Of a DNA stretch of 64,000 nucleotides, positions 1-64,000 are shown one piece after another. Origin of the DNA: an uncultured Actinomycetes bacterium (lineage in GTDB: Bacteria > Actinomycetota > Acidimicrobiia > Acidimicrobiales > SZUA-35); contig CADEDH010000009.1 in the NCBI GenBank assembly GCA_902826025.1, positions 22,796-86,795 on the forward strand. Direction: 5' to 3'. Positions within the stretch are counted from its first letter, which is position 1; each line of letters opens with the position of its first letter. The notes under the pieces were generated by a model, which was given only the letters and a program-made list of their open reading frames with translations, ran no database searches and was not told the origin of the DNA. The translations under genes were made by a program, and so were the position numbers.

Positions 1-616
1 TGAGTGGGATCGACTGGATGGCCGACGAGCCGGTTCCGATGACGGCTACCCGCTTGCCGGTGAAGTCGACCCCCTCGTGGGGCCACTTCTGGGTCTGATA
101 GGTGGCGCCCTGGTAGCTCTCGATCCCGGGGATCTCGGGCAGCTTGGGGGCCGACAGGGTGCCCACTGCCATCACGACGTGCCCGGTCGACACCAGGTCG
201 CCAGCGCTGGTGGTCACGAGCCACCGGCCCAGGCCCTCGTTCCAATGAGCGGCCTCGATCCGGGTTTCGAACTGCATGTCGGGCCACAGGTCGTAGCGGT
301 CGGCCACATGGTTGGCGTAACGCAGGATCTCGGGCTGGGTGGCGTACTTCTCCGACCACTGCCACTCCTGCTCCAACTCGGGATCGAAGGAGAACGAGTA
401 GTCGATGCTCATCACGTCGCATCGGGCGCCGGGGTAGCGGTTCCAGTACCACGTACCCCCTACACCGCCGGCGGCGTCGAACACCCGGGCGGTGAAGCCC
501 AGGCCGCGGAGCTTGTGGAGCAGGTACATGCCGGCGAAGCCGGCGCCCACGATCATCACGTCGTAGGTGGCGGTGGCCTCATCGGCGTTGAGCGGCCGGG
601 TGTCGACGTTCGTCAT
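1..616 (-). CDS. Baeyer-Villiger (flavin-dependent, cyclohexanone-monooxygenase-type) monooxygenase, N-terminal part; the C-terminus lies off the window
   Basis: Absent from the ORF track because it runs off the edge. My reverse-strand translation from the ATG at 616 reads MTNVDTRPLNADEATATYDVMIVGAGFAGMYLLHKLRGLGFTARVFDAAGGVGGTWYWNRYPGARCDVMSIDYSFSF...GKRVAVIGTGSSAIQSIP. It shows the GxGxxG FAD fold, the GGTWYWNRYPGARCD block typical of BVMOs, and a second dinucleotide motif, GTGSSA. Confidence 0.85.
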   Translation of the reverse strand, partial: MTNVDTRPLNADEATATYDVMIVGAGFAGMYLLHKLRGLGFTARVFDAAGGVGGTWYWNRYPGARCDVMSIDYSFSFDPELEQEWQWSEKYATQPEILRYANHVADRYDLWPDMQFETRIEAAHWNEGLGRWLVTTSAGDLVSTGHVVMAVGTLSAPKLPEIPGIESYQGATYQTQKWPHEGVDFTGKRVAVIGTGSSAIQSIPL

Positions 617-703
617 CGGTGCAATTCCCCCTTGGGTGATCCTCCCCATCCCTGCGAGGGAATCTAGTGGCAAGCAGTGACAACGACCAGACGAGGGCTG
701 CTC

Positions 704-1135
704 CTACCAGCCGAACCAGCGGTCGAGCCCGGGCCGGGGTGGGCCCGGCTTGTACTCGAACAGCTCCAGCAGCACGCCGTCGGGCCCCTCCACCATGATG
801 TAGTCAAGCTCGGGAAGCTCCCGGACGGCGGACCGCAGTTGGATCCCGGCCTTGCCCATCTCGGCTACCAGACCGGCCAAGTCGTCGACCTGGAAGCCCA
901 GGTGGTGCACGGCGTTGCGGCCGTGGTCCCGGGGCGGCTGGTCGTAGATGTTGATGTGGCCGTCGCCCACCATCACCATCACGTTGCGGGAGCCGGCGAA
1001 GCTGTGGTCGGCCACCACCTCGGCCCCGAACCAGCGGCGGTAGAAGGCGAGGGTGACGTCGAGGTCGGCGGCGAACAGGTGAGGATGGTGGAACCGGGCC
1101 CGCCGGGCCGGCAGGCCGCCCTCAGCGGTGCTCAT
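704..1135 (-). CDS. VOC / glyoxalase-bleomycin resistance family protein
   Basis: Lies within ORF 704..1216. The protein-like part starts at MSTAEGG (ATG 1135), which overlaps the upstream stop as ATGA. HHPHLFAADLDVTLAFYRRWFGAEV...HHLGFQVDDLAGLVAEMGKAGI...GPDGVLLELFE is the typical paired beta-alpha-beta-beta-beta VOC pattern. Confidence 0.8.
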   Translation of the reverse strand: MSTAEGGLPARRARFHHPHLFAADLDVTLAFYRRWFGAEVVADHSFAGSRNVMVMVGDGHINIYDQPPRDHGRNAVHHLGFQVDDLAGLVAEMGKAGIQLRSAVRELPELDYIMVEGPDGVLLELFEYKPGPPRPGLDRWFGW

Positions 1136-2178
1136 CCCCCGGCGCCGTGAGCGGCCCGGACCAGCTCCAGGTTGAGGCGTATGGCGTCGTCGTGGGGCAC
1201 CCGACCACACCCGCACGATGTCGACACGAGCAGGCGCTGGGCCGGCACCACGGCCAGGAGCTGGTCGATCTGGCGGCGGTAGTGGTCACGGCTGGCCGGG
1301 GGCGACTTGACGTCACCGATGCCGGCCACGATCTCGATCGAGTCGGGCACGTCGGCCAGCAGGGCCCGGTCGTCCCACTGCCCGGAGTAGGAGCACTCGA
1401 CCAGGGCCCGGTCGATGCGGCCGTCCAGCGCCTGGAGCAGGGGTAGCAGGGCCCGGAGGTTCTGAACCTGGGTGGACGGCTTGCGGGCGATGTCGCCCAG
1501 GCAGAAGTGCACGCTGCGCCGCACCGCCGGGCCGGCCACGCTGTCGAACGGGGCGGCGATCAGGTCGGCCAGGTGGGCCACCTCGGCCGTGCCCTCGATG
1601 CAGGCGATGGCCTCCGACGGGGCGTCGAGCTGCACGTCGGTGGCCCCGGCGGCCACCGCCTCGGCGATCTCGGCCCGCACCAGCTGGGTCAGCTGGTCGA
1701 GCACGGTGTCGGTCAGCTCGGAGCGGGGGAACGACAGCCCGATGGTGTAGCCGGTGGGAATGGCCACCTTGTCGAGTCTCGGCTCGATCGCCCGCTCCCG
1801 GATGAAGGCCCTCGAATGGCCCAGCCCCCGGGGCGCCCCCAGCGGGCCGGTGACCACGTAACGGGCCACCCCCTGCTGACCCCGGCTCATGTCCCGGGTC
1901 CGCTCGGCCGTCACCCCGGTGAGCCGGGGCGGCACCGTGTGGACGAAGTCGGGGGCGAACACCTCGCCCCCGGCGATCTGGTCGAGCCCGCAGGCCAGCA
2001 TCTCGTCCATGGCGATCCGGGCGGCGTCGGCCAGGGCGGCGGCCACCGCCGGGTCGTCCTCGGTGACCTCGCCCCGCCAGAACGGGCGAAGGGCCGGTCG
2101 CTGGCCGAACGGCGGAGGCCAGCTCCCCACCGCCGTGGTGCGGACAGCGGCCGTGGGCGCATCGGCGGCGCCGCTCAA
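1132..2178 (-). CDS. Cobalamin-independent methionine synthase C-terminal-like (MetE/UROD-like) family protein
   Basis: Only the last 349 codons of ORF 1132..3123 look like protein: TTAVGSWPPPF, GLDQIAGGEVF, HFCLGD, STSCGCGRVP. The rest of that ORF overlaps the next gene out of frame. I set the start at TTG 2178, which forms a TTGA overlap with the upstream stop; the start is uncertain. Confidence 0.7.
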   Translation of the reverse strand: MSGAADAPTAAVRTTAVGSWPPPFGQRPALRPFWRGEVTEDDPAVAAALADAARIAMDEMLACGLDQIAGGEVFAPDFVHTVPPRLTGVTAERTRDMSRGQQGVARYVVTGPLGAPRGLGHSRAFIRERAIEPRLDKVAIPTGYTIGLSFPRSELTDTVLDQLTQLVRAEIAEAVAAGATDVQLDAPSEAIACIEGTAEVAHLADLIAAPFDSVAGPAVRRSVHFCLGDIARKPSTQVQNLRALLPLLQALDGRIDRALVECSYSGQWDDRALLADVPDSIEIVAGIGDVKSPPASRDHYRRQIDQLLAVVPAQRLLVSTSCGCGRVPHDDAIRLNLELVRAAHGAGG

Positions 2179-3056
2179 TGCCCGGCCCCGGGTGGTGTGT
2201 CCCGTTCGGTGGTGGCCCGCTCCACGTCGAGCAGGGGCTCCAGACCGCAGATGCCGACGAGCTCGCCGTGCAGGCCCATGGCGTCCACCGTGACCCCCGT
2301 CTTCCCCTCGGCCTGGAACCGCTGGTAGGCGTCCCGAGCGGCCGAGATGGCCAGGGCCTGGGTGGTGAAGGCGTCGATGATCAGGTGCCAGCGCCGGTCC
2401 CGCCACTCGTCCGCGGTGTGGGTGTCGAGCGAGGTGATGGTGGCCAGCGGAGCCCCGAACCGCTCGGCCACCAGCTGGCCCAGGGGCGCCATCTCGTCGC
2501 GCCGCACGAACGCCATCAGCACGTCGGCCCCGGCGTCGCGGTAGGCGGCCAGGCGCTCCACCCCGGCCTCGAAGCCCTCGTGACGGAAGCCGCCGGTGCG
2601 GGCGATGATCAGGAAGTCGGCGTCGTTGCGGGCCTCCGCCGCCGCCTTCAGCTTGCCCACCATCTCCTCGGTGGGCACCAGGTGCTCCACGCCCACGTGA
2701 TGGTGGAGCCGCTTCGGCGCCACCTGGTCCTCGAACTCCACGGCCGCGGCCCCGGTGGCCTCCAGCTCCCAGGTGGCCCGGGCCATGTGAACGGCGTCGC
2801 CGAACCCGATGCCGCCGTCCACGATGAGGGGCAGGCCCGAGCGGGCCGTGATCCGGCGGGCGGCGTCGGCCACCTCGGTGACCGTGAGCAGGGCCTCGCC
2901 CACGGCGTACTGGAAGCCGAGGGCCCCGCCGCTCAGGTACCCGGCCCCGAACCCGGCCTGCTCCACCATGCGGGCGCTGAGCGGGTCGAGGGTGAGGGGG
3001 GCGAAGACCGGGTCGGGCCCGGCGAGGGCCTGACGGAACTGGGTGCGGGCGCTCAT
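2175..3056 (-). CDS. Isocitrate lyase / PEP mutase superfamily protein (2-methylisocitrate-lyase-like fold, atypical active-site loop)
   Basis: ORF 2175..3056 (293 aa). PLTLDPLSARMVEQAGFGAGYLSG, LPLIVDGGIGFG and VEFEDQVAPKRLHHH are collinear with the ICL/PEPM family. The usual K-R/K-C-G-H loop reads KRLHH here. Confidence 0.8.
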   Translation of the reverse strand: MSARTQFRQALAGPDPVFAPLTLDPLSARMVEQAGFGAGYLSGGALGFQYAVGEALLTVTEVADAARRITARSGLPLIVDGGIGFGDAVHMARATWELEATGAAAVEFEDQVAPKRLHHHVGVEHLVPTEEMVGKLKAAAEARNDADFLIIARTGGFRHEGFEAGVERLAAYRDAGADVLMAFVRRDEMAPLGQLVAERFGAPLATITSLDTHTADEWRDRRWHLIIDAFTTQALAISAARDAYQRFQAEGKTGVTVDAMGLHGELVGICGLEPLLDVERATTERDTPPGAGH

Positions 3057-3086
3057 GGCCGAACCCTAATGGTCGCCCCCCACCCT

Positions 3087-3142
3087 CCGGCGAACTCTGA
3101 CGTGGCGTGCCGCCAACGGTCATCCCCCGTCAGAGTTCCGGG
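3087..3142. repeat. Intergenic inverted repeat (hairpin) carrying the GGCGAACT core of a dispersed repeat family
   Basis: The arm ccggcgaactctgacg (3087-3102) pairs with cgtcagagttccgg (3128-3142). That gives 11 perfect bp (gaactctgacg / cgtcagagttc) plus 4 more after a 1-nt bulge. It sits between the AKR stop (3147) and the ICL-like start (3056). Confidence 0.6.
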
Positions 3143-3146
3143 AGGG

Positions 3147-4178
3147 TCAGCTGGAGCCGATCGACAGCAGGTTCACCAGTGGCTGGTACAGCTCTTCGAG
3201 GTAGTCGATGTCGGCCTGCTCGAGCACGATCGTGGTGGCGTCCACCAGGTCGTCGAGCTGTTCGATGCGGGACACGCCGACCACCGGGGCCGTGACCTCG
3301 GGCTTGTTGACCAGCCAGGCCAGGGCGATCTGAGCCGGCTTCTTGCCGTAGCGCTCGGCCACCTCCCCCACCCGCTCGGCGATGGCGAAGTCCATCTCGC
3401 CCTTGTAGAGGCTCTCGGTGCGGGCTCGGTCCTGCCCCTGGGACCGGCTGGTGGAGCCGGCCTGGAAGCCGCCCCGGTAGGAGCCGGCCAGGATGCCCCG
3501 GGCCAGGGGCGACCAGGGGGTGATGGCGATCCCGTTACCGGCGCAGTACGGGATCATCTCCCGCTCTTCCTCCCGGTAGATCAGGTTCCAGTGGTTCTGC
3601 ATCGAGACGAACTCGGTCCAGCCGTGGAGGCGGGCCGTCATCTGCAGCTCCACGAACTGCCAGGCGAACATCGACGAGCCACCCAGGTACAGCACCTTGC
3701 CCTCCCGCACCAGGTCGTGCAGGGCCTCCATCGTCTCCTCGATCGGGGCTTGGGCCTGGCCCGGGATGCCGTGGGGGTGGCGGTGGATCACGAGGTGGTC
3801 GATGTAGTCGTGGCCCAGGCGGCGCAGGCTGGCCTCGACGCCCTCCTTGATGTGCTTGCGCGACAGGCCGCCGGCGTTGGGCCCCTTGCCCAGTGGCATC
3901 GAGATCTTCGTGCCCAGCACGTACTCCTCACGGGGCAGGAGCTCCTTGAGTAGGGCCCCCACCACTTCCTCGCAGGCGCCGAGGCCGTAGATGTCGGCGC
4001 AGTCGAACCAGATCAGGCCCCGCTCGATAGCGGCCTGGAAGATGGGGCGGGCCTCGTCGATCCCGAGCGTCCAGTCCCCCTGATGACCGCGGCCCGGGAT
4101 GCCGAAGTTCATCGTGCCCAGGCACAGCTCCGACACCCGCAACCCGCTCCGCTGCCCCAGCTGCACCGTCTTCAACAT
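3147..4178 (-). CDS. Aldo/keto reductase
   Basis: Lies within ORF 3147..4247, with the start at MLKTVQLG (ATG 4178). SELCLGTMNFG, FDCADIYG, LGTKI, YIDHLVIHR and PWSPLARGIL are classic AKR blocks. Confidence 0.9.
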   Translation of the reverse strand: MLKTVQLGQRSGLRVSELCLGTMNFGIPGRGHQGDWTLGIDEARPIFQAAIERGLIWFDCADIYGLGACEEVVGALLKELLPREEYVLGTKISMPLGKGPNAGGLSRKHIKEGVEASLRRLGHDYIDHLVIHRHPHGIPGQAQAPIEETMEALHDLVREGKVLYLGGSSMFAWQFVELQMTARLHGWTEFVSMQNHWNLIYREEEREMIPYCAGNGIAITPWSPLARGILAGSYRGGFQAGSTSRSQGQDRARTESLYKGEMDFAIAERVGEVAERYGKKPAQIALAWLVNKPEVTAPVVGVSRIEQLDDLVDATTIVLEQADIDYLEELYQPLVNLLSIGSS

Positions 4179-4220
4179 CGCTCGGTTCCTCTCGTCGGTC
4201 CGGCCTCTACCTCTCCGGCC

Positions 4221-4334
4221 CAAACTGTGTAACGGATTCCGCGACACGCGAGCGAACTGCGTCGCGAAACCACCGTTTTTCGGGGGTTTCGTGACGCAGA
4301 TCGGCCCGGGGGCGCGGTTCCGTCGCGCAGTTCA
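4221..4334. repeat. Cluster of four ~19-nt REP-like units (core CGAACTGCGYSRCGAAACC), two of which form a long hairpin
   Basis: Unit cgaactgcgtcgcgaaacc (4253-4271) faces its inverted copy ggtttcgtgacgcagatcg (4285-4303), matching at 17 of 19 positions across a 13-nt loop. A further inverted copy, ggttccgtcgcgcagttca, lies at 4316-4334, and a degenerate direct copy, caaactgtgtaacggattcc, lies at 4221-4240. The cluster fills the spacer between the oxoprolinase stop (4338) and the AKR start (4178). Confidence 0.7.
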
Positions 4335-4337
4335 GGG

Positions 4338-7300
4338 TCAGGAGATCCGGGCGGCGGCCCGTAGCTGGGCCGTGGCGGTCTCGTCGACCGTCCAGGTGGC
4401 GGGGTCGACGGCCACGCCGTAGCTGGCACGGGCCGCCTCGGGGCTGACGACGCCGTCGCGCACGTCGCGCAGCACCAGCTCGGGCTCCCGCTCGAACGGG
4501 TCGCCCCAGCCCCCGCCGCCGGGGGTGTGGGCGATCATCCGGGCCGGGCCCATGCGGCGCACCCCGTACTTGGGGGGCACGAACCGCTCGCCGTCGCGCC
4601 CGGCATCGGCCGGCTCGATCCACTCCAGGCCGGCCAGGCCGTCGCCCCCGCCCCGCACCCCGTAGCCCGACGGGGTGTCGAGCCCTTCGGCCCGGAACGA
4701 CCAGGCGGCCGGGGCCAGCACGTCGGCCTCGTACAGCATGCCGCTGCCGCCGCGGCGCCGGCCGGGCCCGGCGGCGTCGGTGCGGAACTCCCAACGCCGG
4801 TAGCGCACGGGGAAGCTCTGCTCGTGGAACTCGAGGTTGGCGATGTCGAGCCCGCCCAGCGAGATCAGGTGGCCCATCTGGGGGAACCCGTCGCGCTCGG
4901 GGGTGGCTCCCGGGGTGCCCATGGCATGCCAGTGATACATCACCCAGGTCCGGCCGTCCTCGGTGGTGCCGGCCACGTGACCGTGCATGGTCTTGGACCA
5001 GCCGGCCAGGGCCCGCTCGGGATCGGCCTGGGCCAGCGCCTTCCACACGGCGTGCACGATCTCGTGGGCCACGTACACCGTGTTCATCGTCATCGGGGCC
5101 GGGGGCCGGGCGTTCACGATCGTGCCCTCGGGGGCGATGATGGTGCAGGCCCGGTAGGTGCCCTCGTTGCGGGGGATGCCGGGGTCGAAGAAGGCCGACA
5201 GGGCGAGGTAAGCGGCCGAATAGGTGTTGGCCAGCGACGAGTTCTTGAACCCCTTCATCTGGGGGTCCGACCCGCTGAAGTCGAGTGTCATCTCGTCGCC
5301 CGAGATCGTGAGTCGGAGCCGGATCCAGGTGTCGATCCGCTCGAAGCAGTCGTTGTCGGACACGTCGGCCCCCTCGTACACCCCGTCGGGCAGGGCGGCG
5401 ATGGCCTCCCGCATGCGGCGGTCGGCGTGGCCCAGGATCCCGTCGAGGTGGGCGAAGTAGGAGTCGAGGCCGAGCTCGGCGGCCAGGGCGGCCACCCGCT
5501 CCCCGCCGATGCGGGTGGAGCCGACCATGGCCAGCAGGTCGCCGTCGAGCAGCTCGGGGGTGCGGGAGTTGATCAGCAGCAGCTGCCACAGGTCGGGCCG
5601 CACCTCGCCCCGGTCGTACAGCTTCATCACCGGCAGCCGGATCCCCTCCTGCCAGATCTCGGTGGCCTCCGGGTTGTAGGTGCCGGCCAGGCCGCCGCCG
5701 ATGTCGCTCTGGTGGGCCCGGTTGCAGCAGAACCCGGCCAGGCGCCAGCCGTCGTTGGGGTCGTCGGGGTCCACGGTGTCGCGCGGGTCCGGAGGCAGGA
5801 AGATGGGGCGGCCCACCACCCAGTCGGGCAGGTGGTTGCCGCCGGCCACGTAGGGGTCGGACAGGAGGAACACGTCGTCCCGCCGGATGCGTTCGCCCCA
5901 GGTGGCCACGATGGCCCGGGCGGCGAACCCGCCGCCCGAGGTGTGGATCGGGATGCCGTCGGCATTGGCGATGAGGGTGCCGGTGGGATCGGAGATGAAA
6001 CACGAGAAATCGTGGCTCTGGCTGAAGATGGTGGACCGGGCGGTGCGGGTCATCACCCACCCCATGTGCCGGCTGATCTGGTCGAGCCGGTGCTGCATGA
6101 GCGACAGCACGATGGGGTCGAGGTTGTCTGTGGTGGCGGGCACCGCCGGCAGGGCCTCGGGTGGGGCGGCGGGGACCACGGGATCGATGGACGTGGGCTG
6201 CAGGTCGAGCACGAAGTTGCCGGTGGGATCGACGTCGAGCACGGTGCCGGGGCCGACCAGCACGGTGGTGGTGGCCTCCTCCACCAGCACCGGCCCGGGG
6301 CACGACATGCCGGCCTGCAGATCGGGACCGGCAAAGACGGGGGTGTCGAGCCAGCCCCAGGCGCCGTGCCATACCTTGCGGTGCTCCATCGGGCGGGGCT
6401 GGGCATCACTGAGGGCCTCCGTGCGGCTGGCGATGGCGCCGGTGGAGGCCAGGGCCACCACCCGGGCCGACGCCACCAGGATCGTGCCGTTCACCTGCAC
6501 GTGGCCGTAGAGCCGTTCGTATTCGGCCTCGAACGCCACCCGCACCGCGGCCCGGTCGAGCGTGGCCCCGTCGCCGAGCGCCACCGGCACCCGGATCGAC
6601 CACAGCTGGCCCGGATGGTGGAGGTCGAGCTCGGTCCGCAGCGTCACCTGGTCGGGAGTGAATCCCTCGGCCGCCAGGGCGGCGTGGGCCTGGGCCTGTA
6701 GGTCGTCGATAGCGCCGGTGACGCGCTCGGCCGGGATCTCGTCGAGCGACCCGGTCAGGAACCGCTGGAAGTCCTGGCGCACGTCGGCGTGGAGCATGCC
6801 AACAGCGCACAGGGCGCCGGCGTCACGGGGCACGTAGACCCGGCGGCAGCCGAGGCCCCGGGCCACGGTCTCGCCGTGCATGGGCCCGGCGCCGCCCGCC
6901 GCCACCAGCGTGAACCGCCGGGGGGCATGCCCCCGCTCGATCGAGATGTACTCCACCGCCCCCAGCAGGTTCTGCTCCAGCAGGGTGATGATGCCGGCGG
7001 CGGCGTCTTCCACGGCCAGGCCCAGCGGCTCGGCCACCCGGGTGCGGATGGCATCGGTGGCGGCGTCGAGGTCGAGGCTGATCGAGCCGCCGGCGTAGGG
7101 GCCGGGGCGGAGGCGGCCCAGGACGAGCTGGGCGTCGGTGACGGTGGGCTCGGTGCCGCCCAGTCCGTAGCAGGCCGGCCCGGGATCGGCCCCGGCCCCC
7201 TTGGGCCCCACGAACAGGAGGCCGGCCGAGTCGACGCCGGCGATCGTGCCCCCGCCGGCTCCGATGGTGTGGATGTCGATGGCCGGGGTCGACACGTGGT

Positions 7301-8348
7301 ACCCGGCGATCTGCAGATCGTCCCGGGTGGCCACCTGGCCGTTCGACATGAGCAGCACGTCACACGAGGTGCCCCCGATCTCCATCGAGATCAGGTTCCC
7401 GGCGTCGGCATCATCATCCTCGCCGGCTCCCCGGGCAGCATCGACCGCCCGGCGGTAGAGGTTGAGGGCGCCCACCGCGGCCGCCGGTCCGCTGAGCAGG
7501 AGGTTCACCGGCCGGGGCCCCACCAGCTCCACCGAGGCGGCGCCCCCATTGGACTGGACCATCAGGAGCGGGCGCCGCAGCCCGAGCGAGGCCAACTCGG
7601 CGTCGAGGGCCCGCAGGTAGGCCACGATCCGGGGCGACAGGGCGGCGTTGACCACGGCGGTGGACGTGCGCTCGTACTCTCCCATCGTGGGCGATATCTC
7701 GGCCGACCGGGTGACCCACTGCCCGCTCCACGTCTCGCCCAGAACCTCGGCCACCCGGCGCTCGTGGTCGTCGTTCACGAAGCTGTTGAACAGGGCGACG
7801 GCCACCGCCTCCACTCCCTCGGCTTCGAAGGCGGCCACCGCCGCCGCCACGTCGGCCGGCTCCAGTGGCTCCAGCTCGGTGCCGTCGGCTCCGATCCGGC
7901 CCCGCACCCCGCACCGCAGGTAGCGGGGCACGAGCACCGGGGCGTAGGGGGCCCGGTGGTCCCACTGGTCTTCCCGCAGGCCCCGGCGGACCTCCAGGGC
8001 GTCGCGGAAGCCGGCGGTGGTGACGAGCCCCACCTTCGCCCCCTTGCCCTCCAGCATGGTGTTGGTGGCCACGGTGGATCCATGGACGAAGAGCGAGCAG
8101 CCGCCGAGCACCTCGGGGACCGACGAGGCGAGGTCGGCGGCCAGGCGCTCCAACGCCTTCAGCACACCCCGGCTGGGGTCGGCCGGCACCGACGGCACCT
8201 TGGCCACCCAGGTGCGGCCGTCGGCGTCGGCCAACACGAGGTCGGTGAAGGTGCCCCCCACGTCCACCCCGATGCGCCACGGCCCACGAGGGACGGCCCC
8301 GGTCGGGTCGGCGGCGGTCACGTGCGGCTGCGGTTCGGAGGATGCCAT
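4338..8348 (-). CDS. Fused hydantoinase A / hydantoinase B (5-oxoprolinase / N-methylhydantoinase family, ATP-hydrolysing)
   Basis: ORF of 1336 aa. The N-terminal half (IGVDVGGTFTDLVL..., SNGG, EIGGTSCDV) is HyuA-like. After a Pro/Ala linker the second half (DPIVLSLMQHRLDQISRHMG..., FSQSHDFSCF, GGGGWGDP) is HyuB-like. Confidence 0.9.
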   Translation of the reverse strand: MASSEPQPHVTAADPTGAVPRGPWRIGVDVGGTFTDLVLADADGRTWVAKVPSVPADPSRGVLKALERLAADLASSVPEVLGGCSLFVHGSTVATNTMLEGKGAKVGLVTTAGFRDALEVRRGLREDQWDHRAPYAPVLVPRYLRCGVRGRIGADGTELEPLEPADVAAAVAAFEAEGVEAVAVALFNSFVNDDHERRVAEVLGETWSGQWVTRSAEISPTMGEYERTSTAVVNAALSPRIVAYLRALDAELASLGLRRPLLMVQSNGGAASVELVGPRPVNLLLSGPAAAVGALNLYRRAVDAARGAGEDDDADAGNLISMEIGGTSCDVLLMSNGQVATRDDLQIAGYHVSTPAIDIHTIGAGGGTIAGVDSAGLLFVGPKGAGADPGPACYGLGGTEPTVTDAQLVLGRLRPGPYAGGSISLDLDAATDAIRTRVAEPLGLAVEDAAAGIITLLEQNLLGAVEYISIERGHAPRRFTLVAAGGAGPMHGETVARGLGCRRVYVPRDAGALCAVGMLHADVRQDFQRFLTGSLDEIPAERVTGAIDDLQAQAHAALAAEGFTPDQVTLRTELDLHHPGQLWSIRVPVALGDGATLDRAAVRVAFEAEYERLYGHVQVNGTILVASARVVALASTGAIASRTEALSDAQPRPMEHRKVWHGAWGWLDTPVFAGPDLQAGMSCPGPVLVEEATTTVLVGPGTVLDVDPTGNFVLDLQPTSIDPVVPAAPPEALPAVPATTDNLDPIVLSLMQHRLDQISRHMGWVMTRTARSTIFSQSHDFSCFISDPTGTLIANADGIPIHTSGGGFAARAIVATWGERIRRDDVFLLSDPYVAGGNHLPDWVVGRPIFLPPDPRDTVDPDDPNDGWRLAGFCCNRAHQSDIGGGLAGTYNPEATEIWQEGIRLPVMKLYDRGEVRPDLWQLLLINSRTPELLDGDLLAMVGSTRIGGERVAALAAELGLDSYFAHLDGILGHADRRMREAIAALPDGVYEGADVSDNDCFERIDTWIRLRLTISGDEMTLDFSGSDPQMKGFKNSSLANTYSAAYLALSAFFDPGIPRNEGTYRACTIIAPEGTIVNARPPAPMTMNTVYVAHEIVHAVWKALAQADPERALAGWSKTMHGHVAGTTEDGRTWVMYHWHAMGTPGATPERDGFPQMGHLISLGGLDIANLEFHEQSFPVRYRRWEFRTDAAGPGRRRGGSGMLYEADVLAPAAWSFRAEGLDTPSGYGVRGGGDGLAGLEWIEPADAGRDGERFVPPKYGVRRMGPARMIAHTPGGGGWGDPFEREPELVLRDVRDGVVSPEAARASYGVAVDPATWTVDETATAQLRAAARIS

Positions 8349-8429
8349 TGTGAGACGCTACGACAGTGGGCCCGGCCGGAAAAGCCGTGCCTTCCCCGTG
8401 TCCTCACAGCAGCAGGAGCTCGTCCCGAC

Positions 8430-9746
8430 ATGGCCTACCCCGATCCACAGTCCCGCTCGGCCCGGCTCTACGAGCGGGCCCAGCGGTCGATCCCCGACGG
8501 CGCCTCCCGCAGTCTGCTGCTGGTGCGGCCCTATCCGATCTACGTCGACCGGGGTGATGGGGCGTGGGTCTACGACGTCGACGGGCGCCGCTACCTCGAC
8601 GTCAACAACAACTTCACCTCGATCATCCTGGGCCACGCCGACCCGGTGGTGAACGAGGCGGTGGCGGGCCAGCTCGGACGGGGTACGGGGTTCGCCCTGG
8701 CCACCGAGGCCGAGATCGAGCTGGCCGAGCTCCTGTGCGACCGGGTGCCGTCGATCGAGCGGATCCGGTTCGCCAACTCGGGCACCGAGGCCGTGATGGG
8801 GGCGATCAAGGCGGCCCGGGCCTTCACCGGCCGGCCCATGATCGTGAAGCTGGAGGGCGCCTACCACGGCACGTACGACCACGTGGAGACCTCGCTCGGC
8901 GCCGGGCCGGAGAACTGGGGTGACGCCGAGGCGCCCACCTCCGTGCCCTACGCCGTGGGGGCGCCGCCCTCGGTGAGCGAGGAGGTGGCGGTGCTGCCGT
9001 TCAACAACCCGGCCGCCGCCCGCTCAATCATCGACCGCTGCGGCGACAAGCTGGCCGCCGTCCTCATCGACACCATGCCCAGCCGGGTGGGCCTGCCCGA
9101 TCCCGACCCCGAGTTCTTCCAGGCCGTGTTCGCCGCTGCCCGGGCCGTGGGGGCGCTGGTGATCGTGGACGAGGTGATCACCTTCCGCCTGGGCCTGGCC
9201 GGCAACCAGGGCCGCCTCGGCCTGGAGCCCGACCTGACGGCCCTGGCCAAGATCATCGGCGGCGGCTACCCGGTGGGCGCCATCGGGGGTCGGGCCGACG
9301 TGATGGAGGTGTTCGCCTCCCGTGACGGCGAGCGGGCGGCGGTGCCGGCCGGCGGCACGTTCTCGGCCAACCCGGTGACGATGGTGGCCGGGCGGGCCTG
9401 CATGGCCCAGCTCACCGAGGCCTCGTTCGCCCGGCTGGAAGCAGTGGGCGACCGGGTACGGATCGGGCTGCGGGGCCTGTTCGCCGCCCTCGGTCTGCCG
9501 TGGCAGGTGACAGGGGCCGGGTCGCTGTTCCGCATCCACCCCCACGACCGGCTGATCGTCTCGTACCGGGATGCCCACCTCCGCCCCGACGAGATGGCGG
9601 TCATGGACCGCCTCCAGAAGCGTCTGCTGGAGCGAGAGGTCTACCTGCCGGGCTACGGGCTGGGCTGCCTCAACCTGGCCACCACCGACAACGACGCCGA
9701 CCATCTGATCCATGCCTTCGGCAGCGCCCTCCCCCTCGTCGCCTGA
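8430..9746 (+). CDS. Class III (PLP-dependent) aminotransferase, glutamate-1-semialdehyde aminomutase-like
   Basis: Last 438 codons of ORF 6789..9746, starting at ATG 8430 (MAYPDPQSRSARLYERAQRSIPDG). Motifs seen are FANSGTEAVMGAIKAARAFTGR, VIVDEVITFR, LAKIIGGGYPVGAIGG and GGTFSANP. Confidence 0.9.
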   Translation: MAYPDPQSRSARLYERAQRSIPDGASRSLLLVRPYPIYVDRGDGAWVYDVDGRRYLDVNNNFTSIILGHADPVVNEAVAGQLGRGTGFALATEAEIELAELLCDRVPSIERIRFANSGTEAVMGAIKAARAFTGRPMIVKLEGAYHGTYDHVETSLGAGPENWGDAEAPTSVPYAVGAPPSVSEEVAVLPFNNPAAARSIIDRCGDKLAAVLIDTMPSRVGLPDPDPEFFQAVFAAARAVGALVIVDEVITFRLGLAGNQGRLGLEPDLTALAKIIGGGYPVGAIGGRADVMEVFASRDGERAAVPAGGTFSANPVTMVAGRACMAQLTEASFARLEAVGDRVRIGLRGLFAALGLPWQVTGAGSLFRIHPHDRLIVSYRDAHLRPDEMAVMDRLQKRLLEREVYLPGYGLGCLNLATTDNDADHLIHAFGSALPLVA

Positions 9747-9787
9747 CAGCTCACACCGACAGAGGCTTCTGTGACCACCTGGACATT

Positions 9788-9808
9788 ATGGTCATAGAGT
9801 CATACCAT
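9788..9808. promoter_or_regulatory. Candidate operator / promoter element upstream of the TetR gene (AT-rich island with the repeat GTCATA-GA-GTCATA flanked by ATGG...CCAT)
   Basis: atggtcatagagtcataccat lies 7 nt upstream of the TetR ATG. It is locally AT-rich in an otherwise GC-rich window. The outer ATGG/CCAT is palindromic and the inner GTCATA is directly repeated. Position and shape are the only evidence. Confidence 0.25.
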
Positions 9809-9814
9809 CGAGGC

Positions 9815-10393
9815 ATGAGCCCTCGAGCCTTCACGGCCGACGAGACCGATCGGATCCGGGGCCGCCTGCACGAAGCGGCCCGTGAGTCGTTCGCCCGCCA
9901 CGGCCTTCGCCGAACCACGGTCGACGACCTGGCTCGGGCCGCCGGCATCTCCAAGGGCGCCTTCTACCGCTTCCACGAGAGCAAAGAGGCCCTGCTCGTC
10001 GCCCTGCTCGACGAGATCGAGGCCGATCTGCACCATCGGGTGGAGGCGGCGGCGCGGGCCGATCCGGCCCAGGGCCTCGGGGTGCTGGTGGACACCGCAC
10101 TCGACGCCGTGCGGGCCAATCCCCTGCTGCCGGTGATGATGACCCCGGAGGGCCTCCTGGCCATCCAGTCCCGGCCGGCGGCCGAGCAGGAGGAGATGCG
10201 GGACCGGGACGTGCGGCTGGTGGCCCGGGTGGCGGCCGCCCTCCGGGCCGGCGGCGTCACCGACCTCCCCTCCGAGCGCGTGCTGCTGGGTCTGCTCCGG
10301 TCGCTGGTGTTCGTCGGCCTCCACCGCGACGAGGTGGGCCCCGATCTGGTGGAGGAGGTGCGGGCGTGGCTGAAGGATGCGCTGGCGAGGTGA
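9815..10393 (+). CDS. TetR/AcrR family transcriptional regulator
   Basis: Starts at ATG 9815. The N-terminal HTH reads RESFARHGLRRTTVDDLARAAGISKGAFYRFHESKEALL. Confidence 0.9.
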   Translation: MSPRAFTADETDRIRGRLHEAARESFARHGLRRTTVDDLARAAGISKGAFYRFHESKEALLVALLDEIEADLHHRVEAAARADPAQGLGVLVDTALDAVRANPLLPVMMTPEGLLAIQSRPAAEQEEMRDRDVRLVARVAAALRAGGVTDLPSERVLLGLLRSLVFVGLHRDEVGPDLVEEVRAWLKDALAR

Positions 10394-11328
10394 ACGCCGG
10401 CGCCCCCGCCATCGAGGTGCGGGGCCTGACCCACCGGTTCGGATCCTCCACCGTCCTCGACGGGATCGACCTGTCGATCGGAACCGGCCTGGTCTACGGC
10501 TTCCTGGGCCGCAACGGCGCCGGCAAGACCACCCTGATCCGGTCGCTGCTGGGTCTGCTCGCCCCGGCAGCGGGCGAGATCCGCCTGCTGGGCACGCCGG
10601 TCAGCGGCGGCCGAACCCCGGCCGACCTGTGGCGCCACGTCGGGTACCTCGTGGAAGGACCCGGCCTCTACCCCACACTCACCGTCCAGGATCATCTGGC
10701 CGTGGCCGCCCGGTACCGGGAATTGTCACCGGCGGCCATCGACCGCATCGTCGACCAACTCGGTCTCGGCCCCTTCAGCCACGTGGCAGCCCGGGCCCTG
10801 TCGTTGGGCAACCGCCAACGCCTGGGCCTGGCCCTCGCCCTCGTCCACCGGCCCCGGCTGGTGGTGCTGGACGAGCCGGTCAACGGGCTCGACCCGGCTG
10901 GCGTGGTGGAGGTCCGCCAGCTCATCCGGGGCCTGGCCGACGAGGGAGTCACCGTGTTCATGTCGTCGCACCTCATCGCCGAGGTGGCCCGACTGGCCGA
11001 CCGGGTGGGTGTGATCCACACCGGGCGCCTGGTCGACGAGCTCGACGCCAGCCAGCTCGGGGGCCCGCGGCGCCTCGTCTCCACCTTCCGCAGCGCCGAC
11101 GCGGCCCGCTGCGCCCTGGCCGCCCTCCGGGCCGAGCACATCGACGCCGCCCTCTCGGGCGCCGATCCGGCCACCACCGTGGAGTCGATCGACCCGGCGG
11201 CTCTCGGTGCCCCCGATCGGGTGGCCCGGATCATCGTGGGCGCCGGGGCGCCGCCGACCTCGCTCACGGTGGAGCACGTCGACCTGGAGGGCCTGTTCCT
11301 CGACCTCACCCGGGAGGTGGCGGCATGA
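10390..11328 (+). CDS. ABC transporter ATP-binding protein (ABC-2 / drug-exporter type)
   Basis: Walker A is GRNGAGKTT, the signature is LSLGNRQR, and Walker B is LVVLDEP. I set the start at GTG 10390, which forms a GTGA overlap with the TetR stop. The track start at 10366 is also possible. Confidence 0.88.
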   Translation: MNAGAPAIEVRGLTHRFGSSTVLDGIDLSIGTGLVYGFLGRNGAGKTTLIRSLLGLLAPAAGEIRLLGTPVSGGRTPADLWRHVGYLVEGPGLYPTLTVQDHLAVAARYRELSPAAIDRIVDQLGLGPFSHVAARALSLGNRQRLGLALALVHRPRLVVLDEPVNGLDPAGVVEVRQLIRGLADEGVTVFMSSHLIAEVARLADRVGVIHTGRLVDELDASQLGGPRRLVSTFRSADAARCALAALRAEHIDAALSGADPATTVESIDPAALGAPDRVARIIVGAGAPPTSLTVEHVDLEGLFLDLTREVAA

Positions 11329-12119
11329 CCCCGCTCGACGCGGTGCGAGCCGCCTGGTTCGCCGAAGTGCTCAAGGTGCGGCGATCGACGGTGCCGGCCA
11401 TGACCGCCCTGGCGGCGGCGTTCCCGGCCGCCATCGCCGCCCTGTTCATGTTGATCGCAGCCGACCCCGACCGGGCCCGCCGCCTCGGGATCCTGGGGGC
11501 GAAGTCGTCGCTGACCGGGGTGACGGCCGACTGGTCCGGGCTGCTGTCGTTCCTGGCCCAGGTGGTGGCCGTGGGCGATCTGCTGCTGGTGGCCTTCATC
11601 GCCACCTGGGTGTTCGGCCGCGAAGCCCAGGACGGCACCCTGCGCTACCTGCTGGCCCTGCCCGTGCCCCGGTGGGCCGTGGTCACGGCAAAGCTGGCGA
11701 TCGTCGCCGTCTGGACCATCGCCCTGCACCTGTGGATCTCCGGGCTGTTCTGCCTGGTCGGCCTGGCCCTCGGCCTGCCCGGGGCCACGGGCACCGTGAT
11801 CGTCGGCGGCCTGGCCACGGCGGCACTGGCGGCCGCCCTGATGCTGGCAGTGACTGCGGGGCCGGTGGCCGCTGCGGCCAGCGCCGGCCGCGGCTATCTC
11901 CCACCACTGGCCGCCGCCCTGGGTGCTCTGCTCGTCAGCCAGGTGGCGGCGGCGCTGGGGTTCGCCGCCGCCGTTCCCTGGTCGATCCCGGCGGTGGCCG
12001 CCGGCCTGGCCCCCGGGGTGGCGCTGGGGCCCGGCGCCGTGCTCCTGGCCGCCGTTACCGCCTGCGCCGGGGTCGCCGCCACCGTTACCTGGTGGCAGAG
12101 CAGCCGGGCCGGGGCCTGA
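11325..12119 (+). CDS. ABC-2 type transporter permease
   Basis: ATG 11325 overlaps the ATPase stop (ATGA). The product is a 264-aa polytopic hydrophobic protein in the frame of ORF 10377..12119. Confidence 0.75.
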   Translation: MTPLDAVRAAWFAEVLKVRRSTVPAMTALAAAFPAAIAALFMLIAADPDRARRLGILGAKSSLTGVTADWSGLLSFLAQVVAVGDLLLVAFIATWVFGREAQDGTLRYLLALPVPRWAVVTAKLAIVAVWTIALHLWISGLFCLVGLALGLPGATGTVIVGGLATAALAAALMLAVTAGPVAAAASAGRGYLPPLAAALGALLVSQVAAALGFAAAVPWSIPAVAAGLAPGVALGPGAVLLAAVTACAGVAATVTWWQSSRAGA

Positions 12120-12160
12120 GGGTCGGGGCGGCCCGCCCCCGAAATGGCGCCGCCGTGGTC

Positions 12161-12187
12161 GACCGCCGGCCAGTTCGGCCGGCGGTC
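12161..12187. terminator. Perfect 11-bp GC hairpin between convergent genes (candidate bidirectional terminator)
   Basis: gaccgccggcc-agttc-ggccggcggtc lies in the 84-nt spacer between the permease stop (12119) and the AAA ATPase stop (12204). There is no U-tract. Confidence 0.5.
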
Positions 12188-12203
12188 GGTCTCCCGCTCG
12201 GGG

Positions 12204-13262
12204 CTACAGGTACACCCCGATCCGGGGCTCGGAGGCCGGACCGAGGGCGCCGGGACCGGGGTTGAACCCCTGGGCCAGCGACACAGGGCCGCCGCCGAAG
12301 GCCCGATCGGGCCAGCGGGTGGCCGCCTCGGCCGGGGTGAAAGCCCGGAACTCGATCTCGGCCAGGCACCGCCCGGGCCGGACCAGGGCCGGATGGAGCC
12401 GGTTGATGGGCTCGTTGGTGGTGATGAGGGTGACTACCCGCCGCCCCTGACCGAGCAGGCCATCGGTCAGGTTGAGGAGCCGGGCCACCGCCTGGCCCAC
12501 CCGTTCCTTGGCGTCGGCCCGGATCAGCTCGTCGGCGTCCTCCACCACGATCACCCGCCACCCGTCGGCCGGCCCGCCGTAGTCGGCCAGCACGTCGAAC
12601 AGGAACGACGACGAGGCGAAGATCTTCTCCGGATCGAGCAGCACCTGGGCTCGACACCGACCGTCCCAGGCCCGGGCCAGCGCCCGGAGCGCAGTGGTCT
12701 TGCCGGTGCCGGGCGGGCCGTGCCACAGGACCAGGCGCCCGGCGGCCTCGTCGAGGTCGGCCGCCAACAGCCGATCCATGGCCGAGGCCACCTCAGCCGG
12801 GTAGTTGGCGGCGATGTCGTCCCAGCGGGGTGCGTCGAGGCGGTTGCTGCGCCGGTACACGTCGCCGCTGACCTGCCAGAAGTCGATCTCCACCCGACCG
12901 TCGGAGTCGGCCGGGGCCGGGGCCGGGATCCGTTCCGAGAAGCGACCGATCGCGGCCTGGGCTGCGGCCAGATCGGCCGACCGGACCGTCACCGTGCCGG
13001 TGCGGTGGGCCTGGCGCGCCACCAGGGCCGTCCAGCCGTCGCCTTCCATCAGACGGCAGTACCAACCCCGACCGGCCAGGTCGACCCGGGTGACCCCCAG
13101 GTCGTCGAAGACCGAGCGCTTGCACTTGGGCGGCAGCTCCATCTGGCGGACGAAGCCCTCCTCCCCCGACAGCACCGGCGCGACGAACTCGGCCCACAGC
13201 ACGCTGTCGAGTTGCGGCACGGCCGCCAGCGTGGTCGCGAAGGTCTGGGTGGAGATGGACAT
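12204..13262 (-). CDS. AAA+ ATPase with an uncharacterised ~175-aa N-terminal domain
   Basis: ORF of 352 aa. Walker A is GPPGTGKTT, Walker B is VIVVEDADEL, sensor-1 is ITTNEP, and RPGRC is an Arg-finger-like block. I recognised no motif in the N-terminal half. Confidence 0.85.
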   Translation of the reverse strand: MSISTQTFATTLAAVPQLDSVLWAEFVAPVLSGEEGFVRQMELPPKCKRSVFDDLGVTRVDLAGRGWYCRLMEGDGWTALVARQAHRTGTVTVRSADLAAAQAAIGRFSERIPAPAPADSDGRVEIDFWQVSGDVYRRSNRLDAPRWDDIAANYPAEVASAMDRLLAADLDEAAGRLVLWHGPPGTGKTTALRALARAWDGRCRAQVLLDPEKIFASSSFLFDVLADYGGPADGWRVIVVEDADELIRADAKERVGQAVARLLNLTDGLLGQGRRVVTLITTNEPINRLHPALVRPGRCLAEIEFRAFTPAEAATRWPDRAFGGGPVSLAQGFNPGPGALGPASEPRIGVYL

Positions 13263-13341
13263 GGCCGGGCCAGTGAACAGCGGCCAGCCGTATCGGGCAA
13301 GCGATATTCGGACCCGGGCCCTGCCCCGGGGCCGGCGGTGA

Positions 13342-14574
13342 TCAGGCCGGAGCGGGAGCGCCGGTGACGAGCTGGCGGATCGTGAGCTTGGCCAGCTGCG
13401 ACATGTGGACCTCGTCGGGCCCGTCGGCGATCCGCATGATCCGGGCCAGCTTCCACATGGACGCCATGGGAGTGTCCTGGCTGACGCCCATGGCCCCGAA
13501 CACCTGGATGGCCCGCTGGGCCACGTTGTCGGCCAGGGCCGGACCGATGATCTTCACCATCGAGATGTAGTCCCGGGCGCCCTTGGCCCCGGCCCGGTCC
13601 ATCTCGGCCGCCGCCTTGAGCACCAGCAGGCGGGCCTGCTCGATCTCGCACCGGGAGCGGGCGATGTCCTGGCGGACGCTCGACTGGTCGCTCAGCTTCT
13701 GACCGAACGCCACCCGCGCCTCGGCCCGGGCACACATCAGCTCCAGGCAGCGCTGGGCCATACCCACGTTGGTCATGGCGTACTGGAAGCGACCGGGCCC
13801 GAGGCGGCCCTGGGCGATCTCGAAGCCCCGGCCTTCGCCCAGGATCATGTTGTCGATCGGCACCCGCACGTCGTGGAAGGCCAGCTCGCCGTGGCCGCCG
13901 GGCGAGTCGAAGTCGCCGAAGGCCTGCATCGGCCGCACGATCTCCAGCCCCGGTGTGTCCTTGGGGACGAGGATGGTGGAGTGACGCTGGTGGCGGAGCC
14001 CATCGGGGCTCGACACCCCCATCACCAGCAACACCTCACACAGTGGGTGGAAGATGTTGCTGGCGTACCATTTGCGGCCGTTGAGCACGTAGTGGTCGCC
14101 GTCGCGTTGGATGGTGAGCGTGATGTTCGTGGCGTCCGACGACGCCACCTGGGGCTCGGTCATGGCGTAGCACGAGCGGATCCGGCCCTCCAGCAGGGGC
14201 CGGAGCCACCGGTCCTGCTGCTCGGCGGTGCCGTAGCGGGCCAGCACCTCCATGTTCCCCCGGTCCGGGGCCGAGCAGTTGAAGATCTCGAACGACCACG
14301 GCAGCCGCCCCATCTCCTCGGCCAGCGGGGCGAACTCCAGGTTGTGGAAGCCGCCGCTGAACTCGCCGTACTCCGGAGGCAGGAACCAGTTCCACAGGCC
14401 CTCGGCCCGGGCCAGGGCCTTCAGCTCCTCGATCATGGGCGGCTGCTGCCACAGGTGGGCCGGGTCGTTGACGAAGTCGTCGTGCTCGGCCTCCCGGGGA
14501 TAGACGTGGGCGTCCATGAACGCCCGCAGCCGATCCCGGGCCTCGATCACCTTCGGGCTGTGCTCGAAGTCCAT
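13342..14574 (-). CDS. Acyl-CoA dehydrogenase
   Basis: ORF of 410 aa. CYAMTEPQVASSDATN, GRKWYASN, IAQGRLGPGR and IADGPDEVH are canonical ACAD blocks. Confidence 0.92.
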   Translation of the reverse strand: MDFEHSPKVIEARDRLRAFMDAHVYPREAEHDDFVNDPAHLWQQPPMIEELKALARAEGLWNWFLPPEYGEFSGGFHNLEFAPLAEEMGRLPWSFEIFNCSAPDRGNMEVLARYGTAEQQDRWLRPLLEGRIRSCYAMTEPQVASSDATNITLTIQRDGDHYVLNGRKWYASNIFHPLCEVLLVMGVSSPDGLRHQRHSTILVPKDTPGLEIVRPMQAFGDFDSPGGHGELAFHDVRVPIDNMILGEGRGFEIAQGRLGPGRFQYAMTNVGMAQRCLELMCARAEARVAFGQKLSDQSSVRQDIARSRCEIEQARLLVLKAAAEMDRAGAKGARDYISMVKIIGPALADNVAQRAIQVFGAMGVSQDTPMASMWKLARIMRIADGPDEVHMSQLAKLTIRQLVTGAPAPA

Positions 14575-14628
14575 CGGAGTGAATCCCCCTTGTGCTTGCT
14601 GTCGGTCTCGTGAGTCGTCGGGAGCAGG

Positions 14629-15069
14629 TCAGGCGCTGCCGGCCCGGGGCCACCACGACATGTCCTCGGCCCGGCGGGCCTCGTCGTAGCGCACGTCGAA
14701 CGGGCCCGACAGGGTGACGAGCCACAGCGCCCCGGTCTCGGTGAACATCGGCCCGTGGAAATGGCCGGGCGGGAAGGCGAAGTAGGTCGGGCCCTCGTGG
14801 TGCTCCTCGCCGTACCAGCAGTCGCCCTCCAGCAAGATGTCCTCCTGGAACACCGAGTGGGCCTCGGCTGCCGCCGTGTGCCAGCCCGGCGGCTCCTTGA
14901 TCAGCATGGTGCGGGCGCCGGTCTCGGGATCGTCGGACAGAACCCGGACGATGCCGTGGCCGGTGAACCGGAGGGCGGCGTTCTCCTCGGTGCCGGCGCC
15001 CCACAGCTGGGCCGTCGAGCGCCACGGCATGGCCGAGAACGGGATGCCGTCGACGGGCGGGCGGGCCAC
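14629..15069 (-). CDS. Cupin domain protein
   Basis: ORF of 146 aa with a GTG start at 15069. HTAAAEAHSVFQEDILLEGDCWYGEE...FAFPPGHFHGP fits a cupin beta-barrel with His ligands. The start is uncertain. Confidence 0.6.
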   Translation of the reverse strand: MARPPVDGIPFSAMPWRSTAQLWGAGTEENAALRFTGHGIVRVLSDDPETGARTMLIKEPPGWHTAAAEAHSVFQEDILLEGDCWYGEEHHEGPTYFAFPPGHFHGPMFTETGALWLVTLSGPFDVRYDEARRAEDMSWWPRAGSA

Positions 15070-15081
15070 GGGCGGCGTCCC

Positions 15082-15912
15082 TCAGCCCCGGGTGAGGGTC
15101 TGGTCGTCGTTCATGGCGTCGAGCTGCTTCTGGATGGCCTTGGCCCACCGGGGGTGGGTGAGAACCCAGAACTTGCCCGAGCCGATGGCCTCCAGGACGA
15201 GGCGACCCACCTCGTCGGGGTCCATCCCCTGCTCCAGCGAGGCTTGGATGCTGGAGGCGACCTGGCCCGCCTTCTCCCCGTCGGCCTTGGGCTTGGCCCG
15301 CGTCGGCCGGTAGGCCACCGAGTGGCGGCTGATGTTGGTGTTGATCGGGCCGGGGCAGAGAACCGAGGTCGTGATCGGGCTCTTGCGGCTCCGCAGGTCC
15401 CGCTCCAGCGACGCCATCAGCGCCACCACCCCGTGCTTGGCCACGTTGTAGGCCCCCATCATCCCGCTGGCGATGAGCCCGGCCATCGACGACGTGGAGT
15501 TGATGTGGCCCTCCCCCGCCTCCTCGATCAGGGGCAGGAACGTCTTCACTCCGTAGATCGGACCCCACAGGTCGACGTCGATGATCCACTTCCAGTCGTC
15601 GAGCTTGATGTTGACGCTGGAGGTGGGGATACCGATGCCGGCGTTGTTGCACAGCACGTTGACCTTGCCGAACCGGTCCATGGCCAGGCCGGCCAACGCC
15701 TCCACCTGCTCCAGCTGGGACACGTCGCACGTGGTGGTGGCGACCTCGACCCCCCGGCCGGTCAGCTCCTGCTCCACGGCCCCCATGGCCTCGGTGTCGA
15801 GGTCGGCGATGACGACCTTCATCCCGGCCCCGGCGAAGGCCCGCACCATGCCCAGGCCGATGCCGCTGGCACCGCCGGTGACCACCGCTACCCGTCCTTC
15901 GAAGTTCTCCAT
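15082..15912 (-). CDS. SDR family oxidoreductase
   Basis: VAVVTGGASGIGLG matches TGxxxGxG, NNAG is present, and YNVAKHGV matches YxxxK. Confidence 0.92.
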   Translation of the reverse strand: MENFEGRVAVVTGGASGIGLGMVRAFAGAGMKVVIADLDTEAMGAVEQELTGRGVEVATTTCDVSQLEQVEALAGLAMDRFGKVNVLCNNAGIGIPTSSVNIKLDDWKWIIDVDLWGPIYGVKTFLPLIEEAGEGHINSTSSMAGLIASGMMGAYNVAKHGVVALMASLERDLRSRKSPITTSVLCPGPINTNISRHSVAYRPTRAKPKADGEKAGQVASSIQASLEQGMDPDEVGRLVLEAIGSGKFWVLTHPRWAKAIQKQLDAMNDDQTLTRG

Positions 15913-15944
15913 GCCCCTGTGTTAGCCGAGGTCCGGCCCGATGA

Positions 15945-16048
15945 CGAACTGCGTCACGAAAACCGCGCCACCCCGACGAACTGCGCCACCTTTTCAACGG
16001 AACTCGTGGAAAACGTCGCGCAGTTCGGGGGCGGGACGCGGTTTCCGC
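15945..16048. repeat. Second cluster of the CGAACTGCG REP-like units, arranged as at 4221-4334
   Basis: Direct units are cgaactgcgtcacgaaaacc (15945-15964) and cgaactgcgccacctttt (15977-15994). The second faces the inverted unit aaaacgtcgcgcagttcg (16010-16027), matching at 16 of 18 positions. The 13-mer cgtcgcgcagttc is identical to 4321-4333. The cluster fills the spacer between the LLM stop (16049) and the SDR start (15912). Confidence 0.7.
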
Positions 16049-16801
16049 TCAGCCGGTGCGACCGGGGGTGTGGACGAGGATCAGGCGGTCGATCCCGGCC
16101 GCCGCCACGGCCCGGTGCACGGGCTGTTCGGCATCGCTGATGCCGGGCTCGTTCACGATCCAGGCCGTACGCAGGAACGGGCGCCCACCGGCCTCGGCGT
16201 CGGCCGCCGCCAGCAGCTCGGCCCGGCGGGGATGGGCCCACGGGACGTTGATGCCGTCGGCCAGGCGGCCGGCGATCCGGGCCAGGGCGACGCTGTTGAC
16301 CCCCACCAGGAGCGCGGGGGCGGGATCGGGCCACGGATAGGTGGCCAGCTCGGTCGGCCGATCCGGGGCCCACATGCATCGGGCCAACTCGAGCGTGCGG
16401 ATCACCCGATCGTGGCGGTCGGCCAGGTCGGCGGCCGGCGTGACGCCGGCGTCGAGCAACTCGGCCGCCCACCGGCTGGTGGGCGAGGCGCCGGCGCCGA
16501 GCCCCAGGAACAGGGGCCGGCCGGCGATGCGCTGGGCCGAGGCCGCTGCCGCCACCACCGCCGCCGGCTCCCGCAGGCTCATGTTCACCACCATCGTGCC
16601 CAGGGCGATGGTGGACGTGGCAGCGGCCAGGGCGCCCAGCGTGGTGAAGCACTCCAGCATCCCCGTGCCCCGCAACGAGCGGCCGGCGAGGTGGTCGAAC
16701 ACCCAGGCGGCACCGAAGCCGCCGGCCTCCGCCGCCAGCACCTCGTCGCGCAGCTCGGGCCATTCGAGCGACGCCGGGTTGATCTGGATGTCAACGATCA
16801 T
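16049..16801 (-). CDS. LLM-class (luciferase-like) flavin/F420-dependent oxidoreductase
   Basis: ORF of 250 aa. GFGAAWVFDHL, LGTMVVNMSLREP and LFLGLGAG follow the typical LLM pattern. Confidence 0.8.
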   Translation of the reverse strand: MIVDIQINPASLEWPELRDEVLAAEAGGFGAAWVFDHLAGRSLRGTGMLECFTTLGALAAATSTIALGTMVVNMSLREPAAVVAAAASAQRIAGRPLFLGLGAGASPTSRWAAELLDAGVTPAADLADRHDRVIRTLELARCMWAPDRPTELATYPWPDPAPALLVGVNSVALARIAGRLADGINVPWAHPRRAELLAAADAEAGGRPFLRTAWIVNEPGISDAEQPVHRAVAAAGIDRLILVHTPGRTG

Positions 16802-17060
16802 GGCCCGCCGACCCTACCCCCTGGGGTCAGCCCAGTACCCGATCCCCCGGGCCGCCGGCCCACCTCGGCGCCCATGCACCGGGACGCGGTCCTCCACGCA
16901 CCAGGTGCCCTCCCCACCACCCGTGACACACCGGACACCCGGTGCACGGCCAGCCCCGGTTCTGGTGCCGAGGGCACCGCCGGTGGTGCCCTGGGCGCCG
17001 AGACCGAATCCGGCCGGGGGTGCACTGGACAGGCAGGCTGGCTAGCTAGACTCTCTGACT

Positions 17061-17435
17061 ATGAACGCCGACGCCGGCCGACCGACTCCGCCCGCCCCTC
17101 CCGCCGACCTCTCCCGGGAATGGATCCGGGGGGTGCTGGAGCCTTGCCTGTTGGCCCTGGTGGCCACCGGCGACAGCTACGGCTACGAGCTGGCTTCCCG
17201 GCTGGCGGCCGCCGGGCTGGGACCGGTGCCGGGCGGCTCGCTCTATCCCGCCCTGACCCGGCTGGAGAAGCAGGGGCTGGTCAGCTCCCGCTGGCGGGCC
17301 GGCGACGGCGGCCCCGGCCGCCGGTACTACCGCCTGACGGCCGCCGGGCAGCGTCAGCTGGCCACCGACATCGAGCGCTGGGACAGCTTCGCCGCCACCG
17401 TGGCCGGCCTGCTGCGCCAGGGGGCGACGGCATGA
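17061..17435 (+). CDS. PadR family transcriptional regulator
   Basis: LLALVATGDSYGYELASRL...GSLYPALTRLEKQGLVSSRW...GRRYYRLTAAG is the canonical PadR winged helix. Confidence 0.92.
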   Translation: MNADAGRPTPPAPPADLSREWIRGVLEPCLLALVATGDSYGYELASRLAAAGLGPVPGGSLYPALTRLEKQGLVSSRWRAGDGGPGRRYYRLTAAGQRQLATDIERWDSFAATVAGLLRQGATA

Positions 17436-18286
17436 ACGACGCCGACTGGTTGGCCGCCCTCGATCACGAGCTGGCCCTGCGGGGCATGACGGGCAGCGAC
17501 CGGGCTGAGGCCGTGCTGGAGGCGGAGGCCCACCTGGCCGACAGCGAGCCGGGAGCCGTCGCCCGTGAGCTGTTCGGGCCGCCCGACCGCTACGCCGACG
17601 ATCTGGCCCAGGCCTCGGGCGCCCCGGGCCGTCGTCGCCCTCCCGACGGGACCACCGGCGCCTGGCTGCTGCAGGCCGACCGGGTGACGCGCTCCTACCG
17701 TGGACGGCCTGCCCTCTCCCCCACCTCGCTCACCGTGGCCCCGGGACAGGTGGTGGCGCTCGTGGGGCCCAACGGCGCCGGCAAGTCCACCCTGCTCCGC
17801 TTGCTGGCCGGCCTGGAGCCCCCCGACGGGGGCACGGTGAGCCGGCGGGCGGCCACCGGTTGGGTGCCCCAGAGCGGCGGGCTCGATCCCTTCCTGCGGC
17901 CCGTCGAGCACGTCGAACTGTTCGGTGTGGCCCGCGGCCTGAGCCGGGCCGACGCCCGCCGGCAAGGCGAGCGCCTGGCCCGCCACCTGGGCTGGGAGTT
18001 GACCGGCGCCCCGGTGGTCGGGCGCCTGTCGGGCGGCACGGCCCAGAAGCTGCGCATGGTGCTGGCCCTCGTCGGAACGCCCCGCCTCATCCTGGCCGAC
18101 GAGCCCTACCAGGGGCTCGACACCGACAGCACCCGCCGCTTCTGGGAGCTGCTGTGGTCGGTGTGCGAGGACGGGGCCGGTGCCGTGGTGTCGTCCCACG
18201 ACCCCGAGGTGCTGCGCCGGGCCGACACCGTGCTCGAGCTGCAACCGGCGGTGGAGCCGGCCGGCGCCCAGGGCGTCGGCCGATGA
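17432..18286 (+). CDS. ABC transporter ATP-binding protein with an N-terminal DUF1700-like helical extension
   Basis: ATG 17432 overlaps the PadR stop (ATGA). The N-terminus, MNDADWLAALDHELALRGMTGSDRAEAVLEAEAHLADS, resembles the helical domain usually encoded after PadR. The ABC part follows: Walker A GPNGAGKST, signature LSGGTAQK, Walker B LILADEP, H-loop SSHD. Confidence 0.8.
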   Translation: MNDADWLAALDHELALRGMTGSDRAEAVLEAEAHLADSEPGAVARELFGPPDRYADDLAQASGAPGRRRPPDGTTGAWLLQADRVTRSYRGRPALSPTSLTVAPGQVVALVGPNGAGKSTLLRLLAGLEPPDGGTVSRRAATGWVPQSGGLDPFLRPVEHVELFGVARGLSRADARRQGERLARHLGWELTGAPVVGRLSGGTAQKLRMVLALVGTPRLILADEPYQGLDTDSTRRFWELLWSVCEDGAGAVVSSHDPEVLRRADTVLELQPAVEPAGAQGVGR

Positions 18287-18954
18287 CGCTCGCCGCGATC
18301 CATGCCCGCCTCACCGTGCGGGGCCTCCTCCGCCGCCGCCTACCGGTGGCCGTGCTCGTGTTGCTGCCGGTGGCCCTCTACCTGGCCAGCCACGACACCG
18401 TCGGCCGCTCGGTGCGGGCGCTCGTGTTCGGAATCTCCTGGGCCGTGAGCACCGTGGCCCTGTTTTCCACGCTGGCGGCGCGGGAGCTGGAGCCGGGCCT
18501 GTGGCTGGCCGGCCACCGCCGCCGGGAGCTGACGGCGGGCCGCACCGCCGGCCTGTTGGCCCTGGCCCTCGTGCTCTCGGCCGGCTTCTGGGCCATGGTG
18601 GCGCTCGACCAGCCGGTGCGGAGCATCGGGGCGGTGGCCCTCGACTTCGCCGTCACCGCCGTAGTGGCCGTGGCCTTCGGTTCGGCGGTGGGGGCGCTGG
18701 TGAAGGCCGAGCTGGAGGGGGCGCTGGTGTTGTTCCTGTTCGCCGGGCTCCAGGCGGTGGCCAACCCGTTCGACGGCTGGACCCGGGCCCTGCCGTTCTG
18801 GTCGTCGCGGGAGCTGGGCACCTGGGCCGTCGACGGTCCGGCCCAGGGCTCGCTCGCCGGTGGCTCGCTCCACGCCGTTGCCACCGTGGTGGTGTGTCTG
18901 GCCGCCACTGTGCTCGGGACCTGGGGGCGGCGCCGGCTACCCTCCGGTCCATGA
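18283..18954 (+). CDS. Hydrophobic membrane protein, presumed permease partner of the preceding ATPase
   Basis: ATG 18283 overlaps the upstream stop (ATGA). The 223-aa product has about 6 hydrophobic segments. I recognised no family-specific motif. Confidence 0.65.
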   Translation: MTLAAIHARLTVRGLLRRRLPVAVLVLLPVALYLASHDTVGRSVRALVFGISWAVSTVALFSTLAARELEPGLWLAGHRRRELTAGRTAGLLALALVLSAGFWAMVALDQPVRSIGAVALDFAVTAVVAVAFGSAVGALVKAELEGALVLFLFAGLQAVANPFDGWTRALPFWSSRELGTWAVDGPAQGSLAGGSLHAVATVVVCLAATVLGTWGRRRLPSGP

Positions 18955-20225
18955 CGGCAGGGGCCAGCCCACGGGAGCGGCGCCGGGTGTCGGTGCGCCT
19001 CACCCGGGACGCCCAGCGCCAGGTTCGGGGCGGGCACCCGTGGGTGTTCGACGCCTCGATCACCGGCACCAGCCACGACGGCGAACCGGGCGACCTGGCC
19101 GTCCTGTTCGACGACAAGCGCCGCTTCCTGGCCATCGGGCTGTGGGACCCGTCGTCGCCCATCCGGGTCCGGGTGCTCCACCGGGGTCGGCCCCGCCCCA
19201 TCGACGACGGGTTCTGGCACGAGCAGCTCGGGGCCGCCTTCGCCCGCCGGGCGGGGCTGGCCGAGCTGGCGGCCCAGGGCACCACGACCGCCTACCGCGC
19301 CGTCCACGGCGAGAACGACGACCTGCCCGGCCTCGTGATCGACCGCTACGACCGCACCTGGGTGGTCCGTCTCGACACCGCCGCCTGGGCCCCTCACCTT
19401 CCCGCCGTGCTCGACGGGCTGCAGGCCCTGGCCGCCGATCTGCCCGGCGCCGGCGGCGGCGGGGCCCCCTGGGAGCGTGTGGTGCTGCGTTCCAGCCGCC
19501 AGGCCCGGACCGGCCTGGTGGCGATGGGCCTGGCCGACGGGGCGATGCTGGCCGGCGACCCGCCCGAGGATCTGATCGCCTTCCGGGAGAACGGCCTGGC
19601 GTTCGCCGCCGACGTGGTGCGGGGGCAGAAGACCGGACACTTCCTCGACCAACGGGACAATCGGGCCCGGGTGGGAGCGCTGGCCGGGGGGGCCCGGGTG
19701 CTCGACGTGTTCTCCTGCACCGGCGGGTTCACCGTCCACGCCGCCGCCGGCGGCGCGGCCGCCGTCCACAGTGTCGACGCCAGCCCCCACGCCGTGGCCG
19801 AGGTGGCCGCCAACCTCGATCGGAACCATGATCGGCCGGCCGTGGCCACCTGCCGGGCCACCGCCGCCGTGGGCGACGCCTTCGACATCATGGCCGGTCT
19901 GGCCGGAGAGGGCGCCCGGTACGACCTGGTGGTGGTCGACCCGCCGTCGTTCGCCTCCAAGCAGGCCGACGTGCCCCGGGCCCTCGGGGCCTACCGCCGT
20001 CTCACCACCCTGGCCCTGCCGCTGCTGGCACCGGGCGGGGTCCTGGTGCAGTCGTCGTGCTCCAGCCGGGTGCCGGCCGACGACCTGTTCGACGCCGTAC
20101 ACCAGGCGGCGGCCGGAGGCGGGCGGCCGTTGCACGAGATCGAACGGACGAGCCACGCCGACGACCACCCGGTCGGCTTCCGCCAGGGCGCCTACCTCAA
20201 GACGCTCTTCGCCCGAGTCGGCTGA
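18951..20225 (+). CDS. Class I SAM-dependent RNA methyltransferase, RlmI/YccW-like (PUA-like N-terminus)
   Basis: ATG 18951 overlaps the upstream stop (ATGA). Blocks seen are GHPWVF, AYRAVHGENDDLPGLVIDRY, QKTGHFLDQRDNR, VLDVFSCTGGF (SAM motif I) and VVVDPPSF (motif IV). Confidence 0.82.
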   Translation: MTAGASPRERRRVSVRLTRDAQRQVRGGHPWVFDASITGTSHDGEPGDLAVLFDDKRRFLAIGLWDPSSPIRVRVLHRGRPRPIDDGFWHEQLGAAFARRAGLAELAAQGTTTAYRAVHGENDDLPGLVIDRYDRTWVVRLDTAAWAPHLPAVLDGLQALAADLPGAGGGGAPWERVVLRSSRQARTGLVAMGLADGAMLAGDPPEDLIAFRENGLAFAADVVRGQKTGHFLDQRDNRARVGALAGGARVLDVFSCTGGFTVHAAAGGAAAVHSVDASPHAVAEVAANLDRNHDRPAVATCRATAAVGDAFDIMAGLAGEGARYDLVVVDPPSFASKQADVPRALGAYRRLTTLALPLLAPGGVLVQSSCSSRVPADDLFDAVHQAAAGGGRPLHEIERTSHADDHPVGFRQGAYLKTLFARVG

Positions 20226-20246
20226 GCGCCACCGGCCGGTACCCCG

Positions 20247-21260
20247 TCAGTGTTGGTGGTGGTGGCCGTCGTGGCCCGCCGCGCCCTCGGGCACCGGCCC
20301 CTGCCGCCGGGTCCGGGCCAGGCTGGCCAGGATGGCCGCCGTGAGCAGGGCGAGGATGATTCCCAGCGAGACGTAGGTGTCGAGGTGGTACCAGATCGAC
20401 AGCATCATCTTGACCCCCACGAACACGAGGATGGCCCCCAGGGCGTGGGACAGGAAGTGGAACCGCTCTTTGGCGTTGGCCAGCAGGAAGTACATGGCCC
20501 GCAGCCCGAGGATGGCGAAGGCGTTGGAGGCGAACACCAGGTAGGGCTCGTTGGAGACGGCGAGGATGGCCGGCACCGAGTCCACGGCGAAGATCACGTC
20601 GGTCAGCTCGACCACGAACAGAGCGGCCAGCAGCGGGGTGGCGGCCCGCTTGCCGCCGATGCGGGTGAAGAACTTCTGGCCGTCGAGCTCGTTCGACACC
20701 GGCATGATCCGGCCCAGCAGGCCCACGCCCCGGGTGGCCTCCACGTCGCCTTCGTCCTCCCGGTGGCGGACGATCCGCACCCCGGTGATCACGAGGAACA
20801 CGCCGAAGGCCACCAGCAGCCAGGAGAACCGGGAGATGAGGGCGCTGCCGACCCCGATGAAGATGCCCCGCAGCACCAGCGCCCCGAAGATGCCCCAGAA
20901 CAGCACCCGGTGCTGGTACTTGAGCGGTATGGCCAGCGTGGTGAACAGCATCGACCACACGAACACGTTGTCGACGCTGAGCGACTTCTCGATCAGGTAG
21001 CCGCTCAGGTACTCGCCGAACGCCCCGCTGCCGAACTGGATGGCCACGAACCCGGCGAAGGCCAAGCCACAGCTGACCCACACAACCGACTCGATCAGGG
21101 CCTCACGGGGGCTCGGCGCGTGCGCCTCCCGGTGGCGCCACAGGTCGATGGCCAGGAGGCTGAAGATGGCGATGGCCAGCACCCCCCAGTCCCAGAGGGG
21201 GACGTCGAGGTCCACGAGGTCCGACCGGGCGGATTCAGCAGCGAGAAGCACAGGCACCAT
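20247..21260 (-). CDS. TerC family integral membrane protein
   Basis: ORF of 337 aa. YLIEKSLSVDNVFVW and ELTDVIFAVDSVPAILAVS are the duplicated TerC signature. The C-terminal tail is His-rich (GHDGHHHQH). Confidence 0.9.
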   Translation of the reverse strand: MVPVLLAAESARSDLVDLDVPLWDWGVLAIAIFSLLAIDLWRHREAHAPSPREALIESVVWVSCGLAFAGFVAIQFGSGAFGEYLSGYLIEKSLSVDNVFVWSMLFTTLAIPLKYQHRVLFWGIFGALVLRGIFIGVGSALISRFSWLLVAFGVFLVITGVRIVRHREDEGDVEATRGVGLLGRIMPVSNELDGQKFFTRIGGKRAATPLLAALFVVELTDVIFAVDSVPAILAVSNEPYLVFASNAFAILGLRAMYFLLANAKERFHFLSHALGAILVFVGVKMMLSIWYHLDTYVSLGIILALLTAAILASLARTRRQGPVPEGAAGHDGHHHQH

Positions 21261-21300
21261 TCTGAGGACACTGCGACCGCGTTAGGCGCGGTTCACACTC

Positions 21301-22305
21301 TTAATTTCGGGCGGGTAATCCCAGGAACTCGAGGGCATTGGCCCCGAGCGCCCCTTCGTCGATCCCGCAACCAGCGGCGATGGCCTCCTCGACGACGGCC
21401 CGGGGCCCGGCGAACCGCTCAGGCAGGAAGGGGTGGTCGGTGCCGTAGAGCAGGTGGTCGGCGCCGAAACGCTGCACCAGCAGACCGAGGTGGGCCGGGT
21501 CGAACACCAGGCAGTCGGCCCACAGGCGGCGGACCAGCTCGTCGAGGTGCTCGACCGACGGCGCCCCTGGGGCTCGGGTGGCCATGTACCGCAGGCGGGG
21601 ATGGACCCAGGGGTAGGTGCCGCACCCATGGGAAAGGGCGACCCGCAGGCCCGGATGGCGATCGAGGACGCCGCCGAAGACCAGGGCCGAGGCGGCCAGG
21701 GCGGTATCGGTGAGCATCCCCAGGCCGAACTCGTAGGGCTGGCCCTGGCGGCGGATAGCCAGTTCCTGGTGGGCGGGATGGATGAAGACGGGGGTGGCGT
21801 CGGCCGCCGCTGCTTCCCAGAACGGATCGAGCGAGGGATGATCGAGCTCCCTCCCGTCGACCATGGCCGTGATCTCCACCCCGGCCATGCCCAGCTCGCC
21901 CCGCACCCGGGCCAGCTCGGCCAGGGCCCGGTCGGTGTCCTGCAAGGGCAACGCCCCCAACGCCAGGAACCGCCCGCCGGATTCGGCGGCGAAGGCAGCC
22001 AGGGCGTCGTTCTGGGCCGCCAGGAAGCGGGCCGCCTCGGCCGGCGGGGCCCAGTCGACCAGGGTGATCGGCACCGGAGAGATCACCTGGTGGTCGATCC
22101 TGTCGGCGTCCAGCTCGGCCAGGCGGTGGGCGAGGTCGAAACAGGCCGGGCCGACCTTGCGGAACACCACGGACCCGCACATCAGCCGGGGATCGTCGTC
22201 GACCACCAAGCTGGGCCAGCGGCCGTCGCCGGTGGTTGCGGCCAGGTCGGGCAGGCCCCGGGGGAACACGTGGGCGTGGATGTCGACGACGATGGGGTCG
22301 GTCAC
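21301..22305 (-). CDS. Amidohydrolase-2 family protein (ACMSD-like metal-dependent decarboxylase/hydrolase)
   Basis: GTG start at 22305. The VDIHAHVFP motif, FIHPAHQ and LYGTDHPF give the family's metal-ligand pattern. Confidence 0.85.
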   Translation of the reverse strand: MTDPIVVDIHAHVFPRGLPDLAATTGDGRWPSLVVDDDPRLMCGSVVFRKVGPACFDLAHRLAELDADRIDHQVISPVPITLVDWAPPAEAARFLAAQNDALAAFAAESGGRFLALGALPLQDTDRALAELARVRGELGMAGVEITAMVDGRELDHPSLDPFWEAAAADATPVFIHPAHQELAIRRQGQPYEFGLGMLTDTALAASALVFGGVLDRHPGLRVALSHGCGTYPWVHPRLRYMATRAPGAPSVEHLDELVRRLWADCLVFDPAHLGLLVQRFGADHLLYGTDHPFLPERFAGPRAVVEEAIAAGCGIDEGALGANALEFLGLPARN

Positions 22306-22312
22306 GGGGGCC

Positions 22313-23182
22313 TCAGGCGTCGTCGCCGTTGGCGGCGGCCGGCCGAGCCGGGATCTGGGGCCAGTACTTGGCCAGGGCGCCGCCGTCGATCGTCAGGTTG
22401 GACCCCGTCATCAGGGTGGAGGCGTCGGACGCCAGGAACACCACGGGCCCCACGTAATCGGATGGGGTGGGCAGCCGGGGCCACGGGTTCAGGTTCTCGA
22501 ACGCCATCGTGCCGGCTTCGGTGGCCCGGGCCACGGCGGTGCGAAAGCGATCGGCCAGCTCCGGTTCGTCGGGCATGGTGGCGGTGGGGGTGAACCCGTT
22601 GACCCGGATCCCGTGGGGGGCCAGCTCCATGGCCACCGATCGGGTGAAGTTGATCAGCCCGCTCTTGCCGGTGGAGTAGCCGACGTTGCCGGCCTGTCCC
22701 TGCCATGCGGCGGTGGACAGGATGTTGATGATCGATCCCCCGATTCCCCGTTCCACCATGGAGCGGGCCACGGCCTGGGTGACGAGGAAGGCTCCACCCA
22801 GGATGATGTCGATCTGGCGCCGGAACCGCTCCACCGGCATGTCGAGGATGCCCATCGTGTCGAACCGGACGGCGCAGTTGACCAGCACGTCGATGCGGCC
22901 CCAACGCTCCAGCACGGCGGCCACCCCGGCGGCCACCGCCTCGGCGTCGGTCACGTCGAAGGGGACGGCCAGGGCCTCTCCCCCGGCGGCTTCGATCCGG
23001 GCCACCCGGTCGGCCGCCGTGGCCTCGACCACGTCGTTGCAGGCCACCTGGGCCCCGGCGGCGGCCAGGCCCGAGGCCAGCACACCGCCGATGTTGGGGC
23101 TGGTGCCGGTGACCAGTGCCACCTTGCCGTCGAGGGCGCCGGCCAGCGCACCGGGCAGGCCCGTCACCGGGCCGGTTCCCAT
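22313..23182 (-). CDS. SDR family oxidoreductase
   Basis: This is the C-terminal 289 codons of ORF 22313..23473. VALVTGTSPNIGG and YSTGKSG (YxxxK) are present. ATG 23182 overlaps the upstream gene by 19 nt; GTG 23167, which forms a GTGA overlap, is an alternative start. Confidence 0.85.
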   Translation of the reverse strand: MGTGPVTGLPGALAGALDGKVALVTGTSPNIGGVLASGLAAAGAQVACNDVVEATAADRVARIEAAGGEALAVPFDVTDAEAVAAGVAAVLERWGRIDVLVNCAVRFDTMGILDMPVERFRRQIDIILGGAFLVTQAVARSMVERGIGGSIINILSTAAWQGQAGNVGYSTGKSGLINFTRSVAMELAPHGIRVNGFTPTATMPDEPELADRFRTAVARATEAGTMAFENLNPWPRLPTPSDYVGPVVFLASDASTLMTGSNLTIDGGALAKYWPQIPARPAAANGDDA

Positions 23183-24225
23183 TCGGCGAACACCTTGTTG
23201 GAGTTGAAGATCCACGTCTCGACGAACTCGCTCCAACTGAGGGCCGCCCCGAGCTCCCGGGCTGCCCCCAGCAGGGCGAACCAGTTGAGCACCTCCTGTT
23301 GACCGGCGTGGACCACAGCGTCGGTGGTGGTCTTGGCCCAGGTGTCGTAGTCGCCGGCCACCATGGCCTCGTACAAGGTGCGGTCGGCCGGGGTGTCGGG
23401 CCGCAGGCGCCACTGGTGGTCCACCAGGAAGGCGTGCGACCACGACGACGAGGCGATGATCGAGACCCGCCATGGGCTATCGGCCAGCACGCGAGCGGTG
23501 GCGCCGCCCAGATCCATCAGGCGCCACGGCGCCGGCGACGGCGGGTCGAGCTCCAGCGTCTCGCCGAACGGCTTCCAGCCACCCTGGGCCGCGATCACCT
23601 TCGAGCCGTAGCAGTTGATCGGCATCGGCACCATGGGCCAGGGGAAGCCGCCACGGCGGTGGTCGAGGAAGAGCACGGTGTTGAGGAAGGCGTGGGCCAA
23701 CTGCTCGTCGTGGAGGGGCCGGTAGGCGTAGGCGATGTCGAAGCCCCGGTCGAGTAGGGCGCCGGCGATGTGGCGGGCCACGTCGGGTCGGCCCTTGATC
23801 GTGACGGCGTGGTCTTCCGGCTCGTCGGCCCAGTAGCTGGGCACGGCCCGCCCGATCCGGGTGCGGTAGGGGTGGACCGTGCGGTCGGGGTAGGCCAGGA
23901 CCGAGTAGGCCGGGATCAGATCCTCGGTGAAGTTCTCGTACTGGTCGTCGCCGAAGACGATCACCACCTCGGGGTCGAAGCGCTCCAGCGCCGCCCGCAC
24001 CCGGTCGAACCCGGCGATGAGGGCGGCCCGGTGGACCGGGGCCGACGCCTTGCCTCCGTCGCTGCCCCATTCGGCCTGCTGGTCGGCCGGCCAGTTGGCC
24101 GGGTCCTTCGCCTCGGCCGGCACATCCGGGTCGGCCAGCATCCGGTGGTGGATGCCGCTCATGAACTCGTCCCGGCCGGCGAAGGGCGGGTAATGGGTCA
24201 TCCCCAGAAGCTGGATCTCGGCCAT
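23164..24225 (-). CDS. Class III extradiol ring-cleavage dioxygenase (LigB superfamily)
   Basis: ORF of 353 aa. Overall LigB-like layout with LLGMTHYPPF near the N-terminus, VVIVFGDDQYENF, HAFLNTVLFL and IASSSWSHAF. Confidence 0.75.
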   Translation of the reverse strand: MAEIQLLGMTHYPPFAGRDEFMSGIHHRMLADPDVPAEAKDPANWPADQQAEWGSDGGKASAPVHRAALIAGFDRVRAALERFDPEVVIVFGDDQYENFTEDLIPAYSVLAYPDRTVHPYRTRIGRAVPSYWADEPEDHAVTIKGRPDVARHIAGALLDRGFDIAYAYRPLHDEQLAHAFLNTVLFLDHRRGGFPWPMVPMPINCYGSKVIAAQGGWKPFGETLELDPPSPAPWRLMDLGGATARVLADSPWRVSIIASSSWSHAFLVDHQWRLRPDTPADRTLYEAMVAGDYDTWAKTTTDAVVHAGQQEVLNWFALLGAARELGAALSWSEFVETWIFNSNKVFAEWEPAR

Positions 24226-24234
24226 GGGCCAGTA

Positions 24235-25215
24235 TCAGGCGGGCGTGAGCGACAGGGCGCGGATCTCGCCGAAGTCCCGGTCGAGCTTGCGCCAGCTCTG
24301 GGCGTGATCCTCGGTGACGTAGATCTGACCGAACACCGAGCTGGCCAGCGCCACCCCGGGCAGGTCGGGATGATGGGCCTGCCAGTACATGGTGGAGTTC
24401 GGCGTGACCGGCAGCTCGGCCCGTTCCCAGGAGTCTCCGGCGTCACGCGACACCTCGATGGCGCCGGTCTGGCCCGGGATGTAGTCGCCGGCGCACACGA
24501 TCAGGGTGCCGTCGTCCCACGGCTCGCGCACGGCCCGGCAGTAGGCGTACTCCATCTTCGAGCCGGGGAAACCGGCGAACTCGTGCCAGTCCCACGTCTG
24601 GCCCTGGTCGTTGGACCGGGCGAATCCGAACGGCGAGGTGGCCAGCAACTGGGTGCCGGCCGTCGTCTGGCGGATGGCGAACCCGTGCACGTCGTCGTAG
24701 AACTCCGACTGACCGAGGGAAGGCAGTGCGGTCCACGTCTGGCCCCGGTCGTGGCTCACGTGCAGCCCGTTGACCTCGACCGAGGCCCACACCGTGTTCG
24801 CGTCGACCGGGTCGACGATCACGTTGGTGGTGCGGGGAACCCCGATCGGGCACTGCTCGGAGATGCTCGTGTCGAGCGGGTGGAATGACGCCCCGCCGTC
24901 GCTCGAGCACCACACGCCGGGGCGGGTGCCGACGTAGATCCGCTGGTCGTCGTGGGGGTCGAAGGCCAGCGACCAGATGTCGGAATCGATCGTGTTACCG
25001 ATCCGCTCCCAGGTGCCGCCGTTGTCGTCCGAGCGGATCACGCCCACCTGGTCCTGGGCGGCCAGGATCACCCCTGGGGTGTGGGGGCTCACGGCCAGCG
25101 CCCGACAGTTGCACTCGGGCTCCACGCCCCGGAAGATGTGGCGGAACTTGCCGCCCGAGTTGTAGCTCACCCACAGGCCGGCACCCACCGTGCCCACGCC
25201 GATCGTGTAGTCCAC
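24235..25215 (-). CDS. BNR/Asp-box repeat beta-propeller protein (sialidase-fold / Ycf48-like), no signal peptide
   Basis: GTG start at 25215. There are six SxDxGxTW-type Asp boxes: SDDNGGTW, SSDGGASF, SHDRGQTW, SNDQGQTW, SRDAGDSW and TEDHAQSW. Confidence 0.85.
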   Translation of the reverse strand: MDYTIGVGTVGAGLWVSYNSGGKFRHIFRGVEPECNCRALAVSPHTPGVILAAQDQVGVIRSDDNGGTWERIGNTIDSDIWSLAFDPHDDQRIYVGTRPGVWCSSDGGASFHPLDTSISEQCPIGVPRTTNVIVDPVDANTVWASVEVNGLHVSHDRGQTWTALPSLGQSEFYDDVHGFAIRQTTAGTQLLATSPFGFARSNDQGQTWDWHEFAGFPGSKMEYAYCRAVREPWDDGTLIVCAGDYIPGQTGAIEVSRDAGDSWERAELPVTPNSTMYWQAHHPDLPGVALASSVFGQIYVTEDHAQSWRKLDRDFGEIRALSLTPA

Positions 25216-25265
25216 GACGGGCCCCCTTTTCGTCCGTTCGGTCCTCCCTCTGGTCTACCACGGGC

Positions 25266-25311
25266 GTCGCAGGCCGGGCCAGGACGGGCCGGCGCCGGAG
25301 CGGCCTGCGAC
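25266..25311. promoter_or_regulatory. Perfect 11-bp inverted repeat in a divergent promoter region
   Basis: gtcgcaggccg (25266-25276) pairs with cggcctgcgac (25301-25311) across a 24-nt spacer. It lies between the BNR-operon start (25215) and the ECF sigma start (25372). Its function is unknown. Confidence 0.3.
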
Positions 25312-25371
25312 CTGGTGACCTGAGACCCTTTTCCTGCTGAGCCAAACCTCCTAGGGTGTCCGTGGCGTGCC

Positions 25372-25986
25372 GTGACCATGCCTGCGGCGCTCCGAGACAC
25401 GTTGCCGACCTCCCCGGCGCCGGGCCCGGCGGTGACCGCGGTCGGTCAGCGAGGCTGGGGCGGCGAGCGAACCGAGCAGCAAGTGACCTTTCCGGAGCCT
25501 GAATTCGAAGCGTTCTTCCACGCCCACTACGACCAGCTCGTCCGCTCGTTGACCCTGATCACGGGCGACCGGGAGGCGGCCCGGGACTGTGTGCAGGAAG
25601 CGTTCATCAAGGCCTCCACCCGCTGGCGCAAGGTGCGCCGGTACGACAACCCGGTCGGTTGGGTGCGGCGGGTGGCGATCAACCAGGGCCGTGACGCCCA
25701 CCGGTCCAGTCAGCGCCGAAAACGGCGGGAATCGCTCGACCGGCCGACGCCGGAGCACGACCACGCCCCGGGAGTGGCGGGCGAACTGCGCCTGCTCGAC
25801 CTCCTGGCCGGGCTGCCGCCGCAGCAACGCAGCGCCGCCGCGCTGTTCTACATCGACGACCTCCCGATCGCCGACATCGCCGTGGATCTCGGCATTTCGG
25901 TGGGGGCGGTCAAGTTCCATCTGAATCAGGCGCGGCGATCGCTGCGCCTGGCCATGGATGCGGAGGGGCACCACCATGGGCGTTGA
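25372..25986 (+). CDS. ECF-type RNA polymerase sigma-70 family factor
   Basis: Region 2 reads FEAFFHAHYDQLVRSLTLITGDREAARDCVQEAFIKASTRW...NPVGWVRRVAIN. Region 4 reads LAGLPPQQRSAAALFYIDDLPIADIAVDLGISVGAVKFHLNQAR. The start is GTG 25372 or ATG 25378. Confidence 0.9.
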   Translation: MTMPAALRDTLPTSPAPGPAVTAVGQRGWGGERTEQQVTFPEPEFEAFFHAHYDQLVRSLTLITGDREAARDCVQEAFIKASTRWRKVRRYDNPVGWVRRVAINQGRDAHRSSQRRKRRESLDRPTPEHDHAPGVAGELRLLDLLAGLPPQQRSAAALFYIDDLPIADIAVDLGISVGAVKFHLNQARRSLRLAMDAEGHHHGR

Positions 25987-26992
25987 CAACAGTCGAGGCG
26001 CCAATCCATTCGACGACGGCTGGGACGAGGACGGCTGGGACCTCTACGACGACGGCTCCGACGACGGCCGGTGGCCTCCCGACGACCAGTCCGACGACCA
26101 GTCCGGGTGGGCCGATGCCGAGCTCGACGGCCATGTCCGCCAGCGGCTGGCCACGCTGGTGCCGCTGCGCCACGAGGCGTTCGACCGCTGGGACGAGCTG
26201 CAGCCCCGCATGACCCGGGCCCGACGCCGTCGCCATGCCGTCCAGGCCCTGGCCACTTCCGTGCTGGTGGCGGCCATCGCCCTGGTCGGCGTGCAGGGAG
26301 CAACCCGGTTCCTACCCCAGGACACCTCGGTGGTCTCGGCGGCCGACGGCGGCGAGGGCATGTCCACCTCCGACTCGCAGCGTCCCATGGTGGGCATCGG
26401 CGAGGCGTCGAGCACGATCTCCGCCGACGGTGGCACCACCACTCCCCCGTCGGGCGACGCCACGGAGAAACCGGGAGGCGAGCCGGCCGACGGCGAGGCG
26501 GCACCCCCCGACGACGGCACGGGCACCGATGCCCCCGTCGGCGAGGAGACCAGCCTCCCGGTGGCCGACGAGCCCGGATCCGTTGCCGGCTCGTCGGCGC
26601 CGGTGAACGGCGGCTCGGCCGCCTCGTCGGTGAGCATCCCGCCGCCGACCACCACCACCGCTCCGACCAGCAGCCCCACGTCGCGGAGCACGAGCACAAC
26701 CCGGGCCCCGACGTCCACCACCTGGCCTTCGACGACCACCACCCGGGCCACCACCACGTCGACCACGGTCATCACGGCGCGTGACCTCTCCACCATCGAC
26801 GTGACCGTGCACGGCACCGAGATCCGCCTCGTCGCCATCCACAACGCACCGGGCGTGACCTCCCAGGTCCACAACGGTGGGCCGGAGAAGATCGAGATCA
26901 CCTTCACCAAGGGGTCCGAGAAGCACGACCTGGTCGCCACGGTGCGGAACGGCAACGTGGTCACGTCAATCGTCGACTCCGACGACGATTGA
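25976..26992 (+). CDS. Single-pass membrane protein in the anti-sigma position: acidic Trp-rich N-terminus, TM helix, Thr/Pro-rich linker and a ~68-aa C-terminal domain
   Basis: The ATG at 25976 (or 25958) overlaps the sigma gene end. The N-terminus is PFDDGWDEDGWDLYDDGSDDGRWPPDD, the TM helix is AVQALATSVLVAAIALVGV, the linker is TTTAPTSSPTSRSTSTTRAPTSTT, and the C-terminal block is IDVTVHGTEIRLVAIHN...ITFTKGSEKHDLVATVRNG. There is no zf-HC2 motif, so the anti-sigma role is inferred from position only. Confidence 0.7.
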   Translation: MGVDNSRGANPFDDGWDEDGWDLYDDGSDDGRWPPDDQSDDQSGWADAELDGHVRQRLATLVPLRHEAFDRWDELQPRMTRARRRRHAVQALATSVLVAAIALVGVQGATRFLPQDTSVVSAADGGEGMSTSDSQRPMVGIGEASSTISADGGTTTPPSGDATEKPGGEPADGEAAPPDDGTGTDAPVGEETSLPVADEPGSVAGSSAPVNGGSAASSVSIPPPTTTTAPTSSPTSRSTSTTRAPTSTTWPSTTTTRATTTSTTVITARDLSTIDVTVHGTEIRLVAIHNAPGVTSQVHNGGPEKIEITFTKGSEKHDLVATVRNGNVVTSIVDSDDD

Positions 26993-27074
26993 GCCCATCG
27001 CCCTGGGTGATTCTTCCCGCCCGAGCCAAACCAATCCCCCCTCGGGCGACGTCAGCCCTCACGGAAGGAGCACC

Positions 27075-27875
27075 GTGACCCCTCTACCAGGCGCAGTACA
27101 GAGCACCGGCCTCATCCTGGCCACCGTCCTCGCCGCCGCCGGCCTGAACCTCGGCGTCATGTCGCTGGGCCAGGCCGAAGGCGAGGGGGCCGACGTCGAG
27201 ACGGCGGCCACCCTCACCTCGGCCGACGCCGGCCTCCTGCCCCTCAGCGACACCGCCCCAGCGGCCGTCGATCCCGGCACCGTCACCACGGTGCTGCCCA
27301 CCGATCCGGCGGCGACCGGCTCCGCCCCTGGCAACGGGAGCACCCTGCCGGCCGGCACCGGCGTCGCCCCGGGCCTACCGGTCTCGTCCGGTACCAGCTC
27401 CAGCCCACCCATCGCCTCGAGCACGGCGGCACCGGCCGCCGCCAACACCGCACCAGCCAGCAGCCAGCAGATCACGGCCACCACCCGGCCGGCCAGCAGC
27501 CAGGCTACGAACACCCTTCCCCCGGCCACGGTGACCACCGCGCGGCCTACCGTCACCATCCCTTCCACCCCCTCCACCACGGCCCGGCCCACCACCACCG
27601 CCCTGCCCGCCACGAGCACCACCCGGGCCCCTCAGACCTCCACCTACGACCACATCGTCACCGGTGCCGGCTCGCTCACCGTGTCGGTCACCGACGGCGC
27701 CCGGCTCGGCCTGGTGTCGGCGAGCGAGGCCAGCGGTTGGTCGCACACCGTGGACACCAATCGGGCCGACCTGGTGAAGGTCGTGTTCACCCGACGGGGC
27801 AGCGAGATCGCCGTTTCGGTAACCCTCCGAAACGGCGTGCCGAACTTCACCGAGGAGCGAAGCAACGATGATTGA
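27075..27875 (+). CDS. Secreted or membrane-anchored Thr/Pro/Ala-rich protein whose C-terminal domain is paralogous to that of the preceding gene
   Basis: GTG 27075 is preceded by ggaagga, in the frame of ORF 26877..27875. The N-terminal hydrophobic segment is GLILATVLAAAGLNLGVMSLGQA. A long low-complexity region follows, and the C-terminal block is LTVSVTDGARLGLVSASE...VVFTRRGSEIAVSVTLRNG. Confidence 0.7.
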   Translation: MTPLPGAVQSTGLILATVLAAAGLNLGVMSLGQAEGEGADVETAATLTSADAGLLPLSDTAPAAVDPGTVTTVLPTDPAATGSAPGNGSTLPAGTGVAPGLPVSSGTSSSPPIASSTAAPAAANTAPASSQQITATTRPASSQATNTLPPATVTTARPTVTIPSTPSTTARPTTTALPATSTTRAPQTSTYDHIVTGAGSLTVSVTDGARLGLVSASEASGWSHTVDTNRADLVKVVFTRRGSEIAVSVTLRNGVPNFTEERSNDD

Positions 27876-28956
27876 CGAGCCCACGACCGAGGAGCGCCTG
27901 GCGGCCCTCCTCGCCCGCCGCTCCGGCCAGGCGGACAGCCGTCCGGCCGGCCGGAAGCCGAAGGGCGGGGTGGCCCCGATGCGCTCACGGCGGGCCCAGG
28001 ACGGGCCGCCGCCGCCGGTCGCCAGCACCCAGCCCATAGCCGCCACTGGGTTCGACCGGTCCTTTGATCGCTGGCCGGGCAGCTGGGACGACGCCCCGCA
28101 CCCAGCTGCTCCGGCTGGCCCATCATCGGGTGGCCCGTCCGGCGGGGTGTTCGACTTCGACACGCCCGGGTGGCCCGCCCCCGTTCAGGAACACCGTCCC
28201 GGCCCCACACGCAGCGGCCCGGCCCGCCGGCTCCTGGCCGACAACACGATGCCCCTGGCTGCCGTCCCGTCGTCCTCGATCGACGACGACGCCACCGTGG
28301 GCGACCGCCTGCGGGACAGCGCCGACCGCTGGATGAGATCCTGGTCACCCAGCCGGCTCGTGGCCAGCGGGGCGTCGGCGGTCTCGTTCGCCGCCATGGT
28401 CGTGGCCATGGGTCCCCTGCTCCAACCCGACGACGAGGCGACCACCGAGGCCGGCACCGGTGAGGCTGACGCCACCCTCGCCTCGGCCGTCGATGCCCCG
28501 GCGGTGAGCATCTCGGTCGATCCCCTGGCCGGAGCGCCTGGGACCCCACTCGACGCCACGGGCCAACCGGTACCCCTGTCGGCCACGGCCCCCGAAGGCG
28601 CTCTGCCCGCTACGGCGTCGTCGGTGACCGTGACCGGCGCCGCCTCGTCCACCGCGGCCAGCGCGGCCTCCACGGGGTCGACCACCAAGCCCGCGGCCGG
28701 CGGCCCCGCCAGCTCGGCCGCCCAGGGCACCACCCCGCCCTCGGCCGCTCCCACCACCCAGCCGCCGGCCACCGCCGCCCCCACCACGGCCAAGCCCGGC
28801 TCCTCGGCCGCTCCCACCACCCAGCCGCCGGCCACCGCCGCCCCCACCACGCAGGCCCCCACCACGGCCGCTCCCACCACCCAGCCCCCTACCACGCAGC
28901 CGCCCACCACGGCCAAGCCCACCACCACGGCACCCCCCACCACCAAGGGGAGTTGA
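27868..28956 (+). CDS. Single-pass membrane protein with an extracytoplasmic Ala/Pro/Thr tandem-repeat tail
   Basis: ORF of 362 aa. Its ATG overlaps the previous gene by 8 nt. There is a central TM helix, ASGASAVSFAAMVVAMGPLL. The tail consists of 21-aa repeats, SAAPTTQPPATAAPTT.... Confidence 0.65.
   Translation: MIDEPTTEERLAALLARRSGQADSRPAGRKPKGGVAPMRSRRAQDGPPPPVASTQPIAATGFDRSFDRWPGSWDDAPHPAAPAGPSSGGPSGGVFDFDTPGWPAPVQEHRPGPTRSGPARRLLADNTMPLAAVPSSSIDDDATVGDRLRDSADRWMRSWSPSRLVASGASAVSFAAMVVAMGPLLQPDDEATTEAGTGEADATLASAVDAPAVSISVDPLAGAPGTPLDATGQPVPLSATAPEGALPATASSVTVTGAASSTAASAASTGSTTKPAAGGPASSAAQGTTPPSAAPTTQPPATAAPTTAKPGSSAAPTTQPPATAAPTTQAPTTAAPTTQPPTTQPPTTAKPTTTAPPTTKGS
28741..28920. repeat. 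In-frame 63-nt tandem repeat (~2.9 copies) inside the CDS 27868..28956
   Basis: The 48-mer tcggccgctcccaccacccagccgccggccaccgccgcccccaccacg occurs identically at 28741-28788 and 28804-28851. A degenerate third copy starts near 28867. The unit encodes SAAPTTQPPATAAPTT. Confidence 0.85.
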
Positions 28957-28958
28957 CG

Positions 28959-30116
28959 ATGCCGACCCGCAGCGAGGGCGGGCCCGCATCCTCCATCGTC
29001 TCCCCCTGCCGCCCGCTGCCCGCCGACGGCCCGGCCCGCGGGACCATCCGCACCCTCCCGCGGGCCGAGGAGCCGTCGCTCCCCGGTCGGCCCCTGGAGG
29101 CCGACCGACTCCCGCCGGCGCCCGACCTGGTCCCGGTGGCCACCGTCGCCTTCGAAGCCCTCGGCACATCGTGCCGGGTGGTCGTTGGCGGATCCGGCGA
29201 CGACGCCGGCCTGGCGGCGGCCGCCGCGGAACAGGTACGTCAGCTGGAGCGCCGCTGGAGCCGCTTCCTCCCCGACAGCGAGATCTGTGGGCTGAACCGC
29301 CATCGGGGGCGGCTGACGATCGTGTCGGCGGCCACGTTCGAGTTGGTCCAGCGGGCCGAGCAGGCCCGGGTGGTCACCGGCGGCCGGTTCAACCCGCTAC
29401 TTCTCGATCAGCTCGAAGCGGCCGGCTACCGCCGGTCGTGGCTGGGCGGTGGCCAGCCCGGGCCCGCCGGCGGCGCCGACGAGGTCGAGCCGGTGCCCGG
29501 CAGCGGCGACCCGATTGAACTGCTGGCCGAGGTCAACGGGGTGCGGCTGCCCGCCGGCACCCGATTCGACCCGGGCGGCATCGGCAAAGGCCTGGCCGTG
29601 GACCGGGTCACCGGATGGTGCCGGGTCGAAGGGGCCACCACGGTCTGCGTCGACCTGGGCGGAGACCTCCGGGTGCACGGCCAGCCGTGGTACGGCCCCC
29701 GCTGGCGGATCGGGGTCGACCATCCGCTCGCCCCGGGCACCGAGCTGGGCGCGTTCACCCCCGACAGTGGGGCGGTCACCACGAGCACCACCCTGCGTCG
29801 GTCCTGGCCTGGTCCCGGCGGCCAACGCCTCCATCACCTGATCGACCCGACCACCGGGCGCCCGTCGTCCACGGACGTGGTGGCCGTCACCACCTGCTCC
29901 TCGCAGGCCTGGTGGGCCGAGGTGGCGGCCAAGGCCGCCCTCCTGGCCGGGGCGGCCAATTCCCTCGGGGTACTGGCTGACATGGGCACCCCGGGCATCG
30001 TGGTGACAGCCGGAGGCGACATCCTCCGGTGGAACGGCGACCGACCCCCGGGCGACGACGAACGACACAGCGAGCGCGCCACCAGCGGTGGCGGCGCAGG
30101 AAGGACGGCGGCATGA
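28959..30116 (+). CDS. apbE: FAD:protein FMN transferase (ApbE family)
   Basis: ALGTSCRVVV, FLPDSEICGLNR, GGRFNP, FDPGGIGKGLAVDRV, VDLGGDL, AVTTSTT and HHLIDPTTGRP are the conserved ApbE blocks. The start is ATG 28959 or TTG 28953, the latter overlapping the upstream stop. Confidence 0.88.
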   Translation: MPTRSEGGPASSIVSPCRPLPADGPARGTIRTLPRAEEPSLPGRPLEADRLPPAPDLVPVATVAFEALGTSCRVVVGGSGDDAGLAAAAAEQVRQLERRWSRFLPDSEICGLNRHRGRLTIVSAATFELVQRAEQARVVTGGRFNPLLLDQLEAAGYRRSWLGGGQPGPAGGADEVEPVPGSGDPIELLAEVNGVRLPAGTRFDPGGIGKGLAVDRVTGWCRVEGATTVCVDLGGDLRVHGQPWYGPRWRIGVDHPLAPGTELGAFTPDSGAVTTSTTLRRSWPGPGGQRLHHLIDPTTGRPSSTDVVAVTTCSSQAWWAEVAAKAALLAGAANSLGVLADMGTPGIVVTAGGDILRWNGDRPPGDDERHSERATSGGGAGRTAA

Positions 30117-30733
30117 ACCCGCAGATCTGGTGGTTCGCCGCCCGCTCAGGTGGCATCGTGGCCTGGGCCCTCGTTACGGCATCGGTCTGCTGGGGGCTGA
30201 TGCTCTCCACCAAGGCAGCGTCGAAGGCCAGCCCCCCGGCCAAGCTGCTCGACCTGCACCGGTTCTTCGGCATGGCCGCCCTGCTGTTCACCGGCGTCCA
30301 TATCGCCGGGCTCGTGGCCGACACCTACGTCCACTTCGGCTGGCTCGAGGTGCTGGTGCCATGGGCTTCGGAGTGGCAGCCCACCAACGTGGCCTGGGGT
30401 GTGATCGGCTTCTACCTGCTGGTGGCGGTGGAACTCACGTCGCTGGTGATGAAGCGGATTCCACGGGCCCTGTGGCGCCAGATCCACCGCACCAGCTTCG
30501 GGTTGTACGTGTTCGCCACGTATCACGGCATGACGGCCGGCTCCGACACGTCCAACCAATGGTACCGGATGGTGATGCTGGCCTCGATCAACGTGGTGGC
30601 CTTCCTCACCATCCTCGCCATCCTGGCCCATCGCCAGGCCGGCAACCGCCAGGTGCGCTCGGTGGGCCGGCCAGGCGCCCGGGGCGAAGCCGACCGGCCC
30701 CGGCCGGCGTCTCGCCAGGCTCGGGCCAGCTGA
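30113..30733 (+). CDS. Ferric-reductase-like transmembrane (di-heme, MsrQ/YedZ-like) protein
   Basis: ATG 30113 overlaps the apbE stop (ATGA). The product has 6 predicted TM helices with paired His residues: LHRFFGMAALLFTGVHIAG and IHRTSFGLYVFATYHG. Confidence 0.75.
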   Translation: MNPQIWWFAARSGGIVAWALVTASVCWGLMLSTKAASKASPPAKLLDLHRFFGMAALLFTGVHIAGLVADTYVHFGWLEVLVPWASEWQPTNVAWGVIGFYLLVAVELTSLVMKRIPRALWRQIHRTSFGLYVFATYHGMTAGSDTSNQWYRMVMLASINVVAFLTILAILAHRQAGNRQVRSVGRPGARGEADRPRPASRQARAS

Positions 30734-30811
30734 CGGCGGTCGCCGCCCCGGGGCGGCAGACAGATCGTTTCAACCTGAACTCAACGTCCGTCGTTGTCTA
30801 GGCTCCCGGGC

Positions 30812-32284
30812 GTGACCACTCGCCTCACTCTTTCCTCCGGAGTCATCGAAGGAACCCGCCTCGACACCGGCGTCACCGCCTACCTCGGCGTGCCCTATGC
30901 CGCTCCGCCGGTCGGCGACCGGCGGTTCCGGCCGCCAGCGCCGGTCGAGCCGTGGGACGGCGTGCGGTCGGCCACCGCGCTCGCCCCGGCGCCCATGCAG
31001 GGCGCCCCGTCCCCCGGACGGTTCCTGGCCGACCTGTCGTCACCCCACAAGAGCGAGGACTGCCTCAACCTCAACGTGTGGACCCCCAGCGCCGACCCGG
31101 AGGCCCGGCTACCGGTGATGGTGTGGATCTACGGCGGGGCGTTCGTGGCCGGCTCCAATGGCGTCCCGGCCTACGACGGGGCCCGGCTGGCCGCCCGGGG
31201 CGTGGTGGTGGTGAGCGTCAACTACCGCCTCGGGCTGCTGGGGTGGCTGCGTTGCCCGGCCATCGGGGCCAGCGGCAACGAGGCTCTGGCCGACCAGCGG
31301 GCGGCGCTCGACTGGGTCCAACGCGAGATCGCCGGTTTCGGCGGCGACCCCGCCAACGTGACCGTGTTCGGCGAGTCGGCCGGGGCCACCTCCATCGCCT
31401 CCCACCTGGCCGCCGGGGCCACCGGCGGCTTCACCCGGGCCGTTCTCCAATCGGGCTCGTACAACCTGGTCTCTTCCGTGGCCGAGGCCGACGACACCGC
31501 AGGCCGGGTGCTGGCCCACCTCGGGGTATCAGCCGACAAGCTGCGGGAGCTGCCGGTGGAGACCCTGATGGCGGCCCAGGACGCGGCCACTCCCCGGTCG
31601 GGCGGCGTCTTCTACCGCCCGGTGACCGACGGAGGTCTGGTGCCCGAGGACCCGGGCGGGGTGCTGGCGGCCGGGCTCGGCGTCCCGGTGCTGTGTGGCA
31701 CCAACCGTCACGAGATGGGCTTCTTCTGGGGCCGCGACGAGCGCTTCGACCAGGTGACCGACGACCAGCTGCGCTCCCTGGTGGGCCGGTGGCACGAGCA
31801 TCCCGACGATGTGGTGTCGACCTACCGGCGGGCCCGCACCCTGTCCCGGGAGCCGGTGGGCAATCGCGACCTGGCCATCGCCATCGGATCAGATTGGACG
31901 TTCCGGGCCGCCTCGGTCGCCGTGGCCGGATGGCAGGCGGCGTCGGGCCCGGCCCACATGTACCGCTTCGACTGGGAGAGCCCCCTGTTCGACGGCCTCA
32001 TCGGAGCGGCCCACGTGCTCGAGGTGCCGTTCGTGTTCGGCACCTACGACCACCCAACGATCGCCGGCTTCACCGGGTACGACCGCTGCCCCGAACAGGT
32101 GGCGGCGCTGTCGGACGAGATGGCCAGGGCGTGGGTGGCCTACGCCACCGACGGCAACCCGGGTTGGCCCCGCTACGACAACCGGCGCCGGGTCACCCGC
32201 ACCTTCGGCGGCCCCCGCAAGACGATGGACGGCCCCAACCACCTCGAGCTCGCTCTCTGGGATCCCCGCCACCTCCACCGGTGA
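30812..32284 (+). CDS. Type B carboxylesterase / lipase (para-nitrobenzyl-esterase-like)
   Basis: YLGVPYAAPPVG, EDCLNLNVW, GGAFVAGS and the nucleophile elbow FGESAGA are present. I set the start at GTG 30812; the track start TTG 30794 is possible. Confidence 0.92.
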   Translation: MTTRLTLSSGVIEGTRLDTGVTAYLGVPYAAPPVGDRRFRPPAPVEPWDGVRSATALAPAPMQGAPSPGRFLADLSSPHKSEDCLNLNVWTPSADPEARLPVMVWIYGGAFVAGSNGVPAYDGARLAARGVVVVSVNYRLGLLGWLRCPAIGASGNEALADQRAALDWVQREIAGFGGDPANVTVFGESAGATSIASHLAAGATGGFTRAVLQSGSYNLVSSVAEADDTAGRVLAHLGVSADKLRELPVETLMAAQDAATPRSGGVFYRPVTDGGLVPEDPGGVLAAGLGVPVLCGTNRHEMGFFWGRDERFDQVTDDQLRSLVGRWHEHPDDVVSTYRRARTLSREPVGNRDLAIAIGSDWTFRAASVAVAGWQAASGPAHMYRFDWESPLFDGLIGAAHVLEVPFVFGTYDHPTIAGFTGYDRCPEQVAALSDEMARAWVAYATDGNPGWPRYDNRRRVTRTFGGPRKTMDGPNHLELALWDPRHLHR

Positions 32285-32353
32285 TGCGATGCCCTCGGGC
32301 GACGCGAGACACCTCGGGAGCGCAACCACATCGCCGTCGCCCCGCGATGGCCG

Positions 32354-33541
32354 TCAGCTCTTGGCTCGCGTCACCCGGCTCATGGGTACGGTCCGGGCCA
32401 GGTTCTCCACCCGGTGGTGCTCCACCACCAACATGGCCAGCAGGACGGCGTCCACCGCCATCAACACCAGCACCCCGTCCAGACGGGAGACGGCGGCGAT
32501 GACGGCCACCAGCGCGGCGGCCGCCACCAGCCGCTCCACCGCCAGCGCCCCGAAGGCCCGGACCACCGCCAGCACCACCCCCAGCAGGTAGAGCACGAGG
32601 CCGGCCCCCAGGTGGACCAGTGACGGCACGGCGATCGGCTCACCCGGATGGAGGGTGATCGTCTTCAGGCCCGCGGTACACAGGATCACCCCCGCCACCA
32701 GCGGGTAGTGGGCATAGGTGTACACGTCCCGGGCGAACCGGCCCCGGAGCTGACCCCCCTCCAGCGCCTCGTGTCGGTGCTCCAGCGCCGGCAACGGACG
32801 GTCGAAGTAACCCCACCACAACAGGCCGGCGAACACGCCGGCCGCCACCAGAGCGACCAGGTTGGCCGGGGCCACTCCCTCGTTGTCGGCCAGGGCGTTG
32901 GTGAGCGGTAGGCCCAGGGCCACGATCACCTCCCCCAGCGCCACGATCACGATGAGCCCGTGCCGCTCGGCGAAGTGCCCGGGGCGGACCAGCCACTCAC
33001 TCTGCCCGGCGCCGATCGTGCCGGCTATGACGATCACCATGGCCGCCGACCACGACACCACCCGCGAGGTGAAGGGCACGAAGCCGCCGGCCACCATGAG
33101 CGTGATGGCGATCCAGTTGGGAATCGAGTACCGCACGATCGAGGCCCGGACCACGGGCTCGTCGCCCAGCCCGCTGATCATCGTGAACAGGCCCATGGCC
33201 AGGATCACCGACGCCGACAGGGCGAAGGCCGCGCCACCGGCGGCGTACGCCCCCACCACCGATGCGGCCATGGGGATGCTGGCCACGGTGGCCACCAGGA
33301 ACAGCAGCCGCACCGGGCGGCTGTTGCCGGCCACGGCATTGGCCGACCACGTGAACTGGGTCCACGGCAGCCACACCATCGTGAACAGGAGCACGAACTC
33401 GGCGGCGCCGGCCCAGGTCGGGTGGGTGACCAGAAAGGACACCAGCTGGGAGAAGGCGAACACGAACACCAGGTCGAAGAACAGCTCGCCGGCATCGGCG
33501 GCGAAGTCTTCCTCACGCTCGGGGACGGGAACGCCTCGCAT
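32354..33541 (-). CDS. Low-temperature-requirement A (LtrA) family membrane protein
   Basis: ORF of 395 aa. The N-terminal ELFFDLVFVFAFSQL signature is followed by a polytopic hydrophobic body. Confidence 0.85.
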   Translation of the reverse strand: MRGVPVPEREEDFAADAGELFFDLVFVFAFSQLVSFLVTHPTWAGAAEFVLLFTMVWLPWTQFTWSANAVAGNSRPVRLLFLVATVASIPMAASVVGAYAAGGAAFALSASVILAMGLFTMISGLGDEPVVRASIVRYSIPNWIAITLMVAGGFVPFTSRVVSWSAAMVIVIAGTIGAGQSEWLVRPGHFAERHGLIVIVALGEVIVALGLPLTNALADNEGVAPANLVALVAAGVFAGLLWWGYFDRPLPALEHRHEALEGGQLRGRFARDVYTYAHYPLVAGVILCTAGLKTITLHPGEPIAVPSLVHLGAGLVLYLLGVVLAVVRAFGALAVERLVAAAALVAVIAAVSRLDGVLVLMAVDAVLLAMLVVEHHRVENLARTVPMSRVTRAKS

Positions 33542-33596
33542 CAGGCGATGATGGTACTGCTGCGCCGGGGGCGGGGGCCCGGTGCCCCAACGGCCG

Positions 33597-34244
33597 TCAG
33601 CGGAGGTTCGGCCATCCGGTCTCTTCGTACCGTCCCACGTGGACCTCGAGGGACTCGTCGCCGTCGAGTTCGATCACCGCTCCCGTGAACCGGTCGACGA
33701 GGAGTGGCCGGGCTTCGTACCGATCGGCCAGACGGTTCGCCGGGTCGCCCGACGAGAAGGCCCAGCCCCAAGGGTGCTCCTCGACGGGGTCGACGACCAC
33801 CGAGCGCTGCGGCGCTGAGCGCACCCGGCGCGACCGCACGGCGTCCCGAGCAGCGGCCTGGGTGATCGGTGTCAGCCGAAGCGCATCGGGGTCGAGCCGG
33901 TCGTAGAACCGGAGGGCGTCGTCGGCCCGGCCGGCCCGGGCGAGGGCGTCGACCTTGCGGCTCAGACCGGTGACCCGCTCGAAGGCGGCGAACTCCTCGC
34001 CCGACGCCGTGGGGTAGGCCAGCACGACCGCCGCCAGCCCTATGGTCGCAGCGGCCTGGGCTGCCCGGGACGGATAGCCGGACGTGTAGCGCTCCATGTG
34101 TTCGACGGCGAACGGCTCGACGCTCCAGTGCTGCAGGATCGCCTTGAACACCTCGAGCCGACTCATCCCCTGCGACTCGGCGAGCAGGCCCGCCTCGAGG
34201 GCGGAGCATCCAGCGGCACGCATCGTCTCGAAGTCGACCGTCAT
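33597..34244 (-). CDS. Hypothetical protein; the C-terminal ~70 aa resemble YrhB/immunity-protein-like domains
   Basis: Lies within ORF 33597..34316, with the start at ATG 34244 (MTVDFETM). The C-terminus reads EEHPWGWAFSSGDPANRLADRYEARPLLVDRFTGAVIEL. The family assignment is weak. Confidence 0.5.
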   Translation of the reverse strand: MTVDFETMRAAGCSALEAGLLAESQGMSRLEVFKAILQHWSVEPFAVEHMERYTSGYPSRAAQAAATIGLAAVVLAYPTASGEEFAAFERVTGLSRKVDALARAGRADDALRFYDRLDPDALRLTPITQAAARDAVRSRRVRSAPQRSVVVDPVEEHPWGWAFSSGDPANRLADRYEARPLLVDRFTGAVIELDGDESLEVHVGRYEETGWPNLR

Positions 34245-34490
34245 CTCGGCCTTGCAGCTCCCTGGGTCTGGTGCCAGCGGCCGTCGCAAGTGAGGAATCA
34301 GACCAGAACGTCCCAAGAGGTAGCGTCCGGCCCACCAACGCCGCTACCTTAGCAGCCGCGCGGTAACGGCGGGTACCTGCGCCGGCCCCGGCCTACCCGG
34401 GAGCGGCTGCCGACCTGCCAGTGACATCCCTGGGCGGTAAACGGAGAGGTGGAGGGGCGGGCGGGTCGTCTGGTCCAACCGCGATCGATC

Positions 34491-36857
34491 ATGGTTGCTC
34501 GGAAGCTGTCGTTTCGGTCGAAGCTCCTCGGCATCACGGCGTTGCCGTTGGCGCTCATCGGCTACCTGTCGGTCAGCGACGTTCGGGACGCGCTGTCGAC
34601 ACGCCGGGCTGCTGCCCACCAGCTGGAGGAGCTCGACCGTCAGGCCGCGGTGTCGGACCTGGCCGATGCGATCGGCAACGAGCGCAGCGCCCTGTTCGAT
34701 CCAACGGCGACCGACGACGCCCTGGCCGCCGAGCGGGCCGAGGTCGATGGGGCGATCAACCGCCTCCGATCCCCCGACGTGGCTCTCGGGGCCGACTCCC
34801 TGGACAAGGCCGAGCGGGTGTACAGCCAGGTCATCGACCTGCGGTCGCGGATCGGCGACAGCGCGGCCAGCATCCAGACCACCATCTCCACCCGGGACGA
34901 TCCGGCCCGGCTCGAAGCCATAGACCTGTTCTCACGCCTCCCCCAGCAGCTGCTCAGCATCGGTGACTACGACATCAGCGACCGCGGGACGCTGGCCAAC
35001 CTGACCACCACGGTGCTGCTGGAGCGAGCCCGCGAATCGCTGGCGCTGGAAGGCGCTGCCCTCCAGCAGGCGCTGGCCGAGGGGGCCCCGTCCCAGGCGA
35101 CGCTGGAAACCGTCGGCGCCCGGATCGGCTCCTCCGACGAGGCCGTCAACGTCGCGCTGGATCTCGGTGTGCCATCAACCGGCCAGGAGATCGCGGCCTA
35201 CCTCGACAGCCCGGCCTGGGCCGAGTACCAGGTGCTCCGGGACCGGTTCACCCGGCTGCTGATCGGTCAGCACGTGCGGCTGGATCCGGCCGCCGTGCTC
35301 AGCCAGCGGGCCGCCGTCGCCGCCGAGCTCGAGTCGCACGAGACGGAGCTGCGGGCCGCGATGCAACGCGACACGGTGGCCATCGACAGCCAGGCGTCGC
35401 AGGACCTGGTACTGGCCGTCGTGATCAGCCTCGGGGTGCTGGCGTTGCTCGCCGGCTTCCTGTTCCTCCTGGCCCGCTCGATCCGGACCTCGCTCGGACG
35501 GGTCGAGCACCGGGCCACCAACATCGCCACCGTGGAGCTCCCGTCGATCGTGGCCATGATGCGGACCCAGGGCGATCTGGCCGAGGTGCCGACGATCGAG
35601 GAGATCCCGGTGGAGACCGGGGACGAGATCGGGCGGTTGTCGGCCGCGTTCAACGAGCTGCACCGCACCGCCGTGCGGCTGGCCAGCGAGCAGGCGATGT
35701 CGCGTGCGGTCGTGGCCCACATGTTCGTGAACCTCGGTCGCCGCAACCAGAAGCTGCTGATGCGGATGCTGCAATCGCTCGACGAGCTGGAGCAGCACGA
35801 GTCGGACCCCGATCGGCTGGCGCAGATCTACAACATCGACCACCTCGCCACCCGGATGCGTCGCAACGCCGAGTCGTTGCTGATCCTGGCCGACGCCGAT
35901 GTGGCCCGACGCTTCACCGGCCCGGTGCTGGTGTCGGAGTTGCTGCGCTCGACCATGTCCGAGGTGGAGGAGTTCGACCGGATCCGGCTCAACGTCATGG
36001 ACGACGCCGAGATCATGGGCGACGCCGCCGCCGACCTGGCCCATCTCCTGTCGGAGCTCACGGAGAACGCGGCCCGGTTCTCTCCGCCCAGCGAACCGAT
36101 CGAGATCATCGCCCGCTACACCCGGATGGGCTACATCCTGGCCGTGGTCGACAGCGGGCTGGGCCTGACCGACGACGAGATCGCCGAAGCCAACGCCCGG
36201 ATCGCAGCGGCCGCCACCTCAGCCGAGACGCCCTCGCGAAATCTGGGCCTCTTCGTCGTCGGGAAGCTGGCCGGGAAGTACGGCATGGAAGTCGAGATCT
36301 TCGATCGGGTCCCGGCCGGACTCACCGTGCGGGTCCGGATACCCCGGGCGTTGATCGTGTCTCCCATGCCCGAGGGGGTCATCGACGCCGGCCCCCGTTC
36401 CATCGCCCCACCGGTCGAGCCGCGATCGGGGCGCATTCCCGACGATGCGCCGGCGGTGGTGGCCGCCGGATTCGGAGCCCCCCCGTCGGTATGGACCGGG
36501 TCGGCCCGCACGCCGTCCGACGGCCCGAGCCGGTCGAACATCCCTCCTTCGCTACCGTCGAGACCCGGCCCGTCGGTCCCTCCCCTGGAGGTCCCACCGG
36601 TGCCGGCGATGGCTGCGGCCACGCCGGCACCGCCCGGCCCGGCGACCGGAACCGATCTCGTACCCCTGTTCGGCACGGGCCGGCGGGTGGCCGGGGCGAA
36701 CCTGCCCGACGTCGTCGACCGGGAACGCTCGCCCGAACTCGACGACAGCGCCGCCTTCCACCGATCGGCGGAGTCGGTCCGGGCCGATCTCGGAGCCCTC
36801 CAGCGGGGGCTCTCCACCCCACCGACTCCTGCCGCCCATCCGGGAAGCGGGCAGTGA
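34491..36857 (+). CDS. cvnA: Conservon sensor kinase-like protein (CvnA-like): TM, nitrate/nitrite-sensing (NIT)-type helical domain, HAMP and HATPase_c
   Basis: ATG 34491 gives MVARKLSFRSKLLGITALPLALIGYL. A long helical extracytoplasmic region is followed by a second TM helix (LVLAVVISLGVLALLAGFLFLL), a HAMP-like GDEIGRLSAAFNEL, and the ATPase blocks LSELTENAARFSP and DSGLGLTDDE. The C-terminus is Pro-rich. Confidence 0.85.
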   Translation: MVARKLSFRSKLLGITALPLALIGYLSVSDVRDALSTRRAAAHQLEELDRQAAVSDLADAIGNERSALFDPTATDDALAAERAEVDGAINRLRSPDVALGADSLDKAERVYSQVIDLRSRIGDSAASIQTTISTRDDPARLEAIDLFSRLPQQLLSIGDYDISDRGTLANLTTTVLLERARESLALEGAALQQALAEGAPSQATLETVGARIGSSDEAVNVALDLGVPSTGQEIAAYLDSPAWAEYQVLRDRFTRLLIGQHVRLDPAAVLSQRAAVAAELESHETELRAAMQRDTVAIDSQASQDLVLAVVISLGVLALLAGFLFLLARSIRTSLGRVEHRATNIATVELPSIVAMMRTQGDLAEVPTIEEIPVETGDEIGRLSAAFNELHRTAVRLASEQAMSRAVVAHMFVNLGRRNQKLLMRMLQSLDELEQHESDPDRLAQIYNIDHLATRMRRNAESLLILADADVARRFTGPVLVSELLRSTMSEVEEFDRIRLNVMDDAEIMGDAAADLAHLLSELTENAARFSPPSEPIEIIARYTRMGYILAVVDSGLGLTDDEIAEANARIAAAATSAETPSRNLGLFVVGKLAGKYGMEVEIFDRVPAGLTVRVRIPRALIVSPMPEGVIDAGPRSIAPPVEPRSGRIPDDAPAVVAAGFGAPPSVWTGSARTPSDGPSRSNIPPSLPSRPGPSVPPLEVPPVPAMAAATPAPPGPATGTDLVPLFGTGRRVAGANLPDVVDRERSPELDDSAAFHRSAESVRADLGALQRGLSTPPTPAAHPGSGQ

Positions 36858-37270
36858 TGGACGGCTACGAGGTGCGCCTGAGCTGGCTGTTGGATCGCTT
36901 CGAGGAGGAGACGCCCGGCGTCCGGTCGGTTCAGACGGTGTCGGCCGACGGGATACACCTGATCTCCTCGAAAGGGATGGACCGGACGTCGGCCGACACG
37001 TTCGCCGCCATCACCTCCGGGTTGACGAGTCTGTGCGAGAGCGCCGCCGAGGTCTTCGACCTGTCGCCCTTCGTTCGCCAGATCATCGAGACCGGAACCG
37101 GCTGGATCCTGCTGTCCCGTATCTCGGCCCGGGCCAGCCTGGCGGTGATCGCCGAGGCCGGTGCCGATCTGGGGTTGATCGGCTACGAGATGATGGTGCT
37201 GATCGAGCAGGCAGCGGAGCTCCTCTCCCCTGACGTCATCGACTCGATCAAGAATCCGCTGGATGCGTGA
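36857..37270 (+). CDS. cvnB: Roadblock/LC7 (MglB-like) protein, CvnB-like
   Basis: The ATG overlaps the cvnA stop (TGATG). LLDRFEEETPGVRSVQTVSADGIHLISS...AAITSGLTSL follows the typical Robl/LC7 pattern. Confidence 0.85.
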   Translation: MDGYEVRLSWLLDRFEEETPGVRSVQTVSADGIHLISSKGMDRTSADTFAAITSGLTSLCESAAEVFDLSPFVRQIIETGTGWILLSRISARASLAVIAEAGADLGLIGYEMMVLIEQAAELLSPDVIDSIKNPLDA

Positions 37271-37644
37271 TGGTCGGCGGTGAGCGGTTCCAGGACGAGC
37301 CGGTGGTGGGCGACGAGATCGTCCGCAGCTTCATGTACACCGAAGGTCGCACCCGGGCCCAGGGGGCCGCCGCCGAACTACCGCTCGAAGCGCTCGTCTC
37401 GTTGACCCCCGATGGCGAACGGAAGCTCGGCGATCTGCGATTCGAGCGGCGGTTCATCGCCCAGTACCTCGACGGGCCGCACTCGGTGGCCGAGATCGCA
37501 GCGGAGTTGAAGATCCCGCTTCGGGCCGCCGTGGTCATCACCAGTGAGATGGTGGCCGAGGGCCTCCTGGCCTCCGAGGATGTTGTCGCCGAGGTCGATC
37601 TCTCCCTCCTCCACCGGATCAGGAAGGCGATCTCGGCGCTATGA
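37270..37644 (+). CDS. cvnC: DUF742 protein, CvnC-like
   Basis: VRSFMYTEGRTRA...HSVAEIAAELKIPLRAAVVITSEMVAEGLL is the characteristic DUF742 pattern with a C-terminal HTH-like part. The start is ATG 37270 or GTG 37267. Confidence 0.85.
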   Translation: MVGGERFQDEPVVGDEIVRSFMYTEGRTRAQGAAAELPLEALVSLTPDGERKLGDLRFERRFIAQYLDGPHSVAEIAAELKIPLRAAVVITSEMVAEGLLASEDVVAEVDLSLLHRIRKAISAL

Positions 37645-38300
37645 CCAACAGCCCTGAGGCACCCGCCAACACCAGGCCGCGCTCGGCCAAGATCGTGATC
37701 GCCGGCGGATTCGGAGTGGGAAAGACGACCTTCGTCGGCGCTGTCTCCGAGATACCGCCGCTGCGGACCGAGGAGACCATGACGATGGCGGCCCGGGGGG
37801 CCGACGACGGGGCAGCCGTACCGTCCAAGACCACAACGACCGTAGCCATGGACTTCGGGCGGATAACCGTCCCCGACGAGCTCATCCTCTACCTGTTCGG
37901 CACCCCCGGACAGACCCGTTTCGCCTTCATGTGGGACCAGATCTCCACCGGGGCCATCGGCGCCGTGGTCCTCGTCGACGTGCGGCGGGTGGCCGACTCG
38001 TTCGGAGCGATCGACTACTTCGAGGATCGCAAGATCCCCTTCATCGTCGCCGTGAACTGGTTCCCCGACGCCCCCCGCGTCACCCTCGACCAGGTTCGCG
38101 ATGTGCTCGCGCTCGATCCGGCTGTACCGATCGTCGACACCGACGCCCTCCGCAAGGAGCGCGTCCAATCGGCCCTCATCGCCCTCATCGACCACCTGAT
38201 GCGGCTGATCAGCCGCCGCCGAAGAGAATCGGCGGCGGAGCGGGAGGCCGAACCGGTGGAGGCCGGGACCGGCCCGGCTCCGGAGGGCAGCAGCCGATGA
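37641..38300 (+). CDS. cvnD: Small Ras/MglA-like GTPase (ATP/GTP-binding protein), CvnD-like
   Basis: ATGA overlap with cvnC. The P-loop is GGFGVGKTTF, switch II is LFGTPGQ, and an AVNWF-type G4-like block is present. Confidence 0.88.
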   Translation: MTNSPEAPANTRPRSAKIVIAGGFGVGKTTFVGAVSEIPPLRTEETMTMAARGADDGAAVPSKTTTTVAMDFGRITVPDELILYLFGTPGQTRFAFMWDQISTGAIGAVVLVDVRRVADSFGAIDYFEDRKIPFIVAVNWFPDAPRVTLDQVRDVLALDPAVPIVDTDALRKERVQSALIALIDHLMRLISRRRRESAAEREAEPVEAGTGPAPEGSSR

Positions 38301-39376
38301 GCCGGGCCCGGTGTGCCCTGACGGCTCTGGTTGCGGCGATGGCTCTCGCCGCCCCGGCCTGCAGCAGTGGTGGCGACGCCGACACCGAACGCGACAGGGA
38401 GCCTTCGGCAACGCCCGTGGGCATCGACGCGACCTCGGCGGCGACGGCATCCACGGTCGAGACGACCGAGCAACTCCCCATGGCGGTGGTCGGCCTGTCC
38501 GTGCTCGCCCCGGTGCCCGCCCTCGAACTGGCGGCGTCGGGGTTCAAGGATTCGGCAGCCGCCTGCGACACCGTCGCCATCGAGGTCGTCGAGCGCAACG
38601 CCCGAGGGGATATCCCGGAGCTGACAGCCATCGCCGACGGCTTTCTCCAAACCGAGGTCGATCTGATCGCCACCGTGAGCACACCGGCGGCACAGGCCGC
38701 CCGCCAGGTGGTGTCGGCTGCTGGTGCCACCACGCCGGTCGTGTTCTCCTCGGTCACCGACCCCGTCGCCGCCGGCCTGATCGAGGGACCGGCCGTTCAC
38801 GATCCGTGGATCACCGGGAGCCAGAGCCTCCCACCCCTGGCCCAGGTGGTCGATGCCGCCCAGGAGATCGTGCCCGGCCTCGACGTGCTCGGTGTCGTCC
38901 ACAATCCGAACGAGGCGAACTCGAAGGCGGTTGTCACGGCACTGGGCACGATCGCAGCCGAGCGGGGGCTCGTCCTCGACGTGGCCTCGGCCGTCGATGC
39001 CGGCGAGGTGGGCGAAGCAGCACAGGGGCTGGTGGATCGGGGGATCGACGCCATCGTGGTGCCGCCCGATACCACCGTCGTGTCGGGGATGGAGGCGTTG
39101 GCCCAGGTGGCCGACACCAGCAATCTGCTCGTGATCGGCACCGACGCCAACATCGCCCGCAGCGGGGCGGCGATCGGCCTGGGGGCCGACTACTACGGCA
39201 GCGGATTCCGGGCCGGCGGGATCGCCTGCCGGGTGCTGGGCGGCGAGGCCACTCCGGCCGACTTCGACGTCATCAACATCGGATCGGTGGGCTTGACGGT
39301 GAACCAGACGGCGGTGGCGGCCCAGGGCGTCACCATTCCCCAGCATCTGCTCGAGCTGGCCGAGATCATCGACTGA
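38297..39376 (+). CDS. ABC_sub_bind (PF04392-like) solute-binding lipoprotein, orphan (no permease or ATPase nearby)
   Basis: ATGA overlap with the cvnD stop. The signal is lipoprotein-like (LVAAMALAAPACSSGG). The body is collinear with the PF04392 pattern: DLIATVSTPAAQAA, PVVFSSVTDPVAAGL, VLGVVHNPNEANS, DAIVVPPDTTVVSGM and GADYYGSGFRAG. Confidence 0.82.
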   Translation: MSRARCALTALVAAMALAAPACSSGGDADTERDREPSATPVGIDATSAATASTVETTEQLPMAVVGLSVLAPVPALELAASGFKDSAAACDTVAIEVVERNARGDIPELTAIADGFLQTEVDLIATVSTPAAQAARQVVSAAGATTPVVFSSVTDPVAAGLIEGPAVHDPWITGSQSLPPLAQVVDAAQEIVPGLDVLGVVHNPNEANSKAVVTALGTIAAERGLVLDVASAVDAGEVGEAAQGLVDRGIDAIVVPPDTTVVSGMEALAQVADTSNLLVIGTDANIARSGAAIGLGADYYGSGFRAGGIACRVLGGEATPADFDVINIGSVGLTVNQTAVAAQGVTIPQHLLELAEIID

Positions 39377-39387
39377 GCGAAGGTGGT

Positions 39388-40914
39388 CTATTCCCCACCC
39401 GAAGCTCGACCATCCAGCCCACCGGACGCGGAGCGAATCAGGGTCGGCTGCAGGGGTGGTCCGTCCACGGGACAGTAGCTACGCCGCGCCGACGGGAGCA
39501 CCCGGGTCCTCGGGGCGAGCCCGATGAAAGCGATCGGAGACGCCACTGCGGCGCAGACAGCGGCGATGACAAGGCCGGTACGGTGAGCATCGGTGACCGG
39601 GTCGGGGCCAGTGGCCGTGGTCAGTCCAGCGACGACAGGGATGACGGCCAGTGAGGTGAGGCTGGCCGTGCGGGCCACTGCATTGTTGACGCCGGAGGCG
39701 ACACTGACATGGTTGGCGTCGACGGCCCCCATGACGGTGGCGGTCAACGGCGCCACGAAGGTGACCAGGCCGAGGCCGAGGAGAACGGCGCCGGGCAGCA
39801 CGTCGCTGATCCACGATGGGTCGCTGCCGACGCGGCTGAGAGCCACCAGACCAGCGGCGAGGACCAGCGGACCGACAGTGAGCTGCGCTCGGGGCCCGAT
39901 CCGTTGGGCGAGAGCACCGGATCGAGCCGAGCCGAGGAGCATGATGGCGGTCGACGGCAGCAGAGCGCTGCCGGACCGGAGCGCTGACCAGCCCGCAGCG
40001 ACCTGGAGTTGATAGGTGACCAGGAAGAACGCCACCCCGATAGCGGCATAGAGGGCGAAGGTGGCCAGGTTGGTGGTGGTGAAGGCCCGGCTGGCGAACA
40101 GTCGGGGAGGCACGAGCGGCGTCGATGAACGGCGGATGTGAGCCACGAACACCCCGACGCCGGCCACGCCGACGATCGCCGCGGTGACCACGACAGGGCG
40201 GTACCAGCCCTGCGGTCCAGCCTCGGTGAGGGCCAGCGTAATTGCCGCCAGGGTGACGACGGCGATCGCTGCGCCGGTCAGGTCGAGGTGGGCTGATCGC
40301 TCGCCGCGGGTCTCGGGAATCACCTTCGAGCAGGCGACCACGATGGCGGCGACGGGAAGATTGATCAGAAACGCCCACCGCCAGCCGGGTCCGTCGACGA
40401 GCCAACCGCCCAGGAACGGGCCGATCGCTCCGGCGACGCCGCCGAGAGCCGACCACGCGCCGACGGTTCGAGCGCGGTCGTCCTCGGCGAAGCTCGCCTG
40501 CAGGATGGCGAGGCTTCCTGGGGTGAGGAGCGCCGCCCCCACTCCCTGCAGGACGCGGGCCGCGACCAGAACCTCGACGTGCTGGGCGGCGGCGCACAGG
40601 ACCGACGCCGCTGCGAACCAGACGGTTCCCACCAGGAAGATCCGTCGGCGCCCGTAGCGGTCGCCGAGAGCGCCGCCCAGCAGGATGAGGGAGGCCAGCG
40701 TCACGAGGTAACCGGTGAGGACCAGTTGCAGCGCCGACACGTCGACACCGAGATCGGCGCCGATGTGGGGCAGCGCGACGTTGACGACGGTGGCATCGAG
40801 CTGACTCATGCCGCTGGCGGCAACGGTGGCCACGAGAGCGAGACGACCGCGACGCGAAGCGAACCGCAGGTCGACGGGGACGGCCGCTCCGCCGTCCGAA
40901 TCCCCCTGTCTCAT
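39388..40914 (-). CDS. MFS transporter, DHA2 (14-TMS EmrB/QacA-like) drug:H+ antiporter family
   Basis: ORF of 508 aa. MSQLDATVVNVALPHIG, LGGALGDRYGRRRIF and many TM helices. Confidence 0.88.
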   Translation of the reverse strand: MRQGDSDGGAAVPVDLRFASRRGRLALVATVAASGMSQLDATVVNVALPHIGADLGVDVSALQLVLTGYLVTLASLILLGGALGDRYGRRRIFLVGTVWFAAASVLCAAAQHVEVLVAARVLQGVGAALLTPGSLAILQASFAEDDRARTVGAWSALGGVAGAIGPFLGGWLVDGPGWRWAFLINLPVAAIVVACSKVIPETRGERSAHLDLTGAAIAVVTLAAITLALTEAGPQGWYRPVVVTAAIVGVAGVGVFVAHIRRSSTPLVPPRLFASRAFTTTNLATFALYAAIGVAFFLVTYQLQVAAGWSALRSGSALLPSTAIMLLGSARSGALAQRIGPRAQLTVGPLVLAAGLVALSRVGSDPSWISDVLPGAVLLGLGLVTFVAPLTATVMGAVDANHVSVASGVNNAVARTASLTSLAVIPVVAGLTTATGPDPVTDAHRTGLVIAAVCAAVASPIAFIGLAPRTRVLPSARRSYCPVDGPPLQPTLIRSASGGLDGRASGGE

Positions 40915-41002
40915 CTCGTCTGCCCTCCCGGCCGCCAGGTGCGACCAGGAGAGTCCCCAGCCGGCGAGCGGTTGAATCCACCGCCCAGCTGGCCGGCTGC
41001 CC

Positions 41003-42658
41003 CTAACGGGTCAGCCAGCCATGAGCTTGGGGCTTGCGGCCGGCGGCGGGGTTGAGCTTGACGTGGACGATGGCCGGGCCGTCGAGGGCGGCGGCGGCAT
41101 CGAGGGCGGCCCGCAGGTCGGCCGGATCGTCGACATAGAAGGCGCCGGCCCCGAAGGCCTCGGCGATCTTCTCGTAGCGGGCCGTTGGCAGGTAGGCGTT
41201 GGGCGGGGGTGGTCCGTCGGCCGGCAGCTCGGCCGGGCCGCCGCCGATGCCGTTGTTGTTGAGGATCACGACGATGACCGGCAGGTTGTAGCGGCAGATC
41301 GTCTCCATCTCCATGCCGCTGAACCCGAAGGCCGAGTCGCCCTGCACCGACACCACACGCTGGCCCGGGTTGCACACCGCGGCGGCCACGGCGAACCCCA
41401 GGCCGATACCCATCGTGCCGTAGCTGCCGGCGTCGAGCCGGCGGCGGGGCTTCAGGTTGGCCATCTGGGTGCGCCCGATGTCCATCGTGTTGGCCCCCTC
41501 CCCGATGATGAAGTCGTCCGGGGTGAGCCACTCGGTGATGTCACGAAAGGCCCGGTAGTAGTTCATGGGGGCCGACTCGTCGGCCCGCTGGCCGGCCACC
41601 GCCGCCTCGTTGGCTGCGATCTTCTCGGCGATCGACACCCGCCACGGGGTCTCGGGGTCGAAGCTCCACGGGTCGTCGGCCAGCTCGGCGTTGAACTGGC
41701 CCATGATGGCCCGGCCGTCGCCCACCAGGCCCACCTCGGCCGGCACGTTGTGGCCGATCTGCTCGGGCGACACGTCGAGCTGGATCACCCGCACGTTCGG
41801 GTTGAAGCGGGGCGGCTTGCCGAAGTGCATGATCCAGTTGAGCCGGGCCCCGGCCAACAAGATCACATCGGCCTGCTCCAGGGCGTGCGAACGGGCGGCC
41901 CCCACCGACAGGGGATGGTCGTCGGGCACCACACCCTTGCCCATGGGCGAGGCCAGGAACGGGAGCTGGGTGCGGTCGATGAACTGGCGCATCTCGTCTT
42001 CGGCCCGCGACCAGGCCATGCCTTTGCCCACGATCACCAGGGGCCGCTCGGCCGACTTGAGGGCGCTGATGGCCTGGCGCACCGACTCCGGCTCGGCGTG
42101 GGTGCGGGGCGGGTCGCCCACCGTGGGGGCGATCGGCACCAGGTCCTCCTCGATGCGGCCGTCGATCACGTCGGCCGGCATGTCGAGATACACCGGGCCC
42201 GGCCGGCCGTACAGCGAGGTGCGGATGGCCTGCTCGACGTAATACGGGATCTTGTCCAGCGTCTCCACCCGGTGGGCGTACTTCGACCAGAGCTTGGCCG
42301 CCCCCACCTGGTCCTCCTCCTGGAAGGCGCCCATGCCGTTCTGGTCGGTGGGCGAGGCCCCGCCGATCAGGATCATGGGCCACAGGTTCTCCTTGGCGTT
42401 GGCCAGACCGGCCAGGGCGTGGATCACGCCGGGGCCCGACACCACCAGGCAACCCTGGGGCCGGCCCGTCATGTAGCCGGCGGCCTGGGCGGCGTAGGAC
42501 GCCGACTGCTCGTTGCGCATCCCGATGTAGGTGATGCCCTCGCGCTGCATGGCCATGGCGATCGGCACCACGGGGAACCCCACGATGCCGAACACGTACT
42601 CCACGCCCTGCTGACGCAGGTTGCGGGCGAGGAGCCGGGCTCCGGAGATGTCGGCCAT
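41003..42658 (-). CDS. oxc: ThDP-dependent oxalyl-CoA decarboxylase / 2-hydroxyacyl-CoA lyase family enzyme
   Basis: The 551-aa product is collinear, from memory, with E. coli and Oxalobacter Oxc. Matching blocks are VFGIVGFPVV, MRNEQSASYAAQAAGY, GANTMDIGR...KPRRRLDAGSYGTMGIGLG and GDSAFGFSGMEMETICRYNLPV..NNNGI. This inspection cannot separate decarboxylase from lyase. Confidence 0.8.
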   Translation of the reverse strand: MADISGARLLARNLRQQGVEYVFGIVGFPVVPIAMAMQREGITYIGMRNEQSASYAAQAAGYMTGRPQGCLVVSGPGVIHALAGLANAKENLWPMILIGGASPTDQNGMGAFQEEDQVGAAKLWSKYAHRVETLDKIPYYVEQAIRTSLYGRPGPVYLDMPADVIDGRIEEDLVPIAPTVGDPPRTHAEPESVRQAISALKSAERPLVIVGKGMAWSRAEDEMRQFIDRTQLPFLASPMGKGVVPDDHPLSVGAARSHALEQADVILLAGARLNWIMHFGKPPRFNPNVRVIQLDVSPEQIGHNVPAEVGLVGDGRAIMGQFNAELADDPWSFDPETPWRVSIAEKIAANEAAVAGQRADESAPMNYYRAFRDITEWLTPDDFIIGEGANTMDIGRTQMANLKPRRRLDAGSYGTMGIGLGFAVAAAVCNPGQRVVSVQGDSAFGFSGMEMETICRYNLPVIVVILNNNGIGGGPAELPADGPPPPNAYLPTARYEKIAEAFGAGAFYVDDPADLRAALDAAAALDGPAIVHVKLNPAAGRKPQAHGWLTR

Positions 42659-42828
42659 AGTCGATCGTCCTTCGTTCCGCCGACCGGACGGTCGACCCCC
42701 ATCACGTGGCCCGGATCTTAGAACCGCCTCGACGCCAGCGCCCGTTGCCGTTCGGGCGACGCTTGACAGACCCGGGTGGGCGGGCCACCGTGGCGCTAGG
42801 GGGAGACCAGGCAGGCAAGGGGGACGTT

Positions 42829-45306
42829 GTGCTGTCGAGCTATTGCGTGCTGGATCTGACCGACGAGCGAGGCCAGCTGGCGGGCATGATCCTGGCCCAG
42901 CTGGGGGCGGACGTGATCGCGGTGGAGCCTCCGGGAGGCACAGGGTCCCGGCGCATCGGGCCCTTCCACCACGATGCGGCTGACGACCCCGAACGCTCGC
43001 TCGTCCACTGGGCCTGGAACCGGGGCAAGCGCAGTGTGGTGCTCGACCTGGGCGACGCCGCCGACCGGGCGCGTCTCGGGGATCTGGCCGCCGGGGCCGA
43101 CGTGCTGCTGGAGTCGTTCGGCCCTGGGCACATGGCCGGTCTCGGACTCGGACCCGACGTGCTGGCGGCCCTCAACCCCGCCCTGGTCCAGGTGTCGATC
43201 TCGGCCTTCGGCGCCTCCGGCCCCAAGGCCGCCTGGGCCGCTTCCGATCTCACGGTGGCCGCCGCCAGCGGCCACATGGCCCTCACCGGCGACCCCGAGC
43301 GAGCCCCGCTCCGGATCAGCCTCCCGCCTCAGGCCTGGCTCCAGGCGGCGGCCGAAGCGGCCGGCGCCGCCCTGTTGGCCCTCACCGAGCGCCGCCGCTC
43401 CGGTCTGGGCCAACACGTCGATGTGCCGGCCCAGCTGGCCATGATGGCCTCCACCCAGGCCTACATGCTGGCCACCCTGTACCACGCCACCCCGGTCAAA
43501 CGGGCCGGGGGCGGGGCCAACACCGGCACCACGACGGTGAAGCTGGTGTGGGAGTGCGCCGACGGCCACGTGTCGCTCACCCTGCTGTTCGGGGCGTCGC
43601 TCGGACCGTTCGCCCGGCGCCTGTTCGACTGGATGTTGGAGGAGGGAGCCTGCACCCAGGCCGATCGCGACACCGATTGGATCAACCTCGGCATGCAGAT
43701 CCACACCGGCGAGGTGCCGGTGAGCGAGTGGGAACGGCTGAAGGACGTGGTCCAGGCGTTTCTCCTCACGAAGACGAAGGCCGAGCTGTTGCAGGTGGCC
43801 CTCGAGCGCAAGCTGCTGTTCGCCCCGTTGGCCACACCGGGCGAGCTGTGCGAGCGGGAGCAACTGGCAGTGCGGGGCTACTGGCAGGAGGTCGAGCACC
43901 CGGCCCTGGGGGAGACCATCCGCTACCCCGGCTCGTTCACCAAGCTCAGCGAGACGCCGCTGGCTCCCCTCGGCCCGCCACCCACGATCGGTCAGCACAC
44001 GGCCGAGGTGCTGGCCGAGTCGGCCCGCCGCCCTTCGGTGCACCGCTCCGCCCCCTGGGCCGCTCCCCTCTCCCCCTTCGTCGACGGGCCCGATCCCCGG
44101 CCGCTGGCCGGCCTCAAGGTCGTGGACCTCATGTGGGCCGTGGCCGGCCCCACCTCCACCCGCACCCTGGCCGACTTCGGCGCCACCGTGGTGAGGATCG
44201 AGACCGAGAGCAGCGTCGACGGATCGCGCACCGTCGGCCCGTTCCTGAATGAGGAGCCGGGCCCCGACAACACCGGCATCTTCCAGAACATGAACGCCGG
44301 CAAGCTGGGCCTGGCCCTCGACCTGGGCCGTCCCGAGGCCCGCGAGGTGGTGCGGGACCTGGTGCGGTGGGCCGACGTCATCACCGAGTCGTTCTCCCCC
44401 GGGGCCATGGCCCGCTGGGGGCTCGACTACGCCAGCCTGCGGGAGGTCAACCCCGACATCATCATGGTCTCGAGCTGCCTGATGGGCCAGTACGGGCCGC
44501 TGGCCCACTACGCCGGGTTCGGCACCATGGCCGCCGCCATCTGCGGCTTCCACCACATGACGGGTTGGCCCGACCTTGCCCCCGTCGGGCCCTTCAGCGC
44601 CTACACCGACTACGTGGCCCCCCGCTTCACGGTCGCCGCCCTGCTGGCCGCCCTCGACCACCGGGACCGCACCGGCCAGGGCCAGCATCTGGACTTCTCC
44701 CAGGCCGAGGCGTCGCTCCACCTGCTGGCCCCGGCCCTCCTCGACTACCACGTCAACGGCCGGGTGCGGGAGCGGCAGGGCAACGACGACGACCGCTTCG
44801 CCCCCCACGGGGTCTACCCCTGCGCCGGCGACGACCGGTGGGTGGCCATCGCCTGCGAGACCGACGACCAATGGCAGGCCCTGGCCGCTGAGCTCGCCCT
44901 CGACCCGGCCCTGTCCACCGACCCGGCCCTGGCCACCGCCGCCGGCCGCCTCTCCCGTCGGCGGGAGCTCGACGACGCCATCGCCGCCAGCACCTCGGGT
45001 TGCCCGCCGGCCGACGTCGAGGCCCGGCTCCAGCGGAAGGGTATACCAGCCCACCAGGTGCAGAACGCCCCCGAGTGCACGGTCGACCCCCAGCTGGAGC
45101 ATCTGGGCCACTTCGTGTCGGTGCCCCACACGGTGCACGGCTCACACTGGGTGGAGGGTCCCCGGTTCCGCCTGTCCCGGACCCCGGGGTTCGTGGCCCG
45201 GGGCGCCCCCATGGTGGGAGAGCACGCCTGGGAAGTGCTGAGCGGGATGCTGGGATACGACCCCGACCGCATCGCCGACCTGGCCGCCGCCGAACTCCTC
45301 AACTGA
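42829..45306 (+). CDS. Tandem-duplicated family III (CaiB/BaiF/Frc-type) CoA-transferase
   Basis: GTG 42829 follows aaggggga. There are two complete modules. The first starts at YCVLDLTDERGQLAGMILAQLGADVIAVEPPGG. The second starts at LAGLKVVDLMWAVAGPTSTRTLADFGATVVRIE. The C-terminus, PMVGEHAWEVL, is typical of the family. Confidence 0.85.
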   Translation: MLSSYCVLDLTDERGQLAGMILAQLGADVIAVEPPGGTGSRRIGPFHHDAADDPERSLVHWAWNRGKRSVVLDLGDAADRARLGDLAAGADVLLESFGPGHMAGLGLGPDVLAALNPALVQVSISAFGASGPKAAWAASDLTVAAASGHMALTGDPERAPLRISLPPQAWLQAAAEAAGAALLALTERRRSGLGQHVDVPAQLAMMASTQAYMLATLYHATPVKRAGGGANTGTTTVKLVWECADGHVSLTLLFGASLGPFARRLFDWMLEEGACTQADRDTDWINLGMQIHTGEVPVSEWERLKDVVQAFLLTKTKAELLQVALERKLLFAPLATPGELCEREQLAVRGYWQEVEHPALGETIRYPGSFTKLSETPLAPLGPPPTIGQHTAEVLAESARRPSVHRSAPWAAPLSPFVDGPDPRPLAGLKVVDLMWAVAGPTSTRTLADFGATVVRIETESSVDGSRTVGPFLNEEPGPDNTGIFQNMNAGKLGLALDLGRPEAREVVRDLVRWADVITESFSPGAMARWGLDYASLREVNPDIIMVSSCLMGQYGPLAHYAGFGTMAAAICGFHHMTGWPDLAPVGPFSAYTDYVAPRFTVAALLAALDHRDRTGQGQHLDFSQAEASLHLLAPALLDYHVNGRVRERQGNDDDRFAPHGVYPCAGDDRWVAIACETDDQWQALAAELALDPALSTDPALATAAGRLSRRRELDDAIAASTSGCPPADVEARLQRKGIPAHQVQNAPECTVDPQLEHLGHFVSVPHTVHGSHWVEGPRFRLSRTPGFVARGAPMVGEHAWEVLSGMLGYDPDRIADLAAAELLN

Positions 45307-45331
45307 AGGCAGCCCGGCGGCGGGCCGCCAC

Positions 45332-45658
45332 TCAGCGCAGGGGCGAGAAGTTGGTTGGCGACAGGATGCGGTTCTCCAGGTGGTGGACGAGGGGACCGTC
45401 GACCTCGGACTCGGCCCGGGCCTTCTGCCAGTCGGGGTCGGCCTGGAACGCGGCCCAGGCCTGCTCCCGGTGGGCCAGACTCTCGAAACCGACGATGTAC
45501 CACAGCTCGTCGTTTCGGCCCCCGATGGAGTTCAGCCAGTAGCCGACGTTGCTGATGCCGTGCTTCTCGAACAGGGCGCACGTGTGGTCCCGGAAGCGAG
45601 AGAGCAGGGCCCCCATCTTGCCGGGGTGGGCGGTGTAGATACGGAGCTCATGGATCAT
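45332..45658 (-). CDS. NIPSNAP family protein
   Basis: The 108-aa product reads MIHELRIYTAHPGKMGALLSRF...EKHGISNVGYW, which fits a dimeric alpha-beta barrel NIPSNAP pattern. Confidence 0.8.
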   Translation of the reverse strand: MIHELRIYTAHPGKMGALLSRFRDHTCALFEKHGISNVGYWLNSIGGRNDELWYIVGFESLAHREQAWAAFQADPDWQKARAESEVDGPLVHHLENRILSPTNFSPLR

Positions 45659-45693
45659 GGGAGTGTTCTAGTCGGCGCCAGCAGCCCCGGCGA

Positions 45694-46125
45694 CTACGTC
45701 GCCTCGAGCTCCTGGACCCGGCGGCGCAGCTCCTGCTCGGAGCGCCAACGGTCGGTCTCGTCGCGGACGACGGCGGCGATGCCGCTGATCTCGCCGTCGG
45801 GCCCGCGCAACAGGGTGACGGTGAACGCGATCGAATGGCGTTCGCCGTCGGCGTTGAGGGCCGGCACCCGCAACAGGTCGGTGGCGTACTTCGTCTCACC
45901 GGTGGCCATCGTGGCGGCGTAGCCGTCCCAGTGGGCCCGCCGCTGGCGCTCCGGGATGATCATGTCGAGCGAGCGGCCCACCGCCTCCGACGCCGGCCAG
46001 CCGAACACCCGCTCGGCTGCCCCGTTCCAGAACACGATCTCCCCCGACGGATCGGCGATCACCACCGCGTCGGCCAGTTGTTCCACCAGCGCGGCCAGCG
46101 CCGCTTCATCCGGTCTCGTCCCCAT
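45694..46125 (-). CDS. Stand-alone PAS domain protein
   Basis: Last 143 codons of ORF 45694..46767, starting at ATG 46125. The sequence is LVEQLADAVVIADPSGEIVFWNGAAERVFGWPASEAVGRSLDMIIPE...AFTVTLLRGPDGEISGIAAVVRDETDR. Confidence 0.8.
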   Translation of the reverse strand: MGTRPDEAALAALVEQLADAVVIADPSGEIVFWNGAAERVFGWPASEAVGRSLDMIIPERQRRAHWDGYAATMATGETKYATDLLRVPALNADGERHSIAFTVTLLRGPDGEISGIAAVVRDETDRWRSEQELRRRVQELEAT

Positions 46126-46212
46126 CGGCTCTCGTACTTCCCGGTATGACGCGAACCTTAAACCGCGAGTCCCGTAGTGGGCTACAAGAAGACTCGGTTC
46201 GGTAGCTGTGGC

Positions 46213-46623
46213 ATGCTGGCAATCGTGCCCACCACCAACCCCGCCACCGCTCCTCAGGCCGAGCCCGTCGACGGCCGGGCCTTTCCCACCAAGGCCCGGG
46301 GTGCCCGGCCGGTGTTCTTCGCCGACGGCGGGGCCACCGACGCCGTTCTGGCCATCGTCACCTCCCTGGCAGCCGAGGTCTGGGCCCTCCGGGAGCGGGT
46401 GACGACGCTGGAGACGGTGCTGGCCCAGGCCGGTGCCGTGCCGGCCGACGCCGTGGAGGCCCACCGCCCGTCGCCGGCCGAGGCCGAACGCCGGGCGGCC
46501 GAGGCCGCCGCCTTCGCCGCCCGGGTGTTCCGGGTGTTCGAGGAGATGCGAGAAGAGGCCCTGGCGGGCGAAACCCCCGACGGCTACGAGGCCCTGGTCC
46601 AGCGGGCCTACGACGAGATCTGA
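46213..46623 (+). CDS. Hypothetical small protein (predicted helical / coiled-coil)
   Basis: ATG 46213 lies within ORF 46177..46623. The frame has strong GC3 bias. I recognised no family. Confidence 0.55.
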   Translation: MLAIVPTTNPATAPQAEPVDGRAFPTKARGARPVFFADGGATDAVLAIVTSLAAEVWALRERVTTLETVLAQAGAVPADAVEAHRPSPAEAERRAAEAAAFAARVFRVFEEMREEALAGETPDGYEALVQRAYDEI

Positions 46624-46657
46624 ACCCGACCCGGCGAGCGAGCGACGAGGCCAAACC

Positions 46658-47815
46658 ATGAGCACCACCCGCACCCACCCCAACCAGCAGGCCCACGAGT
46701 TGCTGCCCACCCCCGACCACGACGAGGCAGCCCGCCAGAGCTTCGTGCAGGCGCTCAAGGCCCACATCGCCTCCCGGGTCTCTCCCGGGGTGCGGGACGT
46801 GTACGAGCACCGGGCCGCCCCCCGGTGGGCCGCCGACCACGACGGGGTGGAGCCGACCGACCGCCACGAGATCCGCCGTGCGCTCCAAAGCGACGTGTAC
46901 TACCAGCTGTGGAGCTCCGTCCGCCGGTCCAGCCAGCACCTGCTGTGGGCGTCGGTGGCCGACAGCGTGACCCGGCAGGCCAGCCAGCTGGTGGAGCGGG
47001 CCGAGGCGGCAGCCGGCCGGGCCGGTGGCACCCTGCGGCTCGACCCCGACCTGGAGATCCCCTGGTACAACGCCGAGGTCGACATCCACTGCATGCCCGG
47101 TGGTTACCGGGGCGAGTACGGCCCCGGCGACGTGGCCGTCGGCGCTCTCTACGACCAGGGCGTGTTCGTGTATGCCATGGGCCAGATGGGTCCCCTCAAC
47201 GACGACTACGGGCAGTCGGTAGTGGCCAACTACCTGCGGGAGCGGAACCCCGGCTTCGCCCCCCGCCGTATCCTCGACATGGGCTGCACGGTCGGCAACG
47301 CCACGCTCCCCTACGTCGACGCCTTCCCCCACGCCGAGGTCCACGCCATCGATCTCGGCGCCCCCGTGCTGCGCTACGCCCACGCCCGGGCCGAGACGCT
47401 GGGTCGGGCCGTGCACTTCTCCCAGCAGAACGCCGAGCACACCGACTTCCCCGATGGCCACTTCGACCTGATCGTGTCGCACATCGTGGTCCACGAGATG
47501 TCGCCGGCGGCCCTGCGAAGGATGCTGGCCGAGTGTCACCGGCTCCTCGCTCCGGGCGGGCTGATGATCCACGCCGACTTCCCCGGCTACGCCGGTGTCG
47601 ACCCCCTCACCCAGGCCATGATCGACTGGGACACGTGGAACAACCACGAGCCGCTGTGGGGGCCGATGCGCAGCATGGACCTGTCGGCCGAGGCGGCCAC
47701 CGCCGGGTTCGGGGTGGGTGCTGTCAGCGAGGAGATCGTGCCGACGACGAGGATCCTGCAGACGGGGAAGCAGGCCCGCCAGGGCCAGCTGTGGTTGCTC
47801 GTAGGGCGACGGTGA
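46658..47815 (+). CDS. Class I SAM-dependent methyltransferase with a ~190-aa N-terminal extension
   Basis: ATG 46658. SAM motif I is ILDMGCTVGN, followed by AIDLGAPVL and the motif IV region FDLIVSHIVVHEM. Confidence 0.8.
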   Translation: MSTTRTHPNQQAHELLPTPDHDEAARQSFVQALKAHIASRVSPGVRDVYEHRAAPRWAADHDGVEPTDRHEIRRALQSDVYYQLWSSVRRSSQHLLWASVADSVTRQASQLVERAEAAAGRAGGTLRLDPDLEIPWYNAEVDIHCMPGGYRGEYGPGDVAVGALYDQGVFVYAMGQMGPLNDDYGQSVVANYLRERNPGFAPRRILDMGCTVGNATLPYVDAFPHAEVHAIDLGAPVLRYAHARAETLGRAVHFSQQNAEHTDFPDGHFDLIVSHIVVHEMSPAALRRMLAECHRLLAPGGLMIHADFPGYAGVDPLTQAMIDWDTWNNHEPLWGPMRSMDLSAEAATAGFGVGAVSEEIVPTTRILQTGKQARQGQLWLLVGRR

Positions 47816-48800
47816 GTAGGGCGACCAGCCCGACCGTCAATCCGGTGACAGCCGACGCCGCCAGTGTGGCCCGATCGAGCCAGGCCGGTGCGTCGGACGG
47901 GATCAGCGAGCGGCTGAGGGCCGTGCGGCGGGTCCAGGTCCACCACACCAGCTCGTAGGCGCCGAGCAACAGGCACGCCAGCCGGGCGATCTGAGCCCGG
48001 GCCCCATGCTCTGGCAGGACGACCGCCACCCCCAGAGCCACGAGGGCCACCAGCGGCCCGACCCACAAGGTGAGGCTGGGCCCGGTGACCCGGGGGACCG
48101 ACAGGTAGGCCCAGGCCCCGACCACGAGGGCCAGGGCGGCGCACAGGGCGGCCAGGGCCGGCACGGCCCATGGTCGGCGGAGCGCCAATGCAGCCACGGC
48201 CAGGCCGACGGCCACCACCGCCACGCCGACGATGGCCGGCACCGGCGACGGAGCAGCGAGGAGCACGGAGCGCACGACCACCTCCACCTGGCCACCGTCG
48301 ACCATCAGTGGGATCACCGCCTCCAGCACGATGTCGCCGGGCTCCGCCCCCGGAGGATGGCTGGGACTCATCCAGTGGGCCCGGTGGTCGTGCCAGGCGT
48401 ACCTACCGCCGCTGGCCACCGGCTGCCAGTCGGGCACGGCCTCGGCGGTGGCTTCGACCGGCACCGGCCGGTTGCCGAAGCGATCGTCGTTCAGCCAGCG
48501 GCTGGGCGACCGCTCGTTGCGGTCCACCGTGCCGTCGGGATTGAACCGCACGAACGGCTCCCCCTGGTAGCCCACCACGGTCACCTCGGTGCCGGTGGCC
48601 ACCGTGAGCTCGAAGAAGCTGTCGCCTCCGATCAACCGGCCGGCCACCGTGCCGCCGGGATCGGGCTCCACGCCCACCACGGTGCTGCGGTAGTCGGTGG
48701 GGCCGGGCGGATCGGCCGCCGCCGGGCCGGCCCCGGTCAGGACCAAGACCAGCGCCACCAGGGCGATGATCCCCAGGCGGCGAGCGGTTCGGCCGATCAC
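47724..48800 (-). CDS. Unknown membrane protein: signal peptide, ~150-aa periplasmic domain with a His-rich motif, and 5 TM helices
   Basis: GTG start at 48800. The signal is IIALVALVLVLTGAGPAAA, the motif AWHDHRAHWMSPSHPP lies at 48351-48395, and five hydrophobic helices follow. It is the last gene of the copper-chaperone operon. Confidence 0.7.
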   Translation of the reverse strand: MIGRTARRLGIIALVALVLVLTGAGPAAADPPGPTDYRSTVVGVEPDPGGTVAGRLIGGDSFFELTVATGTEVTVVGYQGEPFVRFNPDGTVDRNERSPSRWLNDDRFGNRPVPVEATAEAVPDWQPVASGGRYAWHDHRAHWMSPSHPPGAEPGDIVLEAVIPLMVDGGQVEVVVRSVLLAAPSPVPAIVGVAVVAVGLAVAALALRRPWAVPALAALCAALALVVGAWAYLSVPRVTGPSLTLWVGPLVALVALGVAVVLPEHGARAQIARLACLLLGAYELVWWTWTRRTALSRSLIPSDAPAWLDRATLAASAVTGLTVGLVALLTVALRATTAGPGGPASPSAGSSSSARSPR

Positions 48801-48828
48801 CGGCTCAGCGTACGATGGAACTCGCAGG

Positions 48829-49224
48829 TCAGGTCACCTTGATGACGATCTGACCGCTGGGGTGCACGGAGCAGACGCCCTCGAACACGCCGGGCGAGGC
48901 GAACTCCTGGCGCATCGTCTCCCCGGCGCCAACGAAGAAGGGACCCACCAGGTGACCCCGGTCGTCGTCATTCACGATCTCGATGACGTCGCCCACGTGG
49001 ACGTCCATCTCGGCTGGCAGCACCTCGATCGGGTCGCCCTCGATGGCGGCCTGGCCGGCGCCGGCCGGGATCACGTAGTGGAAGTCGGCGCTGCTGGCAC
49101 TGTCGGCGCCCTGCAGCTTGAAGCCGTCGTCGCCGGCCGCTCCGGCGCTGCAAGCGGCGGCGGACAACGGTATGACCAACGCCACGGCGACGGCCCGCGC
49201 TGCCCGCCGCCGCCGATCGGTCAC
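48829..49224 (-). CDS. Cupredoxin-like lipoprotein
   Basis: GTG 49224 forms a GTGA overlap with the SCO1 stop. The lipobox is LSAAAC. VHVGDVIEIVNDDDRGHLVGPF...PGVFEGVCSVHPSGQIVIKV follows the cupredoxin_1 pattern (His ... Cys-x2-His). Confidence 0.65.
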   Translation of the reverse strand: MTDRRRRAARAVAVALVIPLSAAACSAGAAGDDGFKLQGADSASSADFHYVIPAGAGQAAIEGDPIEVLPAEMDVHVGDVIEIVNDDDRGHLVGPFFVGAGETMRQEFASPGVFEGVCSVHPSGQIVIKVT

Positions 49225-49847
49225 GCCACCCGCCCCAGCAGGGTGCGCAGATCGGCGGCCAGATCGTCCGGTTTGGTGCCGAAGGTCCAGCTCAGCACGA
49301 GGTCGCCCTCGGGATCGACGGCGTACAGCGAGGTCGTGTGGTACGGCTGGGGCTTGCCGTCGACCTCCTCGTGGCCGTAGTCGGCCCCGAACCCTTCGGC
49401 CGCGGCCCGGAGCCTCGCGTCGTCGAGGGTGCGGACCGCCTTGGCGTCGGGCACGAACGACCGAACGTATCCGGTGAGGATCTCCGGGGTATCGACCTCG
49501 GGGTCGATGCTGACCATGGCCAACTCGACGTCTGACGCCTGGTCGCCCAGATCCCCCAGAGCCTGGCGTATGTCGGCCAGGGTGGTGGGGCAGATGTCGG
49601 GGCAGTTCGTGTAGCCGAAGTACACCAGCATCACCTTGCCGCCGGTGGCCTTCATGGCCAGGTCGGTCTCCGTGCCGTCGGCCTCAACGGCCGGCAGCGT
49701 GAGATCCCCGACGTGGGGGGTGGGCGTGCGTTCGTAGCCGGCGAAGGCCGCATCGCCATCGCTCCCGCAGCCGGCGGCGAGGGTGACGGCACCGACGAGC
49801 AACGCGCCGACGATCGCCGCCCGCAGGCGGGAGCGGCGACCGATCAC
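49221..49847 (-). CDS. SCO1/SenC family copper chaperone / thiol-disulfide protein
   Basis: GTG 49847 forms a GTGA overlap with the upstream stop. VMLVYFGYTNCPDICPTT carries the CxxxC motif, and the later conserved His lies in YHTTSLYAVD. Confidence 0.88.
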   Translation of the reverse strand: MIGRRSRLRAAIVGALLVGAVTLAAGCGSDGDAAFAGYERTPTPHVGDLTLPAVEADGTETDLAMKATGGKVMLVYFGYTNCPDICPTTLADIRQALGDLGDQASDVELAMVSIDPEVDTPEILTGYVRSFVPDAKAVRTLDDARLRAAAEGFGADYGHEEVDGKPQPYHTTSLYAVDPEGDLVLSWTFGTKPDDLAADLRTLLGRVA

Positions 49848-50431
49848 GGGGCCTCGGTCCGGACCTCGACGTTCACCGTCTTCTCCCCCGCCTTGTCGAA
49901 GGTGAGCGTCAGGTCGAACGTGCTGCCTTCCTTCAGCGGCGCCGCCAGCTCCATCAGCATGACATGGTAACCCCCGGGCGCCAGCTCCACGGTCTTGCCG
50001 GCCGGGATCTCGAGGCCCCCTTTGACCTCCTGCATGACCATGGCCTCGTCGCCGCCGGTGCTGTCGGTCGAACCCATCGCCATCGACGACTCGGTGCCTC
50101 CGCCCGCCGGCACCATCTCGTGGATCTGGGCCATGCCGGCGATCGCCGACGGCACCTCGACCTTGAGCAGCGAGTCGTCGTCGGTGCCACCCGTGATCGT
50201 CATGTAGGCGGCGCCGGTGTCGACCTCCGACGGGCTGGTGCGGGCCCAAGCCCCGCTGATGGCGATGGCGTCACCGGCGGAGTCGGCCGCCGCGCCGGCG
50301 GTCTCGGCCTCCGTGGTGTTCGTGCCGGCGCTGGTGGACGCGGAGTCGGAGCCGCAGGCGGCCCCCAGGAGGCCGGCCAGCGCCAACCCCGATCCGATCA
50401 GCAGCCGGCGAGTCCTCGTCGTCGTGAACAC
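49844..50431 (-). CDS. Copper chaperone PCu(A)C (DUF461)
   Basis: GTG 50431 follows gaggagag. The signal is lipoprotein-like (LLGAAC). The Cu(I) ligand pattern is QIHEM ... MVMQEV ... GGYHVMLM. Confidence 0.85.
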   Translation of the reverse strand: MFTTTRTRRLLIGSGLALAGLLGAACGSDSASTSAGTNTTEAETAGAAADSAGDAIAISGAWARTSPSEVDTGAAYMTITGGTDDDSLLKVEVPSAIAGMAQIHEMVPAGGGTESSMAMGSTDSTGGDEAMVMQEVKGGLEIPAGKTVELAPGGYHVMLMELAAPLKEGSTFDLTLTFDKAGEKTVNVEVRTEAP

Positions 50432-50562
50432 GTTCGTTCTCTCCTCGGTGACGGGCGGGCACCTCGTCGTACCTCGACCGTGGGCGTAGACCGGGCGGCG
50501 GCCCGAGAAGTTCCATCCGGCTCCGGTGTTCTTCGTCACACCCGGGCCCTACCCTGGCGCCC

Positions 50563-51108
50563 GTGGTGCGATCGCGCAGCGAGCAGTTGCTCCTGGGGGA
50601 ATGGGCCGTGCTCGGCATCCTGGCCAACGAGCCGGCCCATGGGTTCGCTGTATCCAAGCGGCTGGCCGCCACGGGTGACGTCGGGCGCGTGTGGTCGCTG
50701 TCTCGCCCCCTGACCTACCGGGCCCTCGACCAGCTGGCGGAGCGGGGCCTCATCCGGTCCAAGGGCGAGGAGCCGGGGCGGGCCGGCGGCCCCCGCACGA
50801 TCTACGGCGTCACCCCCCGGGGCCGCCAGATGCTGGCCCGGTGGCTGGCCGAGCCGGCCCAGCACCTTCGCGACGTGCGCACCGAGCTCCTGTTGAAGCT
50901 CGTTCTGTGCGATCTGGCCGCCATCGACCCGTCTCCCCTCATCGAGGCCCAGCGGGCGGTGTCGGAGCCGGTGGCCCGCAAGTGGGCGTCGGAGGCCCGC
51001 CGCAATGGGGGCGATCCGGTGACGCTGTGGCGCTGGGAGTCGTCCCGGGCCGTGGTCCGCTTCCTCGACCGCTTCGCCGCCGCCCGGCAGCAGGGCGGCC
51101 CGACCTGA
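50563..51108 (+). CDS. PadR-like transcriptional regulator (long form with a C-terminal helical domain)
   Basis: AVLGILANEPAHGFAVSKRL...LSRPLTYRALDQLAERGLI...PRTIYGVTPRG. It is divergent from the copper operon. Confidence 0.85.
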   Translation: MVRSRSEQLLLGEWAVLGILANEPAHGFAVSKRLAATGDVGRVWSLSRPLTYRALDQLAERGLIRSKGEEPGRAGGPRTIYGVTPRGRQMLARWLAEPAQHLRDVRTELLLKLVLCDLAAIDPSPLIEAQRAVSEPVARKWASEARRNGGDPVTLWRWESSRAVVRFLDRFAAARQQGGPT

Positions 51109-51151
51109 ACCCGATCGGGCGGCGGCCCGTAGTGCGGGGCCCCCGCCGCCG

Positions 51152-51919
51152 ATGAGCGCCCCCAGCGCCGATCCGGCATCCCTACTGGCAGCGGCCGGTT
51201 TCGTGGCCGCGGCGGAGGAAGCCGAGCTGCTGGCGGCCGCAGCCGGCGGGCACCCGGCCCGGCTGGAGGCCATGGTCGCCCGCCGGCTGACAGGCGAGCC
51301 CCTGGCCTGGATCGTGGGCCATACCGTGTTCGCCGGGCACCGGATCACGGTCGCCCCCGGGGTGTACGTACCCCGCCCCCACACCGAGGCGGTGGTGCAC
51401 CGGGCCCTCCACCACCTGCCGGTCGACGGCGTGGCGGTGGACGCCTGCACCGGCTCGGGCGCTCTGGCCCTCGCGCTGGCCCGGGCCCGACCCGGCGCCC
51501 GGGTGGTGGCGACCGACGCCGATCCGGCGGCGGTGGCCTGTGCCCGGGCCAACGGAGTGGACGCCCGGCAGGGTGACCTGCTGACACCGGTCCCGGCCGA
51601 CCTGACCGGCCGGGTGGACGTGGTGGTGGCCGTGGTGCCCTACGTACCCACCCCGGCTCTCCCCCTGCTGCAGCGGGACACCTTCCGATTCGAGTCGGCA
51701 CTGGCCTACGACGGCGGCCCCGACGGGGCCCGGCTCCTGCGCCGGCTGGCGGCTGACGCCAGGACCCTGCTCCGCCCCGGCGGCCACCTGGTGGCCGAGC
51801 TGGGCGGAGACCAGGCGGCGGTGATCCCGGCCGAGCTGGCCGCTCTGGGCTACCGCGACATTGCCGTGCTGGCCGACGACGAGGGCGACCCCCGCGCCGT
51901 CGAAGCCGGGTGGGGGTGA
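51152..51919 (+). CDS. HemK/PrmC-related putative protein-(glutamine-N5) methyltransferase with a divergent substrate motif
   Basis: LTGEPLAWIVGHTVFAG, VYVPRPHTE, SAM motif I VDACTGSGALAL, and VVPY (51632-51643) in place of NPPY. Confidence 0.75.
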   Translation: MSAPSADPASLLAAAGFVAAAEEAELLAAAAGGHPARLEAMVARRLTGEPLAWIVGHTVFAGHRITVAPGVYVPRPHTEAVVHRALHHLPVDGVAVDACTGSGALALALARARPGARVVATDADPAAVACARANGVDARQGDLLTPVPADLTGRVDVVVAVVPYVPTPALPLLQRDTFRFESALAYDGGPDGARLLRRLAADARTLLRPGGHLVAELGGDQAAVIPAELAALGYRDIAVLADDEGDPRAVEAGWG

Positions 51920-51926
51920 GCGGCCC

Positions 51927-52730
51927 GTGCGGGTGGTGAGCTGGAACGTGAACTCACTGCGGGCCCGCCAGGAGCGGGTGCTCGGCTGGCTCGACCGCCA
52001 CCAGCCCGACGTCGCCCTCCTGCAGGAGACCAAGGGCACCGACGGCCACCTCGACGCCATCGGGTTCCCGGCGGCCGCCGCCGCCCGGGGCTACGAGGTG
52101 GCTCACCACGGGCGCGACCACTGGAACGGGGTGGCGGTGCTGAGCCGGGTGGGTCTCGACCGGGTGCAGCGGGGGTTCCCCGGGATCAACCGGGCCCCCT
52201 TCGACGAGGCCCGCGCGATCGCCGCCACCTGTGGCGGCGTCCGCTGCTGGTCGGTCTACGCCCCCAACGGGCGGACGCTCACCGACCCCCACTACCTGTT
52301 CAAGCTGGTGTGGTTCGAGCGGCTCCGGGCGGCGGTGGCCGCCGACCTGGGTCATTCCGATCCCGTCCCCGACCTGCTGTTGGCCGGCGATCTCAACGTT
52401 GCCCCGGCCGACGACGACATCTACGACCCGGTGCGCTGGCGCCGCCTCACCCATGCCAGCCCGGCGGAACGGGCGGCGGTGACCGCCCTGGCCGATCTGG
52501 GGCTGGTCGACGTGACCCGCGAGCGGCACCCCGGGCCCGGGGTCTACACCTGGTGGAGCTACCGGCCGGGCCAGCTGGAACGGAACCGGGGGCTGCGGAT
52601 CGATCTGGCCCTGTGCTCGGCCCCGGTGGCGGGCCGGGTGGCCGGCGTGTGGATCGACACCGCCGAGCGGGCCGCCCCCGGCGCCTCCGACCATGCCCCC
52701 CTGGTGCTCGACCTGGCCCCCCACCCCTGA
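51927..52730 (+). CDS. xthA: Exodeoxyribonuclease III (AP endonuclease family 1)
   Basis: GTG 51927. The blocks are VVSWNVNSLRAR, DVALLQETK, GDLNVAP and the terminal SDHAPLVLDL. Confidence 0.9.
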   Translation: MRVVSWNVNSLRARQERVLGWLDRHQPDVALLQETKGTDGHLDAIGFPAAAAARGYEVAHHGRDHWNGVAVLSRVGLDRVQRGFPGINRAPFDEARAIAATCGGVRCWSVYAPNGRTLTDPHYLFKLVWFERLRAAVAADLGHSDPVPDLLLAGDLNVAPADDDIYDPVRWRRLTHASPAERAAVTALADLGLVDVTRERHPGPGVYTWWSYRPGQLERNRGLRIDLALCSAPVAGRVAGVWIDTAERAAPGASDHAPLVLDLAPHP

Positions 52731-52774
52731 TCTGGTGTCCCCCACCCGTCACCGGTGACGCCCTCGACACCAGA
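52731..52774. terminator. Nested palindrome immediately after the xthA stop
   Basis: The outer 9-bp stem is tctggtgtc (52731-52739) paired with gacaccaga (52766-52774). It encloses a perfect 14-nt palindrome, cgtcaccggtgacg (52747-52760). There is no U-tract. Confidence 0.45.
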
Positions 52775-52850
52775 TCCCCCCGACATCAGATCATGGTCAG
52801 CCGGTCGGGGTTTGGTGCCGCGGCGGGGCGCCCGGTACCGTCGGCGCCCG

Positions 52851-53660
52851 ATGACGAGCGGCCCGGTCAACCTCCACTCCGCCCTCCAGCTCACCCCCCG
52901 GGGCGACGGAGTGCTCGAAGCCGGCATCGCCGAGGGCTGGGACGTCCGGGGCAATCCCCACGGCGGCTATCTCCTGGCCCTGGTGGCCGGGGCCATGGCC
53001 ACCGTCGTACCCCAACCCCACCCGGTGGCCATCGCCGCCACCTACCTGGCCGTGCCCCACTTCGGCCCGGCCGAACTCCACGTGGAGCCGGTGCGGCTGG
53101 GCAAGCGGCAGAGCACGGCGTCGGTGCGCCTGCTCCAGGACGGCCTGGAGCGGGTGCGGGCCACCGCCACCTTCGGCCACCTCCCCGAGAGCGATCCCGA
53201 CCACCCCGCCGGCCCCGTCGACGCCCCCATCGTGGCCCCGCCCGAGGCGTGCCACCATCACGAGATCCTGGCCGACGCGGAGGGCGAGGAGATCCGCCTC
53301 CACCGCAGCCTCGACCTGCGGCTGGCCCCCGGGACCGGATGGGTGGTGGGCGAGCCCACCGGCACCGGTGAGCTGGTGGGTTGGCTCCGCCTGGCCGATG
53401 GGACCCCGCCCGACGTGGCCGCCACCCTCGTCTTCTCCGACGGGATGCCCCCGTCGATCTTCGAGGAACGGGGTCGGGTGGGCCACGTGCCCACGCTCCA
53501 GCTCACCACTCACCTCTTCGCCCTGCCCTCGCCGGGATGGGTGCTGGGCCGCTTCCACACCCGGGTCGTCAACGGGGCCTTCGTGGGCGAGGATGGCGAC
53601 CTGTGGGACGAGACCGGCAAGCTGGTGGCCACGACCCGCCAGCTGGCCCTGCTGGTGTAG
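52851..53660 (+). CDS. Acyl-CoA thioesterase (TesB-like double hotdog / thioesterase-like superfamily)
   Basis: ATG 52851. GNPHGGYLLALVAGAM, GKRQSTASVRL, and a second-half hotdog with FVGEDGDLWDETGKLVATTRQ. Confidence 0.75.
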   Translation: MTSGPVNLHSALQLTPRGDGVLEAGIAEGWDVRGNPHGGYLLALVAGAMATVVPQPHPVAIAATYLAVPHFGPAELHVEPVRLGKRQSTASVRLLQDGLERVRATATFGHLPESDPDHPAGPVDAPIVAPPEACHHHEILADAEGEEIRLHRSLDLRLAPGTGWVVGEPTGTGELVGWLRLADGTPPDVAATLVFSDGMPPSIFEERGRVGHVPTLQLTTHLFALPSPGWVLGRFHTRVVNGAFVGEDGDLWDETGKLVATTRQLALLV

Positions 53661-53732
53661 ACAACCCTCTGCTGGCATCGGCTGAGGCCTGCTGGTAGCG
53701 GCAATTGCCCTGGTCAGGGCGATTCCGCGGGC

Positions 53733-53754
53733 CCGGTTGACCACCGGTTCTTTT
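53733..53754 (+). terminator. Weak candidate intrinsic terminator (5-bp stem plus T-tract)
   Basis: ccggt-tgacc-accgg is followed by ttctttt. It is one of the very few T-runs in the window and lies about 75 nt after the thioesterase stop. The stem is short. Confidence 0.25.
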
Positions 53755-53855
53755 ACACCCTGGCGCGTGCGTAGACGGTGACTCCTGGGTAGGGTTGCCC
53801 ACCCGCCGGGCGAGATCCCGGCTGGTTCCCGCCAAACAAAACCAGGAGCAAGCTC

Positions 53856-55820
53856 ATGACGCGACGACGTTGGCGCGCTCTGGCTGCTGTTGGGCTAGTC
53901 ACCGTGCTCTTTGCCACGGTCGACAGCCCGGCTGAGGCCGCGCCCCGAGCTACCACCACCCAGGCCTACGAGGTGTGGGTCACCGATGCTGCCGAGAACG
54001 AGTTGCTCGTCTACTCGGGCACGGCCCTGGAGGACAGCGCCCGGCCCCGCAACGAGGCCGACGTGATCGATCTGGCTGCGTTGTTCGATCTCTCGGGCCC
54101 CAACAACACCACCGGCTTGGCGGTGTCGGGGCCCCAGACGGTCGATGTGAGCCCCAACGGGCGATATGTGGCCGTGGTGTTCGCCGAGAGCGGGCACGTG
54201 GCCGTCTTCGACGCCAAGACTCATCAGCCCAAGGCCCTGATCCTGCCGTCGGCCAGCCGGCGCGGCCGGTTGACCACCGCCGCTTCGGAAGCCAGCCCGG
54301 TGTCGTCGGCCCAGTGGCTGGCCGACGGCTCGGCCATCGTGCTGGCCAACCAGGGCACGAAGCGGGTGGAGCGCATCGCCTACGACGCCACCACCGACTC
54401 CTTCGCCTACGACGGCGGGGCGGCGTTCGACCTGTCCCGGTGCACCACGCCAGGGGGAAAGCCGTGCCAGTCGACCTCCCCCGTCGACCCGGCCAACCCC
54501 GGCTACTTCGGACCTGACAACCGCCCCGACACCACCCCGGTGTGTGTGGTGGCCACCGACCGGGGCCATGTGCTGGTGACGATGGCCGGCGGCGGCCTGT
54601 TCGTGCTCGACCCCGCCGCCACCCCCATGCACCTGGTGGCCGCCTACGGCAACCAGTCCGTTGGCCGCGAGGCGTGCGGCGGGGCCCAGACCGACCGCTT
54701 CGTGCACCTGGCAGCCGACACCGCCACCGCCAGCGATCCGTTCCAGTATTCGCTGTACCAGGTGCGCGACAACTACCCCCGGGCGCCCCGCACGATCGTC
54801 GACAACGAACCGCAGCGGGCCCCGAAGCTGTTCTGGCGCTCGCCCGATGGCACCATGGATCCCCACCCCCGGGCCATGGCCATCGCCGGATCGGCCAACT
54901 CCCTGTGGAACCTGGAACGGTCGTCGGGGATGGCCGACGTGTTCAGCCCCACCTCGCTGGCCAAAGTGACTTCGGTGCCCCTGGCCGGTGACCTCGTGGA
55001 CGACCCGAGGACGGTGGCGGCGGCGGCCTCGCCCGACGGCAAGCGGTTGTTCGTGCTGCTGGGCGGCACCATGCCGGGTGAGCCCGGTGGGAGCCGTCCC
55101 CTGGGGCTCGGCATCATGACCATCTCCGCCACCGGCACCGGCGGCAGCCTGACCGAGCTGCTGGGCACGGCCGAGGCCCTGCCTACGGTGGAGCATCCAA
55201 CCGAGCCACCGGCCACGACGACCCCGACGACGGACCCGGAGCCGGCTGACCCGCCGACCACGGACTCGGTCCCCTCGGACTCGGCCCCCTCGGACTCGGT
55301 CCCCATGGACTCGATGCCTGAAGACCCGGCCCCCACCGACATGGATCCCACCGAGCCGGCGCCGACCGACGAGACGGTGGCCACCACCACATCGCTGGTG
55401 CGTCGTACCCCGGCCACCACGGCCTCCACCCGCCAGACCCTGTCGGCCAGCGGCGCCACCACCACCGCCACCAACCGCAAGGTGACGACCACGACGTTCC
55501 GGGCCCTCGCCGCAACCAGCACCACCCGCCGGGCGGCGGCCCCCACCACCAGCACGCGCAAGGGGCTGGGGGTCATCGCCACGGCCACCACCGCTAGCGC
55601 GCCGACCAAGCGGGCGGGCCTGATCCCGTCGGCTGACCTCGTGGCCAAGCCGACCACCACCATGATGGCGGGTAAGACCGCCACGACGAGGGCCGCCGGG
55701 CCCGCCCCGTCCACCACAGCTCCGGCCACGGTGAGCGGGGCCGGGAGCGGGGCGGGGGCCATGCCGGCGCCAGCCGAGCCCGGCGGTATGGCGGTGGTGA
55801 TGGCAGCCAAGGGCAGCTGA
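53856..55820 (+). CDS. Secreted protein: YVTN/lactonase-like beta-propeller followed by an acidic Pro/Asp/Ser repeat and a basic Thr/Ala/Arg-rich tail
   Basis: aggag lies 8 nt upstream of ATG 53856. The signal peptide is RWRALAAVGLVTVLFATVDSPAEA. Propeller-type strings are DVSPNGRYVAVVFAESGHVAVFD and SPDGKRLFVLLGG. The C-terminal ~240 aa are low complexity. Confidence 0.7.
   Translation: MTRRRWRALAAVGLVTVLFATVDSPAEAAPRATTTQAYEVWVTDAAENELLVYSGTALEDSARPRNEADVIDLAALFDLSGPNNTTGLAVSGPQTVDVSPNGRYVAVVFAESGHVAVFDAKTHQPKALILPSASRRGRLTTAASEASPVSSAQWLADGSAIVLANQGTKRVERIAYDATTDSFAYDGGAAFDLSRCTTPGGKPCQSTSPVDPANPGYFGPDNRPDTTPVCVVATDRGHVLVTMAGGGLFVLDPAATPMHLVAAYGNQSVGREACGGAQTDRFVHLAADTATASDPFQYSLYQVRDNYPRAPRTIVDNEPQRAPKLFWRSPDGTMDPHPRAMAIAGSANSLWNLERSSGMADVFSPTSLAKVTSVPLAGDLVDDPRTVAAAASPDGKRLFVLLGGTMPGEPGGSRPLGLGIMTISATGTGGSLTELLGTAEALPTVEHPTEPPATTTPTTDPEPADPPTTDSVPSDSAPSDSVPMDSMPEDPAPTDMDPTEPAPTDETVATTTSLVRRTPATTASTRQTLSASGATTTATNRKVTTTTFRALAATSTTRRAAAPTTSTRKGLGVIATATTASAPTKRAGLIPSADLVAKPTTTMMAGKTATTRAAGPAPSTTAPATVSGAGSGAGAMPAPAEPGGMAVVMAAKGS
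55263..55322. repeat. 15-nt x 4 in-frame tandem repeat (DSVPS DSAPS DSVPM DSMPE) inside the CDS
   Basis: The sequence is gactcggtcccctcg, gactcggccccctcg, gactcggtccccatg, gactcgatgcctgaa. Confidence 0.85.
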
Positions 55821-55830
55821 CGATCCCGAC

Positions 55831-55883
55831 GGCGAACTGTGGCGCCAGCGCGCAGAATCCAGCGCCTGGCGCCACAGTTCGCC
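55831..55883. terminator. Perfect 18-bp inverted repeat (GGCGAACTGTGGCGCCAG) between convergent genes; same GCGAACTG core as the REP-like family
   Basis: ggcgaactgtggcgccag (55831-55848) pairs with ctggcgccacagttcgcc (55866-55883) across a 17-nt loop. It sits centred in the 71-nt spacer between the stops at 55820 and 55892. Confidence 0.65.
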
Positions 55884-55891
55884 ATACTGCG

Positions 55892-58800
55892 TCAGGGGGC
55901 GAGGGCCACCTGGACGATCTCGAGCGCGGCGCCGCTCACCAGATAACCCCGCCCCGCCGGCCACTGGTGGCTGCGGACCCGGGGCAGGGCCGTACCGAAC
56001 ACCTCAGCATCGTCCACCGGGGCCGGCTGCAGCAGCAGCCCCCGCCGCCCGGCCGTGAGCACCCGGGCCAGCGGGTCGTAGGACGACCGGCGGGCCGAGG
56101 TGTCGTCGACGGCGGCCACCACCGACCACCGGATGCCGTCGGCCCCATCGGCCAGGCGGTCGACCGGGACCCCGCTGTCGTGGAGGGTGTTGGCATCGTC
56201 CACCAGCACCAGGATCGGTGGCGGGGCCGGGCCGTCGCCCCCCTGTCCTGCCCGGCCGCCGCCGGCGGCCGGCAGAGCCAGCAGTTCCTGCACGGCCTCG
56301 TCGGCGTCCATGAAGCCGGCGGCCAGCCGCCACCCGGCCGGCAGAGCGGCGGTCGGCGGTTTGTTGGCCAGGTACCACACGGCTGACACCGCCGGCCGGG
56401 CCCCCTGCCCGATGGCCCGCAGCGCATTCGACCGCCCCGAGAACCGGGGGCCCGACACGAGGAACACCCGGGGTCCTTCCGACCACCGCCACGGGGTGAA
56501 GTCCCGGTCCCTCAGGCCTACCGCATCGCCGGCGGGCAGCTCGTGGCGATGGACCACCACCGGCAGCAGCCGCACCGGTGGGGCCTCGGCCACGGCTCGG
56601 GCCCGGAGCTCGACGGCCAGGCGGGCCAGGGCGTCGAGCTGAGCCTCGGCTCCCGGCTGGCCGCCCAGGATCGCCACCTGGGCCTCGTCGGTGCCCTCCA
56701 TCGCCCGTCCCGGAGGCGATGCGGCGTGGAGCTGGGCCGGCACGTCCAACGAGCGGTAGTCGTCCGCGCTGGTCTGGCGCAGCACCAGCCACCGGCCGAT
56801 CGTGCGGGCCATGGTGGAGTAGATCGCCTCCCGGCGGGGGGCGGTGAGCACCACGTGAATGCCAAAGGGGCGGCCCTCGGCGGCCAGGCGCCTCACCAGG
56901 TTCACCCACCGCTCCCCTTCCAGCTGCTCGTAGGCCTGGTGGAAGGCGGGATAGCCGTCGATGAGGAGCCAGGTGCGGTGGATCTCGTCGCCGGGCTGGG
57001 CGGCCCGGTACTCGGCCAACGACGCCGCCCCCACGGCGGAGAAACGCTCGGCCCGCTCGTCGAGCAGGGCACCCAGGTCGGCCAGCAGGCGGCGCACCCG
57101 GTCGGGGTCGTCCTCCCCCACCACCGAGCCTACGTGGGGCAGCACCTCCAGCGGCCGCAGACCCCGGCCGGCGAAGTCGAGGCAGTGGACGAACGGCACC
57201 CGCTCGGCCCGCGACTGGCCCAGGGCCACGGCAGCGGCGATGGTGCGCAGGGCCACTGTCTTGCCGGCCCCGCCGGTGCCCACGATGCCCAGGCTGCCGT
57301 CGACGTCGGGCTCGAAGGTCAGCGCCACCTGGTCCTGGCGGCCCGGCCGATCGACCATACCCAGGACGACAGCCTCGTGATCGGGGCCCGGCGGGGTGAA
57401 CGGCACCGCTTCCAGGGCGCAGACGGGAGCGAGGGGTTCCAGCCACGGCTTGGGGGGCAGGGGTGCCCCGGTGGCGACGTGGGCCGCCGTGATCGTGGCC
57501 ACCAGCCGCTCCAGGTCGCTCTGGCCGGTGCCGCGCTCGGCGTCACGGTGCCCGGCACCGAATCGGGCCCCGGCTGCCGGGTGGCTCGGCCCGCCGGGTA
57601 GGCCCTGGGTGGTGCCGAAACGGAGGTCGGCCAAAGAGACCACGGGCCCGTCAGCCCCTGCGCCCGATACGCCGCCCACGTAGGCGGTCTGGAACGGCAC
57701 CCGGTCCCGGGGGCCGATGCGCACGATGGCCCGGCCCGGCAGGGCCCGGTCGATGTGGGCGGCGTCGGCCACGTCTATGACGTCGGTTGAGTCCTCGGCG
57801 TCGGCCACCCGTAGGGCGATTCGCAGATCGGTGTTGGCCCGGATCTGGGGCGTGATCACGCCGGCCGGGCGCTGGGTGGCCAACACCAGATGGAGGCCCA
57901 GGCTCCGGCCCCGCTGGGCCACCCCCACCACACCCTCGATGAACTCGGGCACCTCCTGCACCAGAGCGGCGAACTCGTCGACCACGATCAGGAGGCTGGG
58001 CGGGGCGCCGGGCAGGCCCCGGTCGAGCATCTCGGCCAGGTCGGCACAGTCGTTGGCGTGCAGCACCCGTTCCCGGCGGGTCAGCTCAGCCCTCAGGCTC
58101 TGGAGGGCCCGGTTCACGCCGGCGGCGTCGAGGTCGGTCACCATGCCTACGGCGTGGGGCAGTCGGCTGCAGTCCTTGAAGGCGGCACCGCCCTTGTAGT
58201 CGACCAGGAGGAACGTGACGGCGTGGGGACCGTGGGTGGCGGCCAACGACGAGATCCACGTCTGGAGCAGCTCGCTCTTGCCCGCTCCGGTGGTGCCGGC
58301 CACCAGGCAGTGGGGGCCGTCCCGGCGGATGTCGAGCGACAGCACCTCAGTGGCCATCCGCCCCACCGGGGCGGCCAGCGACCGGCTGGGCCGGGCCCAG
58401 CGGGCTGCCACCACGGCCGGCGAGTCGAGGACGTCGGGCTCGCCCAGCAACTCGGGCAGGTCGACCCGGGCCGGGATCTCGGCCGCCCGGGCCACCTGCG
58501 AGGCGGCGTCGGTGATCGGGGCCAGGCGGCGGGCCAGGCTCTCGGCCTCGACCCCGGCGATGCCCTCCACCGCCACCGCCTCCACCGGAGGCCCCGCCGC
58601 CACCGGCGGGGTGACGATGCCCACCGGCCGCTCCCCCGCCGTCAGCTCCACGTCCACCACCGTGGCCACCGGGCGGGGCACCCGGCGGGAGGCCCCGGCC
58701 ATCCACAACGTGTACACCCCGGCGGCGGGGCCGTGCTCCAAGAGGTAGGTCAGCTCGTGCTGCTCCACCGGTACCCCTTCCACCACGACGACGACCACCA

Positions 58801-60286
58801 GCGGGACAGGCCGGGGAGCATCGGCCGGCAGGCGCAGGGCCAGACGCTGGCCGATCAGCGCGTTCAGCTCGGCCATCACCCGGCGGCATTCCACCTCGGT
58901 GGCAGCCAGGACCGGGCCGGGCAGGGGGCCCACGTCGACCGGGCAGTGGGGCAGCCACTTCATCCAGTCCCAGCGGGCGGCGTCGCCTGCCGGCACCAGG
59001 GCGGCCAACACCAGCTCGGCCGGGCTGTGGAGCGCCGCCAGCTGGGTCACCACGGCGAAGCCGAGGGGCAGGGCGTGGTCGACGGGTCCGGAGATGCCGA
59101 GGCCGCCGGCGCCCAGGTGGGCCAGAGCCGGTACGCCGGGGGCCACGGCGAAGCGCTCGGCCACAGCGTCGGCCTCGGCCCGTAGGGCCGGCTCTCCCCG
59201 GTCGGGCCGCTGCACCCCGGTGAGCGAAGGCTGGTCGGCCAGGCCCACCCGCACGGTCAGCGCATCGGGATCGTCAGGGCCCCGCTCCCACAGCCGGAGG
59301 CTGAGGTGGTCGATGAACGCCCCCAGCTCGGACACGGCCGGCGCCGCCCGCAGCCGCTCCCGTTTCTCGGCGACGCCCGCCGCCTCCAGGCGGATCTCGG
59401 CGTCGATCAGGGTCGAGCGGAAGGCGGCCAGGTCGTCCCGGTGCTGCAGCCGGCCCGACCGGCGGCTCTCCAGGTACGACCCGAGCACCATGATCGGGGA
59501 GAACACGGTGAACACCCCGAACAGATAGTTGGGCCGGCCTCCGAACAGCACGGGGGCGTAGACCATGGCCGCCGCCATCACCAGGGGGGCCAGGGCCGCC
59601 ACCATCGGCAGCCGGGTGCGGGGCGGCGGCCCGGGCGGGGCGGGCAGGACCACCCGGGCGGGCTCCGGCGGGCGGTCGTGGCGGGGCGGCCGGTTGAAGG
59701 CCACCTGGTGATCGGCCACGTCGTCGAGACCCCGGGGCCGTTGCAGGTGCTCGATCTCGATCCACGTGTTGCCCAGCAGGGCCCGGGTACCGGGCACCAG
59801 CGTGGTGGCGCCGGGCCGCACGTCGTCGCCCACCACCACCCCGTTGGTGGAGCCGGCGTCGAGCACGGTCACCGACGAGTCGTCGACCACGATCACGGCG
59901 TGGCGGCGCGACAGGGCCTCGTCGTCGATCACCAGGTCGTTCCCGGGGTCCCGCCCCACCGAGGTGCGACCGTAGGGCAGCTCGATCAACGTGTCGGGGT
60001 GACCCTCCCGTAGGAGGCGGAGGACGGCGGCCGGGGGCAGCTGGCGGTGGCGGGCCGGGCGCCGCCCCACCAGGCCGGCGGCCGGCGGAGCCACGGTGAG
60101 GGCGTCGCCGGAACGGATGTCGGCCCCGGCCAGGGCCCGCTCCCCCGCCAGCAGCTGGCCGGTCCGGGCCACCCGCAGGCGGGAGCCGGGCGCCGCCCCC
60201 AGGGCGTCGAGCAGGTGGTCTACGCAGGCGCTGGCGTCGGCGTCCACCACCCGGTCGTGGTGGTCGATCGAGACGAGGAGCCGCAT
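55892..60286 (-). CDS. EssC/EccC-like FtsK/SpoIIIE-family ATPase: N-terminal ubiquitin-like segment, FHA domain, 2 TM helices and three P-loop modules
   Basis: Lies within ORF 55892..60385, with the start at ATG 60286 (MRLLVSIDHHD). The FHA domain is TSVGRDPGNDLVIDDEALSRRHAVIVV...LDAGSTNGVVV. The TM pair is LPMVAALAPLVMAAAMVYAPVLF and FGVFTVFSPIMVLGSYL. The Walker A motifs are AGTTGAGKSE (58271-58300), GTGGAGKTV (57254-57280) and a degenerate GPRFSGRS (56411-56450). Walker B is LLIVVDEFA. Confidence 0.88.
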   Translation of the reverse strand: MRLLVSIDHHDRVVDADASACVDHLLDALGAAPGSRLRVARTGQLLAGERALAGADIRSGDALTVAPPAAGLVGRRPARHRQLPPAAVLRLLREGHPDTLIELPYGRTSVGRDPGNDLVIDDEALSRRHAVIVVDDSSVTVLDAGSTNGVVVGDDVRPGATTLVPGTRALLGNTWIEIEHLQRPRGLDDVADHQVAFNRPPRHDRPPEPARVVLPAPPGPPPRTRLPMVAALAPLVMAAAMVYAPVLFGGRPNYLFGVFTVFSPIMVLGSYLESRRSGRLQHRDDLAAFRSTLIDAEIRLEAAGVAEKRERLRAAPAVSELGAFIDHLSLRLWERGPDDPDALTVRVGLADQPSLTGVQRPDRGEPALRAEADAVAERFAVAPGVPALAHLGAGGLGISGPVDHALPLGFAVVTQLAALHSPAELVLAALVPAGDAARWDWMKWLPHCPVDVGPLPGPVLAATEVECRRVMAELNALIGQRLALRLPADAPRPVPLVVVVVVEGVPVEQHELTYLLEHGPAAGVYTLWMAGASRRVPRPVATVVDVELTAGERPVGIVTPPVAAGPPVEAVAVEGIAGVEAESLARRLAPITDAASQVARAAEIPARVDLPELLGEPDVLDSPAVVAARWARPSRSLAAPVGRMATEVLSLDIRRDGPHCLVAGTTGAGKSELLQTWISSLAATHGPHAVTFLLVDYKGGAAFKDCSRLPHAVGMVTDLDAAGVNRALQSLRAELTRRERVLHANDCADLAEMLDRGLPGAPPSLLIVVDEFAALVQEVPEFIEGVVGVAQRGRSLGLHLVLATQRPAGVITPQIRANTDLRIALRVADAEDSTDVIDVADAAHIDRALPGRAIVRIGPRDRVPFQTAYVGGVSGAGADGPVVSLADLRFGTTQGLPGGPSHPAAGARFGAGHRDAERGTGQSDLERLVATITAAHVATGAPLPPKPWLEPLAPVCALEAVPFTPPGPDHEAVVLGMVDRPGRQDQVALTFEPDVDGSLGIVGTGGAGKTVALRTIAAAVALGQSRAERVPFVHCLDFAGRGLRPLEVLPHVGSVVGEDDPDRVRRLLADLGALLDERAERFSAVGAASLAEYRAAQPGDEIHRTWLLIDGYPAFHQAYEQLEGERWVNLVRRLAAEGRPFGIHVVLTAPRREAIYSTMARTIGRWLVLRQTSADDYRSLDVPAQLHAASPPGRAMEGTDEAQVAILGGQPGAEAQLDALARLAVELRARAVAEAPPVRLLPVVVHRHELPAGDAVGLRDRDFTPWRWSEGPRVFLVSGPRFSGRSNALRAIGQGARPAVSAVWYLANKPPTAALPAGWRLAAGFMDADEAVQELLALPAAGGGRAGQGGDGPAPPPILVLVDDANTLHDSGVPVDRLADGADGIRWSVVAAVDDTSARRSSYDPLARVLTAGRRGLLLQPAPVDDAEVFGTALPRVRSHQWPAGRGYLVSGAALEIVQVALAP

Positions 60287-60402
60287 CAGTCGGCCTCTCC
60301 GGCCCGGCGGGCCGCCACCGGCGCTCCGGTACCGGCATCGTGTCCTAGAATGGCCGGCGGTCGGGCGGCAGCCCGAGCGGAACACGGCGGAGCGGCGACA
60401 CG

Positions 60403-61146
60403 ATGGAACCGATTGACGAGAAGTTCGGCCCGTTCCTGGAGCGGGGATGCCTCGTCGTCGACTTCTGCGGCGAGATTCACGTGGTGGACCCGTCGGAGAG
60501 CTTGACGTTCGGACGCGATGCCGAGCTGGCCATCGACGACAACGAGTTCCTCCACCGCCAGCTGGGCCAGTTCCAGCGCCGGGCCGACCTGTGGTGGTTG
60601 ACCAACATCGGCTCCCGCATCGAGCTGGAGGTGTTCGACCGCAACACCCAGGCCAGCGCCCGGCTCCCGGCGGGCACGGCCCAGGCCCTGGCCGGATCCG
60701 ACTTGCTGGTGCAGTTCACGGCGGGGCCCACCCACTACGAACTGCTGGTGCAGTGCGACACCTCGATCACAGTGCTCCCGGCGGAGCCGAGCGACACGGT
60801 GAGCCTGAGCTCGCTGCCCTGGACGGTGGAGCAGCGGGTGCTGATGGCGGTACTGGCCGAGTCGCTGCTGCGATCGCCCCACCTGCCTCTCAACCTCCCG
60901 TCGAACGACGAGGCCCGCCAGCGGCTGGGCTGGGAGAAGGCCAAGTTCAACCGCAAGCTCGACAATGTGTGCGACCGGCTCACGAACTCCGGCGTGCGGG
61001 GCCTGGAGCGGGGCCAGGAGCGGCGCAACAACGAGCGGCGCCGGGTGCTGGCCGAGACGGCGGTGGAATACGGCATCGTCACCACCGACGACCTGGCGCT
61101 GTTGGAGCGCTATCTCGCCCCCGGTGAACGCCCAACGGTGACCTGA
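60403..61146 (+). CDS. Hypothetical protein with a degenerate FHA-like N-terminal domain and a basic helical C-terminal region
   Basis: ORF of 247 aa. LTFGRDAELAIDDNEFLHRQLGQFQRRADLWWLTNIGSRIELEVFD follows the FHA GR...H...N spacing. The C-terminus is KFNRKLDNVCDRLTNSGVRGLERGQERRNNERRRVLAETAVEYGIVT. It is divergent from the ATPase gene. Confidence 0.6.
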   Translation: MEPIDEKFGPFLERGCLVVDFCGEIHVVDPSESLTFGRDAELAIDDNEFLHRQLGQFQRRADLWWLTNIGSRIELEVFDRNTQASARLPAGTAQALAGSDLLVQFTAGPTHYELLVQCDTSITVLPAEPSDTVSLSSLPWTVEQRVLMAVLAESLLRSPHLPLNLPSNDEARQRLGWEKAKFNRKLDNVCDRLTNSGVRGLERGQERRNNERRRVLAETAVEYGIVTTDDLALLERYLAPGERPTVT

Positions 61147-61202
61147 CCGGGAGAAGTCGGGGGCCACCGCCCCGTCCCGGGCGCCCGTCATCCCCATACC
61201 CG

Positions 61203-61649
61203 TCATCCCCCCATCCCGAGCACGAGCGCGGAGGGGGCCACGCCGGCCAACAGGATCGTGCCCAGGGGCACCGTGACGGCGGCCGGGCGGCGGAGCAGGA
61301 GCCAGATCAGGCCGGCGGCCAGACCGACGATGGTGAATCCGAGCCATGCCAGCACCGGCCCGGAGCCCATCCAGGCCTCCGCCACCACCAGGGGCCCGAT
61401 CACCTTGGCGTCCCCCGCTCCCATCAGGCCGGCCGACCACACTGCCACCCCGAGCACGCCTGCCCCCAGGCCCAGGGCGACGGCCGGCCAGGGCCCGAGC
61501 CCGTCGGTGGGGCGGCCCGAAGCCAGGAGGAGGGCCACGGCGACGGCGAAGGCCGCCACCCCGGCGTTGGGCAGGCGGCGCCGGGCCAGGTCCCCAGCGG
61601 CCAGCGCCGTGGCCACCACCGCCACCGCCACCAGTGCCATCACCGCCAT
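61203..61649 (-). CDS. A24-family prepilin (Flp/type IV) leader peptidase, CpaA/TadV-like
   Basis: Last 148 codons of ORF 61203..61832, starting at ATG 61649. The two catalytic Asp contexts are AAGDLARRRLPN and GLMGAGDAKVIG, and the body is polytopic. Confidence 0.75.
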   Translation of the reverse strand: MAVMALVAVAVVATALAAGDLARRRLPNAGVAAFAVAVALLLASGRPTDGLGPWPAVALGLGAGVLGVAVWSAGLMGAGDAKVIGPLVVAEAWMGSGPVLAWLGFTIVGLAAGLIWLLLRRPAAVTVPLGTILLAGVAPSALVLGMGG

Positions 61650-61674
61650 GTCGCCCGCTGTCCCCGTTCCCGCC

Positions 61675-64000
61675 TCAGCCGCCGACCGGCTCGCGCCGGC
61701 GGACGACCGACCGGAGCAACCCCTCGTAGACCGCCCGGGTCTCCGCTGTGGGCTGGGCGCCGCCCTCGCCCCCACCATCGGCGCCATCGGCGCCATCGGC
61801 GGCGACGGCACCGCCATCGGCGGCGATGGCACTGCGCAGGCTGCGCCAGATGCTCTCGATGAGGGCCGGATCGCCCGCGGCCGCCGCCAACCGCATCCAG
61901 GCCCGGTAGATCCGCTCGCTGGTGGGCAGGGCGGTCAGGCCCTGGTGGATGGCCTGGTTGGCCAGGTCGGCGTCTCCCGCCCGCTGGGCCGTGTCCACCG
62001 TGTCGAGCACGACCGCTTCCACCAGATCGGCGGCGTAGTCGGCCAGGTCGGTCGCCCCGGCCCAGCGGAGGGGCACCCCGCCCAGGGGCGGGCCCGCGAT
62101 CAGGGCCAGACCGGCCGCCATGGCCTCGGGTCGAACCCCGCCGGGCGGGGCATCGAGCAGGCCGTGGAGGATTTCGAGGTCGGTGCCCACCCCGATCAGC
62201 TGGAGCTCATCGGCCGGGCCGGCGGCTGGCAACCGCTCGGGCCCGAGTGCATCCCGGGCGGCATCGATCACCCGGGCCACCTGGGGCGGGCTGACAGGGC
62301 GGTCGCCCCACAAGGCGGCGGCCACCTGGGCTGCGGTGGCCCGGCGCCGGGGTTGGACGGCAAGATAGGCCACGAGGGAGAGGGCGTGGGCCTGGAGCTC
62401 GGGCACATCGGGGCAGCGGACCGGGCCGAGCAGGTGGATCAGGATCTCGCCGGGGCCGGAGGTGGCCCCGCTGACGGTGCCCCGAGCCCCGACCCGGGCC
62501 CGGATCCTCTCCGCCCCGGCGGGCGATGCCTCACCGTGGCCCGGGGCGGGCCCCGCCGCCGCCGAGGCCAGGAGACCGGTGAGCTCCTGCTCCTGGCGCC
62601 GGGTGAGGGCCGCCGCCACCAGCGGCCCGTCGCTGTCGCCGCCAGCCGGCCGGTACCGGGCCGTGCCGTCCTCGTCCAGCTCCAGCCGGGCCCCGACCCG
62701 GCTCGATCTCAGGTCACCCGCCACCAGCAGGGCCACGCCAGCCCGTCGGCCGGCCAGATCGAGGAAGGGATTGAGGTTGGTGTGCTCGGTCCGCACCACC
62801 AGGACCTCCAGCTCCCGGGGCCCGAGCCGGTGGTCGAGTCGCCCGTGACGGTCAACAGCGTCGCGGGCCAACTGCAGCGCCTCCTCCTCGGTGCGCCGGG
62901 CCACCCGGTCGAGCTGGCCGGCGTCACCCACGGCGAAGCCCACGGTGGTGACGAAGGCGTTCGACAGGTGCTCGCCCAGGCCCAACTCGTAGACCATGGC
63001 TCGCACGGTGGAGGCCACCCGTTCCGGGGTTCCGGCCACGCTGAGCGACCCGATCGCCGCCAGGTCGGCCAGGATCTGGGGGCCGGTGGCGCCATCGTCG
63101 CCCCGGCGCTCCCCCAGCGTGACCAGCCCGGGCAGCGCCACGGGCGGCTGGTGGGCGCCGCCGTCGGCGTCGGGGCCGTCGTAGGATCGATGCCAGCGCT
63201 GGGGATCGACCACCGTCCACCCCTCGATCGTGACCTCGGGCTCGGCGTCCCACACCACTTCCAGCCCGTCGGTACTCGACAGACCGACGGTCACGATGCC
63301 CCCCGCCACCTGCATGAGGGGGTGCAGCTGGGCTGCCACCCACAGGGTGAGGCCGGGGTCGGCCGCCGCCGCCAGTTGGTCGACGAAGCTGGATCCGTCG
63401 GCGCCGGGAGGAGCGAACCCGAACGCCGCCCGGCGCCGGCGCCGGGTCTCACCGATCAGCCCGAGCATGGCCGCCGCCGCCACCGCCATCACTTCCACCC
63501 GGCCGAGGGTGGCCGCATCGGCAGTCGTGGGGGCGGAGGCGGTAGCTGGGGTCACCGGCGCCACCGGGACGACCTCGATCTGCTCCAGCACCGCACTTGC
63601 CCGGGGCCCGCTCCCGGCTTCGGCCGCGGCTTCGGCCACGGTCGACGCCGCCGCTGCGCCATCGGTACCGGCCCCGGTCGGGGCCCCTTCGCCGTCGGGC
63701 GCCCGATCGGCGGGGCCGGCCGTCAGCGGGGGCGACGGCACGGCGGGCGCCGGGGCGGCCGCCCCGGCGATCGGCGGCAGGACCACCACCTGTCCGGGGT
63801 AGATCAGGTCCGGATCGACGATGGGCGGCGTGTTGGCCTCGATGACCACACCGAGTTGGTCGACGATCTGGGCGTTGGTGGGATCCGGCGTACCGGTGGC
63901 CACGAGCTGGGCCTCGGTCAGCTCCCACAGGTTGTCACCCCGCTCGACAACGTGCTCGCCGGCGGCGGTGGGGACCGCCGGGGTCGGGCTGAGGTCGGGC
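61675..64000 (-). CDS. LysM-TM-(unknown cytoplasmic domain)-winged-helix-BTAD (SARP-like) protein; the N-terminus lies off the window
   Basis: The frame stays open beyond the track start at 63903. Upstream in-frame codons read EHVVERGDNLWELTEAQLVATG...DPDLIYPGQVVVLP, which is LysM-like. The TM helix is VEVMAVAAAAMLGLIG. ILIHLLGPVRC...LSLVAYLAVQPRRRATAAQVAAALWGDRP is an OmpR-type winged helix. DLADYAADLVEAVVLD...ERIYRAWMRLAAAAGDPALIESIWRSL is BTAD-like. Confidence 0.7.
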   Translation of the reverse strand, partial: PDLSPTPAVPTAAGEHVVERGDNLWELTEAQLVATGTPDPTNAQIVDQLGVVIEANTPPIVDPDLIYPGQVVVLPPIAGAAAPAPAVPSPPLTAGPADRAPDGEGAPTGAGTDGAAAASTVAEAAAEAGSGPRASAVLEQIEVVPVAPVTPATASAPTTADAATLGRVEVMAVAAAAMLGLIGETRRRRRAAFGFAPPGADGSSFVDQLAAAADPGLTLWVAAQLHPLMQVAGGIVTVGLSSTDGLEVVWDAEPEVTIEGWTVVDPQRWHRSYDGPDADGGAHQPPVALPGLVTLGERRGDDGATGPQILADLAAIGSLSVAGTPERVASTVRAMVYELGLGEHLSNAFVTTVGFAVGDAGQLDRVARRTEEEALQLARDAVDRHGRLDHRLGPRELEVLVVRTEHTNLNPFLDLAGRRAGVALLVAGDLRSSRVGARLELDEDGTARYRPAGGDSDGPLVAAALTRRQEQELTGLLASAAAGPAPGHGEASPAGAERIRARVGARGTVSGATSGPGEILIHLLGPVRCPDVPELQAHALSLVAYLAVQPRRRATAAQVAAALWGDRPVSPPQVARVIDAARDALGPERLPAAGPADELQLIGVGTDLEILHGLLDAPPGGVRPEAMAAGLALIAGPPLGGVPLRWAGATDLADYAADLVEAVVLDTVDTAQRAGDADLANQAIHQGLTALPTSERIYRAWMRLAAAAGDPALIESIWRSLRSAIAADGGAVAADGADGADGGGEGGAQPTAETRAVYEGLLRSVVRRREPVGG

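Follow-up and report, generated by a model that had tools for sequence, protein, structure and literature searches.

Clusters of MsrQ-like and ApbE genes are typical of Actinobacteria (PMC8238504). A block of six genes from an Acidimicrobiia bacterium of wastewater origin raises the question of what an ApbE-family protein and a ferric-reductase-like cytochrome do behind an ECF sigma factor when no FMN_bind (PF04205) gene accompanies them. The block lies in a 64 kb stretch of DNA, called the window below, which was analysed as a whole. A preliminary description had claimed six coupled plus-strand genes, and the block proved real. All six open reading frames were present on the plus strand, and every junction was recovered, namely 11 nt between the sigma factor gene and g2, 8 nt at 27868, TTG/ATG at 28953/28959 and ATGA at 30113 (Table 1). 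The sigma factor could also start at a GTG at 25372, and g5, whose ATG lies 2 nt past the g4 stop behind AAGGGGAG, has an alternative TTG start at 28953. A long open reading frame would place the start of g3 at 26877; this is not likely and the GTG behind GGAAGGAG is preferred, leaving a gap of 82 nt between g2 and g3. As had been noted, g2, g3 and g4 have a single hydrophobic segment each and abound in Thr and Pro; Ser and Ala are abundant as well. None has a significant Pfam match, and neither FMN_bind nor zf-HC2 was found in the three proteins by Pfam even at E ≤ 1, in agreement with the reported lack of a canonical FMN_bind protein and of zf-HC2 in the anti-sigma-positioned gene.

Table 1. 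Genes, candidate promoters and candidate acceptor of the block, with positions in the window
Feature	Position	Strand	Remarks
g1, ECF (group 4) sigma factor, 202 aa	25378-25986	+	Pfam Sigma70_r2 and Sigma70_r4_2
g2, anti-sigma-positioned bitopic protein, 338 aa	25976-26992	+	11-nt overlap with sigma
g3, signal-peptide or signal-anchor protein, 266 aa	27075-27875	+	GTG start behind GGAAGGAG
g4, bitopic protein, 362 aa	27868-28956	+	8-nt overlap ATGATTGA with g3
g5, ApbE-family protein (FAD:protein FMN transferase family), 385 aa	28959-30116	+	Pfam PF02424
g6, ferric-reductase-like cytochrome b, 206 aa	30113-30733	+	Pfam PF01794; ATGA overlap with g5
P1, candidate ECF-type promoter CCAAACC-N16-GCGTG	25342-25369	+	Motif match before sigma
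P2, candidate ECF-type promoter CCAAACC-N16-ACGTC	27026-27053	+	Motif match in the 82-nt g2-g3 gap
g4 C-terminal tag T-K-G-S then stop, candidate flavin acceptor	28942-28953	+	Conserved tail end

Conservation of the block in relatives

The arrangement is far from chance, and the same order recurs across many independent genomes. At least 12 Acidimicrobiia lineages keep the block as a unit, with flanking genes that differ in all of them, and synteny holds at about 50% protein identity. The six genes have an identical order in L001, L004, L011, L015, L016, L018, L019, L092, L094 and L095, and L090 has the same order without ApbE. Synteny was not lost in relatives, and the claim of a conserved unit stands. 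The ApbE and ferric-reductase-like genes are adjacent in nearly all of the approximately 60 loci having upstream sequence. In 30-34 of the 38 evaluable loci the gene just before ApbE, or before the cytochrome in loci without ApbE, is g4-like, and the 8-nt g3/g4 overlap, GATGA(C/T)TGA, is kept in distant loci. Distant relatives, one of them from another phylum (L009), keep g3-g6 with a two-component system replacing the sigma factor. Fur and ZnuABC-type genes were found next door in L092; this neighbourhood is not conserved.

Sigma factor, candidate promoters and a shared beta-domain

The g1 product was recognized by the NCBIfam sigma70-ECF model (75 bits, cut-off 42.9) and scored just below the cut-off of the actinobacterial SigE-like family, TIGR02983 (SigE-fam_strep, 130.7 against 141.55 bits). 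As in that family, a two-domain sigma factor is followed by an overlapping single-pass membrane protein, and an AAC...CGT-type promoter precedes the sigma factor's own gene. The whole 64 kb window was searched with the pattern C[CA]AAACC-N15-17-[ACG]CGT[GC] and exactly two matches were found, one before the sigma gene and one before g3, against 0.25 expected. P1 ends about 8 nt before the sigma ATG, and its transcript would be leaderless or nearly so. Its position is conserved in the ten lineages with identical gene order and in L090; P2 is conserved before g3 in eight of these eleven and takes a variant form (ACAAACC or CCCAACC) in L092, L019 and L090. The same motif precedes a paralogous beta-domain and ApbE locus (L007, position 6883) in the genome of L001. 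Its presence before both the sigma gene and g3, kept in all sigma-bearing relatives examined, suggests autoregulation of the sigma factor and sigma control of g3-g6. The block was thus correctly described as standing behind its own ECF sigma factor, in that a candidate sigma-dependent promoter precedes both genes; sigma control itself applies to one subclade only, as deeper relatives use the two-component system. The region was almost absent from the RNA runs.

The g2 gene follows the sigma factor in every sigma-bearing relative. In its product an acidic N-terminal cytoplasmic part is followed by a transmembrane segment (about aa 86-110), and a Thr/Ser/Pro linker leads to a C-terminal beta-domain (profile match at aa 279-351 of the open frame) that carries a Cys pair in most relatives. 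From its position, g2 is a candidate anti-sigma factor. Unlike the partners of SigE-like sigma factors, it has no zf-HC2 or other known anti-sigma domain, and its putative sensor domain is the paralogue of a presumed regulon product.

This C-terminal domain of about 75 aa is common to g2 and g3 (34% identity, E = 5e-9), and within the window its profile matches these two proteins only. It is confined to the sigma-bearing subclade and has no Pfam match. An AlphaFold2 model of the g3 copy (pLDDT 93) has seven strands, and a PDB structure search with it gave no match at E < 0.3. The domain as modelled is small, all-beta and of no known family or fold, which agrees with the novel domain that the preliminary description had seen in two of the proteins. 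In g3 it follows a conserved ..AAGLNLGVMSLG.. segment and a Thr/Pro linker and precedes an acidic end (..SNDD); relatives of g3 have an acidic/His-rich tail in place of, or besides, the beta-domain. g3 is predicted to be a signal-anchored or secreted accessory protein.

The ApbE-family protein and the cytochrome

Pfam searches bore out the identification of g5 as ApbE (PF02424, E = 7.5e-44) and of g6 as a Ferric_reduct protein (PF01794, 34.4 bits, cut-off 28). The g5 sequence matched the PDB entries 1vrm, 4xdt and 6nxi and begins with a disordered extension of about 65 aa. No signal peptide, lipobox, transmembrane segment or hydrophobic N-terminus was found in the ApbE clade (about 50-60 relatives or loci), and on this basis g5 is predicted to be cytosolic; the extracytoplasmic flavinylation proposed earlier does not agree with this result. 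With residue roles taken from PMC12052999, the catalytic Ser276 and His293 are conserved and are strictly retained in the clade. At the metal site, Glu321 replaces Asp and Lys325 replaces a metal-ligand Thr, and the same Mg2+-site changes extend through the clade (Glu for Asp in 50 of 51, Lys for Thr in 45 of 51), so that the protein may catalyse differently or not at all. A cytosolic ApbE is known from Klebsiella pneumoniae, where it flavinylates a soluble fumarate reductase (PMC12052999). Both proteins are without a secretion signal; however, the Klebsiella ApbE acts on a cytosolic enzyme that has the canonical FMN_bind domain and motif, the block encodes no such protein, and the partner genes of g5 encode membrane or exported proteins.

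In g6, the pairs H49/H63 and H125/H138, spaced by 13-14 residues, are invariant in 73 sequences, and these four histidines are enough for two haems. The protein is probably a five-helix, di-haem type cytochrome b. Conserved residues on its outer face are WW..ARSGG, D70, P83 and AG[ST]D, and its C-terminal tail is Arg-rich. The AlphaFold2 model (pLDDT 82) has five long helices, and its best PDB matches were SpNOX, STEAP2 and the NOX5 transmembrane domain. The two His pairs on two helices, their spacing and PF01794 are shared with the NOX/STEAP/MsrQ (YedZ) superfamily, from which g6 differs by its size of 206 aa with five long helices, by having no fused flavin or NAD(P)H domain and by the family's own signature residues, WW..ARSGG and AG[ST]D. 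Among its 2223 homologues, all 120 among the matches listed are stand-alone proteins of about 167-217 aa.

The tail end of g4 and competing explanations

The canonical acceptor motif D-x-x-[ST]-G-A-[ST] is not in the block, and no convincing copy was found in any high-GC3 frame of the 64 kb window. A scan of the three membrane proteins, which had been taken as equivalent substitutes for an FMN_bind protein, found none with a conserved canonical motif, and the equivalence did not hold: g2 is an anti-sigma-positioned sensor, g3 an accessory protein, and only g4 is constantly tied to ApbE. The g4 protein, for which neither Pfam nor NCBIfam gave a match, has an N-terminal cytoplasmic part with a TEERLAALLARR helix, followed by a transmembrane segment (aa 163-185). 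The tail beyond it, about 175 aa long, is disordered, first acidic and then rich in Ala/Pro/Thr, and has no folded domain. The flanking charges, +3 before and -5 after the segment, indicate an N-in/C-out orientation. An SGAS at the start of the segment was rejected as an acceptor motif; it reads GGAA/GSAA in L016 and L020.

Only one extracytoplasmic feature of g4 is conserved universally: at the very C-terminus, the long disordered tether ends in a degenerate tag, [ST]-x-[GAS]-S. Of 32 non-redundant tails, 31 have it at 0-2 residues from the C-terminus, where 3.4% would be expected from the composition of the tails themselves; it was also found in P0131-P0138. It is present whether the junction is an overlap, of up to 14 nt, or a gap, of up to 87 nt. 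At five overlapping g4/ApbE junctions, the ApbE codon is a rare A-ending synonym, by which the Ser is kept in the g4 frame. The codon of the terminal Ser is AGY in 31/32, against 22% in tail bodies, so that part of the signal may reflect a ribosome-binding site or an overlap constraint of the gene that follows. Given its conservation and the position of g4 directly upstream of ApbE, the tail end is a candidate minimal flavinylation tag. A 7-residue C-terminal tag suffices for ApbE (PMC12052999). Like this engineered Flavin-tag (D-x-x-[ST]-G-A-[ST]), which works best at a terminus, the g4 tag is a short terminal peptide without a folded domain, with [ST] at -3, a small residue at -1 and Ser last or nearly last. 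Against this reading, it has no Asp at -6, position -2 is variable, Ser is used and not Thr, and the tag is still kept in L090 and L078-L081, where ApbE is absent from the module. No natural domain-less substrate of this kind is reported in the papers cited here. The g4 tail is predicted to be outside and ApbE has no export signal, so flavinylation would have to precede export. We know of no precedent for this order of events with ApbE.

The six-gene unit is an undescribed form of flavin-based envelope electron transfer, of the MsrQ-like flavinylation type. We favour, at about even chances, the reading that regulation and function join the six genes in a single module for envelope electron transfer, controlled by an ECF sigma/anti-sigma pair of its own. 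g1 would transcribe g1 and g2 from P1 and g3-g4-g5-g6 from P2, and g2 would keep the sigma factor at the membrane and sense the outside through its small beta-domain, the paralogue of a domain on g3, itself a product of the operon under control. g6 would carry electrons from the cytoplasmic face through two haems to the strongly conserved outer-face site. g4 would stand in for the usual FMN_bind protein; g5, as a cytosolic flavin transferase tied to g4, would attach FMN to its C-terminal tag, presumably before the tail is exported or as this happens, and the tethered flavin would take electrons from the outer haem and hand them to an extracytoplasmic acceptor. The acidic/His-rich regions of g3 may serve to display a metal cation or a different acceptor. 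A small two-haem cytochrome, an ApbE lacking an export signal and two odd membrane-anchored proteins thus appear to be turned on by a stress sigma factor of their own. The block encodes no cytoplasmic electron donor, which counts against this explanation. Of the envelope redox or flavinylation module first proposed, the conserved sigma-linked unit stood, and the extracytoplasmic ApbE and the equivalent substrates did not.

MsrQ-like flavinylation systems (Meheust et al. 2021, eLife, PMC8238504; Huang et al. 2024, PMC11334425) likewise have a PF01794 two-haem protein beside apbE, with the same proposed role of passing electrons from the cell interior to an extracytosolic flavin. In contrast to them, the block has no FMN_bind gene, its cytochrome has neither an NAD-binding domain nor a NuoF-like partner, its ApbE has no signal peptide, and it adds two bitopic proteins as well as an ECF sigma/anti-sigma pair of its own (deeper relatives have a two-component system instead). 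The survey of these systems removed genes without a signal peptide (PMC8238504), and would presumably have missed the present ApbE clade. In Bifidobacterium breve, sifABCDE and apbE tie an actinobacterial ferric-reductase protein and ApbE to iron-limited growth (PMC5449479), a parallel that makes metal reduction a plausible physiological theme; SifE carries an FMN-binding domain and belongs to a transporter operon, whereas the block has no transporter genes.

It is unlikely, on balance, that g5 is no transferase but a cytosolic flavin-carrying input subunit of g6 (a 'split NOX'), whose FAD, its isoalloxazine ring exposed, would dock on the inner side of g6 and pass electrons to the inner haem, with structural or acceptor-presenting roles for g3 and g4 as subunits. 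The clade-wide absence of a signal peptide and changes of the Mg2+ site, the missing canonical motif and the lack in g6 of the FAD/NAD domains usual in MsrQ-like and NOX proteins (PMC8238504) agree with such a role, and ApbE-bound FAD has a solvent-exposed isoalloxazine ring (reviewed in PMC12052999). However, the clade strictly keeps the catalytic Ser and His, there is no NAD(P)H-binding element through which the flavin could be reduced, the L090 module does without an adjacent ApbE, and the same-clade ApbE paralogue in L007 lies beside a secreted beta-domain protein with no cytochrome nearby.

Somewhat less probable is a canonical FMN_bind (or DUF2271/DUF3570) substrate elsewhere in the genome, in which case g2, g3 and g4 would have envelope, regulatory or assembly roles and just happen to lie in the same operon. 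The window covers only 64 kb of the genome, the block has no canonical motif, and the genomes of L001 and L004 hold extra ApbE paralogues, which makes flavinylation targets outside the block possible. Yet g4 and ApbE stay immediate neighbours, their stop and start codons often overlapping, in deeply diverged loci, one of them from another phylum (L009); no FMN_bind gene lies within 7-10 kb in any locus with Pfam-annotated gene calls, and the high-GC3 frames of the window gave no convincing motif.

Flavinylation of g6 by ApbE, at the A-G-[S/T]-D loop by the outer haem ligand H138 or at one of the conserved inner-face Ser/Thr residues (S32/T33, T109/S110, S128), is improbable. A142, G143, S/T144 and D145 are 97-100% conserved (T-A-G-S in the window sequence), ApbE adjoins g6 in nearly every locus, the ATGA overlap couples their translation, and flavinylation of integral membrane subunits has precedents in NqrB and RnfD (PMC11334425). 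Nevertheless, the known motif has G and A in the opposite order, and most relatives have Gln or Gly at position -3. The positive-inside rule and NOX homology place the loop on the outer side, opposite to a cytosolic ApbE, no motif surrounds the Ser/Thr residues of the inner face, and the ApbE paralogue of L007 would be left unexplained.

That the sigma/anti-sigma pair and g3-g6 are two unlinked neighbours, as the g3-g6 modules without any sigma factor in deeper relatives might suggest, or that the Thr/Pro-rich open reading frames, which have open alternative frames, are not real genes is very improbable, since every sigma-bearing lineage examined has the promoter motif before both the sigma gene and g3, the beta-domain common to g2 and g3 is confined to the sigma-bearing subclade, and the transmembrane segments, the N-terminal helix and the C-terminal tag are conserved at the protein level.

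Gene order and conservation of the block

The block g1-g6 is a conserved, self-contained module at 25.3-30.7 kb of the window, where six genes lie on the plus strand; it is predicted to be sigma-regulated and to serve electron transfer in the envelope. The open reading frames, their junctions, the Pfam and NCBIfam matches and the domain common to g2 and g3 were all recovered, confirming that the gene block of the preliminary description exists.

Coordinates of the six genes of the block and of the two candidate promoters preceding g1 and g3
Feature	Position in window	Strand	Remarks
P1	25342-25369		candidate ECF-type promoter before g1
g1	25378-25986	+	ECF sigma factor
g2	25976-26992	+	anti-sigma-positioned gene; 11-nt overlap with g1
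P2	27026-27053		candidate ECF-type promoter before g3
g3	27075-27875	+	membrane protein; GTG start behind GGAAGGAG
g4	27868-28956	+	membrane protein; overlaps g3 by 8 nt
g5	28959-30116	+	ApbE; starts 2 nt past the g4 stop
g6	30113-30733	+	cytochrome; ATGA overlap with g5

Pfam and NCBIfam support g1 (regions 2 and 4), g5 (ApbE) and g6 (Ferric_reduct), and neither gave a match for g2, g3 or g4. These three proteins have one hydrophobic segment each and a region rich in Thr, Pro, Ser and Ala. The Pfam families proposed for checking gave matches to PF02424 and PF01794, and PF04205 was absent from the block. A longer g3 open reading frame from 26877, implicit in the earlier annotation, has an unlikely start in comparison with the GTG, which leaves an 82-nt gap between g2 and g3. 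The GC content of the window is about 72%. Across the block (window 26000-30000) the GC skew is -0.12 to -0.14 and the AT skew rises, a shift that the low-complexity g2-g4 genes produce as a compositional artefact through their ACC/CCG/GCC-rich Thr, Pro and Ala codons and that is neither a replication nor an island signal. An Rfam scan of the window detected no FMN riboswitch and no other family.

The nearest relatives of the window are Acidimicrobiia/Acidimicrobiales MAGs, and wastewater metagenomes contain nearly identical sequence. Scans of genomes with ApbE and of metagenomes with the g6 alignment produced 89 loci (labeled L001 and so on in this analysis), and look-ups of g6 homologues added further loci with gene calls and Pfam labels. 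The complete order sigma-g2-g3-g4-ApbE-g6 was found in L001, L004, L011, L015, L016, L018, L019, L092, L094 and L095, among which ApbE identity goes down to about 50% and sigma factor identity to 50-58%. Since the genes flanking the unit vary from genome to genome, the six genes travel together, as expected of the conserved unit proposed before. The same order without ApbE is present in L090. Distant loci, in which g6 is about 50% identical, have neither the sigma factor nor the beta-domain (the C-terminal domain of g2 and g3) and keep a four-gene core. This core consists of a small, signal-anchored g3-like protein whose C-terminus is acidic and often rich in His, a small bitopic g4-like protein with a low-complexity tail, ApbE and g6; even here the 8-nt overlap of g3 and g4 (GATGA[C/T]TGA) is retained. 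An OmpR-type response regulator and a histidine kinase adjoin the core in L009, which comes from another phylum (Candidatus Sysuimicrobiota), and in L030, L036, L045/L047, L052 and L073. NCBIfam assigned no specific regulon to the two-component systems beside distant loci; the top match of one response regulator was the heavy-metal subfamily, below its cut-off.

Several neighboring genes were recorded. Upstream of the block, the minus-strand genes at 21301-25215 of the window encode Amidohydro_2, a short-chain dehydrogenase, a LigB-type extradiol dioxygenase and a BNR/Sortilin-Vps10-like beta-propeller protein. They resemble a cluster for the catabolism of aromatic compounds, which is kept in close relatives only and is unrelated to the block. 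Downstream, 30794-33541 holds the gene of a type-B carboxylesterase (COesterase, E = 2e-95) and a minus-strand gene for an LtrA-family membrane protein, both syntenic in the closest relatives only. In L092 (26-3913), the sigma gene is directly preceded by a Fur-family regulator, a ZnuA/ABC-3 metal uptake operon and DsbA, an arrangement that is not conserved at the other loci.

The ApbE enzyme and the cytochrome

The g5 protein matched PF02424 with 150.7 bits (E = 7.5e-44, profile positions 1-256 of 266), and its sequence matches ApbE/Ftp structures in the PDB. The extracytoplasmic action attributed to this ApbE by the preliminary description is not borne out. No hydrophobic N-terminal segment or lipobox was found in g5 or in about 60 relatives, many of which start 8-15 residues ahead of the conserved F-x-A-M-G motif, and a cytosolic location is predicted from this property of the clade. 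Cytosolic ApbEs are known, together with a cytosolic FMN_bind substrate (PMC12052999). The N-terminal extension of g5, about 65 aa (window 28959-29150), is disordered, variable and fast-evolving; that of L004 contains four tandem EQRSAP repeats (7998-8200), and deeper relatives have no extension.

The Vibrio (V. cholerae) ApbE has the conserved catalytic residues Ser241, His257 and Asp285 (PMC12052999). The equivalent residues of g5 were read from an alignment to 1vrm, 4xdt and 6nxi and across 51 clade members. The Ser position is occupied by Ser in 46/51 and by Thr in 4, the His position by His in all 51, and the Asp position by Glu in 50/51, a conservative substitution. The Thr four residues after the Asp (ADALAT/ADALST motif), which is a Mg2+ ligand in the Ftp structures, is replaced by Lys in 45/51 and is Thr in 5/51. 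On the basis of these alignments, the g5 clade is a distinct ApbE subfamily. A 2021 survey removed ApbE and FMN_bind genes without a signal peptide (PMC8238504), and the clade was therefore probably not counted in it; the accessible part of its supplementary tables has no Acidimicrobiia rows.

The g6 protein matched PF01794 with 34.4 bits (gathering score, 28) over profile positions 2-120 of 121. All 73 non-identical g6 sequences have H49, H63, H125 and H138, which form two pairs, 14 and 13 residues apart, on model helices 43-69 and 118-142. NOX and STEAP likewise carry His pairs with similar spacing on two helices, and g6 is predicted to bind haem through bis-His ligation. The AlphaFold2 model has five long helices (pLDDT 82), the number also given by hydropathy, rather than the six transmembrane helices characteristic of Ferric_reduct; these five correspond to NOX helices 2-6. 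The best PDB neighbors were Streptococcus pneumoniae NOX, STEAP2 and the NOX5 transmembrane domain, with Foldseek probabilities of 0.99-1.0, query-normalised TM-scores of 0.33-0.54 and weak E-values. From the charge distribution and the homology to NOX, the cytoplasmic side would hold the Arg-rich C-terminus as well as the loops that follow helices 1 and 3. The other invariant residues are an N-terminal WW..ARSGG, D70, P83 and A142-G143-[S/T]144-D145, and with the predicted topology they would lie close together on the outer face, surrounding the outer haem, which fits a conserved extracytoplasmic reaction or docking site. A total of 2223 g6 homologues were found, the best 120 of which are stand-alone proteins of about 167-217 aa without a NAD/FAD domain.

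The C-terminal tag of g4 and the candidate flavin acceptor

The domains FMN_bind, DUF2271 and DUF3570 were absent from the block and from the Pfam-labeled neighbors in four relatives, and g2-g4 gave no match to flavinylation-substrate domains at E <= 1. These results, together with the lack of Pfam matches for g2-g4, agree with the unconventional partners suggested earlier. A scan of the coding-like frames of the window gave no convincing D-x-x-[ST]-G-A-[ST]. The only copy of the shorter [ST]GA[ST] in g2-g4 is the SGAS at the start of the g4 transmembrane segment (aa 167-170). It is not conserved: it reads GGAA/GSAA in L016 and L020 and is absent in deeper relatives. The T-G-A-G-S at the start of the g3 beta-domain is not conserved either, and both were discarded as acceptors. 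Outside the block, the only [ST]GA[ST] in a confidently coding frame is in ..RGTVSGATSG.., within a large minus-strand open reading frame that runs off the end of the window (61678-63999); it has no Asp at -6.

The three envelope proteins had been treated as equivalent substrates, a view contradicted by their positions and sequences. Among 38 loci with enough upstream sequence, 30-34 have a g4-type gene directly before ApbE, or before g6 if ApbE is missing, and g4 alone occupies this place and has a conserved Ser tag. The N-terminus of g4 (EERLAALxARR) and its transmembrane segment are conserved within the subclade, and the tails are unalignable (median end-anchored identity, 17.5%) except for their final four to six residues. 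Across 32 non-redundant tails, Ser stands at position 0 and Ser or Thr at position -3 without exception, 31 tails have Gly, Ala or Ser at position -1, and only 0-2 residues follow the motif. The end-anchored motif, [ST]-x-[GAS]-S, was observed in 31/32 tails versus 3.4% predicted from its frequency inside them, and six further homologues retrieved by database searches end in the same way. The tag resembles the ApbE motif [ST]-G-A-[ST] and reads S-G-A-S in L013 and L018. For flavinylation, a C-terminal tag of 7 residues is reported to suffice fully (PMC12052999). The g4 orthologue of L095 (5263-6108) seems frame-shifted in the tail, and its called product ends in a His/Gly/Cys-rich out-of-frame stretch, probably through an assembly or calling error in low-complexity DNA.

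The motif could also be a mere by-product of the Shine-Dalgarno sequence of the next gene. The terminal Ser codon is AGY in 31/32 tails versus 22% in tail bodies, and a ribosome-binding-site or overlap constraint therefore contributes; this bias supports some constraint at the nucleotide level and leaves the by-product explanation with some probability. The motif is nevertheless retained where the next start is 40-87 nt away (L078-L080, L090), a distance at which it cannot be a ribosome-binding site, and where ApbE starts ahead of the motif. In addition, five junctions overlap by 10-14 nt, and the ApbE codon that overlaps the tag there is a rare A-ending synonym (GCA, CAA or CCA; GCA represents 6-15% of the Ala codons of these ApbE genes), which preserves the Ser in the g4 frame. 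For these three reasons we consider the tag a genuine feature at the protein level, and on sequence grounds it is the best candidate flavin acceptor. A g4-ApbE fusion made by frameshift or read-through, which would tether ApbE outside, was ruled out because frame (-1 in the window and L016, +1 in L018, in frame in L032 and L073) and spacing (overlaps of 1-14 nt, gaps up to 15 nt) differ between lineages.

The charges around the transmembrane segment of g4 are +3 before and -5 after it, and by the positive-inside rule the tail is predicted to be outside; the predicted place of ApbE is inside. This leaves three possibilities: modification of the tail ahead of or during its export, a different role for ApbE, or an unrecognised export route. 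The short ancestral g4 forms of 110-130 aa could plausibly be modified before export, since these would be completed before membrane targeting, and a loose parallel is the glycosylation that exported adhesins receive in the cytoplasm. The flavin-tag step on g4 is doubtful mainly because of this conflict. The complete pathway, which we consider unlikely as a whole, would make g4 a natural domain-less substrate: a membrane-anchored, disordered Thr/Pro/Ala tether of about 70-180 residues, the last Ser of which would receive FMN from a cytosolic, metal-site-altered ApbE ahead of tail export. This flavin on a leash would be reduced by the outer haem of the minimal NOX-like cytochrome and could reach acceptors away from the membrane. 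If true, modification of the tail in the cytosol would spare a Gram-positive cell the export of FAD.

The block is related to the MsrQ-like flavinylation systems but lacks three of their defining features, namely the FMN_bind protein, the exported ApbE and the NAD-binding input. The definition of these systems is PF01794 in a cluster with an apbE and/or FMN_bind gene bearing a signal peptide (PMC8238504); in the block PF01794 adjoins apbE, but this ApbE has no signal peptide, and no PF04205 protein is encoded in the block or among the neighboring called genes. The block adds to the scheme two bitopic proteins, one of them with the conserved C-terminal Ser tag. Envelope electron transfer by flavinylation is widespread, and published surveys rest on FMN_bind-type domains and signal-peptide-bearing components. 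The module, common in Acidimicrobiia and reaching another phylum, has neither and is therefore probably in a blind spot of these surveys. If the g4 tag is a real acceptor, it would define the smallest known natural ApbE substrate and demonstrate flavinylation ahead of export, and abundant actinobacteria of wastewater, soil and marine habitats could use the tethered extracellular flavin to reduce metals or for extracellular electron transfer.

The sigma factor, its candidate promoter motif and the beta-domain

The g1 protein (202 aa) matched Sigma70_r2 (E = 3.9e-9), Sigma70_r4_2 (E = 2.6e-14) and TIGR02937 (75.3 bits; cut-off, 42.9). With regions 2 and 4 only and a length of about 200 aa, its sequence classifies it as an ECF (group 4) sigma factor. 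The nearest family is SigE (TIGR02983), against which it scored 130.7 bits, under the curated cut-off of 141.55. The window has exactly two copies of the 10-mer GAGCCAAACC, 5' of g1 and 5' of g3, and the pattern C[CA]AAACC-N15-17-[ACG]CGT[GC] has its only two window matches at the same sites (0.25 expected). ECF promoters in general show an AAC...CGT architecture. The motif is found at both corresponding positions in L001, L004, L011, L015, L016, L018, L094 and L095, and as variants in L019, L090 and L092 (-35 element ACAAACC or CCCAACC; -10 element CGTA or CGTT). It also precedes a secreted double-beta-domain protein followed by a signal-less ApbE paralogue at L007, a second locus in the L001 genome, and a divergently transcribed small ferredoxin in L090. 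From this phylogenetic footprint we infer that g1 would autoregulate from P1 and drive g3-g6 from P2. The sigma control postulated in the preliminary description agrees with a motif that stands before g1 and g3 and is kept at both places in sigma-bearing relatives. A simple scan found neither a sigma-70 promoter nor an intrinsic terminator in the window and was uninformative because of the 72% GC; almost none of the block region was represented in the RNA runs. With a readable candidate promoter motif and a predicted two-promoter regulon, the block offers a clean new ECF sigma system, independently of the g4-tag question. The L090 ferredoxin (74 aa, Fer4_15/Fer4_13; 5619-5940, minus strand), whose gene interrupts the g2-g3 junction, may supply the cytochrome with electrons on the cytoplasmic side.

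As noted earlier, g2 has no zf-HC2 motif: the protein gave no Pfam match at E <= 1, and its N-terminal part is free of Cys. It lacks this H-x3-C-x2-C zinc motif of ZAS anti-sigma factors and any known anti-sigma domain in Pfam. The uncharacterised C-terminal domain said to be shared by two of the three envelope proteins was verified in g2 and g3 (about 75 residues, 34% identity, E = 5e-9). This beta-domain has no Pfam match, and its model, a seven-strand antiparallel beta structure (pLDDT 93), has no PDB neighbor better than E = 0.3; a hidden FMN_bind or PepSY domain was ruled out on both counts. A profile search of a 5.8-billion-protein set returned only 3 proteins, one of them a lipoprotein version, and a search of 1.84 billion representatives with the g4 N-terminus returned 8; both families are hard to reach by sequence. 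The beta-domain is limited to the sigma-bearing subclade plus L025 and L029. In most relatives (L016, L018, L090, L092, L094 and L095), a pair of cysteines is present on strands 1 and 6 of the g2 copy, in the contexts ..SCGSI.. and ..GxCE[IV]K..; both cysteines were lost in the window lineage (26780-26992). Because the sensor domain is paralogous to a regulon product and often has a potential disulfide, g2 may sense the extracytoplasmic redox state or competition for a shared partner. An anti-sigma sensor of this kind suggests a feedback or partner-competition mechanism.

The g3 proteins of relatives contain acidic/His-rich stretches, such as HDDDDDEHDEHDDHDDEHEYEGHESREHEDDDD in L092 and an insert in L095, which hint at cation binding and, if the ferric-reductase fold is also considered, at the reduction of metals. 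Growth of Bifidobacterium under iron limitation has been tied to an FMN-binding ferric reductase and to apbE (PMC5449479). Finally, a paralogous two-gene locus is present in the genomes of L001 (L007, 6883-8942) and L004 (L008), without an adjacent cytochrome and with a CCAAACC-N16-CGTC motif in front. It encodes a signal-peptide protein with two beta-domain copies and the tail ..KSAPSGA(A) and, after it, another signal-less member of the g5 clade, a pairing that links the beta-domain directly to this ApbE clade.

Follow-up and report, generated by a model that had tools for sequence, protein, structure and literature searches.

What an EccC/EssC-like ATPase with fused ubiquitin-like (Ubl) and FHA domains does when no type VII partners are visible around it is the question raised by a gene at positions 55892–60286 (minus strand) of the 64-kb stretch of Acidimicrobiales DNA analyzed here (the window). 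An earlier note, made from the sequence letters, had read its product as a Ubl segment, one FHA domain, two transmembrane (TM) helices and three FtsK-type NTPase modules, the third with Arg in place of the Walker A Lys, and had taken it for an unusual orphan, possibly a protein or DNA translocation system gated by phosphothreonine signaling. Every part of that domain reading proved correct, and the observation as a whole, an ATPase with this order of domains, was confirmed. The interpretation stood in part: the domains and the idea of phosphothreonine gating held up, whereas orphan status, rarity of the fusion and DNA translocation did not.

The ATPase frame has a GC3 of 0.89–0.92 and encodes 1464 aa plus a stop codon; the ORF noted earlier was real, and its length had been given as 1465 aa because the stop codon was counted. 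The ATG at 60286 is the correct start, with homologues all opening with M-[RK]-[LF]-[LK] there. Pfam searches returned FHA (PF00498) once, as anticipated, and FtsK_SpoIIIE (PF01580; E 3.6e-54) in two stretches rather than the anticipated three. Among NCBIfam models, EssC scored 514.8 bits over residues 197–1204 (curated cut-off 778.4), EccCa 366.5 bits and EccCb 319.4 bits over residues 936–1295, the last two also below their curated cut-offs. Against PDB sequences the scores were 282 bits for EccC of T. curvata, 212 for EccC5 and 204 for YukB (over residues 197–872), with FtsK reaching only 65 bits in a match restricted to ~80 residues of the first module (D1); TraB and FtsK models matched weakly in profile searches. 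Judged by these matches, the ATPase is an EccC/EssC homologue from its TM helices through its C-terminus. Its architecture is conserved, and purifying selection acts on it: dN/dS for the whole protein is 0.17–0.20 against the orthologues in two related loci, L004 and L002.

Residues 1 to ~70 (60077–60286, minus strand, as are all ATPase features below) bear out the beta-grasp N-terminus proposed earlier. AlphaFold2 modeled residues 1–95 with a pLDDT of ~94 over residues 1–70 and a strand-strand-helix-strand-strand order, and a Foldseek search of the PDB with this model returned only ubiquitin or Ubl proteins as top matches, among them YukD (2BPS) and the N-terminal domains of EccD5. At the sequence level, a profile built from the segment matched ubiquitin-like chains, the best being a redesigned ubiquitin (E 3.7e-5). 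The match to PF08817 (YukD) that had been thought possible at residues 1–70 was absent from the Pfam search of the ATPase. An HMM of the Ubl domain matched all of the top 120 homologues and 84 of 89 loci.

The single FHA domain follows at residues ~101–180 (59747–59986), where PF00498 matches residues 108–167 (E 1.2e-11) and PF16697 residues 101–180. It keeps the G-R / S-x-x-H / N-G pattern of canonical phosphothreonine-binding residues: in an alignment of 16 diverse homologues G111, R112, S126, H129 and G149 never change, and at least 90% of the sequences have N148. Its nearest solved relatives are the FHA domains of GarA and OdhI, and its dN/dS is 0.10–0.14 (against L004 and L002). The Ubl domain and this one canonical FHA domain precede the TM helices on one polypeptide, in the order that the earlier note had given. 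The helices themselves, at residues ~222–245 and 250–268 (59483–59623), were recognized by eye from the hydrophobicity of the translation and occupy a conserved position in the homologue alignment.

Three Walker A motifs locate the three P-loop modules. D1 (57650–58430) has Walker A GTTGAGKSE (58271–58297, residues 664–672) and Walker B VVDEFAAL (57962–57985); these motifs are invariant in the family, and the strongest purifying selection in the ATPase falls here (dN/dS 0.03–0.05). D2 (56640–57470), where the EccCb model matches, has Walker A GTGGAGKT (57257–57280, residues 1003–1010) and a Walker B, LLIDG (56942–56968), that lacks the catalytic Glu. D3 (55892–56639) has Walker A GPRFSGRS (56429–56452, residues 1279–1286), in which Arg replaces Lys, and Walker B LVLVDD (56189–56212); the replacement had been spotted earlier with coordinates off by ~20 nt at most. 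S1283 and G1284 do not vary and at least 90% of the family have R1285, which makes the Arg a trait of the family rather than a sign of decay. From these motifs we infer that D1 is the catalytic module. With no catalytic Glu in D2 and a Walker A Arg in D3, these two modules probably have a regulatory role, binding nucleotide or docking substrate, by analogy with EccC.

The fusion had been thought a rarity, and it is family-wide. Relatives of the ATPase fill 1251 database clusters at E ≤ 1e-10, the top 120 homologues all measure 1355–1559 aa and all have an FHA domain, and at least 549 GTDB representative loci encode a relative (549 of 600 among the pattern matches listed). By sequence comparison, Ubl-FHA-ATPases with the Lys-to-Arg replacement make up a large, mostly unnamed actinobacterial family. 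Of the 58 loci that span 20 kb or more, 42 hold WXG100-like genes. These small neighbors are genuine WXG100 proteins: their profile matches EsxB (4J41, E 7.6e-7) and 10 of 12 match PF06013. Larger proteins headed by a WXG100 domain are also frequent. An Arthrobacter-type group of loci has no WXG100 gene within 10 kb. Further regular neighbors are Ser/Thr kinases, PP2C phosphatases, FHA proteins, MoxR, DUF58 and transglutaminase proteins and a large Ig-like surface protein, and many loci carry a kinase/PP2C/FHA/MoxR/transglutaminase "Esr" module. Phosphothreonine gating is thus a reasonable idea, because the FHA residues are canonical and Ser/Thr kinases recur nearby. EccB, EccD, EccE, MycP, EssA, EssB and EsaA were found in none of ~89 loci, and the family loci match neither the canonical ESX nor the canonical T7SSb type. 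The earlier note had allowed that homologues might sit in such loci with partners just outside the window: in colinear relatives partners do lie a short way past the point where the window ends, but the loci are of another kind. The below-cut-off EssC and EccC scores and the lack of a membrane partner in any locus count against an Esx assignment.

Within the window the ATPase does look isolated. Family WXG100 HMMs, which score the relatives' genes at 1e-13 to 1e-29, found nothing among all ORFs of 45 aa or more in the six frames of the whole 64 kb (best E 1.1), extending the earlier report that no WXG100 ORF lies near the gene. Pfam identified no EccB, EccD, EccE or mycosin among the ATPase and its 10 neighboring ORFs (42.7–63.9 kb), and inspection by eye of the GC3-based ORF list revealed no lookalikes elsewhere in the window; on this coverage the window itself holds no substrate, kinase or other T7SS gene besides the ATPase. 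One partner had gone unflagged when the locus was said to have none visible. The divergently transcribed neighbor, here called c2 (60403–61146, plus strand, 247 aa), adjoins the ATPase in 36 of the same 58 loci. It belongs to a family without a Pfam model, whose 1292 database clusters all bear the name "hypothetical". Its AlphaFold2 model (pLDDT 92) has an N-terminal FHA fold and a six-helix C-terminal domain, with Foldseek matches to Rv1747 FHA-1 (E 1.1e-5, TM 0.75), OdhI and GarA, and its dN/dS is 0.08–0.17 (against L004 and L002); a DNA-binding role for the helical domain is only a guess. The 116 bp that separate c2 from the ATPase gene (60287–60402), presumed from their position to hold the promoters of both, are conserved with L004 and L002 and not with more distant relatives.

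The orphan appearance has its explanation in relatives whose contigs are colinear with the window at 88–90% nucleotide identity; with L004 the colinearity extends over 18 kb. There the ATPase is preceded, at a distance of 13.6 kb upstream, by a WXG100 gene and a Ser/Thr kinase-WD40 gene, found on the orthologous ATPase contigs (L095 with L004, L096 with L002) and, as L098, in the L003 MAG. Extrapolating this position from relatives that are 86–91% identical, the two genes would lie ~10 kb past coordinate 64000 in the window's organism, and the ATPase would look orphaned because they fall beyond the window edge. In the relatives a Tad-like pilus operon sits between the two gene groups. The window holds the operon's last gene, a prepilin-peptidase-like (A24) gene called in a Logan contig (61203–61649, minus strand), whose orthologues match PF01478 weakly in L004 (E 7.9e-4) and on record in L086, as well as the 3' portion of a gene for a LysM protein, which runs off the window (61675–64000, minus strand). 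The LysM protein, ~1025 aa in relatives, falls in a cluster (c29) common to the window, L002 and L004, the L004 orthologue (5556–8633) having a LysM match at E 7.9e-9.

We think it likely that the ATPase is the motor and channel subunit of a non-canonical actinobacterial protein translocase, type VII-like (Esx) and gated by phosphorylation, and not a DNA pump. The ATPase would hexamerize in the membrane and export WXG100-type helical-hairpin substrates. The fused Ubl may replace in cis the free YukD/EsaB of T7SSb and the EccD Ubl of T7SSa, where the Ubl is lodged between FHA region and DUF and holds the machine's cytoplasmic base in place (Sci Adv 2025, PMC12637312). The FHA domain would read phosphothreonine written by the linked kinase on the ATPase, c2 or a substrate, Ser/Thr phosphorylation would then switch assembly or secretion, and c2 may be a second phospho-dependent adaptor or regulator.

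The adjacent operon offers a different account, in which the ATPase works with the Tad/Flp-like pilus, through export of a pilus-associated or LysM-linked component or through co-regulation by a shared kinase, and is not an independent Esx system. The operon (TadA, TadB/C, Flp/TadE-like, LysM, A24) abuts c2-ATPase in three arrangements in the Acidimicrobiales clade: upstream in the window, L002 and L004; upstream with kinase and WXG100 genes in between in L086; and downstream in L090. In the window's clade, moreover, the kinase-WD40 gene stands immediately at the head of the operon and shares its strand. We nevertheless consider this account unlikely. Two of five diverged Acidimicrobiales-clade loci (L087, L088) lack Tad genes within 10 kb, no recurring Tad-gene cluster stands beside the ATPase in 80 loci of other lineages (in a cluster map of clustered genes), and genes of related genomes can remain neighbors through inherited synteny that local inversions have reshuffled. 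We know of no Tad system with an FtsK-type ATPase.

Displacement of the WXG100 and kinase genes by 13.6 kb might also mark the ATPase as the decaying remnant of a complete T7SS locus, split from its partners by Tad insertion or inversion and no longer secreting, and the window's clade lacks the downstream WXG100-headed protein and LpqN-like gene of outgroup loci 50–52% identical to it. Decay is very unlikely, however, given a reading frame intact in four independent genomes, low dN/dS (0.17–0.20 overall, 0.03–0.05 in D1, 0.08–0.17 in c2), retention of all catalytic and phosphothreonine-binding residues, and intact WXG100 and kinase genes in L095, L096 and L098. Scarcely credible is a phosphothreonine-regulated DNA translocase of the FtsK/TraB kind, for conjugation or chromosome segregation, which gained no support: although FtsK_SpoIIIE P-loop modules are present, the name given in source annotations is "DNA segregation ATPase FtsK/SpoIIIE" and TraB and FtsK models match weakly, the EccC/EssC match spans the stalk/DUF and three modules at 282–515 bits against 65 bits over ~80 D1 residues for FtsK, WXG100 genes are systematically linked to the family, no plasmid, integrase or relaxase genes were seen among the neighbors annotated, and three modules with two TM helices are a T7SS signature.

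Read as a type VII-like translocase, the ATPase resembles T7SSa EccC in its three-module layout and in its best solved-structure sequence match (T. curvata EccC), and the T7SSa Ubl, carried on EccD, touches the EccC DUF. Unlike it, T7SSa EccC has neither FHA nor Ubl of its own, ESX loci contain the EccB, EccD, EccE and MycP not seen in family loci, and the EccCa and EccCb cut-offs are not reached. With T7SSb EssC/YukB it shares the order of FHA, two TM helices, stalk/DUF and three P-loop modules, and T7SSb has a Ubl protein as well, which is obligatory there and binds between FHA and DUF (PMC12637312). The differences are one FHA domain with canonical residues against two degenerate ones in EssC, a fused Ubl against the free YukD/EsaB of Bacillus and Staphylococcus, the lack of EssA, EssB and EsaA in family loci, and a score of 514.8 against the EssC equivalog cut-off of 778.4.

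The T7SSd (TsdA/C/D/H/I) of Olsenella and Bifidobacterium (Garrett, Higginson & Palmer 2024, PMC11217815) is likewise actinobacterial, with an N-terminal ATPase FHA domain whose phosphothreonine-binding motif is intact, a linked Ser/Thr kinase, WXG100 gene and large Ig-like surface protein, and no EccB, EccD, EccE or MycP; no free ubiquitin-like protein was found in it. Membership of the window's ATPase is doubtful, because the N-terminus of O. uli TsdC, aligned there with an EssC FHA domain (Fig. S2, PMC11217815), does not resemble the family Ubl, MKLKLTL...ATVGDLA...LRSG. In the T7SS literature compared we found no description of a Ubl fused to the ATPase.

In Schaalia odontolytica, deletion of eccC abolishes secretion of EsxA/EsxB and AesA/AesB (Wang et al., bioRxiv Sept 2026, PMC13622651); we liken this EccC to the family by description and gene neighborhood. 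The same work ties an Actinomycetales Esr kinase/FHA pathway to Esx and reports FHA (EsrG)-EccC fusions, with neither c2 nor a Ubl on EccC mentioned (PMC13622651). The window's Acidimicrobiales lineage differs in that MoxR, vWA, transglutaminase and EsrA are absent nearby and its kinase has WD40 repeats and heads the Tad-like operon. Around family members, by contrast, the genes agree with the published Esr set (PMC13622651): those for a large Ig-like surface protein, MoxR, DUF58/vWA, transglutaminase, PP2C, FHA proteins and Ser/Thr kinase come first, and the ATPase and WXG100 genes after them.

The EccC/EssC-like ATPase is encoded by an intact open reading frame at 55892–60286 on the minus strand, with a GC3 of ~0.9 in a window whose G+C content is ~72%. 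An alternative GTG start would yield a longer version, reaching to 60385; because all homologues begin at the ATG (M-[RK]-[LF]-[LK]) rather than at the GTG, we take the product to be 1464 aa. Exact-sequence look-ups gave no entry for the product from either start. The domain anatomy proposed in the earlier note, namely a ubiquitin-like (Ubl) N-terminus, one FHA domain, two transmembrane (TM) helices and three P-loops, was recovered in full. Pfam places a single FHA domain (PF00498), as had been anticipated, at residues 108–167 (E 1.2e-11) and returns an FtsK_SpoIIIE match (E 3.6e-54), while two hydrophobic helices can be read off the sequence at residues ~222–268. The Walker A motif occurs in three copies, GTTGAGKSE, GTGGAGKT and GPRFSGRS, belonging to modules D1, D2 and D3, and the last of these (56429–56452) carries the replacement of Lys by Arg that had been noticed at the outset. 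In an alignment of 16 sequences the S-G-R of the D3 motif is a family trait, and the FHA residues for phosphothreonine (pThr) binding, G111, R112, S126, H129 and G149, are invariant, with N148 present in at least 90%.

The protein has the broad architecture of EccC and EssC (two N-terminal TM helices, a stalk/DUF and three tandem FtsK/SpoIIIE P-loop modules), and alignments of EccC5 and YukB to it start at residue 197. It falls under the curated cut-offs of all three NCBIfam equivalog models, scoring 514.8 bits against a cut-off of 778.4 for EssC (TIGR03928, residues 197–1204), 366.5 against 509.15 for EccCa (TIGR03924, residues 216–872) and 319.4 against 346.55 for EccCb (TIGR03925, residues 936–1295). 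We therefore place it in a distinct subfamily that is an equivalog of neither.

A match of the N-terminal segment to PF08817 had been considered possible in the earlier note. Pfam gave no match to this model in the ATPase at E ≤ 0.1, and the model is absent from the precomputed Pfam lists of the best 120 homologues. The beta-grasp fold itself was borne out despite this miss. A profile built from 35 N-termini and searched against PDB sequences found as its best match a redesigned ubiquitin (E 3.7e-5), followed by another ubiquitin-fold design, ISG15 and SAMP1. The AlphaFold2 model (pLDDT ~94 over residues 1–70) has the order strand-strand-helix-strand-strand, and its top Foldseek matches in the PDB are all ubiquitin or Ubl proteins (target-normalised TM ~0.6), YukD (2BPS) and the N-terminal domains of ESX-5 EccD5 among them. 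The Foldseek E-values, ~5e-3 to 2e-2, are modest, as expected for a domain of 70 residues, but the matches are uniform. Together, model and profile support a ubiquitin-like fold for this segment, and an HMM of it matches every one of the 120 best homologues as well as 84 of the 89 loci.

The Ubl-FHA-ATPase is a large family and not a singular fusion. A collection of 5.8 billion proteins contains 1251 clusters of relatives (clustered at 90% identity; E ≤ 1e-10), and the best 120 of these are all 1355–1559 aa long with an FHA domain, most spanning 93–100% of the query at 36–52% identity. Their sources include Cellulomonas, Dactylosporangium, Actinocrinis, Streptosporangiaceae and Propionibacteriaceae. 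Among the 600 pattern matches listed for GTDB species representatives, at least 549 encode a relative; the best 80 of the at least 600 matches include Arthrobacter, Microbacterium, Nocardioides, Rhodococcus, a Mycobacterium sp., Solirubrobacter and a Chloroflexia MAG. The family has members in Actinomycetes, Acidimicrobiia, Thermoleophilia and some Chloroflexia, yet it is poorly named, its members being annotated only as "FtsK/SpoIIIE domain-containing" or "FHA domain-containing" protein. The window gene, whose closest relatives are Acidimicrobiales MAGs at 86–91% aa identity, is an ordinary member.

In order to define the genetic surroundings of the family, genes in all fetched loci were called by GC3 and clustered with BLASTP, and neighbours were checked against Pfam. 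A recurrent operon encodes a large Ig-like/fn3 surface protein, MoxR, DUF58, a TgpA-type transglutaminase, a Zn-ribbon/RDD/FHA protein, PP2C, an FHA protein, a Ser/Thr kinase, a 247-aa protein (c2), the ATPase and one or two ~90-aa proteins, after which genes for a WXG100-headed Gly/Ala-rich protein and an LpqN-like protein often come. A profile of the ~90-aa proteins matches B. anthracis EsxB (4J41; E 7.6e-7) as well as other Esx structures, and PF06013 is matched by 10 of 12 of them; by these matches they are genuine WXG100 members. Among the 58 loci of at least 20 kb, a WXG100 gene lies within 10 kb of the ATPase in 42, and c2 is present in 36. None of EccB, EccD, EccE, mycosin, EssA, EssB or EsaA is among the recurrent neighbours in the 89 loci, eccB, eccD, eccE and mycP are likewise absent from the conserved clusters and the Pfam-annotated called genes, and no free esaB/yukD gene occurs among the recurrent neighbour clusters, the Ubl being fused to the ATPase instead.

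Two further patterns were seen in other lineages. A WXG100 protein with a Gly/Ala-rich tail and then an LpqN-like protein of ~160 aa (PF10738) regularly follow the ATPase (L034, 14441–15541; L038, 15934–16410; likewise in the Acidimicrobiales loci L086, 15026–16706, and L087, 14431–16639), and this pair could be an effector with its immunity protein or chaperone. In loci of Arthrobacter, Pseudarthrobacter, Paenarthrobacter and Sinomonas (L023, L028, L032, L043, L045, L048, L050, L051, L056, L063, L065, L067, L080 and L083) an operon of the Esr type considered below, together with the ATPase, has ligA and housekeeping genes immediately after it. These ligA-flanked loci have no WXG100 gene within 10 kb and form a second group that apparently lacks a substrate.

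Searches with family-specific HMMs found no WXG100 gene in the whole window or in the stretches of its closest relatives, L002, L003 and L004 (best E 1.1); the same HMM scores relatives' genes at 1e-13 to 1e-29. In the next clade out (50–52% identity) WXG100-type genes lie near the ATPase in every locus examined: in most loci at least one of a 92–94-aa WXG100 gene and a divergent kinase-WD40 gene adjoins c2, and a WXG100-headed protein lies 3′ of the ATPase in three of four (L086, L087 and L090). The corresponding position downstream of the window gene is occupied by a convergent gene (53856–55820, plus strand) that is kept only in the window, L002, L003 and L004. Its 654-aa product has a Sec-type signal peptide, matches a beta-propeller weakly and carries a Thr/Pro/Ala-rich tail of ~200 residues; a thioesterase gene and further metabolic genes come next. 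A 93-aa ORF in the WXG100 position just 3′ of the ATPase stop (55594–55875, minus strand) was discarded as a spurious Pro/Trp-rich antisense of this gene. Elsewhere in the window (34449–38300, plus strand) lies a set that looks, by its sequences, to be of conservon type, with 802-aa sensor-like, 125-aa and 219-aa P-loop GTPase-like proteins.

A WXG100 scan of genome contigs, run with a three-sequence alignment as the first alignment was too diverse, gave matches on the contigs or MAG that hold the window's orthologues: L095 (CAVTAP010000004.1, 138182–150454) on the contig of L004, L096 (JAWKIL010000001.1, 677045–689305) on that of L002, and L098 on a contig of the CAYRFS01 MAG, the source of L003. 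On these orthologous contigs the distance from the ATPase start to an upstream WXG100-like gene of 94 aa, on the opposite strand, is 13,555 bp. The adjoining gene encodes a Ser/Thr kinase of 730 aa that also carries WD40 repeats (Pfam E 9e-39 and 6e-35). Read in the orientation of the ATPase, the order is WXG100 (reverse), kinase-WD40 (forward), SAF/CpaB-like, TadZ-like, TadA, TadB/C, pilins, LysM, A24 (forward), c2 (reverse), ATPase (forward) and the 654-aa gene (reverse). Since the window is colinear with L004 over 45937–63954 at 88–90% nucleotide identity, we predict by extrapolation a WXG100 gene at ~73.8–74.1 kb, ~10 kb past the window end. The "orphan" status given to the ATPase in the earlier note would therefore, by the same extrapolation from its relatives, be an effect of the window boundary, which cuts before the partners.

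The c2 gene (60403–61146, plus strand) encodes a 247-aa protein of a family as widespread as that of the ATPase, with 1292 clusters, all "hypothetical" and lacking a Pfam model. Sequence searches of Pfam and the PDB gave no usable match for c2, and its identity was recognised by fold search only: the AlphaFold2 model (pLDDT 92) is an 11-strand sandwich followed by six helices, and the sandwich has, according to Foldseek, an FHA fold (Rv1747 FHA-1, E 1.1e-5, TM 0.75; OdhI; GarA). The protein keeps the G-R pair, but pThr binding is uncertain because the S-x-x-H motif is not obviously kept (it reads ...DDNEFLHRQ...). Its dN/dS is 0.08–0.17, and conservation of the 116-bp region between c2 and the ATPase gene is confined to the closest relatives.

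Beyond c2, on the ATPase strand, the window enters a Tad/Flp-like operon (61203–64000, minus strand), of which it holds an A24 prepilin-peptidase-like gene (61203–61649) and, upstream of that, the 3′ part of a gene for a LysM protein (~1000 aa), which runs off the window. In the 10 kb upstream in L004 (1–9093) the operon encodes a TadA-type T2SSE ATPase, T2SSF, small pilin-like proteins, a LysM protein and an A24 peptidase; it is also present in L086 (1–6385), L090 (9208–15459) and L095 (493–5791), and in the window clade it is headed by the kinase-WD40 gene. The adjacency of Tad genes, c2 and ATPase may reflect either functional coupling or inherited synteny. Within the Acidimicrobiales clade the operon is found next to the c2-ATPase pair in three distinct arrangements, which speaks for a functional tie to the ATPase, but no Tad genes lie within 10 kb in L087 and L088, and we consider such a tie the less likely reading.

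These data are best explained if the ATPase belongs to a non-canonical actinobacterial subtype of T7SS-like protein translocases. The DNA translocation system suggested earlier would account for an FtsK-family match, but that match is of only 65 bits and confined to D1, and the neighbourhood also argues against it, so we reject this role as the less likely one. Decay to a pseudogene or remnant is contradicted by a dN/dS of 0.17–0.20 overall against the L004 and L002 orthologues. By region these values are 0.03–0.05 for D1, 0.10–0.14 for FHA and 0.4 for Ubl, and the substitution pattern indicates a gene that is functional in the window lineage. What stands of the earlier interpretation is thus the architecture and the idea of phospho-gating, the latter strengthened by the conserved pThr residues of the FHA domain and the linked Ser/Thr kinase; the DNA system does not stand, nor, judging from the relatives, does the orphan status.

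As a T7SS-like translocase, the ATPase would have D1 as its motor, with D2 (which lacks the catalytic Glu) and D3 (with its Walker A Arg) probably serving, by analogy, as regulatory or docking modules. The Ubl is probably an in-cis counterpart of YukD or of the Ubl of EccD, and through the canonical FHA domain assembly or activity is probably tied to the linked kinase. A bolder proposal, which we think unlikely, is that the Ubl-FHA-EccC protein, c2, WXG100 and the Ser/Thr kinase form a self-contained, minimal type VII machine of four parts. The ATPase would then be the sole membrane component; its cis-fused Ubl would stand in for YukD or EccD, which would explain the missing free ubiquitin-like protein in FHA-type actinobacterial systems; and the two FHA proteins, ATPase and c2, would switch secretion on in answer to the kinase, which in Acidimicrobiales might also control the Tad pilus operon. 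With its unnamed FHA-fold c2 and the absence of known T7SS membrane partners, the family is a candidate for the simplest T7SS. For the window the practical message is more modest: an unexceptional member that the boundary probably makes look alone.

The system type of this family is already in the literature. Garrett, Higginson & Palmer 2024 (PMC11217815) defined T7SSd in Actinomycetota (Olsenella, Bifidobacterium). Its ATPase bears an FHA domain whose pThr motif is intact, and the other components are a kinase, WXG100, a protein with a single TM helix and a large Ig-like protein; it is unique in that a ubiquitin-like protein could not be found. The FHA ATPase with intact pThr motif, the linked Ser/Thr kinase and WXG100 are shared by our family (in the window lineage the kinase and WXG100 genes are at 13.6 kb), and a large Ig-like protein (cluster c13) is encoded in many family loci, with none near the window gene. 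In contrast to T7SSd, our family does have a Ubl, as part of the ATPase; the published N-terminus of O. uli TsdC is unlike it. Wang et al. (bioRxiv, Sept 2026; PMC13622651) described the Esr threat-sensing pathway, which throughout Actinomycetales is linked to Esx genes. It consists of an Ig-like/propeller sensor, MoxR, vWA, transglutaminase, kinase, phosphatase and an FHA output, and this set matches the operon that we reconstructed around many family members, whereas at the window, L002, L004, L086, L087, L088 and L090 only the kinase-WD40 gene is found. That work also reported EsrG(FHA)-EccC fusions and found that in Schaalia eccC is needed for secretion of EsxA/EsxB and effectors; ATP-dependent WXG100 export has been shown only for a Schaalia EccC (PMC13622651).

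The canonical systems differ further. T7SSa EccC lacks FHA and has eccB, eccD, eccE and mycP as neighbours, whereas here FHA is present and such neighbours were not found. T7SSb has two N-terminal FHA domains without pThr residues, rather than one that conserves them, and its neighbours essA, essB (a pseudokinase), esaA and free esaB/yukD are missing from our 89 loci. With YukD/EsaB-like domains the Ubl shares a beta-grasp fold tied to T7SS, though not a PF08817 sequence match; the actinobacterial YukD-like domain was described as always fused to a 12-TM protein (Iyer et al. 2006; PMC1779556). In the 2025 cryo-EM structure of Bacillus T7SSb, YukD is held between the YukB FHA domains and the DUF, and in T7SSa the equivalent surface of the DUF is where the Ubl of EccD binds (PMC12637312). 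The accessible text of these four papers (PMC11217815, PMC13622651, PMC12637312 and PMC1779556) contains no description of a Ubl-ATPase fusion. The family-wide Ubl fusion, c2, the lack of a known membrane partner and the Acidimicrobiales link to a Tad-like operon and a WD40 kinase appear to be unreported. For the YukD-FHA-DUF clamp that cryo-EM revealed in Bacillus, the Ubl-FHA-EccC fusion is a natural "Rosetta stone", and it suggests where to find the Ubl that FHA-type actinobacterial T7SS apparently lack.
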